Of a stretch of 59,700 bases of DNA, positions 1 to 59,700 are shown in pieces. Each line of letters begins with the position of its first letter. The first letter of the stretch is position 1. The position numbers and the translations under genes are program-made. The notes below the pieces were generated by a model. The model worked only from the letters and a program-made list of their open reading frames with translations. It ran no database searches and had not been told where the DNA came from. The stretch comes from an uncultured Burkholderiales bacterium. Its GTDB lineage: Bacteria > Vulcanimicrobiota > Xenobia > Xenobiales > JADMJV01. Location of the stretch: positions 1-59,700 of the forward strand of contig CAZYPN010000042.1 in NCBI GenBank assembly GCA_964649085.1. The letters run 5' to 3'.

Positions 1-9272: not shown

Positions 9273-10235
9273 TCAGCGCGCAGTTGGTCCGAGCAGATAG
9301 CCCTCTGGCTGCGCCTCGACATCACCGCTGCGAAAACGGCCTTTCAAGCCAATCAGCGCGGTCTGAGCGTCCTCTTTGTCACCCCTCATCGTCTTGCGTC
9401 GATTCTGCTCGAAGTCGAGCTGGTCCTGAAGGGTGAACTCGGTTCCACTCCCGATGATCACATGCCTGAGCGTGTTGTAGCCTCCGGTCAATACCGACTC
9501 CCGCAGGGCGGGCCCAACTTCGTCGGCGAGTAACAGCACTCGCTCGGCCGCTTGAGAAATCGAGCTTCGGTCAGCCTGCCCGAATTGCAGCTCGGAAAGC
9601 GCGGCCAGCAGCCCCAGCTTCACTCCCCGAGCTTCATTTCCCGAGAGTTGACGATTCTTGATGTCCAGATCGCAACGCCCAACCGACTTCTGAACCGCGT
9701 GATGAACACTGTTCTCCAGGTCGGAAAAGCCTTCCCGGGTGGTAAAGTTGACGTTGCTCAGCAACTCAAAGCATCGGTCCGTGTGCGCCGGCGACTCCAG
9801 CGCCCAGCCGGCAATCTCGCGAACCTGCTGATCCAAAGGCAGGGCCAACATCGTCGCCAATCGCTCGGAATCGGTTAAGGAAAGGTGCGGGGAGGTGGGT
9901 GCCTCGGTGAAGCGACAGTCTCCAGATGGTGGGGTTCTCTCCGAGACGGACGTCAGGCCCAGTGCACCTAAACCGGGCACGGCCGAGAAGGCGGCCTGGA
10001 ACGCGGTCGATACCCAGCCAAGCAGCTTCTGAAGGCTGGATTTACGGGGCTCGCTCGGGGGGGCTTGGGTCTTCGCTTCGCTGAGAGAAGCCGGAGACTG
10101 TGGCAGTCCTGCCTCGGGGCGCCCGGACTTGCTCAGTGATATCGCATCTTGAACGTCTGCTCGTTCGAGCTGAGACTCTTCGTGCTTGGACGTTGGCCGA
10201 TAGGATATCTGATGTCGATGCGGCTTGATCATCAT
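9273..10235 (-). CDS. hypothetical protein
   Basis: 320-aa ORF, protein-like composition, no recognisable motifs. Confidence 0.4.
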   Translation of the reverse strand: MMIKPHRHQISYRPTSKHEESQLERADVQDAISLSKSGRPEAGLPQSPASLSEAKTQAPPSEPRKSSLQKLLGWVSTAFQAAFSAVPGLGALGLTSVSERTPPSGDCRFTEAPTSPHLSLTDSERLATMLALPLDQQVREIAGWALESPAHTDRCFELLSNVNFTTREGFSDLENSVHHAVQKSVGRCDLDIKNRQLSGNEARGVKLGLLAALSELQFGQADRSSISQAAERVLLLADEVGPALRESVLTGGYNTLRHVIIGSGTEFTLQDQLDFEQNRRKTMRGDKEDAQTALIGLKGRFRSGDVEAQPEGYLLGPTAR

Positions 10236-10289
10236 AGCCTGTTATCTTTCCGCAAGTGACTTCGAGTTCCTCCGCCTTGATTCCCAAGC

Positions 10290-10706
10290 CTATGCCCCTA
10301 GCCAGAGGGCTGTTGCCGCCAGCGAGGCTCCTGCTCCCAGGGCATAGGCCTGCAGGCCAACGTTTTTACCCCCGGTATCCGACATGGCTGCGGCCAGCAA
10401 TGAGGCCGGAGTTAGAGAGAGCCCCAGTCCGACAGCCCCGAGGGCCAATCCCAGTCCCAGTCCCATCTGGCCCGAAGCCAGGGAACGCAGGGCTCCGGCT
10501 CCCAGGGCGGCGGGCACCCCAACTCCCACGGCACCGGCGGCGAACCCACCTACCAGGTTGAACTCTTTCGATGAAGTGGATTGGAAGTGGTCGCCCGCCG
10601 GCTTCGCTGCCGGCCCTTCAGGACGCGGGCGAATCAGGGGCTTGATCGCGATGTTTGGCAGCTTAGAAATGTGCATGATGAGGTCTCCTGTGAAAGTGTT
10701 CGACAC
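10290..10706 (-). CDS. hypothetical Gly/Ala-rich membrane protein
   Basis: 138-aa ORF dominated by G/A/L hydrophobic stretches; could partly be a high-GC artefact. Confidence 0.3.
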   Translation of the reverse strand: MSNTFTGDLIMHISKLPNIAIKPLIRPRPEGPAAKPAGDHFQSTSSKEFNLVGGFAAGAVGVGVPAALGAGALRSLASGQMGLGLGLALGAVGLGLSLTPASLLAAAMSDTGGKNVGLQAYALGAGASLAATALWLGA

Positions 10707-10780
10707 GGGTGATGTCGTCGGGCAGGCTATTCCGTAGGGTTTAGATGAGCCTTAGATCGGTAGGCCCCATGTTGCCGACT

Positions 10781-11845
10781 TCAGGAAACCCTTACCCGGG
10801 GGGCGCGACGCGCTCGCCACTGTCCGGGAGATTCACCTTCCCATCGGTGAAAGGCGCGGATGAACGAATTGGTGTCGGCATAGCCCAGCAAGTAAGCGGT
10901 GTCGTTCAGGTCTAGTGACGACTCCAGCAAGTACTGTCGGGCCATCTCTCTGCGGGCCGACTCGATGACCTGATGCAGCGACTGGCCTTCTTCCAGCAGT
11001 CGACGCTGCAACGTGCGTGGCGTTAACCCAAGTCCCGTGGCGATCTGCTCCAGTCGAGGTCGTGCGCCCGCCAACGAGCGCAGGACGTAGGCCCTGACCT
11101 GGTCCTTGAGAAGACGAGTTTCCGATAACGCCCGCAGTTCTGCCTCGAGGGCAGGAGCAACGATCTCAAACAACTCAGGATTATGGGTGAGAAAGGGATA
11201 GCTCAAGTCCTCGGGCTTATAGAGAATACAGTTTCGGGCCTGGCCGAGCCGCACCGGGCAATCGAAGAAGCGTTGGTAGGATTCGCCTTCGGTCTGAGCC
11301 CGACGCAGTTCGATGCGCAGGGGCGATGGCTCTCGACCGGTGCCGCGACAGAGCACACTGTGAACCCAGGCAAAGCAGGTATCGATCAGCACTTCCGGCT
11401 CCTCGCGTTGGGCCAATAGAAATACAAACTCCACCCGGCACTCGCCTTCGGCTTCGCGCAACTGGATTTCCTCGGGGCAGGTCAAGCGCTTGTAGCGAGA
11501 CATCCTTTCCAGGGCTTCGCGGAAGTTACGACTGGCCAGGGCCGCCAAAGCCACCGGATTGTGACGTGCCAGGCGCGGCTCCCGACCCAGTTCCAGCCCG
11601 ATGGTCGGCCGGTCGCTGACCAGTCCAATGGCCCGGTGCAAGGAAAAGAATTCTTCCGTGTTGAGCAAAATCCGTGGCTCTTCAAACAGGCGCAGCGACA
11701 GGCCAGCTTCGCGCAGCACCGTAGGCACGCTCAGCCCGAGCTCACGAAGTCGGGCCTCGAGGCCCCTGGCAACTCGAAATCGTCGACTCACAAGGGTTGT
11801 AGTGTAGCGGATGAAGCCGTTGAAATCACTAGCAGATCGCGCCAC
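10781..11845 (-). CDS. AraC-family transcriptional regulator
   Basis: C-terminal AraC HTH (LTPRTLQRRLLEEGQSLHQVIESARREMARQYLLESSLDLNDTAYLLGYADTNSFIRAFHRWEGESP); divergent from the ADH gene. Confidence 0.8.
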   Translation of the reverse strand: MARSASDFNGFIRYTTTLVSRRFRVARGLEARLRELGLSVPTVLREAGLSLRLFEEPRILLNTEEFFSLHRAIGLVSDRPTIGLELGREPRLARHNPVALAALASRNFREALERMSRYKRLTCPEEIQLREAEGECRVEFVFLLAQREEPEVLIDTCFAWVHSVLCRGTGREPSPLRIELRRAQTEGESYQRFFDCPVRLGQARNCILYKPEDLSYPFLTHNPELFEIVAPALEAELRALSETRLLKDQVRAYVLRSLAGARPRLEQIATGLGLTPRTLQRRLLEEGQSLHQVIESARREMARQYLLESSLDLNDTAYLLGYADTNSFIRAFHRWEGESPGQWRARRAPRVRVS

Positions 11846-11900
11846 TCAATTGGCGCGATTGGCCAGTGCAGTCGGGCGACCTGGGCGCTACACTCGGCCC

Positions 11901-12962
11901 ATGAACACCAACACCGTTTCTGCTTATGGCGCTGTCAGCGCAACTTCCCCCCTAACCCCCCTCAGCATTGCTCGACGTGCAGTTCGGGACTCGGACGTCC
12001 AGATCGACATCCTTTACTGTGGCGTGTGTCACTCGGACCTGCATCAGGCTCGCGACGAGTGGCACTCGGCCGCGCCCACCAGATATCCTTGCGTTCCCGG
12101 CCACGAAATCGTGGGCCGAGTGACGGCCGTGGGGCAGATTGTGACTCGATTCCGGGTGGGCGACTACGCCTGTGTGGGCTGCATGGTCGATTCGTGTCGC
12201 AGTTGCCCCTCCTGTCAGTCGGGTCTCGAGCAATTTTGCAGCAGCTTTGCCACCTTTACTTACAACGGCGAAGACAAAGTCTTGGGCGGACACACCTTTG
12301 GTGGTTACTCCCGCTCGATTGTGGTCGACGAGGCCTTCACACTGAAGCTGCCCGACGGCCTCGATCCTGCCTCCAGTGCGCCCTTGCTCTGCGCCGGTAT
12401 CACCACCTATTCGCCTTTGCGTCACTGGCAGGCTGGTCCCGGCAAGAAGGTCGGCATCGTAGGTTTGGGGGGGCTGGGCCATATGGGGGTCAAGTTCTCT
12501 CGGGCGCTGGGAGCCCACACCGTGCTCTTCACTACCTCGCCTTCCAAAGTTGAAGATGGCAAGCGATTGGGTGCCCACGAGGTCGTGGTGACCCGGGAAC
12601 CGGAGGCCATGATCGAGCATCGAGGTAGTTTCGACCTGGTGCTCGACACCGTAAGCGCCCAGCACGACATCAACGCCTACCTGCAGTTGCTCAAACTGGA
12701 CGGGAGCCTGGTATTGGTAGGCGCTCCGGAACAACCGCTGCCGGTGGCTGCCTTTAATCTGTTGCTGCCACGTCGACATTTCTCGGGATCGGCCATCGGC
12801 GGCATTCGCGAAACCCAGGAGATGCTCGAGTTCTGCGCGGCTCACAAGCTGAGCTGCGATATCGAACTGATTTCCATCCAGGATATCAACCAGGCCTATG
12901 AGCGGCTGTTGAAGCAGGACGTGCGCTATCGCTTCGTGATTGATATGGCCACGTTGAAATAG
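11901..12962 (+). CDS. zinc-dependent NAD(P)-alcohol dehydrogenase (YahK/cinnamyl-ADH-like)
   Basis: ATG at 11901 inside ORF 11811..12962; GVCHSDLH...GHEIVGRV zinc-ligand motifs, C-x2-C-x2-C structural zinc site, GLGGLGHMGVKF Rossmann motif. Confidence 0.85.
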   Translation: MNTNTVSAYGAVSATSPLTPLSIARRAVRDSDVQIDILYCGVCHSDLHQARDEWHSAAPTRYPCVPGHEIVGRVTAVGQIVTRFRVGDYACVGCMVDSCRSCPSCQSGLEQFCSSFATFTYNGEDKVLGGHTFGGYSRSIVVDEAFTLKLPDGLDPASSAPLLCAGITTYSPLRHWQAGPGKKVGIVGLGGLGHMGVKFSRALGAHTVLFTTSPSKVEDGKRLGAHEVVVTREPEAMIEHRGSFDLVLDTVSAQHDINAYLQLLKLDGSLVLVGAPEQPLPVAAFNLLLPRRHFSGSAIGGIRETQEMLEFCAAHKLSCDIELISIQDINQAYERLLKQDVRYRFVIDMATLK

Positions 12963-12971
12963 CCAGAATTC

Positions 12972-14345
12972 CTACTTGTTCACGGTTTGCACGGCTAGGC
13001 AGCTCTTTTTCCACTCGTCCAGGGGAATCTCGCGCTCGCCCCCCCAGGTGTGGTAGCGCACCATCGCCGGGTTGCGTGTGCGGTCGATGGCCAGCACCGT
13101 CACCACGTGAAAAGCGTTGGCTGCGTCGGTTTTGAAGCGCTGGGGATCGAGCAGCGAAACGGAAACGGGCTTGCCCTGGCTGAGGTCGGCTTCGACTTCT
13201 CTCCACATTCGATCGGGGGTCGATTCCACCCAGCTCGAGGGAGAGGCCCCGAAGAATTGCTCTTGCAGATAGCTCCACTGTTCCGGGTCATGGCCCTGTT
13301 TGCCCGGGCTGTTGGGGTCGTATCGGTCGCTATCCTTGGCATTCCAGCCTTTCATCAGATTGCCCCAGGGCCCTGCGATGGGAGAGCGGGTGGCCGTAAG
13401 GTAGGCGTGGATGCCGTTCAGCCCTCGCTTGGCCGCCGGAATGGCTCGACTGCCTTCGGCGCCGAAGTTCTGCACATTGTCCTGAAAAAGGCGCTCGCTG
13501 GACTGGCTGCGGCCGGGCAGGTCGGCGCACTCTTGATAGTCGCCCTGGGGATATTTGGCCTTGACGATGGAGCCGTTGGGCAGGGTGAAGTCTTTGCCTT
13601 CGGCCATGCTCGTCACCAGATCGACATACATTTTCGGGTTCATCATGGCCAGTTTTACCTGGGCGCTGGTGGACGAGCAGGTGGGCCCGGAGAGGTTGTT
13701 GATGACGCTGGGGTTGGCCACGTCCTGAAGCAGGTCGCGCACCAGAGTTCTCTTCTTCCCCTCTTCGAGGCCAGGACGGCTGAGGAACTCTTGCAGCCGA
13801 CCGCAAATGGCTTGAAGGTCTGCTTTCTTGAGTTTCCGGGCGGCGGCCATCAGCAGCGAGAAGTGGGCCTCGTCCTGGGGGAGCTGGTCGAGTAGGGCTT
13901 CCACCTGTGGGCGCACGTCTGGCTCCAGACGCTGGCTGAGCTGCTCACGGTTGGTGACACCTTTGGTCATGTTTTCCAGCGGCGAGCCGCCTACCGGGGT
14001 CGACGACTGTTCCCAGTTTTTCTTCAAGATGTCGGGCGAGAGGGCTTCCAGCATGGCCGGTCCGCCCGTCGTGTAGAGCCTGGCCCAGGCAGCCATGCGC
14101 CGGGCCGGGTTGGGGTCGGCCAGAGCCTGCAACAGGGTAGGGGCGAGGCCGCTTTTGAATGGGGCCATCACCAGTTTTTCCCCAAGTTCGGCAGCCAACT
14201 GGGCCGAATGCTCCGCCTTTTCCAGAGTTTTGACCACCCCCGGCGGAGCCACTCGATTCACCACCGCCTTGAAGCCCGTTTTTGCCTGTCGAACCTTACG
14301 GTCCAGAAAGGTCACGGGGTTGATACCCAGTTGCAGGTCGGCCAT
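12972..14345 (-). CDS. hypothetical protein with possible papain-like Cys/His C-terminal domain
   Basis: ATG at 14345 (MADLQLGINP) inside ORF 12972..14453; helical N-terminal half; C-terminal half contains GPTCSSTSAQ ... AFHVVTVLAIDRT, arranged like a cysteine-peptidase Cys/His pair (tentative). Confidence 0.45.
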   Translation of the reverse strand: MADLQLGINPVTFLDRKVRQAKTGFKAVVNRVAPPGVVKTLEKAEHSAQLAAELGEKLVMAPFKSGLAPTLLQALADPNPARRMAAWARLYTTGGPAMLEALSPDILKKNWEQSSTPVGGSPLENMTKGVTNREQLSQRLEPDVRPQVEALLDQLPQDEAHFSLLMAAARKLKKADLQAICGRLQEFLSRPGLEEGKKRTLVRDLLQDVANPSVINNLSGPTCSSTSAQVKLAMMNPKMYVDLVTSMAEGKDFTLPNGSIVKAKYPQGDYQECADLPGRSQSSERLFQDNVQNFGAEGSRAIPAAKRGLNGIHAYLTATRSPIAGPWGNLMKGWNAKDSDRYDPNSPGKQGHDPEQWSYLQEQFFGASPSSWVESTPDRMWREVEADLSQGKPVSVSLLDPQRFKTDAANAFHVVTVLAIDRTRNPAMVRYHTWGGEREIPLDEWKKSCLAVQTVNK

Positions 14346-14445
14346 GGGAGAATACCTCGCTTTTTCTTTCGAGGTTAGCGGTGGGGGGCGTGGGGGGAGC
14401 GAGAATGCGGTTACCGGGATGTTACACGGGGCAAGAAGCAGGGCG

Positions 14446-14748
14446 ATGGACATTCTTGCATGGATTCGACAGCTGCTCGACTGTGAGGGCGAGCCCGAGC
14501 GGCTGGACTTTGATGGGCTGGAGGAGGCGCTGCTGGAGCTGCGGGGCCGGCTGGAGGCGCACGACGATGACCACCAGGGGACGGAGCTAACCGAGATGAC
14601 CGATTTGCTGGCCGGTGTCTGCGAAGACCTGGACCGTTTTTTAGACAGCGAGGACTTTGGCCATCTGCGGGCGGCGGCCGAAAAGGCTCAGGAACTGGTG
14701 GACATTCAGGCCAACCTGCGCTACGAGGCTGAACTGGAAAAAGGATAA
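14446..14748 (+). CDS. small acidic hypothetical protein
   Basis: ATG at 14446 (MDILAWIRQLL...) inside ORF 14095..14748; the 5' part of that ORF is antisense to the 12972..14345 gene and was discarded. Confidence 0.3.
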   Translation: MDILAWIRQLLDCEGEPERLDFDGLEEALLELRGRLEAHDDDHQGTELTEMTDLLAGVCEDLDRFLDSEDFGHLRAAAEKAQELVDIQANLRYEAELEKG

Positions 14749-15288
14749 TGGTCACGGACAGGGGTCGAGCGGGTGGTTATCTTGGGAGCATGGAAAAGGT
14801 TCTGGTTGCTCCCTTCTTGTTGGCGTTCACCGGTCTGATGTTTCACTTCTGCTGGGTGTTTCTGAAGATTGTCGTGCTGAGCCTCTGGAAGCGATTTCTT
14901 GAGGTTCCGCTGAGCGACCCGGATCTGCTGACTGCCCGTCAGAAGGCGCTGTGGCATTTGGAACAGTTGCCCTGGAATGACCAGAAGGTCTATTGGGAAT
15001 CCCTGGATCTGCCCGTAGGTCGGAGCTGTTGTGCGAGCTGATGGACCTGCCCAAGCTGGACCCAGGGTTGCAAAAGTGGCTGCTCAAGGAGAGCCGGGTG
15101 CCCGATTTCACTCTTTTGCCACCAGGGGCGGTGGTTGGGGTCGAGCCCGGACTGACCCCGGCCTCCTAGACCAATTCTCGTAAGTATTGTCCGCACAAAC
15201 TCTGATAAAGTCGGGTTACAAGGCGGCCAATCAAGACAGAACTTTTGAGAATTGGTATAGCAACGAGCGACGCGCCTGGCCGTCATGC

Positions 15289-15317
15289 AAAAAAGCCCGG
15301 GGGAATCCGGGCTTTTT
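15289..15317. terminator. intrinsic terminator-like hairpin (aaaaaagcccggggg aatccgggcttttt), A/T tracts on both sides
   Basis: GC stem flanked by A6 and T5; homologous in position to the hairpins at 29844 and 30974. Confidence 0.6.
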
Positions 15318-15324
15318 GCGCTCG

Positions 15325-15490
15325 TCTCAGTTGTGCTTGAAGGCGTAAATGGTGCGGCTGATTGCGTTGAGGTCCTGGTGAAGCTGGCGCCGCTCGACCG
15401 GGCCCACCCAGCCGTTGTCTCCCTTGGCCGCGGCCAGCTCGCCGCGGGCGTCGCTGCGCATCTCCTTCAGGGTGGCCAGTTCGCTCTCGT
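15325..15490 (-). pseudogene. 5'-deleted, diverged copy of the repeated 88-aa small-protein gene
   Basis: Minus-strand translation gives ...SELATLKEMRSDARGELAAAKGDNGWVGPVERRQLHQDLNAISRTIYAFKHN, but a roughly 110-bp deletion joins the coding region directly to leader-homologous sequence (ctcgtgtgagttcctt); no start codon. Confidence 0.6.
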
Positions 15491-15608
15491 GTGAGTTCCT
15501 TCCGTTCGCTGCTGATGGACCCAGCTTACCGGGGCTCCCTCAGCAAGGGCTCAGGAGGTTCTCAAAGATGGCTCAAAACCTTGAAGAAAGGGTAAACCTT
15601 TGCTCGGA

Positions 15609-15959
15609 TTACAGGCGAAGGTCGAAAATTTGCCCCGGAAGCAGTATTCCATCGCCCCCGGCAGGGGCAGTTTGGGCGCAGCCACAAGGCCGTGCTTCCA
15701 GGCGGGCTAACTCGGCCTTGAGAGCGGCCAGTCGTTGGCGTTTCTGGTGTTCTTCGCTTCCCGGACCTTGATAGTTCATGAAGTTCATGCGGCCTTCCAA
15801 CCATCGCTCAAGAGAACGGATTTCCTGGCGGATGGCCACGCTACGTTGTTCTTGAAGAACCTCCCTTGCCTTTGCGAATACGCCCCTGCGGGGGACCCGA
15901 CTGCAGCTCGCCAGCCGCTGATTCAAGTCGCGGATGTCCTGGATGCCCGTTGTCTTCAT
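15609..15959 (-). CDS. hypothetical coiled-coil protein
   Basis: ORF 15609..15974, internal start MKTTGIQDIRDLNQRL; weak. Confidence 0.3.
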   Translation of the reverse strand: MKTTGIQDIRDLNQRLASCSRVPRRGVFAKAREVLQEQRSVAIRQEIRSLERWLEGRMNFMNYQGPGSEEHQKRQRLAALKAELARLEARPCGCAQTAPAGGDGILLPGQIFDLRL

Positions 15960-16101
15960 CTGCCTGTCCTCCATAGCCCACTGGTGATGGCTTTAGAGTA
16001 GCTCCTGGATTGTGCCCACTTTAAGAAAGACGCCGCTCGATTATTGACGAGACGTAAAACCTGCAGCCAAGACTTGCTGCCTGCCCGTCGAACCCACCCG
16101 G

Positions 16102-16578
16102 GTGCCCCGTTGTCGTGGACTGAGCCTGTTGGAAACCCTGGTGGTCCTGTTGCTCACTTCGCTGGTGCTGATGGTGACCGGATGGTACCTGCGCCGGGCC
16201 GTTCGCCTGGGCCTCACCCCGCTCGACCGCGGACGCGAGGCGCTGGAACTGGCTTCGCGACAGCTGCTGCTGGATGTCGAAGGTGCCCTGCAGGTCGAGT
16301 GGGCTTCGGGCCAGCTACTGCTGCGTCGGGCGCCGCTGGGTCGGCCGGGTCGGCTGCCCGCGACTGAGGCCAGTTGGAGCTACAACACACCGCTGGAAGA
16401 AGTGGTCTACCACCTGGCCGATGGGCAGCTGTGGCGCAACCTGGGGGGAAGGCAACTACGACTTTGTCCGGCCGAAGGATTTCAAGCTCAACTCGCGGCG
16501 GACGGTCGCAACCTTCAAATTCACCTCTGGTCGGGTTCCACCGTGGTGCGCCGCAGCCTCTACCGATGGGTTCTGTAG
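16102..16578 (+). CDS. prepilin-type N-terminal cleavage/methylation domain pseudopilin (GspJ/minor pilin-like)
   Basis: GTG start; MPRCRG|LSLLETLVVLLLTSLVL matches the class III signal peptide G-[FL]-[ST]-L-[IL]-E with Glu at +5. Confidence 0.65.
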   Translation: MPRCRGLSLLETLVVLLLTSLVLMVTGWYLRRAVRLGLTPLDRGREALELASRQLLLDVEGALQVEWASGQLLLRRAPLGRPGRLPATEASWSYNTPLEEVVYHLADGQLWRNLGGRQLRLCPAEGFQAQLAADGRNLQIHLWSGSTVVRRSLYRWVL

Positions 16579-16598
16579 AACCACGCCGCTCGGGAGAG

Positions 16599-17666
16599 AT
16601 GGAGCGCGAGTGGATGGAGTCTGCCACTCTGCCGGCCCAGCAGCGTTTTCTCTTCACGCGCCATCTTGCGCTGCTCTTCGGTTCGGGCGTGCCGCTGGTA
16701 CGTTCACTGGAAGCCCTGGCCGAACAGGCTGACCACCCCACCACAGCCGAGGTGCTGTGGTGTCTGCAGCGGGATTTGGAGCGAGGTCAGCCGCTGTCGC
16801 GCGCCTGCGCCCGCTTTCCCGAGATTTTCGGCCCCACCTACGTGGCGGTTCTGCAGGTGGCGGAGCAGACCGGTGCCCTGCATCGCAGCTTGATGCAGCT
16901 GGCCGAGTGGCTCGAGCAAGAGGCCGCCTCGCGGCGTTCCCTGGCTGCGCTGCTGGCCTATCCACTGTTCATCCTGGGACTGACGCTGCTGATGTCGCTT
17001 TGGATGTGTTGGGCTGTGCTTCCTCCGATTTTGGCCGGGCTCGAGGGTGTGGCCCTGCCCTGGCCTACTCGAGTCTTAATGCTGGCCACGGCTTTGCTGC
17101 AAAGGCCGCTGGGACTGGCTCTGGTCATCGCTCTGTCGTTGGGTGGGCTGGGTCTCAGCTACCGAACCTGGCTGCGCCCTCCGGTGGGACTGCGTTTCTG
17201 GCTCTGGCGACAGGTGGTCAAAGTTCCGGTTCTGGGTCTGGCGCTGCGCGATTGGGCCTTGCTGCGTTATTGCGCAGCCGCCGAAATTTTGCTCGAATCG
17301 GGCAGCAGCCTGGTCACCAGTCTCAGACTGGCGCCTCGAGCTTCCGGTAACCCCTGGCTGGCCGATGACAGTTCTCGTCTTTGCACGGCCCTCGAGCACG
17401 GCCAGGAACTGGCTGCGCTGCTGCAGGTTCGTCCCCTGCTCTATGGGAGGTTGTTGCCCGCGCTGGTGCTGGCCTATAGCGAGTCTGGCCTGCTTTCCAG
17501 GGGGTTTGCCCGGGCTCGGCGTGGGCTCGAGCAAGAGGTCGAGTCGCGCTTTAGCGTCCTGCGCCAGGCCCTCGAGCCCCTGTTGCTGGTGGTTCTGGGC
17601 GGGCTGGTGTTGTTCTTCTTGCTCAGCGTCATGCTGCCGCTCTATGCCCAGTTGCAACAGCTCTAA
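16599..17666 (+). CDS. type II secretion / type IV pilus platform protein GspF/PilC family
   Basis: ATG at 16599 in ORF 16374..17666; polytopic membrane protein; T2SSF-like cytoplasmic domain motifs (LALLFGSGVPLVRSLEALAEQ ... LQVAEQTGAL). Confidence 0.65.
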   Translation: MEREWMESATLPAQQRFLFTRHLALLFGSGVPLVRSLEALAEQADHPTTAEVLWCLQRDLERGQPLSRACARFPEIFGPTYVAVLQVAEQTGALHRSLMQLAEWLEQEAASRRSLAALLAYPLFILGLTLLMSLWMCWAVLPPILAGLEGVALPWPTRVLMLATALLQRPLGLALVIALSLGGLGLSYRTWLRPPVGLRFWLWRQVVKVPVLGLALRDWALLRYCAAAEILLESGSSLVTSLRLAPRASGNPWLADDSSRLCTALEHGQELAALLQVRPLLYGRLLPALVLAYSESGLLSRGFARARRGLEQEVESRFSVLRQALEPLLLVVLGGLVLFFLLSVMLPLYAQLQQL

Positions 17667-19870
17667 AGGGCCAGGCGGCAGCGGTGATACAGTTCCAGCA
17701 GCGAGGTCAATGGCTCCAATCCTAGCTCCTGGCGCAGCAACTTTTCGCAGAGTTGAAACTGGCGCAGCCCCGCTTCAGGTTGGCCCAGGGCCAGGTAGGC
17801 ACGGATTTTCAAAGCATGCAGCTCTTGCCTCAAAGGATCGATGTCCAGCCCCTGGCCTGCCGTTTCCAGGGTCTGGCGAGGTTCAAGCTCGAGTTGTCTG
17901 GCGGCCAGCTCCTGGAGGGCCTGCAACATGCGCTCTTCCCACTGGTGGCGAAGGCGCACGGCCCAGTCCAGATAGCAGCCCTGAAGAAAGGGACCCCGGT
18001 ATAGCGACAGAAGGCTGTCGCGCTGGGGCAGTGCCCAATGCTTCTCCAGTTCGCGGGCGTCGCACCAGACTTCCAGCTGGCTATCGAGTCGCAGCATCGA
18101 GCCCTCGCGCAGCAGCAACTCTCCTGGGCGTGAATCATCCTGGCGCAGCGCTCGCCGGATCGAGGTGGTGGCAGCATAGACGCTGCTCTTGCCGGCGTCA
18201 CGGGCCTCGGGCCAGAACTCTTCCACCAGCTCGTCCTCGCTGACCGGGCCTTGACGCAGGGCCAGATAGGCCAGCACAAACCGGGCCTTTTGAGTCTTGA
18301 AACGACGGTCGTCCAGGCGGCTTCCATTGAGGAAGATCTCCAGTGCGCCGAAGCAATGAATCCGCAGATAGACCCTGGGTACCCCGCCGCTGTGCAGGGG
18401 ACGACAACGGGCTGCCTTCTCCCCCAGTGCTTCCAGCAGAGTGGGTGAGATCAGATGGGGCGCCGCCTCCCACGAGCTGAGCAGGACCTCCAGCCCGGCC
18501 GTCTCCGACTGCAGCGCCCGGGCACTGTGACCGGGAAACTCTCCGGCCAGCGAGCACCAGGGGGCGGCGGGGCCCAGATCGGGTGCCACCCGCCACAGGG
18601 CTCCGATCAGCCAGTCGGCCTCCTCTTCCAGCAGAAAGCGCCGCGAGGGGTCGAGCACATAGCGGGCCGCCTCGGCCGAACTCTCGTCGGGGTCGCCGGC
18701 CAGCCGGGCCAGAGCCCAGAGCTCCGGTTCGCCCTGGCTGCGGCTGTCGTGCTCCAGCTGTTTCAAATAGGCCCTGGCCGAAGTGTGGGCGCTCTCGAGC
18801 AACAGACGGGCAATGCTCCAGCGGGCTCGCAGCGAGGCCCGGAGGCTGAGCCGGCGGTGCTGCTGTTCGGCCTCTTTGAGCTGCTCATACCAGCCCTCGC
18901 TGCCCGCTTTCCAGCCGCAGCGAGCCTCGCCCACCAGCGCTCGCTGTCGCAATAAAGAACCGTCCTGGCTGTGCTGGCGCAGGCGCTGGTAGGCCAGCGC
19001 CGCTTCCTGCCAGAGCTGGCGAGCCTCAAGGGTCTGGGCCAGCCCCAGCAATGGCAGCACTGCCGAGCGCTGCTCATCTTCCAGAGCCTGGGTTGCCACC
19101 AGACGAGCCGCTTCGCTGAGATCCCACTGATGTTCGTCGAGCAACTGACGAAGCTGCTCGTCGAGGGGGTCGGGATAGCTTCCCTCGTCTGGTGGATTGA
19201 CCAACCAGGCTGCCACCTTGAGGACTTGCTCTTCCAGCGGTTCCAACTGGCGCAAGGGGCCCAGCGCCAGCCGGTCCTGGCGGGCCAACCCATCGGGTAT
19301 GCTGGCCCAGCTCAGGTGGGCGGCCATTTCCAGCTGGCGGCAGCGAGCAAAAGGCAGTTCCAGGCGGCGCGCCAGATAGAAGGCCAGCAGCCCGGCTTCC
19401 AGCGCGTCACTGGCCAGCGAACGCGCCGATTCCTGGGCCAGCCAGCGCAGCGACTGCACCAGCCCGGAGAGTTGCTGGCGGCGAGCCTCTTCGCGCTGAC
19501 GGCTTTGCAGAATCTGGCGCACGCGCAGCAAAAGGTCGTGCAGCGAGAAGGGCTTTTTGAGATAGCCTCCCACATTGAGCTGCAGGGCTCTCAGGGTTTC
19601 CGCTTCGGTAGTGTAGCCCGATACTACCAGGCTCTCCAATTCGGGTTGCAGGTCTCGGGCCTGGCGAAGCGCCTCAAGGCCGTCCAGACCGGCCATGCGC
19701 ACGTCGGTCACCAACAGATCGTAGTCTTGCTGGGAAACCCGCTGCACCGCCTCCTCGCCGCTGGCAACCGCCTCGACAAAGTGCCCCTCATCGCCAAGCA
19801 CTTCGGCCAGCATCGTGCGCAGGTCGACATCATCTTCCAATATCAGGATGCGACGGCGTAAGGAACTCAT
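17663..19870 (-). CDS. response regulator: N-terminal receiver + central helical repeat region + C-terminal SARP-type winged-helix/BTAD
   Basis: REC motifs (ILILEDD...DLLVTDVRMAGLDG...KKPF); C-terminal IHCFGALEIFLNGSRLDD...FVLAYLALRQGPVSEDELVEEFWPE (OmpR-type wHTH) followed by a BTAD-like region (YLDWAVRLRHQWEERMLQAL...LALGQPEAGLRQFQ). Confidence 0.75.
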   Translation of the reverse strand: MSSLRRRILILEDDVDLRTMLAEVLGDEGHFVEAVASGEEAVQRVSQQDYDLLVTDVRMAGLDGLEALRQARDLQPELESLVVSGYTTEAETLRALQLNVGGYLKKPFSLHDLLLRVRQILQSRQREEARRQQLSGLVQSLRWLAQESARSLASDALEAGLLAFYLARRLELPFARCRQLEMAAHLSWASIPDGLARQDRLALGPLRQLEPLEEQVLKVAAWLVNPPDEGSYPDPLDEQLRQLLDEHQWDLSEAARLVATQALEDEQRSAVLPLLGLAQTLEARQLWQEAALAYQRLRQHSQDGSLLRQRALVGEARCGWKAGSEGWYEQLKEAEQQHRRLSLRASLRARWSIARLLLESAHTSARAYLKQLEHDSRSQGEPELWALARLAGDPDESSAEAARYVLDPSRRFLLEEEADWLIGALWRVAPDLGPAAPWCSLAGEFPGHSARALQSETAGLEVLLSSWEAAPHLISPTLLEALGEKAARCRPLHSGGVPRVYLRIHCFGALEIFLNGSRLDDRRFKTQKARFVLAYLALRQGPVSEDELVEEFWPEARDAGKSSVYAATTSIRRALRQDDSRPGELLLREGSMLRLDSQLEVWCDARELEKHWALPQRDSLLSLYRGPFLQGCYLDWAVRLRHQWEERMLQALQELAARQLELEPRQTLETAGQGLDIDPLRQELHALKIRAYLALGQPEAGLRQFQLCEKLLRQELGLEPLTSLLELYHRCRLAL

Positions 19871-19894
19871 GCGGGGCTCGCGAAGCCGCAGCCG

Positions 19895-22138
19895 GTGAAA
19901 TCGCTCTCTCGGGCTTTAACCCTGTCCACGGTGACGCTCACGCTGGCTCAGCTTTTTCTCTTTGCTCCCCGAGAACCTGCCTGGCCCGAACTGCTGCTGT
20001 GGGCTCTGGGCGCCGGGTTCTTGGAACGTTCCACGCGCAGTTTGCCGGGCTGGAGTTGGGGACGTTTTTCCCTGCAATTGCCCTGGTTGCTGGTGGTGCT
20101 GGTGGATCCGGGCAAGCCCTCGGCCCTGCCCTTGCTGGCCCTGCTGTCGCTGGCCTTGGTGTTGCGCCCGTGGTCGCACCCGCGACAGGAATTGCTGGCC
20201 GATCTCTGGGCCGCCCAGTGGCTGGCTCCCGGCTTGTTGCTCGGGCGCAGCCAGCCCCTGTGGTTGGTCTGGCCGTTGATCAGCCTGTTGGCCTTGCTCA
20301 CTCAAACCCGGGTCTTGCGCCAACTGGCCTCAACCCAGCCCGGGCGGGCCACCTGGATGCGCCTGGAACTGAACCTGATAGGTCAGCGCTGGGCGGCCTG
20401 GTGGGTGGCCAGTGCCGGGCTGTGGGTCAGTGGTCCTCTGTTGCTGAAGCTGCTCTGGCTGCCGGGGCTGCTGGGGCTGGCCTGGGGCGTGCAGAATGCT
20501 GCTTTCCGCTTGCAGGCCGAAAGCTTTGAACGCTTGCAGAACGATCTGAGGCGGGCCTTGCTCGATCGTGAGGCCTGGCAACGCAACGCCCGCCTGCTCG
20601 AGCAGTTGCATCAGCTGGCTCTGGGTCTCTCGGCTGCCGAGCGTCCCGAGCAGCTGTTGGAGCCCCTGCACCATTATTTTCCGCTGCGCAGCCTGGCGCT
20701 TTTCGGCCCCGATCAGCAGCCCCTGGCCGTGCGTTCACCCCAGACCCAGCTGCTCGAGAACCTCTGGCAATGGGGCGGTCACCTGGAACTTCGGGAAACC
20801 CGTGGGCCTCGCGTGCTGACCCCAGCCTGGCTCGAGCTGGAACCCCAGGCCTTGTTGCTTCCCTGTGGTGGGGGCTGGCTCTACCTGGGTCAGGAGGCGG
20901 GCGGCTGGAGCCAGGATGATTTCACCCGACTGGCTCCCGCTGTCCAGCGGGTGGCTCACCGCCTGCAGGAGTTGCTGGGGCAGCAGGGGGTGGATCAACA
21001 GCTGCTCGACAGTCACCAGCACGGCCAGCAGCTGCAGCAGACCATCGCATCGCAACAGTTCTTGCTGCACTGTGCCGAACGCCTGCTGCATCCGGTGGAG
21101 GGCGAGGCTCTCTGGGGCGAACTGGAGGGTTGCCTGAGTCAGGTTCTGTCACTGCAGTCTCTGTGCTGGATCCAGGCCGACCAGTTGCGAGCCCGGCGGG
21201 GGGCTTTGCCTCCGCAGCAGGCCCGGGGCTGGCTCTCGGGTCTGGGCCCTGGCACGGCCTACCTGGCCCGGGCCGACCGACCCCGCTGGCCTCAGGCTTT
21301 AGGAGACTATCCGGGAGTTGATAACCTGGTGGTCTTGGGGCTGGGGACGGAAGGCCACCTGTGGATCGGTTTCGCCGGTGACTTCACCCTTGAGCCCCAG
21401 CAGCTGCGGGCTTTGCAGGGCCTGGGCAACCTTTTTTCGGGGGCGGCCCAGAGGCTGCGCCTCATTCAGCAGTTGGAAGAATCGCGCCAGCTCTGGCTGA
21501 ATACCCAGAAGAGCCTGGGGCAGGCCCAGCTCGCGGCCGGTTTGGCCCACGAGTTGAACAGCCCCCTGGCGGCGGTCCAGCTGGCTCTCGAGGCCACCTT
21601 GCTGCGCTCGCCCAGCGAACGCCTCAACACCGCCCTCGACGCCTGCCAGCGCGCGCGCTCCATTCTGGAGCGTCTGCAACTGGTGACGCGGGAGCACCAG
21701 GAGGCCGCGCAGCATCAGGACCTCGTTCAAGTGTTGCGTTCGCTGGTCGAGCAGCTGCCCCAGCGCCCCGAGCCGCTGGCCTGGAGCGGCCCGGATTCGC
21801 TGCTGGTGGCGGCCCCTCGTCCGCTGCTCGAACAGGCGCTGCTGCCCCTGCTGACCAATGCCCTCGAGGCCGGCGGAGGCATGCAGCTGAGCTGGGGAGT
21901 GCAGGAAGACGGCCATGCCTGGGTTCGGGTAGCCGACGGCGGAGCCGGCATTCCGCTCGAGATCCGCTCGCGACTGGGCCAGTTTTTCTTCACCACCAAG
22001 GCTCTGGGACGCCACCTGGGGTTGGGGCTGGCCAGCCTGGATCAGGCCTGTCGACAGTTGGGTGGCAGCTGGCACATCGAATCACCGCCCCAGGGGGCCT
22101 GCCTGCGGCTGTGCCTTCCCACCCAGAGTGGCGGTTAA
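19895..22138 (+). CDS. sensor histidine kinase, polytopic membrane N-terminus
   Basis: GTG start; Trp/Leu-rich TM region; H-box LAHELNSPLAAVQLALEA; HATPase_c motifs (GGAGIPLEIRSRLGQFFFTTK...GLGLASLDQ); divergent from the REC-SARP regulator. Confidence 0.75.
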   Translation: MKSLSRALTLSTVTLTLAQLFLFAPREPAWPELLLWALGAGFLERSTRSLPGWSWGRFSLQLPWLLVVLVDPGKPSALPLLALLSLALVLRPWSHPRQELLADLWAAQWLAPGLLLGRSQPLWLVWPLISLLALLTQTRVLRQLASTQPGRATWMRLELNLIGQRWAAWWVASAGLWVSGPLLLKLLWLPGLLGLAWGVQNAAFRLQAESFERLQNDLRRALLDREAWQRNARLLEQLHQLALGLSAAERPEQLLEPLHHYFPLRSLALFGPDQQPLAVRSPQTQLLENLWQWGGHLELRETRGPRVLTPAWLELEPQALLLPCGGGWLYLGQEAGGWSQDDFTRLAPAVQRVAHRLQELLGQQGVDQQLLDSHQHGQQLQQTIASQQFLLHCAERLLHPVEGEALWGELEGCLSQVLSLQSLCWIQADQLRARRGALPPQQARGWLSGLGPGTAYLARADRPRWPQALGDYPGVDNLVVLGLGTEGHLWIGFAGDFTLEPQQLRALQGLGNLFSGAAQRLRLIQQLEESRQLWLNTQKSLGQAQLAAGLAHELNSPLAAVQLALEATLLRSPSERLNTALDACQRARSILERLQLVTREHQEAAQHQDLVQVLRSLVEQLPQRPEPLAWSGPDSLLVAAPRPLLEQALLPLLTNALEAGGGMQLSWGVQEDGHAWVRVADGGAGIPLEIRSRLGQFFFTTKALGRHLGLGLASLDQACRQLGGSWHIESPPQGACLRLCLPTQSGG

Positions 22139-22711
22139 CTGACGCTGTGCCTGGTAGGCCTGCAGGGCAAAGCCTACTCCCGGAGTGCCCGCCCCTTGTT
22201 TCAGTGCCTGGCGCAGTCGCCGCATGGCCGCTCGCGTTCCCGGATTGCCGATGCGGGGTAGCTTACGCTGCAAGGCCAGTTGGGTTTGGGCCGAAATCAC
22301 CTGAGCGGCCTTCTGGTCGAGCATCGACACCTGGGCCAGTCCGGCTGCGGCCGCCGCTCCGCCCATGCCCATACTGGCCCGAGGCAGCCTTTGCTGGTGT
22401 TGCAGGGCCTGCACCAGGGCGTCGATCAGGGCTTCGGCCTGAGCGTCCAGCGCCCGCATCTGCATGGGGCCGGGCAGCGGCGAGCCCACTCCGCCTACCG
22501 GAGGGGTGGTTCGCTGGTGAAATCGCCGCACCCCCTCGTGGATCTGGCCAGCGATGCGCATGTCCTCGCGGGCTTCGTCGGAGAGCGTCACCCCATCTCC
22601 ACCCTCTCGACTGGGGCCGGGCTTTGGGGTTGCCGCGGCGGCGGCCGATTGAACCGCGCCTCTCACCGTCGACCCGATTGTTGAGAACACGCCTTGAAGA
22701 GAGAAAGCCAT
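22082..22711 (-). CDS. hypothetical Ala/Gln-rich protein downstream of the pseudopilin operon
   Basis: 209-aa ORF; overlaps the 3' end of the kinase gene on the opposite strand; composition more protein-like than the competing + ORF; weak. Confidence 0.3.
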   Translation of the reverse strand: MAFSLQGVFSTIGSTVRGAVQSAAAAATPKPGPSREGGDGVTLSDEAREDMRIAGQIHEGVRRFHQRTTPPVGGVGSPLPGPMQMRALDAQAEALIDALVQALQHQQRLPRASMGMGGAAAAAGLAQVSMLDQKAAQVISAQTQLALQRKLPRIGNPGTRAAMRRLRQALKQGAGTPGVGFALQAYQAQRQLTATLGGKAQPQAGPLGR

Positions 22712-22819
22712 CGTGAAGTCCTCCTGGAATTTCGCTGAGTTCAGCCTAAGGATGTCGATGGGCGCAGATCGAGAAGGCCGCTGGCTGAATGTGAACCCGA
22801 TGTAACATCGGCTGGAGAT

Positions 22820-23248
22820 TTAGGGCAGGCGGGCTCGTTCGTCGGCAATGCCCAGCCAGCGACTGCCGGGCTTGCGGGGGGGAGTGGACACATCGAACTC
22901 GCCCACCAGCGTCACTCGCGCCCCACCGGGACTGATGCCCCGACTGCTCACCACCAGCACCTGGGCAGGCTCGAGCCGATGTCTCAGGTCGATTTCGACC
23001 TCGAAGGCCCCCTCGCTCATGGCTTCGCGATAAGCGAAACGCACGGTGTTCTCGGCCGAGGGGGGAAAGTTGGGGTCGCGTTCCCACTTCAGCCGCACAT
23101 CTTCCAAACCGGCCTGGGCCAGTAGCCGGGCGCGGGTCCATTCCAGATCACGCGTGGCGGCTCGTCGATAGCCAGCCTGATGGCTCAACATGGCGCCCCC
23201 CAGGATCAGCAGCAGGGTCATTACGGCCAGCACCAGGGGATACAGCAT
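22820..23248 (-). CDS. pseudopilin-like membrane-anchored protein (GspK/minor pilin-like)
   Basis: Start MLYPLVLAVMTLLLILGGAML inside ORF 22820..23317; single N-terminal TM helix, last gene of the pseudopilin operon. Confidence 0.4.
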   Translation of the reverse strand: MLYPLVLAVMTLLLILGGAMLSHQAGYRRAATRDLEWTRARLLAQAGLEDVRLKWERDPNFPPSAENTVRFAYREAMSEGAFEVEIDLRHRLEPAQVLVVSSRGISPGGARVTLVGEFDVSTPPRKPGSRWLGIADERARLP

Positions 23249-23259
23249 GCCCCGACGCT

Positions 23260-24045
23260 TCACGGATTGAGCTCCAGGCTCTGGCTGGCACTGATTTCGC
23301 CGTTGGCGTCGCGGCAACTGACCACCACCCGCATGCGACCGGCGGCGTAGGTGATGGCCAGGTCGGGGCGGTAAAGTCGATGGTAGACCCGCATCTCACG
23401 GTCGTCCCTTGCCAGCGGGCTCTCTAGCGTGCCCATGCCGGGTTGGTGGGTGGAGGCGTCACACTCCACCCGCCAGCTGTAGCAAACCCCCGCGATGTCT
23501 CGCCCTCCTACGTCGAGCGCGCGGGCGCGAAAGTGGGCGAAACCGTCGCGGGCTACCGGGCCCGAGTCGAGTCGCTGCAGCGAAAGCTGGTCGATGTGTA
23601 AGGGCGGCGGGGCCAGGCGACTTTCAAAGCTCACCCGACGTCGCCCGAAGCCCAGCGTGAGCCGGGCATCCACGGCCGACTCCTGCAGCCGACGCGCGCG
23701 GCTACCAAAGTGGTCTTCTAGCGAACTGGAGGGGCTATAGATGACGGCCGCCCTGACCTCGACCAGGGCCTCGAAGCCCGGCAGCGCCACCACCTCGTGG
23801 GCATAACTGCTCCAGTAGTTGCCCCAGCTTTGGCCGCTGGCCGGGAAGCCATCGCGGTAACGTCGCAGGGCCGCGAAAACGTTCTCGGCCTCCAGCGCGG
23901 CCTGGCGATACTGCAGGCTCTCTCGTTGGTAGCGCAGGCACTGCACAAAAGCCTGTCCCACCACCAGTACCCCTGCGGTGAGCAGAAATAGAGCCACCAC
24001 CGCTTCGGCCAAGGATACCCCAGGGACTTTCCCTGGCACCCTCAT
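23260..24045 (-). CDS. prepilin-type pseudopilin
   Basis: ATG at 24045 overlaps the upstream stop (ATGA); MRVPGKVPG|VSLAEAVVALFLL prepilin motif with Glu at +5. Confidence 0.55.
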   Translation of the reverse strand: MRVPGKVPGVSLAEAVVALFLLTAGVLVVGQAFVQCLRYQRESLQYRQAALEAENVFAALRRYRDGFPASGQSWGNYWSSYAHEVVALPGFEALVEVRAAVIYSPSSSLEDHFGSRARRLQESAVDARLTLGFGRRRVSFESRLAPPPLHIDQLSLQRLDSGPVARDGFAHFRARALDVGGRDIAGVCYSWRVECDASTHQPGMGTLESPLARDDREMRVYHRLYRPDLAITYAAGRMRVVVSCRDANGEISASQSLELNP

Positions 24046-25940
24046 CAGCGCCCCCAGGTGGGGTCCCAGTCGCGGGAATTGCCTGGAGTGGACAGGCGCC
24101 GCGCCTGGGTGGAATTGAGGCTTTGCACCCATACCCTTTCGTCGTCCTGGTTGCCGCCAGGGCGGCGCGAGCCGAAGACCAGAAACTCTCCATCGGGCGA
24201 CCAGGCCGGGTCGCTGTTCCAGATACCGCCGGTGACCACAGCAGCCTCGTCTTCCAGTCGGCCATCACCGTCCGGGCTATCCCAGCGATAGCGCGAGACC
24301 CAGATTTCGCCCCGGTTGCGCCGAGTTACGGCCAGCTGTTGGCCATCGGGTGAGAAGCGCGGCTGAATTTCACTTTCGCCGGCCACGGGTCGCAGCGGCC
24401 GATGGCGGGCGCCCGCAAAGATGTATTCGTAGAGGCGCCCACCGCCCGGCTCAACCCGATTGTAGACCAGTCGACTGTTGTCGGGGCTCCAGTCGGTAAA
24501 CCCAAGCTCCTCGATGGGGAAAGTTCCCACCACCTCGACCTGAGGATGGAGCGGGTCGGCATCTATCAGGCACAGCTCGTCACCCACCCCCGCTCGCCGC
24601 CGATTTACGGCGATGCGCGTGCCCAGCGGGTTCCAGACCGGCTCGATAAAGCTGCCCCCGCTCAGCAACACCTGGAGGTGCTGGCCCTGAGCGTCGCCGA
24701 GCAGTAACTGGCCGTTCTTCGCATAGAACATGCGCGTGCCGTCGGGGCTCAGGTGGGGGCGGCCTTCCAGTTGAGGATCGCGGGTCAGGCGGCGAAGCCG
24801 ACTGCCGTCCTGGTTGACCATATACAGGTCGGGCTGGCCGTCGCGCAGCGAACTGAAAAGCACCCGCCCGGTTTTGATAATCTCGACGTCCACCGAGGCT
24901 TCTACTTGCGAAGGAACCTCCCGTCCCAGCCCGTCGCGCACCTGACAGCTAATGGAAATTCGGTCGCCGGGCAGGCTGTCGGAGGGTGCCTGCCATTCCC
25001 AGGTCGATTCGTAGTGCTGCCCGTTCCACACCATGGTGGTAGCCGCCGCCGCCGAGGTGCGCCCTCGCAGCTGGGGTAAGCTCCACAGGCAGGTCAGCGG
25101 CCCGGGTCCGCTGCCCTGGGCTCGCACTCGAAAATGCAGGTAGGCCTCGGGCTCCACCCGGGCCCTTTGGGGCTGGCCATCGTGGGCTTCTAGTTCGGGG
25201 TTTTGCTGGGGCTCCAGGTGAAGTTCCGTAATTCTTAAGGGGGAGATCGTCGAGTCGACGGGTATGGTCATGGGCCCAGGAATGGCCAGGCCCGGACCGG
25301 CCTCGGCTGCGCTTCCCTTGAGGTTGTCGATCGTCAGCCCGCCGGTGGGCATGACCTCCAGGCTGAGGGCCTTGTGGCAACTTTGCAAGCGGGCCACGGG
25401 CCTGCCCTCCAGGCTGGCCGAGACGGCCGTGGCGCCGCGCGCCAGCACGCAGCGATAGCGCCCGCCCCGCTGTGGCCAGTTCAGGCCTACCACTTCGCCC
25501 GAAGGGGTGAAGACCCACATCGGGTAGCCCGACCAGGCTCCGGCCCAGCTCGGAAGGTCGCGGGCTCCCTGGGTCAGTTCTGCGGCCGGGGGCCAGTGCT
25601 CAAACTCGTCAAGCTGGCCACAGAAGGCCACTACATCCGGATAGCCCCGGTGCCAGGGTAGCTGGCGCAGCAGCCGGGCCCGATCGGTGCCTTCCAGCAA
25701 AAAGCAAGAGCGAGCCAACCCCTGTTCATTGGTGGCCCAGGCCAGCGCCGTACAGGTTTCCTGGCTCTGGGCCAGGCTGCGAAGGTGTTGCACCTGTCCG
25801 GCCAGCTCTTCGCCCAGGCTGCGAGGGCCCTGAGAGCTGCGAATGCCCGAAATGCCCCAGGCACCCACAACCAGCAGCAAACTGAGCAAGGTAACGACCA
25901 CCAACGTTTCCAGCAGGGTGAAGGCGGCGCGTCGGCTCAT
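24045..25940 (-). CDS. prepilin-type N-terminal domain protein fused to a TolB-like PD40 beta-propeller
   Basis: MSRRA|AFTLLETLVVVTLLSLLLV prepilin motif; C-terminal 250 aa contain repeated PD40 motifs (HLSPDGTRMFYAKNG; WSPDNSRLVYNRVEPGGGRLY; FSPDGQQLAVTRRNRGEIWV; WSPDGEFLVFGSRRPGG). Confidence 0.65.
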   Translation of the reverse strand: MSRRAAFTLLETLVVVTLLSLLLVVGAWGISGIRSSQGPRSLGEELAGQVQHLRSLAQSQETCTALAWATNEQGLARSCFLLEGTDRARLLRQLPWHRGYPDVVAFCGQLDEFEHWPPAAELTQGARDLPSWAGAWSGYPMWVFTPSGEVVGLNWPQRGGRYRCVLARGATAVSASLEGRPVARLQSCHKALSLEVMPTGGLTIDNLKGSAAEAGPGLAIPGPMTIPVDSTISPLRITELHLEPQQNPELEAHDGQPQRARVEPEAYLHFRVRAQGSGPGPLTCLWSLPQLRGRTSAAAATTMVWNGQHYESTWEWQAPSDSLPGDRISISCQVRDGLGREVPSQVEASVDVEIIKTGRVLFSSLRDGQPDLYMVNQDGSRLRRLTRDPQLEGRPHLSPDGTRMFYAKNGQLLLGDAQGQHLQVLLSGGSFIEPVWNPLGTRIAVNRRRAGVGDELCLIDADPLHPQVEVVGTFPIEELGFTDWSPDNSRLVYNRVEPGGGRLYEYIFAGARHRPLRPVAGESEIQPRFSPDGQQLAVTRRNRGEIWVSRYRWDSPDGDGRLEDEAAVVTGGIWNSDPAWSPDGEFLVFGSRRPGGNQDDERVWVQSLNSTQARRLSTPGNSRDWDPTWGR

Positions 25941-27418
25941 TCGCCAGAGTTCGGCCTGACATCGGCCTTCCCTCGGCGCAGTTTGTGCTGCATTTCTCTC
26001 AGGCTGTTCTCAAAGACCCGACGCAGGGGTTGGTTCACATGCTTGGGACGGACAAAACCGGCCACGGCCCGAGTGGCCGAGCCCGAGAGATAGCCGCCCA
26101 CCACGGCAACCGGCAGCAGAAAGAACTTGCCGCCCACCAGGGCCAGCGCTGCGCAAGCCGCAGCCACGCCGACGGGTAGGCGTTCCGGCAACACCACTCC
26201 GGCCGCCATGCGATCGAGTTCGGCCAGAGGGCGGTCCAGAAAATCGGCCAGTTCCTCCCGCTTTACTTGAATCCAGTCCTGCAGGGCCTGGCCTTCCAGC
26301 AGCCGTTCACCCGTCAGGTCGGTCGGCAGCTCGGGCAGCGAGGCCACCACTTCCAGCCCGCTGCAGCGCCAGATCGACTCGAGGGGCGCCAGGCTGACGC
26401 CCCAGACCACGGGAATCAGACGATCACCGCCCACCCCGGCCATAAAGGCTGCCTGCAGACTTCCGCCTTCGCAGTGCAGGTCGAGATGGTGTGCGCTTTT
26501 ACCCGACCCTACCTGACCCGCAAGCTTGAGCCCCGGCAGGGGGCTCGGGCCAGCCCTCAGATGGCTGCGGTAGGGCACCTCGACCAGTTCTGGAAAGCAG
26601 CTCTTCATCCAGGGCAGCGAGTCGTCGACGCCGATACGGGCTCGCGACTCGATGCGGTTGCCAGCCGATTGGTCACAGAGCGGGCGCAGCAACATGCCGC
26701 GCGAGGCCAGGTCGGCGCCACTGATGTAGAGGTCGGCCAGAACCTGGTCCTGAAATGGTCTCGTGGAATAGACTCCTGAAGCACTGGGTACGACCCAGCC
26801 CCGCAGGCGCAGGTCGCCCTGCACAATGAAGGGCCCCAGGCTGCGTCTCACCAGCGTGACGGGGAACGGGCAAAAGCGCAGGCGGGAGCCGAGATATTCG
26901 GCGTCCAGCTGTAGGGAACGCGGCTTCTCCAGTTCCCAGGTCAATTTGTGGTCGGCCTGGATCTGGCGGTGCACCCTCAGCTGACATTCTTCGCCATCGG
27001 TGGGAACACCCAGCAGTTGACGTGGCTCATCGCCTTCCCAATGGGCCATCCAGAGCTGCTGGCCGCCGACGCCCAGCGCACCCACCACCGCGCGACAGTA
27101 ATAGGGCTGCCAGTGTTCGGGGCCGGCCGGCTTGAGCAGGTGGCTCTCCAGATCGCCCATCGCGCTCTCGAGGTCGACGGGGCCCGCAGGCAGCTCCAGC
27201 GACATCAGCAGGTGGGTGCCAAAATCCTGAATCGTCATCGAGCGTGCCCCCAACACGCATCCGGCCTGTACCAGCGAAAGCACGAAGCCACAATCGTGCT
27301 GGCGACCAAAGCGCCCCAACTTGGGCAGTGCTTCGGCCAGGTCGATGGAGAACTGACCTTTAGAGTGAAAGCAGCCCTCCTGATACTCGCGCTGTAAGTA
27401 GTCGTCGACCTCGGCCAT
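25937..27418 (-). CDS. hypothetical bitopic protein, first gene of the pseudopilin operon (possible GspL/PilM-N-like assembly component)
   Basis: 493 aa, ATG at 27418; C-terminal TM segment (LPVGVAAACAALALVGGKFFLLPVAVVGG); stop overlaps the next start; functional call is inference from context only. Confidence 0.4.
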   Translation of the reverse strand: MAEVDDYLQREYQEGCFHSKGQFSIDLAEALPKLGRFGRQHDCGFVLSLVQAGCVLGARSMTIQDFGTHLLMSLELPAGPVDLESAMGDLESHLLKPAGPEHWQPYYCRAVVGALGVGGQQLWMAHWEGDEPRQLLGVPTDGEECQLRVHRQIQADHKLTWELEKPRSLQLDAEYLGSRLRFCPFPVTLVRRSLGPFIVQGDLRLRGWVVPSASGVYSTRPFQDQVLADLYISGADLASRGMLLRPLCDQSAGNRIESRARIGVDDSLPWMKSCFPELVEVPYRSHLRAGPSPLPGLKLAGQVGSGKSAHHLDLHCEGGSLQAAFMAGVGGDRLIPVVWGVSLAPLESIWRCSGLEVVASLPELPTDLTGERLLEGQALQDWIQVKREELADFLDRPLAELDRMAAGVVLPERLPVGVAAACAALALVGGKFFLLPVAVVGGYLSGSATRAVAGFVRPKHVNQPLRRVFENSLREMQHKLRRGKADVRPNSGE

Positions 27419-27554
27419 GACCGGGAATTCGTGTCTCCTTTCAGGTTCTCCCGAGGAAAGTGTTTACAGCTCGGCAACATTTTTCCCATTGGCTTCTCAA
27501 TGGACGACCGCTGGACGGAGCACAATGACCCCAGCGACGGCAAGGAGGCGAACC

Positions 27555-28244
27555 ATGATCCACGGCTATCCCAACTACGGTTACTACCCAATGCAGGCGT
27601 CTTATGGCACGGGCCTGGGCATCAGCTACTCCGATTTACAGTTCGGCGGCGGGTTGTGTGCGGGGGGCGCCGGGGCCGATCAGTTCCTTCAGGGCTATTT
27701 CGAGATGGATCGAAAGCTCAAAGAAACCGAGCGCAGCATTGCTCTGGCCCGCAAGATGACCGGTCGGGCCGACCGCTCCGATGTGCAGTTGGTTCGAAGT
27801 GCTCGCAGCGGCCAGTTGAATCGGGCCGAGTTTGTGGCTCTCAGTTCACTGGAGAACGAGCTGCGCCGGGCCTTGGGAGAGGCCCGTGCCGACGGGGTAA
27901 TCGATGCTCGCGAGGAAGCTCGTATCCAGGAGCTGCAACAGCGGTTTGAGTCGACGCTGACCCGGTTCAAAGAGGGCGATTTCCAGCCCCAGGCGGGCGA
28001 CAGTCGGGCAGATCGTCAGTCGGGCGCTCTCTTTGACCTTCTGGCACAGGGCAAAATCACTTCGCGCCAGGCCCGTGACCTGCGCGCTATGATGTCCAAC
28101 AGCGCCGCTCAATCGGGCTTTGAACGCGGCCGCGCCGGTGTCGACGAGCTTACAGCCGATGATCTGGCCGCGGCTGACGACGAGCGCGCCGAGGACATTC
28201 AGGCCGCCCTGGAAGAGCGTTCAGGCGGGGGCCAGGGTCAGTAG
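27555..28244 (+). CDS. hypothetical protein (Tyr/Gly-rich N-terminus, charged helical C-terminus)
   Basis: ATG at 27555 preceded by a strong Shine-Dalgarno aaggagg (27542-27548); inside ORF 27417..28244. Confidence 0.5.
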   Translation: MIHGYPNYGYYPMQASYGTGLGISYSDLQFGGGLCAGGAGADQFLQGYFEMDRKLKETERSIALARKMTGRADRSDVQLVRSARSGQLNRAEFVALSSLENELRRALGEARADGVIDAREEARIQELQQRFESTLTRFKEGDFQPQAGDSRADRQSGALFDLLAQGKITSRQARDLRAMMSNSAAQSGFERGRAGVDELTADDLAAADDERAEDIQAALEERSGGGQGQ

Positions 28245-29060
28245 TTCCTCAAGGCCGCGAGGATTGAGGTGAAGATGCTCGATGACGGTGGCGACTTCGC
28301 GCTGGTGGTTGCCCTTGGAATCGAGGGTGTTTTTCACGGTCTCCACCTTGAGCAAATTCAGCTGGCCGCAGTTGCAGCTCACCAGGCCGAACCTCATATA
28401 GTGTTGGGGTTCATCGTCCATGCAGATCTGCTCCAGACGGTCCAGGCAACTGTAGTCTTCGGACTCCAATCGACGTTTCAGTTCGGCTCCCTGGTCGGGC
28501 TGGGGGTGGAAGTTGGCCAGGGGGCGCACTTTGCCCGTCCACTGCTGACAGGCTTCGCAGAAGGGGGCGGCGATCTGCTGACGAGCTATGGCCACAAAGA
28601 AGCCCAGGATCAACAGGGCCTCAATTGCCCAGCAGGAGTAGAGCCACCAACCCGTAGGCGTGGTGCCCTTGACGCTCCAGACACCGTCGACGGCCAGCAT
28701 TTTCGCCGCCTCGACAATGGTGCCGGGAAACAGGGCCAGCAGTTCACCGTCGGACAAGGTATAGAGCCAGGAGATCCAGGAAGTGTAGTAGGTGATCAGC
28801 CCGCACCACAGGGCGATCAGCGTCATGAACCAGAGGTTGCGCAGCTTGCCACGGTAGGCCAGCTTGCCCACAATCCAGCCGCCCAGGGCGGCGCTGCAGC
28901 AGGTCAGGAAAATATTCAGATAGACGGAGGGACACCACTTGTCCAGGTAGCCATAGGCAGCTCCCAGGAAGGGTGCCAGGATGGTTCCCACGACCAGAGA
29001 CGCGGCCACGCCGAAAGGCGGCGCGATGCCGGAATGCCGATAGTAACCCCCCCGCTCCAT
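28221..29060 (-). CDS. hypothetical polytopic membrane protein with Cys-rich C-terminal region
   Basis: Start MERGGYYRHS at 29060 inside ORF 28221..29168; several TM helices; CEACQQW...CNCGQL cysteine pairs. Confidence 0.4.
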   Translation of the reverse strand: MERGGYYRHSGIAPPFGVAASLVVGTILAPFLGAAYGYLDKWCPSVYLNIFLTCCSAALGGWIVGKLAYRGKLRNLWFMTLIALWCGLITYYTSWISWLYTLSDGELLALFPGTIVEAAKMLAVDGVWSVKGTTPTGWWLYSCWAIEALLILGFFVAIARQQIAAPFCEACQQWTGKVRPLANFHPQPDQGAELKRRLESEDYSCLDRLEQICMDDEPQHYMRFGLVSCNCGQLNLLKVETVKNTLDSKGNHQREVATVIEHLHLNPRGLEELLTLAPA

Positions 29061-29139
29061 TCTCAATGGTTCGTCGCTGGCGGTGGCCCTCCCTGTTGGT
29101 GGCAGAAGGCCGAGCCGCAACAGGCACAAAAGAACCCGG

Positions 29140-29892
29140 GTGCTCACTTTTGTCGTACCTGCCCACAATGAGGCCGCTCATATTGAGGGATGCCTGGACA
29201 GCATCCATCAGGCCGCGGGCGAGCATCCCCACGAAGTGGTGGTTGTGGACGATGACTCAAGCGATTCCACCGCCCGGTTAGCCCGGGCAAAGGGAGCTGA
29301 AGTTGAGTCGGTTCAGCTGCGTCACATCGCCGCGGTGCGCAATACCGGTGCCCACCGAGCCCGAGGGGAGGTGCTGTTCTTCATCGATGCCGATACTCGC
29401 ATCTCTCGGCCCTATGTCGAGCAGGCTCTGCAGGCGCTGCGCGGGGGAGCGGTGGGGGGAGGGGCTCGATTTCGCTTCGATGGACCGCGCAGCCTCACCA
29501 CCTGGTGGTTGACCCTGCTACTGGACGCCATCTGCAGGCTGGCCAACCTGAGCGGCGGCTGTGCCCTGTTTTGCAGTCGAGACGCCTTCCGACGTATCGG
29601 AGGCTTTGATACCCGATACTTCGCCTCGGAGGAAATACACTTTGCGCGTCGCCTCAAAGGGCTTGGCCGCTTTCAGTTGGTTCGCGCCACGGTGTTGACT
29701 TCGGGGCGGAAGTTGAGGGCCTACTCGTTCCTTGAATTAGCCAGACTGGTGCTCAACTATGGCTTCCAAGGAGACCGTTTGTTGGAGCAGCGTGCCGGGC
29801 TTGAGCTCTGGTATGCACGCCGGGACGACCCTGGAGACACGCGAAAAAGCCCGGATGTCTCCGGGCTTTCTAAACCAACCTTGGGGCTTTAG
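29140..29892 (+). CDS. glycosyltransferase family 2
   Basis: Probable GTG start at 29140 (VLTFVVPAHNEAAHIEGCLDSI); VVVDDDSSD and FFIDADT GT2 motifs; the 3' end runs into the 415-bp repeat unit and its terminator hairpin. Confidence 0.7.
   Translation: MLTFVVPAHNEAAHIEGCLDSIHQAAGEHPHEVVVVDDDSSDSTARLARAKGAEVESVQLRHIAAVRNTGAHRARGEVLFFIDADTRISRPYVEQALQALRGGAVGGGARFRFDGPRSLTTWWLTLLLDAICRLANLSGGCALFCSRDAFRRIGGFDTRYFASEEIHFARRLKGLGRFQLVRATVLTSGRKLRAYSFLELARLVLNYGFQGDRLLEQRAGLELWYARRDDPGDTRKSPDVSGLSKPTLGL
29844..29869. terminator. intrinsic terminator hairpin (aaaaagcccggatgtctccgggcttt) downstream of small-gene copy A
   Basis: 7-bp GC stem, A5 upstream and T3 downstream; about 20 bp past the minus-strand stop. 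Confidence 0.6.
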
Positions 29893-30155
29893 TTGTGCTT
29901 GAAGGCGAAGATGGTGCGGCTGAGGGCGTTGAGGTCCTGGTGCAGGTTGCGTCGCTCCACCGGGCCCACCCAGCCGTTGTCGCCCTTGGCTTCGGCCAGT
30001 TCCTGGCGGGCCTCGTTGCGCATGTCTTTGAGGGTAGCCAGTTCGCTCTCGCTGATGCTGCCGCTGTTGATCCCCTGCTGCACGCGGGCGCGCTGGTTAA
30101 GGCCGCGAGCCTCGAGTCCGGGAGCGTAGACATTGCCGTTGCTGGTGTGAATCAT
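29889..30155 (-). CDS. small hypothetical protein, 88 aa (repeated gene, copy A)
   Basis: MIHTSNGNVYAPGLEARGLNQRARVQQGINSGSISESELATLKDMRNEARQELAEAKGDNGWVGPVERRNLHQDLNALSRTIFAFKHN; ATG start; own leader and terminator; family not recognised. Confidence 0.6.
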   Translation of the reverse strand: MIHTSNGNVYAPGLEARGLNQRARVQQGINSGSISESELATLKDMRNEARQELAEAKGDNGWVGPVERRNLHQDLNALSRTIFAFKHN

Positions 30156-30261
30156 CTTGTTGAGTTCCTTTCGTCCGCTGCTGATGGACCCAGCTTACGG
30201 CCCGGCTCTCAAGGGCGATTCAGGACCGGCTCAAAATGCGCTCAAACTCGTTGCCAGTGGG

Positions 30262-30720
30262 TTACATTCCCTGGTCTTTCCTGCGTCTCAGTTCGTGAGC
30301 ATCGGCCAGGTCTCTGGGACGCCCCGCCTTTTCCTTGTTTGCGATAAGGTCGTCCAGTCCAATGAATGCGGCCCGAATACTGGCGAGCTTGAGTTCCGTT
30401 CGGCGCTGCCAACAGTCTGAGAAACTCAAGCCTGCCAGATCGGTGAGCAGGTCGATGCGAACGGGTTCAACTCCCAATTGGACGACAAACTGCGGGGTCG
30501 TGAAGTCATCGACGCTTAAGTCCGTGGAGGCGAAACCAAATTCGTGCAGTGCCCGAAGGACAACCCTTGCGTTGTCGGGCGTACGCTCCAACCACAGGTC
30601 CAGGTCTTTGGTGTAGCGCGGCTCGGTGTACATCGACACGGCGTGGCCACCGACAATGAGGTATCGCACAGAGAACCGGTCGAAGAGTTCTAACAGGTCA
30701 AGGAAATCTTGACTGAGCAA
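30262..30720 (-). CDS. minimal nucleotidyltransferase-fold protein (AbiEii-like toxin candidate)
   Basis: 152 aa; GGHAVSMYTEPRYTKDLDLWLE matches the nucleotidyltransferase G[GS]...D-x-D motif; TTG start abuts the stop of the upstream small ORF. Confidence 0.55.
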   Translation of the reverse strand: MLSQDFLDLLELFDRFSVRYLIVGGHAVSMYTEPRYTKDLDLWLERTPDNARVVLRALHEFGFASTDLSVDDFTTPQFVVQLGVEPVRIDLLTDLAGLSFSDCWQRRTELKLASIRAAFIGLDDLIANKEKAGRPRDLADAHELRRRKDQGM

Positions 30721-30721
30721 C

Positions 30722-30910
30722 CTATCGCAGAGACCTGCGCTGAACTCGCCGCTCGAGGCGGCCCAGGGGAACTCTCCTCAGTTCCGCCTCGAGTTGCCGA
30801 AGCCGCTCCACCTGACGGAGTGCCTCTTGAGGATCGAACGGGGGCAGCGGGTCGACCGCGTCCAGTCGAGTTCGGGTAACGGTAAAACGACGCCGGGGTT
30901 GTTCTGACAT
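30722..30910 (-). CDS. small Arg-rich protein (62 aa), antitoxin-like partner
   Basis: Immediately upstream of and coupled to the nucleotidyltransferase-like gene; basic, helical (ALRQVERLRQLEAELRRV). Confidence 0.35.
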   Translation of the reverse strand: MSEQPRRRFTVTRTRLDAVDPLPPFDPQEALRQVERLRQLEAELRRVPLGRLERRVQRRSLR

Positions 30911-30973
30911 CCCCTCTTTGTTCTCAAAAGCTCAAGGCAACCCTTTCACCGTCGGGCAGGGGTTGCAGACACG

Positions 30974-31000
30974 CAAAAAAGCCCGGATGTCTCCGGGCTT
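30974..31000. terminator. intrinsic terminator hairpin downstream of small-gene copy B
   Basis: aaaaaagcccggatgtctccgggcttt. Confidence 0.6.
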
Positions 31001-31020
31001 TCTCGATCGTCCTTGGGGCT

Positions 31021-31287
31021 TTAGTTGTGCTTGAAGGCGAAGATGGTGCGGCTGAGGGCGCTGAGGTCCTGGTGCAGGTTGCGTCGCTCCACCGGGCCCA
31101 CCCAGCCGTTGTCGCCCTTGGCTTCGGCCAGTTCCTGGCGGGCCTCGTTGCGCATGTCTTTGAGGGTAGCCAGTTCGCTCTCGCTGATGCTGCCGCTGTT
31201 GATCCCCTGCTGCACGCGGGCGCGCTGGTTAAGGCCGCGAGCCTCGAGTCCGGGAGCGTAGACATTGCCGTTGCTGGTGTGAATCAT
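31021..31287 (-). CDS. small hypothetical protein, 88 aa (repeated gene, copy B)
   Basis: Protein differs from copy A by a single N->S substitution (NALSRT vs SALSRT). Confidence 0.6.
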   Translation of the reverse strand: MIHTSNGNVYAPGLEARGLNQRARVQQGINSGSISESELATLKDMRNEARQELAEAKGDNGWVGPVERRNLHQDLSALSRTIFAFKHN

Positions 31288-31407
31288 CGTTGTTGAGTTC
31301 CTTTCGTCTGCTGCTGATGGACACAGCTTACGGCCCGGCTCTCAAGGGCGATTCAGGACCGACTCAAAATGCGCTCAAACTCGTTGCCCAGGGGTTAAAA
31401 CCTCGGG

Positions 31408-31713
31408 CTATTTGATCAGCTCCATCGAGGTGGCTTCCTCGATCTTCATCTTGCCCCCCGCCTCCGGGATGTGTTTTTCCACGCTGTGCCAGCGAACGCG
31501 CACTTTCTTGCCGCGGAATTTTTCGGGTTTGTCCACCAGGGCGTCGAAGCTCTTGTGATTGCCTACGAAGAAGCTGTGGTCTTTGCCTTGGGCGTCGCGC
31601 ACCACCAGGTGGTAGTAGTCACCCGCCTGGACCTCACGGATGACCCCGGTCAGCACCTGATCGGCCCCGGCCAGACCGGCTAGAAGTAGCAGGGTTGCAA
31701 GCGTCTTTTTCAT
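31408..31713 (-). CDS. small secreted hypothetical protein
   Basis: Start MKKTLATLLLLAGLAGA (signal peptide) inside ORF 31408..31785. Confidence 0.45.
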   Translation of the reverse strand: MKKTLATLLLLAGLAGADQVLTGVIREVQAGDYYHLVVRDAQGKDHSFFVGNHKSFDALVDKPEKFRGKKVRVRWHSVEKHIPEAGGKMKIEEATSMELIK

Positions 31714-31783
31714 GGCGCCGGCTTCGCGCCACCGGGAACTTCCCCTCGAGGAGTTGCCTTCAGGTTCTGGAACGTGCCCCGGC

Positions 31784-32197
31784 ATGGATCGATTTCCGCT
31801 GACCCAGGGCCGCTATGCCATGACCGAGCTGTGGGGCATCGACCTGGGCGAATTGGAGTTTCGCCGCCGTTTTGAGGATGGCTCGTTGGTGTTGTGGCGC
31901 CCGGGTCTGACGCTGTGGATCGAAGTCTACAGTTATCCGCCCCAGACAGCCCCCGAGGACCACCAACGCCAGCTCCGCCAGCGACGGGATCTGCCTCCCG
32001 GGGCCGAAGTGTTGGAAGCCGGGCCCGAGCGGTTCGGCTATGCTTTTCAGGAAGTCGAGCAAGGTCAGCAGCGATGGTCGCTGCAATGCTGGGTGTTCGG
32101 GGCCGAAGACCAGGTGATGATGGCCGTCTACTTCGACCGTGAGCAAGACCTTGAACTGGCTCTTCGACTCTGGAAGAGCATCTACCCGATCGATTAG
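31784..32197 (+). CDS. hypothetical protein
   Basis: ATG at 31784 (MDRFPLTQGRY) inside ORF 31712..32197. Confidence 0.35.
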   Translation: MDRFPLTQGRYAMTELWGIDLGELEFRRRFEDGSLVLWRPGLTLWIEVYSYPPQTAPEDHQRQLRQRRDLPPGAEVLEAGPERFGYAFQEVEQGQQRWSLQCWVFGAEDQVMMAVYFDREQDLELALRLWKSIYPID

Positions 32198-32637
32198 CTT
32201 TCGGGGGCGAAGACCCACACCGATTTCCCGTCGGCGTCGAGGATGGCTCGCTCGGCCGACAGCACGGGCTTTTCATCGACCTTGTTGACGAAAGTCTCAT
32301 ACTTGTAGGGGTTGTAAGTCACCAAGACCGGCGACTCTCCAGGCCCATCGCCACCCCTGACCACGTAGCGCTTCGACGGATAGCCCCGCAGGCCGATGCG
32401 CTCCAGCGTGCCCTCCACACCGGCGTGCACGTTCTTGCGCTGCTCTTCCAGCACGCGGCGGCGGCCGGCCTGGCTTACCTTCAGGTCGACGTCGCTGAGT
32501 TCCACCTGGTCGGCGTGGGCTACCACATGACCGGTCTGGCGATCTTTCACGCTCCAGCAGCCCTCGTGCAGGTTCTTGTAGACAAAGACCCGCCGCCCTT
32601 GCAGCTGGTCGGAACTCATGGCGTTTTGCAGTTTCAT
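32194..32637 (-). CDS. hypothetical protein
   Basis: 147-aa ORF, convergent with the previous gene; no family recognised. Confidence 0.4.
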   Translation of the reverse strand: MKLQNAMSSDQLQGRRVFVYKNLHEGCWSVKDRQTGHVVAHADQVELSDVDLKVSQAGRRRVLEEQRKNVHAGVEGTLERIGLRGYPSKRYVVRGGDGPGESPVLVTYNPYKYETFVNKVDEKPVLSAERAILDADGKSVWVFAPES

Positions 32638-32653
32638 AGAAACAGCTTAGGCC

Positions 32654-34009
32654 TTACCCCTGAAATTTTTCTGTCAGGGCCAGGCTGAAGCGGAGGTTCG
32701 TGCCGGGTCCCTCGAGGCATTCCAACTGGCCGCCGTGGGCCTGGGCCAGGCGTTCGGCGATGGCAAGTCCCAGCCCACCCCCGCAGCGGCAGCTCAGTTC
32801 TTGCCGGTATTCCTCGGGCAGCCCCGGCCCGTTATCGGCGACCGTTACCTGCAAACGTCGCTCCCGAGGGGCAAAGCTCACTTCGATAAGTGTTCCGGGG
32901 GGAGTATGTTGGACAGCGTTCTCGATCAGGATTTGAAAGAGGTCGCGAACGCGCACGCGATCTCCCTGAACCCAGGGTTCCGACTCCAGGCCATGCAAGG
33001 CGATGCGGGTAGAGCGGGATTCTGCCAATTCTTGCACGGCGTCGAGCGTCTCCAACAGCGGCTCGCTGACGGGAAACTCGCTCGCGCATAATATCGGGGT
33101 TACGTCTTCCCAACGGGCCCAGTCGACCAGGCGTTGCACCACCCGGGCCACGTGAACGGTTTCGCGGCGGATCTTCTTCAGGTAGGCGGTTTCTTCACCC
33201 CGAACCACACCGTCCAGCAGAGCCTCGGTCCAGCCCTGCACGGCTGCCAGCGGAGTTCGTAGATTGTGTGAGGCTTCCACCATCAGCTGCTTGCGCGAGG
33301 CTTCGCTGCGCTCTGCCCTCTCTTTGGCCTCGCGCAGATGACGCACGGTGTCGTCCAGTCGGGCGGCCATCGAATTGAAGCTGACGGCCAGCTCGCGCAA
33401 TTCGCCGTGCTCGGCAACCTCGATGGGATGGGCGAAATCCTGCTGCTCGAGGGTGCGGATGGCCTCCTTCAACTTGAGAGCGGGACCGGCAATAGCACTG
33501 CTGGCGACCAGACCGGCCAGCAGAGTGAACAAACCCGAGAAGGTCACCGAGGCGGCCAGAACAGCTTGCAGACGAGGATTGCTGAACCAGGGCGGGCGCC
33601 TTTGAGGAAAGACAAAACAGGCCACCGCGGGGGGCACGGTTTCCAGGGGTAGCCATACCTCACGGCGATCGGGAAAGTCTCGGTGGTGGGGGCCGGGTGG
33701 GGTCGATTCGAACCGGGGCCGATGGGGACCGCGGTGAAGGATGAGCGTGCCCTGGCGAAACAGCAGCAGACTGCTGTCAGGGGGAAAGAAGTTGAAACGC
33801 ACGCAGTGTTCCAGCGAGAGCCAGCCCCCCGCACGGTAGGCGTCCATCAGGGGCCGCTTGAGTCGCTCGTTGTGCTGGTGGTCGACCGGCGGTCGATACA
33901 GCATCACGATATCGTAGCCGCCCAGCATCCAGAAAAGGCCCAGGCCCACCAGAAGGAACTGAAGCACCAGCACCAGGTAGGCCAGGGTCAGGCGCAGGCG
34001 CAAATTCAT
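32654..34009 (-). CDS. sensor histidine kinase
   Basis: Start MNLRLRLTLAYLVLVL (ATGA overlap with the regulator stop); H-box HNLRTPLAAVQGW; HATPase_c (DNGPGLPEE...GGGLGLAI). Confidence 0.8.
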   Translation of the reverse strand: MNLRLRLTLAYLVLVLQFLLVGLGLFWMLGGYDIVMLYRPPVDHQHNERLKRPLMDAYRAGGWLSLEHCVRFNFFPPDSSLLLFRQGTLILHRGPHRPRFESTPPGPHHRDFPDRREVWLPLETVPPAVACFVFPQRRPPWFSNPRLQAVLAASVTFSGLFTLLAGLVASSAIAGPALKLKEAIRTLEQQDFAHPIEVAEHGELRELAVSFNSMAARLDDTVRHLREAKERAERSEASRKQLMVEASHNLRTPLAAVQGWTEALLDGVVRGEETAYLKKIRRETVHVARVVQRLVDWARWEDVTPILCASEFPVSEPLLETLDAVQELAESRSTRIALHGLESEPWVQGDRVRVRDLFQILIENAVQHTPPGTLIEVSFAPRERRLQVTVADNGPGLPEEYRQELSCRCGGGLGLAIAERLAQAHGGQLECLEGPGTNLRFSLALTEKFQG

Positions 34010-34686
34010 AGTTCGAAGCGGTAACCTACTCCCCAGATCGAGCGAATGGGCACCAGTCCTAGCTTGCCGAGTTTGTCGCGCAAATTGCTGATGTGGACGT
34101 CGACCCGCCGGGAGTCGCCGGCGTAGTCTTCGCCCCAACAGCGGTTGAGAAGTTCCTCGCGGGTGAAGTTTCGGCCAGGATTTGCTACCAGGTGACGGAG
34201 CAAGTCATACTCTCGCCGGGTGAGGTCGATGGGTTCTCCGTGATACAGGGCCAGCCGCCGCTCAGCGTCGACCACCAAAGGCGAAAGAGGCGCGAGGTGG
34301 CCTTGACTGAGCACTTTGGAACGTCGAATGAGGGCCTTGACTCGGGCCAGCAACTCGCGTGGCGAGAAGGGCTTGGTAACATAGTCATCGGCCCCGATCT
34401 CCAATCCGGAAACTCGGTCGGCTTCATCTCCTCGCGCCGTAAGGATGAGGATTGGCACGGCGCTCGCCTCGCGCAGTCGACGGGTGACCTCGAGCCCACT
34501 CAGCCCTGGCATCATCAGGTCGAGAATCACCAGGTCGGCGCCTTCCCGAGCAAAAGCCAGCCCCTCTCTACCGTCGCGAGCCAGACGAACTTCGTAGCCC
34601 TCGTGGTCTAGATAGCGGCGAATCAAAGAGCGAATCTCTTCGTCGTCGTCGACGACCAGCACTTGATAGGCAGAGGCCTCGGCCAT
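34006..34686 (-). CDS. OmpR-family response regulator
   Basis: VLVVDDDEEIR...DLVILDLMMPGLSG...KPF receiver; C-terminal wHTH ...IWGVGYRFE. Confidence 0.85.
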   Translation of the reverse strand: MAEASAYQVLVVDDDEEIRSLIRRYLDHEGYEVRLARDGREGLAFAREGADLVILDLMMPGLSGLEVTRRLREASAVPILILTARGDEADRVSGLEIGADDYVTKPFSPRELLARVKALIRRSKVLSQGHLAPLSPLVVDAERRLALYHGEPIDLTRREYDLLRHLVANPGRNFTREELLNRCWGEDYAGDSRRVDVHISNLRDKLGKLGLVPIRSIWGVGYRFEL

Positions 34687-34711
34687 TCAGTCGATCCACC
34701 TCCCCCGCTGG

Positions 34712-35974
34712 TTAAAAGGCGACACGATCATAGCCTTGCAGGTCGGAGGCGAACTGCCCTCCCTGCACATACTGAATCACCTGTTGATAGCGATTCAGAT
34801 TGTCGATGGTTCCGCTCTGGATGATGTCCTGCAAAGACAAAGCGCCGCTGTTCAGGGCCTTGGTGATGGCTCCGACGGTCTGCACGTCGGTCTCGCCAAC
34901 GCCGGGCTGGTTAGCCAGCTCACCCAGCCCCCGCTGGAGCAGCAAGTCTTTCAGGCCGGGATTGTTGTAGAAGCCCGGCCCCTGCATCAGGTTGCCCTTG
35001 AAAACAGAAGCCACCTGCACAAACAGTTGGGCATCGGGGCTCATGGTCTGCATCGCCTGGGCTCCAGCCTGCAGCCCCTGAGCACTGAGCGGGTCGTTGT
35101 TGCTGGCATAGGCGGCGAACTGATAAGCGTAGAGCCTGCCCACGTTGGCATGCCAGAGCTGGGGGCTTTCCACTCCGGCAAAGCGAGTGCCGGCGATGCC
35201 GTCGGACTGGCGCACGCTGGTCTGGCCTTGCAAGGCGCCTCCGGCCACCTGGGCCTGCAAGTAGCTGGCGAAATCCCCCCCGTCGGAGGGAAAGGGCAAC
35301 GCCGGGCCCGTCGGGGTCGAACTGCCACCGTAGCCGGTAGAACTGCCAGCGACGGCCCCGAAATAGCCGAGGGGGGCGGTGCCTGCTCCCAACACCGAGG
35401 AGTAGTCGACACCAGCATAGATGGCACCGTTTCCTGTGCCGAAAGCCGAGGTGCCGAAATTGGAGGTTCCGAACAGAGAGGAGGGGTCAAATCCCGTGCT
35501 GCCCCCAGAGGACCCGTAGAGCAGCGAGTTCCAGTCGTTGCCTCCGCCGCCCAGAATCGAGGCCGGATCAAAGCCCCCATAGGCACTGAAGCCGCCCAGG
35601 AGCGAGGAAGCGTCGAAGGCCGAGGAGGCGATGCCACCGTTTAGAATCGAGGAAAAATCGTTGCCTCCGTCGGGGGAGAAAGCGAAACCCGCGGAGGCGG
35701 TCCCACCGCCAAGGAGGGACGAAAAGTCAGACGGATTTGGGGCACCGAACGATGGGGCGCCGAGCAATCCGCCCCAGCCGGAAGACAGCTGTTGGAAGGC
35801 GCCCAGCATTTGCTGGAGCGTCTGCACCAGGGAGACAAGGCTGCCGGCCTGGGAGAAGCCCACCGGTGACCCCCCTGCAAACTGGACACTGGATGAAAAG
35901 GAACCAAAAGTCTGAGCCTGACTGATACCGGACTGGAAGGGAAAACCACCTAGAATCGCCACCGCAACCTCCAA
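34712..35974 (-). CDS. Gly/Ser-rich repeat protein (F-[DA]-x-SS-[LI]-LGG repeats)
   Basis: 420-aa ORF; at least 7 degenerate repeats (FSSLLGGG, FSSILNGG, FDASSLLGG, FDPASILGG, FDPSSLFG...); structured C-terminal about 150 aa. Confidence 0.45.
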   Translation of the reverse strand: MEVAVAILGGFPFQSGISQAQTFGSFSSSVQFAGGSPVGFSQAGSLVSLVQTLQQMLGAFQQLSSGWGGLLGAPSFGAPNPSDFSSLLGGGTASAGFAFSPDGGNDFSSILNGGIASSAFDASSLLGGFSAYGGFDPASILGGGGNDWNSLLYGSSGGSTGFDPSSLFGTSNFGTSAFGTGNGAIYAGVDYSSVLGAGTAPLGYFGAVAGSSTGYGGSSTPTGPALPFPSDGGDFASYLQAQVAGGALQGQTSVRQSDGIAGTRFAGVESPQLWHANVGRLYAYQFAAYASNNDPLSAQGLQAGAQAMQTMSPDAQLFVQVASVFKGNLMQGPGFYNNPGLKDLLLQRGLGELANQPGVGETDVQTVGAITKALNSGALSLQDIIQSGTIDNLNRYQQVIQYVQGGQFASDLQGYDRVAF

Positions 35975-36102
35975 CGAGAGAACTTAAGTCATTATTCAGG
36001 AGATTTGTAAAGAAAGTTCCAGGGTTCGCGCTTCCGGCCCGATTATAATCTCGCAACAATCGGAGTCCCAGGAGCCAGAGCGTCAGAGTTGAATCCTCAT
36101 CG

Positions 36103-37710
36103 ATGAGCCAGCCCCTCACCCCCCAGCAGTTTGCCGACCAGGTCAGCCGTCGCCTGCTCGAGCAGGGCTGGGTGCCGGCTCCCGTGCAGGCGCCCGGTGT
36201 TTTGCGCTGTATGGTGGGCTCGGGTGCCCAGGTGTTTTTCGTCGATGCCGCATCCTGGGACCAACTGACCCTGCGCGACCCGTTGTTCAAAACGCCGCCC
36301 CTGGTGGGCTGCCCTCATCGCGTGGTGATCTATCTTAGCGCTGGCGATCGCCAGGCCGACCGCAAAGCCGTTGCGTCGGCCGCCCGGCGCAAATTTCTGG
36401 GTGGGGTCGAGGCGCTGGCGCTGGTCGAACTCGAGAGCCGACTCTTGACGTTTTCCAAGCCCAGGGGATGGATCGGAGCCTTTCATCCCAACCACTTGCT
36501 GCTGGCCGTGCGCCAGGCGCTGGAAGCGCCTGAAGAGGCCGTCGATTTCGATACCGCGGTGCAACAGACGGCCCACACCGTTCAAGAGTTTTCTGGTTGG
36601 ATGGCCGAGGTGCGGCCGTTCTGGACCCCGGTATTTCTGGTGGCCTGCACGCTGTTGGCCCTGTTGGCCGAGTTTAGCGGCGGCAGCACCGATTCGTTTA
36701 CCATGTTTCGCCTGGGGGCGCTGTGGCGGCCTGCGGTGGTGGGCAACGGCGAATGGTGGCGGTTGGCCACCTGCACGCTGCTGCATTTCGGTTGGATTCA
36801 CTTGCTGGTCAATATGTATTCCCTTTACTCGGTGGGAGAGGTACTCGAACGCATCCTGGGCCGAGGTCGCTACCTGTTCCTCATCGTGTTCAGCGGACTG
36901 GGGGGCGCGCTGGCCTCGCTGTGGGGGCACCCCCACACTCTCTCGGCCGGGCTCTCGGGTGCCATCTTTGGGCTGGCAGCTTCCACCTGCGTGTTGGGCT
37001 ATGCGGGCCGATTGCCCATTCCTCGCATCGCCCGCCGAGCGCTCATCGACGGTCTGGCGCCGGCGGTGGTCTACAATTTACTCTATGGTTTGACCAGCTC
37101 AGGGGTCGACAACTACGCTCATCTGGGTGGCCTGTTCAGCGGGGCGCTGATCACCTGGATGATGTTTCCCCGCCGCTCAACCGAACTGAAGCGTCATCCC
37201 CTGCCGGCTCCTTTGGCCCTGCTTGCCCTGGGCTACGCCCTGGCTGTGGGCCTGGGCCTATTCAGCTTCCTGAGGCGGCCCCTGCCCATGAGCCGCCCCT
37301 GGCAAAGCTACGAAATGAGCGGCACCCGCATTTCTTTGGGCCGCGAATTCTTTCTCTTTAATTCCGAGGGAGTAGTGCGCGTCTACATCCTGCCCGGAAC
37401 CGTGCTGGCCCTGGGCGTTACGGCCAAGGGCCCCTGGGCAAGCCCCGAGGCCTTCCTGGAGCAGCTCAAGAAAGAGCTGCCCGGCCAGCCCCACGAGGAA
37501 GTGACCCTTCGCGGTCGCCGCTGCGTGCTGACCTCGGGCAAAAGTGAGCAGGGCCAGCCCACCCTCAGCTGCCGCATTCTCGACCTGGGGCCCGACGTGG
37601 TCGAGGTGTCGCTGATCGGAGAACTGGTCGACGGCAAGCGCGATCGGGCGCTGCTCGAGCTCTTGCTGGGCGAGGCCACGGGTGGGCCCTCTCGCTGGGG
37701 AGCGCCTTAG
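36103..37710 (+). CDS. rhomboid-family intramembrane serine protease with N- and C-terminal extra domains
   Basis: WWRLATCTLLHFGWIHLLVNM; GLSGAIFGL (GxSG catalytic Ser); AHLGGLFSG (catalytic His). Confidence 0.8.
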   Translation: MSQPLTPQQFADQVSRRLLEQGWVPAPVQAPGVLRCMVGSGAQVFFVDAASWDQLTLRDPLFKTPPLVGCPHRVVIYLSAGDRQADRKAVASAARRKFLGGVEALALVELESRLLTFSKPRGWIGAFHPNHLLLAVRQALEAPEEAVDFDTAVQQTAHTVQEFSGWMAEVRPFWTPVFLVACTLLALLAEFSGGSTDSFTMFRLGALWRPAVVGNGEWWRLATCTLLHFGWIHLLVNMYSLYSVGEVLERILGRGRYLFLIVFSGLGGALASLWGHPHTLSAGLSGAIFGLAASTCVLGYAGRLPIPRIARRALIDGLAPAVVYNLLYGLTSSGVDNYAHLGGLFSGALITWMMFPRRSTELKRHPLPAPLALLALGYALAVGLGLFSFLRRPLPMSRPWQSYEMSGTRISLGREFFLFNSEGVVRVYILPGTVLALGVTAKGPWASPEAFLEQLKKELPGQPHEEVTLRGRRCVLTSGKSEQGQPTLSCRILDLGPDVVEVSLIGELVDGKRDRALLELLLGEATGGPSRWGAP

Positions 37711-37844
37711 GGGGGCCAGGCCCCACGGCAATCGAACGGGTCCGCCCACTCAGCTCGCGCAGCAGCGGTTGCTCTAAGTGGCCTGGGGCACACTTTCGCT
37801 CACGAAATAAAGGAGTCGGACCAGTCGGCCTCGTACGCAGATGC

Positions 37845-38123
37845 ATGCGCGGAAGACATCCAGAATTGGCTATAGACTTGACCCCTGAAGAGCGGAGTGT
37901 CTTGGAAAAAATTGCCCGGACTCGTACCGCACCCTACTGCGAAGTGATTAGGGCCAAAGCACTCATCATGGCTGCTGACGGGCATCGCAACGTCGAAATC
38001 GCTTCAGCTACTACTCAAGACCCCAGAACGGTCTCGATACTCAGGAAAGAGTTCGGCGAAAGAAGACTGAAAGCGCTCCGAGACAATCCGCGGCCGGGCG
38101 GGCAACGTCCTTTTTCCCCCTGA
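37845..38123 (+). CDS. IS630-family transposase, N-terminal HTH part
   Basis: LTPEERSVLEKIARTRTAPYCEVIRAKALIMAADGHRNVEIA is a typical IS630/Tc1 HTH; separated from the DDE part by a frameshift. Confidence 0.7.
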   Translation: MRGRHPELAIDLTPEERSVLEKIARTRTAPYCEVIRAKALIMAADGHRNVEIASATTQDPRTVSILRKEFGERRLKALRDNPRPGGQRPFSP

Positions 38124-38172
38124 GCTTAAAGCCGTTACCGTCCACCTTGCTTGCCAGCGACCCGGTTTAGAA

Positions 38173-39108
38173 ATGGAGCTACCAGCTGCTCCCCTCGCCC
38201 CTGAACTGGCAATGAAAAACCTCGGCGAATTCTTACGTTCGGACACACAAGGACGCTGGTGGGTTAGGATCCCCGTGAGCCGTCTCTCCGCTGCAATGAT
38301 CTCTTTCTTGTTGGTCAGCCTCTCCCTGGTCACGAAAATCTGCAGGCGGACGGTTGCGCGGTGGTTGCGGGCCGATCAGATAAAACCCTGGCGTTTTCGA
38401 AGCTGGATCACCCCTCGGGACGTATCCAAGTTCCTGCCACAGGCTCGTCTGATTCTTGACCTCTATGAGCGGGCGCGAAGACCGAAATCGGACGAGGTGA
38501 CGTGGTGCCTGGACGAATGCACATCGCTACAAGCCCGGGAAAGAGACAGCCACAGTGTGCCCAAGCCTGGTGGGGAAGGGACACTGCTCGAAGCATCTTA
38601 CCGCAGGAGGGGCGCCGTCCAGCTATTTGCAGCACTCGAGGTCGCCGTTGGCCACGTCGAAGCAGTAGTCAGAGACACGAAAACCTTTGTCGACTTTCAG
38701 GAGTTTGTTGTCAGGGTCCTGAAAAGGTCTGTCCAGATGGGCAAGTCTGTCATCAATCTCGTTCTCGACAACGGCTCGGTTCATCGTCCGAAGTTCCTCG
38801 AGACCTGGCTCAAAGAGAGCTACCCCGAACTGACCGTTCGGGTATTCTGGCTCCCTGTCCGCTCGTCGTGGTTGAATCAGATCGAAGTCTTCTTCTCGAT
38901 CCTGAAAGCCCACGTGTTACAGCTGAATGACTTCGCCAGCGTTGACGACTTGGCCACCATGATTCTCGACTTTATAGCGATGAAAAACCTAAGTCCCAGA
39001 GCGTTCGACTGGCAGTATTGCGCAGCCGAACTCTACCGAAAGTACAAGCATAAAATGCCCGGTGACGATGGGATATGGCAACCCCCCGAAACAGCGGAGA
39101 TCTGGTGA
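38173..39108 (+). CDS. IS630-family transposase, DDE catalytic part
   Basis: WCLDECTSLQARE...LDNGSVHRP...PVRSSWLNQIEVFFSILK (DDE triad context). Confidence 0.75.
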   Translation: MELPAAPLAPELAMKNLGEFLRSDTQGRWWVRIPVSRLSAAMISFLLVSLSLVTKICRRTVARWLRADQIKPWRFRSWITPRDVSKFLPQARLILDLYERARRPKSDEVTWCLDECTSLQARERDSHSVPKPGGEGTLLEASYRRRGAVQLFAALEVAVGHVEAVVRDTKTFVDFQEFVVRVLKRSVQMGKSVINLVLDNGSVHRPKFLETWLKESYPELTVRVFWLPVRSSWLNQIEVFFSILKAHVLQLNDFASVDDLATMILDFIAMKNLSPRAFDWQYCAAELYRKYKHKMPGDDGIWQPPETAEIW

Positions 39109-39141
39109 ATTTCATGATGGGAATGGTGCCCCGGGCCACTT

Positions 39142-39714
39142 AGCGACATCACGTCCTTCAGTTACTCCACCTACATTTCGTCTTTCAATGGAGCCCAGGC
39201 ACCTTTCGTTTCCATTTGGGTAGATTGGGATGGCGATCTGATTGCCAACGACCGACTGACCTTCGAGCCCCTCTTCAATACCATCCCCTACGGCGGTTCG
39301 CAGAGCCTCGCCACCAACACCTGGCAGACCTGGGATATGCTCACGGGCAACTTTCATTCGTTTGCTGGCGGTGGCCCTCCAGTGACCGGGCCTCCGCCGG
39401 GCGGGGCACTGTTTACTCTAGCTGATTATGTTACTGCAGTGGCTGTTCAATTCTCGGGCAACCCGCGCATCGTCGACCCCGCTTCAGGTGTTGGCGGCTT
39501 TCGTATCTCGTCCGGTCTCTCTGACCCATCAGATGTCTACAATACGAACATCGACGCTCTTACCTTTGGTGTGGGTCAAAGCGAAACCACCTATGATTTT
39601 GAACTGGTGGCAGTTCCTGAGCTCGATGGTTCGCTGGCTTCTGTGCCCCTTGCCTTTAGTATGGCCTCGATGCTGCTCGTAGCTCAGCGCCGTCGCAGGG
39701 CGGCAAAAGCCTAA
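39142..39714 (+). pseudogene. 5'-truncated PEP-CTERM-type protein gene interrupted by the IS630 insertion
   Basis: Reading frame open from the IS right end; no start codon or signal peptide upstream; C-terminus AVPELDGSLASVPLAFSMASMLLVAQRRRRAAKA (PEP-like motif + TM + Arg cluster). Confidence 0.5.
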
Positions 39715-41120
39715 AGCATCGACTTGGGTCGGGGAACGTTCTGTTTCATCGTGTCCCAGCGGGAGCTGGCTTCTTCGGCCACGGTGGGAATGGCACCCAG
39801 GATGGGTAGCCCCAGGGCTTCTTCGATTCGCGGCTCCAGGCGCATGCTGGAGCTGAAATATTCAGCGGCCATCACCAGTCCCAGGCCGGCAATGAGGCCC
39901 ACCGGGATTGCCATCAGCACCCGCATTCCGAAGGAACGATTTACGATGGCCCCGGAAACCAGCTTGCCGATCACGGGCTTTTCTACAATCGTAAAGGCAC
40001 CCTCGCGGCGACTGCTCTGCTGTAGCACCCGCGCGCGGTAGAGCTGGCGGGTTAGGTCCAGGTAGCTGTCCTGCCACATGGCCAGCTGACGCTCCTCGGT
40101 GGAATATTGCAGTAGCTTATCGGGGCCTGGGCGCTTGTCTTCGAGGGCTTTGAGGCGCTGTTGGGTTTGGGCGAGCAATGTGGACAGGTGGTCGCGCTTG
40201 CGTTGGGCGGCCTGGCGTCGCGCTCCTACTTTGTGCTGGAAATCTCGCAACATCAGCTCTTCGGCCCTTTTCACCTTGCCGATCTGTTCCTGAACCTGGG
40301 TGCTCTTCTCGGTAAAGACCTCGCGAAGTTGCTCGAGTTTCAGCTTCTCTTTGGCTACAGCGTCGCCCATCACGGCAGTGCCCGCGCCTTCGGGCGAGAT
40401 CATCGTTTCGATACCTTCCGCCTGAGCAACATCCAATTGCTCCACTTCTGCCTCGGCCATAGACAGTTCGCGTTCGAGTTCGTTGCGGCGCTGTTGCAGT
40501 TGAACCCAGGCTTCCTCGAGAGAATTGGTTCTTCCGTTACTTGGCGCTACGCCGAGCTTCAACAAGCGCTTGTGGGTGCGAGAGATTTCGCGTTCAGCAT
40601 TGCGGCGTTCGCGCTCGAGAAAAGCGACAGTCTTGTCGTGCTCGGCCGCCGACAATTGTTGCACGTATTGAATGAACTTCTCCGACAGGGTTTGGGCCAG
40701 CACCCGAACGTCTTCTGCCTTGTTGCCGGTAACCGAAAGCTCCATCAGGCTGACGGCGGGTCCACCCTGGGAAAGAATGCTGATGCTGACACGGTCGCGC
40801 AGTTCGAGCCACGACATGTTGCTGCCGGCGGATTCCAGTACCAGTTCTAGCAGGTCCTGGCTGGAAAGTAGGGCACGAATGGTGCTCTCGTCGACAAACC
40901 AGGCCCGCACCGACGGGTCGACCGAGCGCTGAGAAGCGTCGGACAGGCTCGTTGTGTTGGGCGTGATCAAAATTTTTGCAAACGACTTGTAGACCATCGG
41001 TGGCTTGCTGGTCAGGCTGGGGCCAACCAGCATTGCTGCGAAGCCCAACACCGCTCCTACAAAGAAAAGTAAGGGTTGGGAACGAACTAACCTCAGGCTG
41101 CGCCAGATATCCACGGGCAT
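39711..41120 (-). CDS. polysaccharide chain-length determinant (Wzz/PCP family; PEP-CTERM-locus type)
   Basis: N-terminal TM, long periplasmic coiled coil, C-terminal TM (VLMAIPVGLIAGLGLVMAAEYF); no kinase domain. Confidence 0.7.
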   Translation of the reverse strand: MPVDIWRSLRLVRSQPLLFFVGAVLGFAAMLVGPSLTSKPPMVYKSFAKILITPNTTSLSDASQRSVDPSVRAWFVDESTIRALLSSQDLLELVLESAGSNMSWLELRDRVSISILSQGGPAVSLMELSVTGNKAEDVRVLAQTLSEKFIQYVQQLSAAEHDKTVAFLERERRNAEREISRTHKRLLKLGVAPSNGRTNSLEEAWVQLQQRRNELERELSMAEAEVEQLDVAQAEGIETMISPEGAGTAVMGDAVAKEKLKLEQLREVFTEKSTQVQEQIGKVKRAEELMLRDFQHKVGARRQAAQRKRDHLSTLLAQTQQRLKALEDKRPGPDKLLQYSTEERQLAMWQDSYLDLTRQLYRARVLQQSSRREGAFTIVEKPVIGKLVSGAIVNRSFGMRVLMAIPVGLIAGLGLVMAAEYFSSSMRLEPRIEEALGLPILGAIPTVAEEASSRWDTMKQNVPRPKSML

Positions 41121-41221
41121 GGGGTTGGCGATCAGTCGGCTTGCTCCTGCCTGTCCGGGGAGCGTCGATCTGGGTATAGCGAAAGAGGAAGTTGTTGCAG
41201 AAGCAATAATCTGAAGGGCTT

Positions 41222-42007
41222 ATGGACAGGCTTGCCGACCTTTTGGTGATTCTCAAAGAGCCGCGCTCTCAGGCGGCCGAAAGCTACCGTGGCGTGCGAA
41301 CGTCGCTGCAGCGGGCCCTGGCCAATGATGTGAAAACGATTATGTTCGTCAGTTGCTTTGCTGGAGATGGGAAGTCGATGGTGTGTGCCAATGTGGCGGT
41401 GGCGCTCAGTCAGCTGTTTCTTGACGTGATTTTGGTCGATGGTGACCTTCGTCGGCCCACCCTGACCAGTCTGTTCGATGCTAGCGACAAGGTAGGGCTG
41501 AGTGACTGTCTTACGGGCAATGCCGAACTAGAGCAGACTCTGGTGGCCACGCCTATCGACCGCCTGCGCTTTCTGCCCGCAGGACAGGCTGCGGAGAATC
41601 CGGGCAACCTGTTGGGGCGTCCTTCGGTAGCCAGTTTTTGTTCCAGCGTTTCCCGCTTGGCCGATGCGGTAGTGATCGACACTTCGCCGTTGGCGGCCTG
41701 TAACGACGCGATATCCCTGGGGCAACACATCGATACCACTGTGATGGTTGTGTCGCCGCGTCGTTGGGACGGCGATGTCGAGGTGAAAATTCGTCAGAAC
41801 CTCGAGCATCATAAGATTCCCTTAATGGGTGTTGTGCTCAACGGCGCGACTTCCGCCAAGAAAGCGGGTTATGGCTATGGCTATGGCTATGGCTATGGCT
41901 ATGGAGCCCAGGGGCAGGCACTCTACACTTACGGCTATGAGGAGGGCCCCAGGCCGGCAAAGAAGGGTTTCTGGAGTAGCTTGAAAGGTTTGCTTGGCAC
42001 AGAATAG
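41222..42007 (+). CDS. BY-kinase (CpsD/CapB/EpsG-like) exopolysaccharide tyrosine autokinase, cytoplasmic part
   Basis: Walker A-like GDGKSMVCANVA, Walker A' VILVDGDLRRP, Walker B VVIDTSP; C-terminal Tyr cluster (GY)n ... YTYGYEEG. Confidence 0.7.
   Translation: MDRLADLLVILKEPRSQAAESYRGVRTSLQRALANDVKTIMFVSCFAGDGKSMVCANVAVALSQLFLDVILVDGDLRRPTLTSLFDASDKVGLSDCLTGNAELEQTLVATPIDRLRFLPAGQAAENPGNLLGRPSVASFCSSVSRLADAVVIDTSPLAACNDAISLGQHIDTTVMVVSPRRWDGDVEVKIRQNLEHHKIPLMGVVLNGATSAKKAGYGYGYGYGYGYGAQGQALYTYGYEEGPRPAKKGFWSSLKGLLGTE
41867..41902. repeat. hexanucleotide microsatellite GGTTAT(GGCTAT)n encoding the (GY)n tyrosine cluster
   Basis: Direct reading gives 5-6 in-frame GY units; copy number is uncertain by one unit between my count and the ORF-track translation. 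Confidence 0.7.
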
Positions 42008-42073
42008 GGGCTATATGGTAAGCTGCATAGCAACAATACAGTCAGGTTCGCGCTGCGAGAGGGAGGAGCCAAG

Positions 42074-43060
42074 ATGAGCTCAATATTGATTACGGGTGGG
42101 TTGGGCTTTGTGGGCTCGCACCTGGCGGATGCGCTGCTGGCCGAAGGACATCAGGTGACTCTGGTGGACAACTGTCAGAGCAACGCCGTGGAGCCTGAGT
42201 ATTTTCAAGGCCGATGCCGGGTGATTCTGGAGAAGGTCGAGGCGGCTGCTGCGCACTTAGGCAAAGACCGCGAGCGTTTCGACGAGATTTATCACCTGGC
42301 CAGCATCGTGGGGCCAGCGGGCGTGTTGGAGTATGCTGGCGATATTGCACGCAGCGTCATCGAGTCGGGCGATGTGGCAGTGGCGCTGGCGCTGGATCAC
42401 GGGGCTCGCCTGATCGTGGCCTCTACCTCTGAGGTTTATGGTCGTTCCGGCTTCTTGGATGAAACGCTGGATTGCATTGTGTCTTCCGAGGTTACGGTGC
42501 GTCTGGAGTATGCTGCCGCCAAGCTCACCTCGGAAATCGCGGTGCTGAATAAGGCCAAGGTTTCCAGTTTGCACGTCAATGTGGTGAGGCCTTTCAATAT
42601 TTCTGGCCCCCGCCAAAAGCCCGACGGAGGTTTTGTGTTGCCCCGTTTTGTGGTGGCCGCCTTACGGGGTGAGCCTCTTACGGTGTTTGGCGACGGCACT
42701 CAGATCCGAGCCTTTACCGATGTTCGCGACATTGTGACGGGCTTGAAGGCGGTGATGAGTTGTGGGCGCTCGGGTATGGTGTTGAACCTGGGCAACCCGG
42801 CCAACGAAGTTTCCATTATGAAGCTGGCCCAGGAGGTAAAGCGCCTCAGTGGTAGCGATTCTGAGATTGCGCTGGTCGACCCCAAAGTGTTGTTTGGAGA
42901 GTTGTACGAAGAGGGCATCGAGCGGGTGCCTAATGCCAATCGGGCGCTTGAAGCTCTCGATTGGCGGCCAGCCTACAGTCTGGAGCAAACCATTTTGGAT
43001 ACCCTCGATTTTTATCGCCATCAAGTTCAGGTGCGTGTGGAGCACCTGCAAAGTGCTTGA
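42074..43060 (+). CDS. NAD-dependent sugar-nucleotide epimerase/dehydratase (UDP-glucuronate decarboxylase/UDP-glucose 4-epimerase-like SDR)
   Basis: ILITGGLGFVGSHLADAL Rossmann motif; SDR Y-x3-K context (YAAAKL). Confidence 0.8.
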   Translation: MSSILITGGLGFVGSHLADALLAEGHQVTLVDNCQSNAVEPEYFQGRCRVILEKVEAAAAHLGKDRERFDEIYHLASIVGPAGVLEYAGDIARSVIESGDVAVALALDHGARLIVASTSEVYGRSGFLDETLDCIVSSEVTVRLEYAAAKLTSEIAVLNKAKVSSLHVNVVRPFNISGPRQKPDGGFVLPRFVVAALRGEPLTVFGDGTQIRAFTDVRDIVTGLKAVMSCGRSGMVLNLGNPANEVSIMKLAQEVKRLSGSDSEIALVDPKVLFGELYEEGIERVPNANRALEALDWRPAYSLEQTILDTLDFYRHQVQVRVEHLQSA

Positions 43061-43085
43061 GGGCTGAATTGGGGGGCATGCAACG

Positions 43086-44237
43086 ATGAAACTGGCGAGT
43101 AAGCTGATCGCAGCATTGGTAGGGTTCGCCAGTTTGGCGCCAGTGGCTACGGCCAAGCAGGAAGAGGGTTTTCGGCGCATCAGCGTGCCGCCCACCTATC
43201 TGTTGAAGCCGGGCGATAAGCTGGAGATCGTTGTCGATTCTTTGCCCGAGGCCGAGTCGGTGTATCAGATTCGCTCCGATGGAAGCATTCAGCACCCGGT
43301 GGCTGGCGAGGTCAAGGCGGCTGGCAAGCAGCTCTTTGAACTACAAAAGGTGTTGCACCAGCGGTTCGCCCAGTGTTTGCGCAAGCCGACTTTCAAGCTG
43401 GGTATCTACTCGGTTGCCGAACTTGAAGTTTCCGTGGTGGGCGAGGTGAACCGCCAGGGGATGTTCTTGATGAACTCTGGTGCGTCGGTGTTGGATTTGC
43501 TGGCCCAAGCTGGAGGCCTGACCAACCGGGCCGACGCCTCCGACTGTGTCCTGCTACGCAGCGAACAAAAGATTCCGATCGATATGAAAGACCGCACCGC
43601 CTTGGGTCAGGTGAAGCTCTCTAATGGTGACGTGTTGATGGTCAGCCCAGGCAAGCGCGTGAGCGTTACCGGTGAGGTTCGCGAGCCCGGCCAGTTTACC
43701 GTGAGTTTCAAGTCTCCCGACCCCATCGGTGATGCGCTGGTGTTGGCGGGTGGCACCAAGGAAACTGCCGCTTTGCACCGGGTGTTGCTGGTTCGGCCCA
43801 CCTTGCGCAAGCCCATCATGATGAATTTGAATGAAAGGGATGAGAGCGGTGCCCTGAAGCAGGCCGTGGAGGTGCAGGACGGCGATACCATCTCGGTCAT
43901 GCCCCTGCGGTGCGCCGTTCTGGGCGGGGTGGATAAGCCTGGCCAGGTGATCCTCTCTGGCAATGAGACTCTCTTTGATATCGTGTCGGCCGTAGGGTCT
44001 AGCCGAGGGCGCCTGGACGAGGTGGTGGTCATTCGGGCTGCCGATGTTGAAGCCGGTACCGACAAGCGCGAGACCTATAACCTGCAAGAGGCGTTTTCCG
44101 ACCTTAAATCGATTCCTAAGGTGCCGATTCATGATGGCGATGTGGTGTTTGTGCCGCCGCAGGACCCTGGGGGAGGGTTTAACATGTGGGGCATCATGAA
44201 CGCTGTGTGGATGGCGAGGAGCTTGTTTGCGCTTTAG
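43086..44237 (+). CDS. polysaccharide export protein (Wza/Poly_export + SLBB domains)
   Basis: Signal peptide; YLLKPGDKLEIVV; repeated SLBB-like segments (GEVNRQGMFLMNSGASVLDLLAQAGG; GEVREPGQFTVSFKSP). Confidence 0.75.
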   Translation: MKLASKLIAALVGFASLAPVATAKQEEGFRRISVPPTYLLKPGDKLEIVVDSLPEAESVYQIRSDGSIQHPVAGEVKAAGKQLFELQKVLHQRFAQCLRKPTFKLGIYSVAELEVSVVGEVNRQGMFLMNSGASVLDLLAQAGGLTNRADASDCVLLRSEQKIPIDMKDRTALGQVKLSNGDVLMVSPGKRVSVTGEVREPGQFTVSFKSPDPIGDALVLAGGTKETAALHRVLLVRPTLRKPIMMNLNERDESGALKQAVEVQDGDTISVMPLRCAVLGGVDKPGQVILSGNETLFDIVSAVGSSRGRLDEVVVIRAADVEAGTDKRETYNLQEAFSDLKSIPKVPIHDGDVVFVPPQDPGGGFNMWGIMNAVWMARSLFAL

Positions 44238-44580
44238 ATTTGGTTCAGTTACTTAGCCACAAAACCATCATTGCTTTTGAGAAGCAATCAGCCCATAACC
44301 GGGAGCACGTCCATAGAGGGCGCAAGATGCCTGAGATGTATGCGTGCTTTGGTCACATACACTCAAGGGTTGAGTTGAGGCTGATAGTGGGCACCATAGT
44401 GAGTCGGCTCCTTCGGAAATACTCCTCGGAGCATATTCGGTTGCCACGGCCAGAGGATAGGTGCATTTACCGAAAGGACACAAGCCAACTTGGGTTGTAT
44501 GTTCAGTATCACTTAGGCGCAAGACCGCGCGAGGTGTGCAGTGCCCCGGGTGAACACTCGAATGAAAGAAGAGCCGCAAG

Positions 44581-46425
44581 TTGCTTCATAAGCTAAGAAA
44601 GATCATCCCTTGGAATCTCAAGGTGAAAGCAATTGGTTTGGCCCTCTTGTTTCTGGGCTCTGCGCTCTGCGAATTTCTTGGCGTCGCCTCATTGCTCCCC
44701 TTCATGAGCCTGGCCTGTAACCCAAATTTGGTGGAGCATTCGGAAAATTTTCGCAGGCTTTACGAACTTTCCGGCCTGACGCAACCGCTCCATTTTGTCT
44801 ACCTTGCTGGCTTCGCCGCGCTTGCAATCCTTACTTTTAGCAACTTCTTTTCGGCATTGTCAACCTGGCTGAGTTTGGTGTATGCAAGCATGTTGCAGCA
44901 CGAGCTTTGTTCAAGCTTGATTAAGCGCCTGATGTCCAGGCCTTACAGCTGGTATCTTCATCAGAACACGATTCATTTAGCAAAGACTGTGGTGACCGAG
45001 GCCAGCCAGCTCTCCTGGGGGTTCGTGCTTCCAGCGTTGAGGTTGTTGTCTCGGGCTTCGGTAGCCTTACTCGTCTTGGTGGGCTTGATTTGGGTCAATA
45101 GCCTGGTGGCCCTTGCGATAGCCGCCACCTTAGGCACGCTCTACGCAACTGTTTTTGCTCTTGGAAAGAACAAGCTTTCCCTGATTACTCGAAGTCGTCT
45201 TGAGAGCGATCAGCGGCGATCAAAGGCGGTTCACGAGTGTCTGGGGGCTGTAAAGCCATTGAAGGTGTTGACCCGAGAAGCGTTCAGTATCCAGGAATTT
45301 TGTCGCCACTCAAAAGACTCATCTGACCTGCTGTGCGAACACCTTTCGTTTGCCGAACTGCCTCGATATTTTCTCGAGACATTGGCTTTTGGTTGCGTTA
45401 TTCTCGTCGTATTGGCCCTTCTCTCCTCACATGGGAGCATGACGGAGATTGTTCCAACCGTGAGCGTGTTTACGCTTGGCGCATACCGGATGATGCCGGC
45501 TTTGCAACAGGTATTCTCGAACTTAACCATCGTCCGTTTGAACCAGCCAATCCTGGACCTGATCCACACTCTGTATTTTCCTTCGCCTGCCGTAGAAGAA
45601 GAAAGTCTTGAGCCGGGTCACGATCATCTTGATTTTCACGATATGTTGCGCATGAATTCAATTTCTTACACTTATCCTGGCAACGAGACCTCAACCTTGC
45701 AAAATGTAACCATTGATGTCAAGAAGAACGCTTCCGTAGCTCTTGTGGGGACAACCGGAACAGGGAAAACCACGACAGTAGATATCCTCTTGGGATTATT
45801 AGAGCCCGACCAGGGCCACATTGAATTGGATGGCGTTCCTTTAAGCTCTGAAGACATTCGAAGGTGGCGGCGGGCTATAGGTTATGTCCCGCAGGACATT
45901 TACCTGGTGGACGATACGGTAAAGGCGAACATCGCTTTCTCTGTGCCGTTATCGGAAATCAACTTGGAGGCAGTCGAACGTGCGGCAAGAATTGCAAGAA
46001 TTCACGACTTCATAGTCTCAGACCTGCCTCACGGCTACGATACCCTTGTAGGTGAACGTGGAGTCCGGCTTTCTGGTGGACAGCGTCAACGGATAGGGAT
46101 TGCCAGGGCGCTTTACCACGATCCCGGGTTCCTCGTGCTAGATGAAGCGACCAGTGCACTCGATGGCGCTACCGAGACAGCTGTAATGGAAGCCGTCCAA
46201 GAACTCTCCGGAACGAAAACGATGGTAGTAATCGCCCATCGTCTGGCCACGGTGAAGTTGTGCAGTTGCATTTACTTCCTTCAGGAAGGGCGTGTCTGCG
46301 ATCAGGGCACCTATGAAGAACTCATCGAGCGGAACTCTTCATTTCGCGCAATGGCCGCCGAAACTGAGCGCTCCTCGCCTCCCGGTAATGGTCGCTCGGC
46401 CTCGGTTCGTGAAGTCAACTTGTAG
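44581..46425 (+). CDS. ABC transporter, fused permease/ATPase (type I exporter, MsbA-like)
   Basis: 6 TM helices then Walker A GTTGTGKTT, signature LSGGQRQRIGIARAL, Walker B FLVLDEATSALD; TTG start uncertain. Confidence 0.85.
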   Translation: MLHKLRKIIPWNLKVKAIGLALLFLGSALCEFLGVASLLPFMSLACNPNLVEHSENFRRLYELSGLTQPLHFVYLAGFAALAILTFSNFFSALSTWLSLVYASMLQHELCSSLIKRLMSRPYSWYLHQNTIHLAKTVVTEASQLSWGFVLPALRLLSRASVALLVLVGLIWVNSLVALAIAATLGTLYATVFALGKNKLSLITRSRLESDQRRSKAVHECLGAVKPLKVLTREAFSIQEFCRHSKDSSDLLCEHLSFAELPRYFLETLAFGCVILVVLALLSSHGSMTEIVPTVSVFTLGAYRMMPALQQVFSNLTIVRLNQPILDLIHTLYFPSPAVEEESLEPGHDHLDFHDMLRMNSISYTYPGNETSTLQNVTIDVKKNASVALVGTTGTGKTTTVDILLGLLEPDQGHIELDGVPLSSEDIRRWRRAIGYVPQDIYLVDDTVKANIAFSVPLSEINLEAVERAARIARIHDFIVSDLPHGYDTLVGERGVRLSGGQRQRIGIARALYHDPGFLVLDEATSALDGATETAVMEAVQELSGTKTMVVIAHRLATVKLCSCIYFLQEGRVCDQGTYEELIERNSSFRAMAAETERSSPPGNGRSASVREVNL

Positions 46426-46577
46426 CCCGGCAGCGCCTTTCCCCGCACAACTTGCTTCGGGGAGGAGTGCCTCAAGCAACGGTCAAATGATTTGCGACCT
46501 AGCAACTCATGGGACCAACCTGAAGCAGGCATTCTGCAACACACTGGCTTCGGCCACAATATGATTGAAGGTGAACC

Positions 46578-47516
46578 TTGAATAAACGTGATCGAGTGGT
46601 AGTCTTGGGTGCAGGCGGACTGGTGGGCTCGGCTTGTGTCCGACTGTTTCGAAATGAGGGCCTTTGTGATGTCCTGGCTGCAACCCGCCAGCAAGTCGAT
46701 CTTACAGATCAACTCGCTGTGAGAGACTACTTCGCCCGGGTTCGACCAGACTACGTCTTGATGGCCGCGGGAAGAGTAGGGGGCATCATTGCGAACTCTA
46801 GCTATCCTTGGGACTTTATCTATGACAATAGCGTGATGGCAGCCAATGTGCTGGATGCCTGCCGCCGACATCACGTCAGAAAAGTTCTTATGCTAGGCTC
46901 GAGTTGCATTTATCCGCGCCTCGCGCCCCAACCTATCAGGGAAGAATCGTTGCTATCGGGTGCGCTCGAACCCACGAATGAGTGGTATGCCGTAGCCAAA
47001 ATTGCAGGAATAAAAATGGGGCAAGCTCTTGCCCGGCAACACGGGCTATCAGTAATCGCAGCGATGCCCACAAACCTTTATGGGCCCGGGGATAATTTTC
47101 ATCCTACTCACTCTCACGTTATACCAGGTCTGATTCAAAGGTTTCATTCGGCTTGCCTGTCAGGTGACAAAAGTGTGGAGATCTGGGGCTCGGGGAAGCC
47201 TCGACGAGAGTTTCTTCACGTTGACGATCTTGCACGGGGCCTCTTCTTGCTGATGAAGGAATACAACGATCAGTCGATCATCAATGTCGGAGCTGGCGAA
47301 GACCTTACCATCGCCGAATTAGCCGAGGCAGTAGCCCAAACGGTGGGCTTCGAGGGCGAAATCGTGTACAACTTAAGCAAGCCCGACGGTGTGCCCAGAA
47401 AACTGATGGATAGCAGCAAAATGTTCGAGATGGGCTGGCGTCCCCAGATTACGCTGAAGGAAGGTCTCAAATCGGCCTATCAGTGGTTCCTGGCAAACGC
47501 GGCACTGCCTCGTTAG
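46578..47516 (+). CDS. fcl: GDP-L-fucose synthase (GDP-4-keto-6-deoxy-D-mannose 3,5-epimerase/4-reductase)
   Basis: VVVLGAGGLVGSA...LGSSCIYP...YAVAKIAG...NLYGPGDNFHP is the typical Fcl/WcaG pattern; TTG start. Confidence 0.8.
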   Translation: MNKRDRVVVLGAGGLVGSACVRLFRNEGLCDVLAATRQQVDLTDQLAVRDYFARVRPDYVLMAAGRVGGIIANSSYPWDFIYDNSVMAANVLDACRRHHVRKVLMLGSSCIYPRLAPQPIREESLLSGALEPTNEWYAVAKIAGIKMGQALARQHGLSVIAAMPTNLYGPGDNFHPTHSHVIPGLIQRFHSACLSGDKSVEIWGSGKPRREFLHVDDLARGLFLLMKEYNDQSIINVGAGEDLTIAELAEAVAQTVGFEGEIVYNLSKPDGVPRKLMDSSKMFEMGWRPQITLKEGLKSAYQWFLANAALPR

Positions 47517-47537
47517 AACCCACTCACGGGATCCACA

Positions 47538-48896
47538 CTATCTCCATTCCGACCTTCTAGGTGCAAAATAGGTCCGTTGTTGCTCGCGTGCACGGATGTA
47601 GACTCTTGCCATCACTAAACCCATCAACAAGGCAAGGCACTCCATAGGCCTGATCAAATAGAAGGTGTCCCCATGGATTCCACTGGCCGACATCACGATC
47701 ACCGCAGTAGCGACGCCTGTGGCCATACCGGCTTCAACCTTGTCTCGAGAATTTCTTACAGCCTGCAGACAATAGCGTATCAGGGCCAACTGCAACCGGA
47801 TAAAGAAGCATAGCCCGATGAGGCCGTGATACAACCATTCGGTTAGGTAAAAGTTGTCGATGGCTCCCAGTTTCTTCCATCCAGCCCCCAGGCCCAGCAC
47901 TCCGCATTGCGGCAGCAAATACCGAAAGAAATGCTGGGCGGATTGAGCTCTACCTGCAATAGACGAACTACCGCTATCGGGCATCAACTCCGAGTCGCTG
48001 AGCCCCGACAGTGTTGCTTGGGTCTCCGGAAGAATCCCGGAGAGTCGACTTTGGAGTGCATCCGGGGTGATGGCCCAGGCCACGAATCCAACCCCCAGCC
48101 CAATGAGCCCCAGAGAAAAGAGTTTGCCCGGTCGAAGCACTAGAATGACGAGCAGGGCCATCACAGCACAGGCAAGTCCTCCTCGACTGCCAGTTGCGAA
48201 AATGGCACCTACGCCTGTCAGGAGAGTGAGTGAAGTACCCAGTCGCCAGAGTTTATCGGTATAAGCATCCCACGCGCCCAGGGAGATGCAGCAAACGATG
48301 ACGATGAATAGGGCGGTCGAGGTCTCCTGGTTCGCAATGATCCCCGAGGCTCTCATGTATTCTGCGTCTGCGGAACGTTCGCCGGCATAGGTGAACATTT
48401 CTAACAAAACGCTGCAGTTCAGAATGGGACTGGCAAAGATCAACGTGCGAATGACCCGGTTCCACGCACACACACTTTGGACTGAAGCACTGCACAGCAG
48501 CGCTACCAGGAAGTATTCAGCACGCTTCGCCAGGTAGAAGACACCCGGGTCAAGTTTCGCCTGGCCCCAAATGAAGAGTGCGCCCAGGTTCCATAGCAAA
48601 AGCTGGGAGCAGTAACTTGTGAAGCCTACCGTTGAATTCTTCCGTTGGTTGGTCTGTGCCACCGTGCGCTGCCCGAAAGACAGGATGAGAAAAGGAACCA
48701 GCAAGTCGGTAAAACGCACCTTTGGAATGCCGAGAAAGTTAAATTCGGGCGTGATCGCAACAGCCAGAGCATAGAGTGTGACCAGCACTGCAGTTTGCTT
48801 TGACTCGGTCGGGGGTGATGCTACGGTTTCCGAGCTTGTCTCTGGGTGTTTCTGGGCTGGTTCAGGGGGAGGAACATTGACTCCGTAGCGTGCCAC
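47538..48896 (-). CDS. O-antigen ligase/polymerase-like polytopic membrane protein (Wzy_C family)
   Basis: About 10 predicted TM helices with periplasmic loop FATGSRGGLACAVMALL typical of O-antigen ligase-family proteins; GTG start. Confidence 0.5.
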   Translation of the reverse strand: MARYGVNVPPPEPAQKHPETSSETVASPPTESKQTAVLVTLYALAVAITPEFNFLGIPKVRFTDLLVPFLILSFGQRTVAQTNQRKNSTVGFTSYCSQLLLWNLGALFIWGQAKLDPGVFYLAKRAEYFLVALLCSASVQSVCAWNRVIRTLIFASPILNCSVLLEMFTYAGERSADAEYMRASGIIANQETSTALFIVIVCCISLGAWDAYTDKLWRLGTSLTLLTGVGAIFATGSRGGLACAVMALLVILVLRPGKLFSLGLIGLGVGFVAWAITPDALQSRLSGILPETQATLSGLSDSELMPDSGSSSIAGRAQSAQHFFRYLLPQCGVLGLGAGWKKLGAIDNFYLTEWLYHGLIGLCFFIRLQLALIRYCLQAVRNSRDKVEAGMATGVATAVIVMSASGIHGDTFYLIRPMECLALLMGLVMARVYIRAREQQRTYFAPRRSEWR

Positions 48897-48900
48897 AACG

Positions 48901-49971
48901 CTATTCGCCCTGTTCGGGAAAAGCGCCAGGCGGGAGTCCCGAAGCCTTTAGTGAAAGCCCCAACAGACTTGCGGCAATGACGAAGGCGAAAAGACGCTGG
49001 GGATTGAGAAGCTCGGGATTCAGTGCAATCCCGATGGCAAGAAGGCCAGACCCGAGGGCGGCACCATAGAGGACGAAAAGCACCTGTTTGGGGCTCAGGC
49101 CAAGATGGCGAAGACGATGGGAGGTGTGGTCACGTCCACACATGCTTATGGGATCACCCAGCGTTTTATAGCGCCCATCAAGGCCACGGGTAATCAAAAT
49201 GAACAAGAAGTCGAACAAAGGAGCGAACACAAGTAAAGCTGCCACCACGGCCGACTTCCATCCTTCCTCGGTCCATTGGCCCAGCACAGTGATTCCGGCC
49301 AAACCAAATCCCAGAAAGAGACTGCCGCCGTCGCCCAGGAAGATGGTGGCTCTCGGGTTGGGAAAGTTGAACATCAGGAAGCCGAAGCTGGATCCGGCCA
49401 GAATCAAGGACACCACGGCCAGGTCGTGCTGCCAGGAAACCCAGGAGATAACAAAAGACGTCAGCCCCGAAATTGCTGCCAGGCCACTCGCGGCACCATC
49501 GGCATTGTCTATCCCATTGAACGAGCTCGAGATGAGTCCCACCCAAAGAAAAGTCAAGACTAGTGCGGGTATGCCCGACCAGCCGAATGCATCAAGATGC
49601 AAGCCGTGCAGCCACAGCCAGCCAGTCACAACGAAAAGCGCGCCCAATTTCAGCCTGGCTGGAACCCCCCAGATATCGTCACAGCAGCCGATGACTACCA
49701 GGAGGGTGGCGGCCTGAAGGATGACCACCAACGAGTCCGACAAAGGTCCTGAGGCCAGGCACCCGATCAGAAACGCGCAAAACACAGAAATGCCTCCCAA
49801 AGTGGGCGTGGGAGCTTCGTGCTGCTTATGTTCTCCCGGGCGGTCCAGGATGCCGAGGCGACGACTCAACGGCCTGATGATGTAGGTCAGGCCAGCAGCC
49901 AAGAACAAGCTGAGCAGGAACGGGGCCATCACGTATCTCAGAATGTAGCTGTTTCCGGCTTCGTAGGGCAT
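48901..49971 (-). CDS. glycosyltransferase family 4, MraY/WecA-like undecaprenyl-phosphate sugar-1-phosphate transferase
   Basis: GCCDDIWGV (DDxxD-like), DNADGAASG (NxxNxxDGxDG) motifs; 10-11 TM. Confidence 0.75.
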   Translation of the reverse strand: MPYEAGNSYILRYVMAPFLLSLFLAAGLTYIIRPLSRRLGILDRPGEHKQHEAPTPTLGGISVFCAFLIGCLASGPLSDSLVVILQAATLLVVIGCCDDIWGVPARLKLGALFVVTGWLWLHGLHLDAFGWSGIPALVLTFLWVGLISSSFNGIDNADGAASGLAAISGLTSFVISWVSWQHDLAVVSLILAGSSFGFLMFNFPNPRATIFLGDGGSLFLGFGLAGITVLGQWTEEGWKSAVVAALLVFAPLFDFLFILITRGLDGRYKTLGDPISMCGRDHTSHRLRHLGLSPKQVLFVLYGAALGSGLLAIGIALNPELLNPQRLFAFVIAASLLGLSLKASGLPPGAFPEQGE

Positions 49972-50080
49972 CGAAGGTACTTTTTAACTTGTTGCCGGAA
50001 ACCTGCTCAAGCCCCAGGTTAGGTTGCGCCTTCGGGAGTGTTCTCTGGGCATCCCGCCGAGAAAATGCACAGACACCTCC

Positions 50081-51976
50081 TTAACGAAGAGTCCCTGACA
50101 CATGGTCCTTACGGTTGGAAATTCTCTGGAACAGCGGTTCAAAGAGGGGTCGCAAGAAAAGTGCTCCTGAGGCTGAAAGGTGCCCCGGGTTTCGATAGAG
50201 GGGAACGCCCTGAATTTCCTCCAGAATCATGCCATCCATCGTGATCAGAGGGGTAGGATCTAATACTTCGAGAGAGGAGTCCTTAGGAAGCCGCTCCAGC
50301 AGTCTTTGGTTTTTTTTCAGCAATTCTATCGAACTTCTGCTCACTCTGGGCCAATGGGCGAAGCGATCGCTATATGCGAGGTTGGCTGGAATGCTATAAT
50401 CTTGGAGGTCTACATCCAAAACAACGATAGGCTTCTTGCCGAATCGTTTGATTTCATCCTGCGTTCTAGCGATGGCGAGGGGGAACTCCTCCAACTCCTG
50501 ATGCACCATCCAATCCGCTGCGAGCAACACTGCACAAACGTCTTTTTGCTTGAGAGATGCCCTGAAAGTTTGGCACCATTTCTGGTATTCACTGGGCGAC
50601 AAAGTCCATGGGCCCTTAATCTTCTGGTAGCCTTGCCAGTCAAGGATGGGAGCCGTTGCAGAGCGAGTAATCTGGTAGCCCCTTACGCCATACTCTTTTC
50701 CAAGGAGGTCCAATACGGGAACTAGAGCCATTGCGTGACTATCACCCCAAATCACGATAGCCGGGCCCGTAGTCGCACCAAAAGGAGCCGGCTCAATAGG
50801 GGCCTCTGATTTCAAGTCGAGGTCGTGAGTGAATGCGATGTCCTTGCGGGCATTGGCGTAGCGTAGGGCCCGCTCGCTCCAGTTGTAAGGAAAACCACGA
50901 TGGAGCCAAAACAGTCCGCCCAAAAAAAACGTAACAATCCCATATCCAAAAAAGAGAATAAAGATACTTTTTCGACTTGCGCAGAAACGTTTTTCGCGAA
51001 AGGGCGTTTCCAGCCAACGCCAAGATAAGTAGGCTAAAGCCAGGCTCAAGCCAACAACCAGCCATTTACGCTCAGTGCTCCTTATAATGGCCGTATAGTC
51101 ACCCAAGGCGATCAAAGGCCAGTGCCATAGGTAAAATGAATAAGAAACTTTACCTATGGCCACCAACCATCGTAAGCACAAAATTCTGCCCGTCATTGAA
51201 GAAGGCCCCGACAGGATTAAGCTCATGGTTCCCAGGCAAGGGCTCAGAGCGGAAAAGCCGGGAAACGGCGTGGACTTCTGGAAATGAAAAATTGAATAAT
51301 AGAGAAGGGTTGCCCCGAAAAGACCTAGGAATTCACGGGACCATCGTCGATGTAACCACTCGTTCGGTGAGGCCACCACCAGTAAACTACCCAGGAGCAG
51401 TTCCCAGGCTCGGGTAGGCAGCAGAAAGAATGCAGGGACGGGCTTCAGAGGTGTTATCAGACAACTCAGGCCAAACGAAAGAGTAATTAGGATAAGAAAA
51501 CACCAACCGATCCTCGCTTTGTTGAAGTTTTTTTGCGAGAGAAGCACCAGCAGCAGAGGGAGTATGACGTAAAACTGCTCTTCGACGGCGAGACTCCAGG
51601 TGTGCAAGAGTGGACGATTTTCAGGGGGAGAACCAAAGTATCCACCAAGCACCACTCGCCAGAAGTACACATTGACAGTCAAAAGAGGCTGCGTCATTAG
51701 GGCCCCACCCAAGTCTTGGAGGTCATCGGGAAACCAGAAGGTGTAACCCAATAGTGCCGTGATCAAGGTCATAACAGCTAAGGCAGGAACTAGGCGCCGA
51801 ATTCGTCGCTCCCAAAACGACAAGAACGAGAAGCGCCCCTCGCCAACCTGCTGCAGCAGGATTCCGGTGATCAGATACCCTGAAATCACAAAAAAAATGT
51901 CAACACCGACGTAGCCGCCAGGACAGCCCAAGTGGCAATGGTAGAAAACCACCGATAGCACCGCAATGGCTCTCAA
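50081..51976 (-). CDS. acyltransferase family 3 (OafA/YrhL-like) with C-terminal SGNH domain
   Basis: GLRAIAVLSVVFYHCHLG...VDIFFVISGYLITGILL; the 5' end has no ATG (track start is TTG); the frame is open upstream to about 52010. Confidence 0.75.
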   Translation of the reverse strand: MRAIAVLSVVFYHCHLGCPGGYVGVDIFFVISGYLITGILLQQVGEGRFSFLSFWERRIRRLVPALAVMTLITALLGYTFWFPDDLQDLGGALMTQPLLTVNVYFWRVVLGGYFGSPPENRPLLHTWSLAVEEQFYVILPLLLVLLSQKNFNKARIGWCFLILITLSFGLSCLITPLKPVPAFFLLPTRAWELLLGSLLVVASPNEWLHRRWSREFLGLFGATLLYYSIFHFQKSTPFPGFSALSPCLGTMSLILSGPSSMTGRILCLRWLVAIGKVSYSFYLWHWPLIALGDYTAIIRSTERKWLVVGLSLALAYLSWRWLETPFREKRFCASRKSIFILFFGYGIVTFFLGGLFWLHRGFPYNWSERALRYANARKDIAFTHDLDLKSEAPIEPAPFGATTGPAIVIWGDSHAMALVPVLDLLGKEYGVRGYQITRSATAPILDWQGYQKIKGPWTLSPSEYQKWCQTFRASLKQKDVCAVLLAADWMVHQELEEFPLAIARTQDEIKRFGKKPIVVLDVDLQDYSIPANLAYSDRFAHWPRVSRSSIELLKKNQRLLERLPKDSSLEVLDPTPLITMDGMILEEIQGVPLYRNPGHLSASGALFLRPLFEPLFQRISNRKDHVSGTLR

Positions 51977-52294
51977 GCCGTCAATGTCAGGCCGATACTT
52001 CAGCGAACCACTCCGACTGGACGTCGTTCGAACTGTCCCCTATACACTTGGCCGTGTTTCTTCCTCGCCGCTAGGAGGTCCTTGCGTCCTGGGGTCAATC
52101 TTCCTGATCAAGGTAGCGTGAGACAGGCTATTATTGATCCTTCAGGGGGCCTGGCAGACCGGGTTTTTGCCGAGAGCCACACTCGAATGCTGGCTGCCGA
52201 CGGGGCGAACCGGTGTGCTTTCGGCAACTGCACCTAGATTCGGTCGCGGCCACCCGATACGCTCCAGGGAGCATTCCCGAAGGAGCAATTCATC

Positions 52295-52663
52295 TTGCTG
52301 CACACCGAATCCCACCAACAGATATTGGAACGAACTCGCATTAAGCTAGCTGCCTGGCGGCAGCGCAACAAGCCGCCCAAGCCAATTCCTGACGACATCT
52401 GGCGTGCTGCCGTGGAGCTCAGCCACCAGCTGGGCTTGGGCACGGTCTCGAGAGAGCTCAAGCTCGACTATGGTTGCTTGAAGCGCAGGGCTTCTGAGCC
52501 AGAACCCGCGCCGGTGGAGTTCTTCGAGCTTCTGGCCGAGCCGCTGGGTTTGGTTCATTCCTGCGTGCTTCAGTTGCAGTCGTCGCGTTGTCAGGCCACG
52601 GTCCAACTTCAGCAAGTTAGCCCGCAGGCACTCGGGGCGATTCTGCGCGAGGTGTTGCTCTGA
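52295..52663 (+). CDS. tnpA: IS66 family ORF1 (TnpA-like accessory protein)
   Basis: 122 aa; position and size typical of IS66 orf1; TTG start. Confidence 0.55.
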   Translation: MLHTESHQQILERTRIKLAAWRQRNKPPKPIPDDIWRAAVELSHQLGLGTVSRELKLDYGCLKRRASEPEPAPVEFFELLAEPLGLVHSCVLQLQSSRCQATVQLQQVSPQALGAILREVLL

Positions 52664-53031
52664 TGCTGCAGTTGACACCACAGATGAGAATCCTGGTGGC
52701 CGTTGAGCCGGTCGATGGCCGCAAAGGCATCGATGGCCTGGCCCAGGTCTGCCGCCAGAAGTTAGCCGAGGACCCCTTCTCTGGTTGTGTCTTCATCTTC
52801 AGGACTCGTCGAGCAACCTCGATTAAGATTCTCGTTTACGATGGGCAGGGCTTTTTCTACGCTCAGAAGCGCCTCTCTCAGGGCTCGTTTCGATGTTGGC
52901 CACAGGGAGCAACCTCGTTCTGCCTTCAGCCTCATCAGGCCCAGACGCTGTTAGCCGCCGGCGACCCCCTGGTCAAGGCTGCACCGTTGTGGAGAAACGT
53001 CGCAGCCAAAGTCCGGCAGGTACCCGCCTGA
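52663..53031 (+). CDS. tnpB: IS66 family accessory protein TnpB
   Basis: RILVAVEPVDGRKGIDGLAQVCRQKLAEDPFSGCVFIFRTRRATSIKILVYDGQGFFYAQKRLSQGSFRCWP matches the IS66 Orf2 consensus. Confidence 0.8.
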   Translation: MLQLTPQMRILVAVEPVDGRKGIDGLAQVCRQKLAEDPFSGCVFIFRTRRATSIKILVYDGQGFFYAQKRLSQGSFRCWPQGATSFCLQPHQAQTLLAAGDPLVKAAPLWRNVAAKVRQVPA

Positions 53032-54675
53032 GTGCCGCGGAAACCCCGTGCCATGGGACGGAACCGCAAGCGAAAGTCCACCTCGAAGAAGTACGATATC
53101 GATCTGGCCGCTGTTGGCCGAGTTGTGGACGTCGTCGGCGAAAGGCCTCTGAATGAAGAGGAGCAGAATCTACTGAAGACCTGCCATCAGGTCCTGACCG
53201 ATTTACTCGTGCGCGAGCCGCGCAACAACGAGAGGTCCGGAGATGTTCTGAAGGAGCTGCAAGAGGCAGCAGAAGCTGTGGGGCCCGGGGACTCCGAAGA
53301 CGCCGAGAGTGAAGAATCTGAGGGTTCCTTTGAAACTGAGTCCAAGCGGCCGAGGAAGGGTGGCAACGGCCGGACACCTCGAGAAGGCTATCCGGCCGCA
53401 GAGGATGTGCACCTGGATCACCCCGATTTGAAGCCTGGCGACCTCTGTCCCTGTGGTTGCGGCTACCGACTCTATGCTACCTCGCGAACTTCGCCGTTTC
53501 GATACTTTGTCGGTCGGGTGCCTATTCATCTCACCTTCTACTATCGGCAGCAGTTGAAGTCGGCAGGTTGTGACAATACCTACACGGCCCCTTTGCCTGA
53601 AGGGGTTGGGCCCGGTCACTACGATGCCACAGCCGTTTCCATGTTCGCCTTGATGCGCTATGGGCTGGGGTTGCCCATGTACCGGCAGGCCGCGCTGTTG
53701 ACCTACTTGGGCGTGCCGATCGCGGCCTCCACCCAGTTCGAAGTCGTTGCCAGAGGAGCTGAAGCCCTCAAACCCATCGGTGAGGAACTCCAGCGCCAGG
53801 CAGCTCAGGGCGATACAGCCTACATCGATGACACCCAGATGACCATTCTCAAGCAGATGAGAACCAACTCCAACCGGACCGGGACTTTCACCACCGGCAT
53901 CATCTCGGTGCGGGAGGCTGTTCAGATTGGCCTTTTCTTCACCGGTGAGAACCACGCCGGAGAGAACATGAAGAAGGTCCTGGAGCAACGCTCGCCCGAT
54001 TTGCCGGCTCTAATTCAGATGAGTGACGCTCTCTCACGAAACTTCAGCGAACTGGACGCCGAGGAGGTCATCGAGTGCTGCTGCCTGTGCCACGGCCGGC
54101 GTAACTTCGTGGAGATCATCCGGACCTTCCCAGAGGACTGTCGCTTTGTCCTGGAGTCCATCGGGAAGGTTTACGCCGTCGACCATAAGGCCCGAGAGGA
54201 AGGGCTGGACCCCCCGCAGAGGCTGGCGCGCCACCAGGAACTGAGCAAGCCCATCATGGACGGCCTGAAGGCGTGGATGGCTGAGCAGTTCGAGCACAAG
54301 AAAGTGGAACCCAACTCAGCACTGGGCAAGGCCATCGCCTACATGGGAAACCACTGGGACAAGTTAACCGCTTTCCTGAGAGTAGCCGGAGCACCTCTGG
54401 ATAACAACGTGGGCGAGCGGGCATTGAAAAAAGTGGTCCTTCACCGTAAGAACTCTCTGTTCTACAGAAACGCTGCCGGGGCTGGGGTGGGCGACCTCTT
54501 CATGAGCATCATCCAGACCTGTCAGCTGAACAAGGTGGACCCGTTCGACTACCTGACCCAGGCGCTGCGACACGCTTCGGAAGTTGCCGCCAACCCGGCT
54601 CAGTGGCTGCCGTGGAGCTACAAGGAGACACTGGTCGCCCTGAGGGACGCTGCAGAAGCCCCGCCGTCGACCTGA
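53032..54675 (+). CDS. IS66 family transposase (TnpC)
   Basis: Zinc-finger CPCGCGYRL; IS66 transposase core (FRYFVGRVPIHLTFYYRQQL... YIDDTQMTIL ... LCHGRRNFVEI). Confidence 0.8.
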   Translation: MPRKPRAMGRNRKRKSTSKKYDIDLAAVGRVVDVVGERPLNEEEQNLLKTCHQVLTDLLVREPRNNERSGDVLKELQEAAEAVGPGDSEDAESEESEGSFETESKRPRKGGNGRTPREGYPAAEDVHLDHPDLKPGDLCPCGCGYRLYATSRTSPFRYFVGRVPIHLTFYYRQQLKSAGCDNTYTAPLPEGVGPGHYDATAVSMFALMRYGLGLPMYRQAALLTYLGVPIAASTQFEVVARGAEALKPIGEELQRQAAQGDTAYIDDTQMTILKQMRTNSNRTGTFTTGIISVREAVQIGLFFTGENHAGENMKKVLEQRSPDLPALIQMSDALSRNFSELDAEEVIECCCLCHGRRNFVEIIRTFPEDCRFVLESIGKVYAVDHKAREEGLDPPQRLARHQELSKPIMDGLKAWMAEQFEHKKVEPNSALGKAIAYMGNHWDKLTAFLRVAGAPLDNNVGERALKKVVLHRKNSLFYRNAAGAGVGDLFMSIIQTCQLNKVDPFDYLTQALRHASEVAANPAQWLPWSYKETLVALRDAAEAPPST

Positions 54676-54809
54676 CAATCACTGGCCGAAAGGACACGAT
54701 GCAGGCTGTCGCTTGACAGTGATTTGTTGCTTTAGTAGGCTCAATGCCATAGTTTTGACTTTCAGAAGGAACCTGAAAACCAACGCCAAAGACACCGGCT
54801 CAAGGGAGA

Positions 54810-59700: not shown

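Follow-up and report, generated by a model that had tools for sequence, protein, structure and literature searches.

The window, that is, the whole 59,700-nt stretch analysed here, contains a small transcription unit (hereafter the module) that occurs twice as a long direct repeat, with a toxin-antitoxin-like gene pair between the two copies. We consider it probable that this locus represents a paralogous transcription unit with an activator-dependent promoter, which was duplicated around a mobile toxin-antitoxin cassette and whose copies were homogenised by gene conversion. The module-cassette-module layout would have arisen through recombination between paralogous modules, either as a tandem duplication that received the cassette at its junction or as a Campbell-type integration of a circle carrying a module and the cassette, and gene conversion would since have held the two copies nearly identical. 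The order of events may have been duplication followed by insertion, Campbell integration, or a later homogenisation of old paralogues. Overall, the locus looks like the outcome of common genomic processes and not like a novel type of element.

The two repeats, A (29836-30264, minus strand) and B (30968-31397, minus strand), are direct repeats of 429 and 430 bp with a period of 1132-1133 bp. Each consists of a minus-strand 88-aa gene, a bidirectional hairpin terminator and ~110 bp of upstream DNA. The original prediction of two near-identical modules flanking a toxin-like cassette is borne out, with repeats slightly longer than the 415 bp first described. Copies A and B had been said to differ at only a few positions, and we counted 13 substitutions and one 1-nt indel between them; five of the 13 substitutions lie in a 7-nt patch at 29872-29878, while the stretch 29930-30156 (227 bp) shows no difference between the two copies. 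A 53-nt probe from the repeat matched two sites only, in A and in B, with 0 expected in 100 shuffles. The 88-aa gene is an ATG-start ORF in both copies (A, 29889-30155; B, 31021-31287; both on the minus strand), and the two proteins differ by one residue (N76S in B relative to A), as anticipated.

On the left side, a convergent GT2 glycosyltransferase gene (29083-29892, plus strand; assigned by its ORF and Pfam) runs through the terminator of copy A, so that its last 19 codons lie inside repeat A. On the right side, the gene for a 101-aa signal-peptide protein (31408-31713, minus strand), called the lipoprotein gene below, has its stop codon ~10 nt before module B. The original prediction did not mention the strand of the 88-aa gene, the entry of the GT2 ORF into repeat A or the third, truncated module copy described below.

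The terminator consists of the hairpin GCCCGGA-GACA-UCCGGGC followed by a U-run. In copy A (29844-29871), where the sequence reads as an A-run on one side of the hairpin and a T-run on the other and the bidirectional intrinsic terminator is common to the 88-aa gene and the convergent GT2 ORF, the predicted fold has an energy of -22.6 kcal/mol (z -3.5); in copy B (30975-31003), the corresponding values are -25.8 kcal/mol and z -4.3. A standard terminator scan missed both hairpins, probably because, as seen in the predicted folds, the A and T runs pair with each other and lengthen the stem.

Conservation of the 88-aa protein extends beyond this genome, with 19 homologues at 53-97% identity, which removes a doubt raised together with the original prediction. 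The family has 27 invariant residues including KG-NGWVGP-ER, and a profile of the domain gave 2,214 matches, many of them with 2-9 tandem domain copies, with over 2,000 protein clusters containing the domain. An AlphaFold2 model (pLDDT 86) shows a beta-hairpin and three helices. In other lineages, the gene has a conserved operon partner that encodes 125 aa. The protein has no match in Pfam, NCBIfam or PADLOC, and searches of the PDB by sequence and by fold returned nothing significant. TerB, DUF533 and YmfL were set aside as identities for this domain, as they gave weak, sub-threshold matches to distant multi-repeat relatives only; a neighbouring 275-aa ORF (27417-28244) was likewise rejected as a relative of the domain (hhalign probability 4.6%).

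The search for further copies found a third module at 15269-15603 on the minus strand, which is 5'-truncated and ~80% identical to copy A. It lacks the start codon and ~36 codons, leaving a 44-aa remnant ORF at 15327-15461, and it keeps the heptad array (15537-15576) and -10 box discussed below as well as the terminator. In L007, a syntenic relative, the 88-aa gene at the corresponding place is intact. Together with three loci in one other MAG, the three copies in the window agree with the suggestion of an autonomous small-gene module in that the unit is self-contained and multi-copy, and the 88-aa family is multi-copy in genomes of the Vulcanimicrobiota/Eremiobacterota type.

Comparison with related strains bears on the age of the duplication. 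Inside the module, the related contig L006 and the window disagree at 22 of 471 positions, against 7 of ~1,062 outside it. In addition, copies A and B of the window share the same state at 11 sites where the positional orthologue of copy A in L006 differs. This concentration of divergence in the module points to gene conversion; the likeness of A and B therefore seems to be kept at least in part by recombination between the copies, and a recent duplication is not required to explain it. Of the claim that the whole regulatory unit had been recently duplicated, the duplication of a whole transcription unit stands, while its recency is no longer needed. Purifying selection explains part of the likeness, since the tract without differences in the middle of the module coincides with the coding region.

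A stronger version of this reading is, in our view, less likely. In it, both the tandem paralogues and the cassette are old, and gene conversion alone accounts for the near-identity, its tracts ending where the paralogues cease to be homologous, at the promoter and the terminator. In its favour, the limits of homology are the same between A and the third copy (~80% identical) as between A and B, divergence is in excess inside the module, and A and B have states in common. However, the noncoding parts without obvious constraint are still ~97% identical, and in the relatives A equals B at the 29872-29878 patch, which a young duplication fits equally well.

The DNA between the modules contains a nucleotidyltransferase-fold gene and a coupled small partner, as had been predicted. 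The 152-aa nucleotidyltransferase (NTase; 30262-30720, minus strand) belongs to DUF2204/DUF6036 (E 5e-7 and 2e-5, respectively) and is MenT1-like and toxin-like. Its motif VGGHAVSMYTEPRYTKDLDLW fits motifs I and II of the pol-beta fold (hG[GS]x9-13Dh[DE]h plus a third carboxylate). An alignment of 35 sequences shows no variation at G24, D39 and D90 and a conservation of at least 90% at G25 and D41, and the C-terminal K129, R134, D137 and D140 are conserved as well. The AlphaFold2 model (pLDDT 94) has the MenT1 chains 8an5_B/8an4 as its best PDB matches (E 2.4e-6, TM 0.68), closely followed by the non-toxin NTases TM1012, LnuA and ANT(2''). The match to AbiEii/DUF1814 (PF08843) was below the cutoff (E 0.069; 13.5 bits against 22.5), and the PADLOC AbiEii model matched the N-terminal motif region only (E 0.0026). 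The 62-aa, antitoxin-like partner gene (30722-30910, minus strand) lies 1 nt upstream of the NTase start. The partner protein has no match in Pfam, in PADLOC or among PDB chains, MenA1 included. Upstream, the cassette has just 57 nt of DNA to itself, and the fold of this spacer is not significant (z +0.5). On the basis of the fold match and the gene pairing, the pair is probably a MenAT1-like toxin-antitoxin cassette with the NTase as the putative toxin, although the enzyme could also be non-toxic, given its other fold neighbours.

The same gene pair was found elsewhere: NTase homologues are immediately preceded by a homologue of the partner in L024 (47%) and in L025 and L026 (68%). In L024 the pair adjoins a DDE transposase, and in L025 and L026 it occurs without any module. 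The homology between these cassettes begins at the ATG of the partner and ends at the stop codon of the NTase. Judging from these contexts, the cassette moves independently of the modules. A search for transposon or integron marks at the ends of the cassette found none; the only inverted repeats are the terminator hairpins, and no transposase or integrase was detected by Pfam among the scanned ORFs within ~3 kb on either side.

The cassette may occupy a site that varies between strains. In a close relative, L027 (85% identical), the lipoprotein gene is followed by a module and its terminator, and then by unrelated sequence and the start of a different, Phd/YefM-like gene, of which 11 residues (MKTYNVHEAKT) are visible; L028 has no module. 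The site downstream of the module terminator is probably a variable spot that receives small cassettes. A specific route would be the integration of a 1132-bp circle of one module and the cassette into a resident single module by Campbell-type recombination, from which the circle could be excised again, so that the modules would serve as portable homology arms. The ends of the repeats match the ends of the cassette exactly, the several module paralogues per genome could supply the homology, L027 holds a different cassette at the same place, and the contig L019 has the shape of the predicted circle. L019 is not diagnostic, however, as a direct repeat in the chromosome also gives a circular path in an assembly graph. 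Also against this route, no single-module, empty allele was found between the lipoprotein gene and GT2, where the only relatives met were L027, which ends 130 bp past the module, and L028; and the cassette homologues in L024-L026 have no adjacent module. We regard this route of integration and excision as unlikely on this evidence.

The ~110 bp upstream of the 88-aa gene had been described as a conserved leader that could be a cis-regulatory RNA. From its sequence, we infer that this region is mostly an activator-dependent promoter and not a leader. In copy A it carries four heptads in an 11-bp phase, each on its own helical turn, TTGAGCG, TTGAGCC, CTGAATC and TTGAGAG (30206-30245, minus strand), which would form an activator array, followed 8 bp after heptad 4 by the putative -10 hexamer TAAGCT (30192-30197, minus strand). 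Copy B has the same four-heptad array (31339-31378, minus strand) and putative -10 hexamer TAAGCT (31325-31330, minus strand). The four TGA[GAC] cores are spaced by 11, 11 and 11 bp in 14 out of 14 copies. Across the 12 family loci the TGA cores are invariant and free of indels in every case while the spacers between the heptads vary, and all 12 have TAnnnT, the presumed -10 box, at a distance of exactly 8 bp from the last heptad. A three-core test pattern, for which 0.07 chance matches are expected in the window, was found solely at the three module copies, and the fetched loci contain no further instance of the four-core motif. The invariance of the TGA cores at an 11-bp phase, together with the -10 box, indicates a protein-binding promoter rather than a leader RNA. 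Transcription is predicted to start near 30185 in copy A, at a conserved cATC, and near 31318 in copy B, and would end at the bidirectional hairpin. The predicted 5'UTR is then ~30 nt long and includes a GGAA ribosome-binding site.

Two other promoter types were rejected. Read from the sequence, the heptad hexamers taken as -35 elements would leave a spacer of 9 or 20 nt instead of 17, and heptad 4 was dismissed as a -35 box for its 9-nt distance to the -10 box. A sigma-54 promoter was discarded as the TGGCA-N-TTGA of copy A is already altered in copy B and the other aligned loci lack TGGCA.

Judged from the geometry alone, an activator would bind to the heptads. We propose that a winged-helix protein, either an OmpR/PhoB-type or a SARP-like response regulator, may bind them as tandem protomers and recruit RNA polymerase. 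The window encodes two candidates: an OmpR-type response regulator (34006-34686) with its histidine kinase, and a protein with REC, a weak Trans_reg_C match and BTAD (17663-19870), also with its histidine kinase. The REC-BTAD candidate is syntenic with the intact 88-aa gene in L007. On the other hand, the close relative L027 lacks the adjacent OmpR-type two-component block, yet keeps the heptads, and in L001 and L008-L011 a response regulator was not found less than 6 kb from the family genes. We know of no characterised regulators of the SARP or OmpR/PhoB kind in this phylum. A joint reading of the whole locus would combine a hitherto unrecognised SARP-like (REC, winged helix, BTAD) regulon on four phased TTGAGC heptads in Vulcanimicrobiota/Eremiobacterota with modules that mobilise promoter-less toxin-antitoxin cassettes in the Campbell manner, L019 being an intermediate, and with a trapped pair that blocks collapse of the duplication; we think it improbable that all of these hold together.

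The upstream region could still be a transcribed cis-regulatory leader, such as a riboswitch, an attenuator or a protein platform that reads phased UGAG repeats. The region is conserved among loci of only ~65% protein identity, and leader recognition through phased short repeats is known from certain attenuation proteins that bind RNA, among them TRAP and HutP. However, RNAalifold found 0 consensus pairs over the 12 loci, the single-sequence fold is no better than shuffles (z +0.68), and the Rfam scan gave nothing relevant, the only matches being weak ones to AgvB (21-24 bits, where the gathering score is 56) that lie on the terminators. A riboswitch or structured leader RNA was rejected on these three results. 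In addition, the leader has no terminator/antiterminator pair, the invariant TAnnnT sits exactly 8 bp past the last heptad, and the module extends only ~25 nt beyond heptad 1 on its upstream side, too short a stretch for the repeat to hold another promoter there. A cis-regulatory leader is thus very unlikely in any of these forms, and the suggestion of one gives way to the activator-dependent promoter.

The least likely alternative, that the repeat is a collapsed or duplicated contig join and there is really one module, can be dismissed, as all four module junctions recur in contigs of other samples and contigs of different samples require at least two module copies. The window is a contig of a MAG, and L019, a SPAdes contig, looks circular, with ends that overlap exactly over 77 nt and with 1132 bp of unique sequence, as long as one repeat period; short-read graphs therefore do collapse the repeat region. 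In contrast, GT2-A and A-NTase junctions are found in L006 (98.1%), the NTase-A junction and that between the terminator of B and the 62-aa gene in L019, and the lipoprotein-B junction in L020-L023, including B-type variants; A-type and B-type variants are each tied to their own flank. SRR15237813 and DRR438460 are among the samples in which this strain is present. An assembly duplication, which had been named as a reason to doubt the repeats, is therefore ruled out by independent junction contigs.

These results change no current concept; their value lies in annotating the 88-aa family and the MenAT1-like DUF6036 pairs, and in correcting the leader RNA idea. The promoter architecture, with its four heptads in phase and a constant 8-bp gap to the -10 box, is clean and testable, and it is tied to a ~75-aa helical domain that is widespread, uncharacterised and absent from Pfam, in a phylum for which, to our knowledge, there is almost no experimental genetics. 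The locus also offers a natural case in which direct repeats that undergo gene conversion enclose a toxin-antitoxin pair, which bears on how such cassettes spread and how they may stabilise duplications.

With respect to known systems, the proposed promoter is closest to those of SARP and OmpR/PhoB activators, with their heptameric direct repeats and pho boxes. It shares with them the 11-bp heptad periodicity, the 8 bp between the 3' heptad and the putative -10 box and the lack of a usable -35 element. In SARP sites, the repeats are 11 bp apart and the 3' repeat is 8 bp from the -10 box (PMC10936776; PMC5930380). These promoters usually have two or three heptads, whereas the module has four with a TTGAGC core, and its target is a family of small-protein genes rather than an antibiotic cluster or the phosphate regulon.

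The cassette resembles MenAT1 (Rv0078B/Rv0078A) of M. tuberculosis, in which a 68-aa antitoxin is encoded upstream of the toxin (PMC10435456). In both, the gene for a pol-beta-fold NTase directly follows one for a small protein (62 aa here) that has no recognisable DNA-binding domain, and the NTase shares the GG...DxD catalytic motif of MenT1 and AbiEii and has a conserved C-terminal K/R/D/D set. The NTase is shorter than MenT1 (152 aa against ~190 aa) and belongs to DUF2204/DUF6036 in Pfam, not to DUF1814; the 62-aa partner has no sequence similarity to MenA1.

The behaviour of the repeats recalls tufA and tufB in Salmonella, duplicated genes under concerted evolution by gene conversion. As in that type of conversion, the paralogues are near-identical, the orthologue in a related strain differs and the divergence is concentrated in the repeat; unlike it, conversion here takes in a whole promoter-to-terminator module, and the copies, at a distance of just 0.7 kb, enclose a toxin-antitoxin pair. 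In the superintegrons of Vibrio, chromosomal toxin-antitoxin cassettes stabilise the neighbouring DNA. The pair between direct repeats may act similarly here, as recombination between the repeats would delete it and such a loss would be counter-selected. Unlike the superintegron cassettes, this one has no integron integrase, attC sites or inverted repeats at its ends, and the repeats on its two sides are functional genes.

The duplicated modules noted originally are present as a direct repeat, copy A at 29836-30264 and copy B at 30968-31397, with a start-to-start distance of 1132-1133 bp. Pairwise alignment shows 13 substitutions between them, five of which are clustered in a 7-nt patch (29872-29878), and one 1-nt indel just 5' of the start codon; over 227 bp (29930-30156) they are identical. 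A 53-nt repeat probe matched these two copies only (0 expected from shuffles). Each copy carries an 88-aa ORF with an ATG start on the minus strand (29889-30155 in A, 31021-31287 in B), and the two proteins are distinguished by a single residue change, N76S. The hairpin GCCCGGA-GACA-UCCGGGC lies 3' of each gene and folds at -22.6 and -25.8 kcal/mol in copies A and B (z -3.5 and -4.3, respectively); it is bidirectional because both an A-run and a U-run are present on its sides. The left-flank glycosyltransferase (GT2) ORF (29083-29892), convergent to the 88-aa gene of copy A, crosses the copy A hairpin and stops 4 nt within the gene; therefore, its final 19 codons are module sequence. In the window, the 88-aa gene is monocistronic.

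An assembly artefact, which would undo the duplication, is contradicted by the recurrence of every repeat junction in contigs of other samples. The window itself is one whole MAG contig of 59,700 bases. One contig (L006, ERZ27240673, 98.1%) spans the nucleotidyltransferase (NTase) gene, copy A and GT2, another (L019, ERZ794928, 99.2%) extends from the 3' end and terminator of copy B through the 62-aa and NTase genes into copy A, and three more (L021-L023, 99.8-99.9%) reach 8-66 bp into copy B from the right flank and show B-type variants. Combined, these junctions call for two or more module copies. L019 is a SPAdes contig of 1209 bp (window 29844-31051) whose ends overlap exactly by 77 nt, leaving 1132 bp of unique sequence, equal to the repeat period. 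It is either a collapsed graph loop of a chromosomal direct repeat or an excised module-plus-cassette circle; since this form is expected from the de Bruijn graph of a direct repeat and from a circle alike, the two origins look the same here.

The conserved ~100 nt upstream of the 88-aa gene had been suspected to be a cis-regulatory leader RNA. We rejected this reading because RNAalifold found no consensus pair in the region, the copy A leader folded no better than shuffles (z +0.68), and Rfam gave only sub-threshold matches, located on the terminators. Alignment of the upstream regions from 12 distinct loci instead revealed four heptads (TTGAGCG, TTGAGCS, CTGASNN and YTGAGRN) with invariant TGA cores, spaced by exactly 11 bp in an array without indels, while the spacer sequence between them is freely variable. 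The end of heptad 4 is exactly 8 bp upstream of a TAnnnT hexamer in 12/12 loci; 5-6 nt beyond the hexamer is a conserved cATC, and the 36-44 nt between this and the ATG contain a GGAA ribosome-binding site. In all fetched loci the four-core motif is confined to the upstream regions of family genes, and a three-core test pattern matched only the three module copies in the window (0.07 expected). This geometry is that of SARP binding sites, where repeats recur every 11 bp and 8 bp separate the 3' repeat from the -10 box (PMC10936776; PMC5930380), and is close kin of OmpR/PhoB boxes. From the SARP-type geometry and the failed RNA explanations, we infer that the region is an activator-dependent promoter whose predicted transcription start is near 30185 (A) and 31318 (B), so that the transcribed part of the leader would be only ~30 nt. 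Conservation also covers a GGTTAACC-like element ~18 nt 5' of heptad 1; in copy A, the NTase stop codon has taken the place of half of this element (ATGTAACC).

Between the modules, the minus strand encodes a 62-aa protein (30722-30910) and, 1 nt after it, a 152-aa NTase (30262-30720). The NTase matches Pfam DUF2204 (E 5e-7) and DUF6036 (E 2e-5), its match to AbiEii being below the threshold for membership of that family, and it carries a GG...DxD motif and further invariant residues. The best match of its structural model (pLDDT 94) is MenT1, both as the free toxin and as part of the MenAT1 complex (E 2e-6, TM 0.68), followed by TM1012, LnuA and ANT(2''). In MenAT1, the gene upstream of the toxin gene encodes a 68-aa antitoxin that lacks a DNA-binding domain (PMC10435456), and the 62-aa and NTase genes have the same layout. 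Fold and architecture thus support the earlier view of a toxin-like cassette, regarded here as a MenAT1-like pair with putative toxicity. The pair was found again adjoining a DDE transposase (L024) and a methyltransferase (L025/L026), at which loci the 88-aa module is absent beside it. DNA homology between cassettes extends from the ATG of the 62-aa partner to the NTase stop codon; the non-coding flanks are not shared, and the cassette's own upstream DNA in the window is only 57 nt. This spacer (30911-30967, terminator B to the 62-aa gene) contains TTGAGCTTTTGAGAA, in which two TGAG cores are 8 nt apart, where the module promoters have an 11-nt phase. We found no convincing cassette promoter in it, and its fold was not significant. 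Separately, a MEGAHIT k141 contig (L005, ENA ERZ27240674) joins window 30798-30505 to 30031-29487, a 473-bp deletion relative to the window at imperfect microhomology of <=8 bp. It encodes P0018, in which NTase residues 1 to ~70 are fused in frame to the 88-aa protein's C-terminal half, and is probably a real population variant; the deletion would remove the C-terminal half of the toxin and the copy A promoter.

The 88-aa ORF is conserved outside this genome, with 19 homologues at 53-97% identity from sources including Vulcanimicrobiota-labelled MAGs and an "EREM" isolate, and 27 residues, KG-NGWVGP-ER among them, are invariant. One other MAG has three family loci on three contigs. A profile search returned 2,214 cluster representatives (E <= 1e-3), many holding 2-9 tandem copies of a ~75-aa domain that no Pfam or NCBIfam model covers; signal peptides occur in some of the matches inspected. 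The AlphaFold2 model of the 88-aa protein (pLDDT 86) consists of a beta-hairpin and three helices and has no significant PDB neighbour. In distant lineages, a conserved gene for an acidic helical protein of ~125 aa follows ~20-50 nt after the 88-aa gene (L001 6297-6674, L009 6298-6675, L010 6303-6680, and also L011, L012, L013 and L016). The two genes are organised as an operon there, and the partner has the motifs PAEKVL and GQLDGIYGLLD, no Pfam match and no homologue within the window. A segment of a 275-aa plus-strand ORF (27417-28244), SGQLNRAEF...EARADGVIDAREE, resembles the 88-aa domain motif, and was dismissed as not significant (hhalign E 0.009, probability 4.6%).

A third module, copy C (15269-15603, minus strand, ~80% identical), keeps the upstream region and terminator without the start codon and ~36 codons. 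It adjoins (window 15609-19870) a pilin-like N-methyl protein gene (16102-16578), a T2SS-F gene (16374-17666) and a gene (17663-19870) whose 735-aa product is a response regulator with REC, weak wHTH (Trans_reg_C) and BTAD domains; a histidine kinase gene (19895-22138) diverges from the latter. REC-BTAD is a SARP-like architecture that is uncommon outside Actinobacteria. L007, syntenic with window 16083-19946 over these three neighbours, has an intact 88-aa gene at the position of copy C. The REC-BTAD protein and an OmpR-type response regulator (34006-34686), each with its kinase, are the candidate regulators in the window. In L001 and L008-L011, the vicinity of the family genes contained no regulator, and L027, a relative with 85% DNA identity, lacks the OmpR-type block though it retains the heptads. 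The missing block (32678-36085: a 420-aa protein, the response regulator and a histidine kinase) is a 3.4-kb indel adjoining the studied locus, L027 connecting window 36086 to 32677 via just 28 nt. Also nearby, a mycobacteriophage L5 gp82 homologue (32194-32637, minus strand, PF25735, E 4e-36) has 98.6% protein identity to that of L027, where the neighbouring genes have just 78-93%.

The site 3' of the module terminator is variable among relatives, since L028 (lipoprotein orthologue, 69%) lacks the module at the corresponding site, and in L027 the sequence after lipoprotein, module and terminator is unrelated and includes the start of a different gene, MKTYNVHEAKT. This start resembles Phd/YefM antitoxins, although at 11 residues it is no more than a lead. 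Sequence comparison indicates recombination between module copies: L006 differs from the window at 22/471 positions in the module and 7/~1,062 outside, 11 sites in 30000-30100 are shared by both window copies while the positional orthologue of copy A in L006 is different, and the 29872-29878 patch is peculiar to window copy A, relatives having identical copies there. The repeat limits coincide with the cassette ends and also with the limits of the homology shared with copy C, the older paralogue. Three histories would each fit: a tandem duplication that has the cassette at its junction, integration of a module-plus-cassette circle in Campbell fashion, and conversion that made older paralogues alike.

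Every component falls into a known class: the putative toxin-antitoxin pair is MenAT1-like, the predicted phased-repeat promoter is of the SARP/OmpR type, and the modules are duplicates with signs of gene conversion. New, but modest, are the specific four-heptad TTGAGC promoter, its tie to an uncharacterised small-protein family of an uncultured phylum, and the tidy module-cassette-module layout, which would make the cassette excisable via homologous recombination and, conversely, collapse of the duplication costly.
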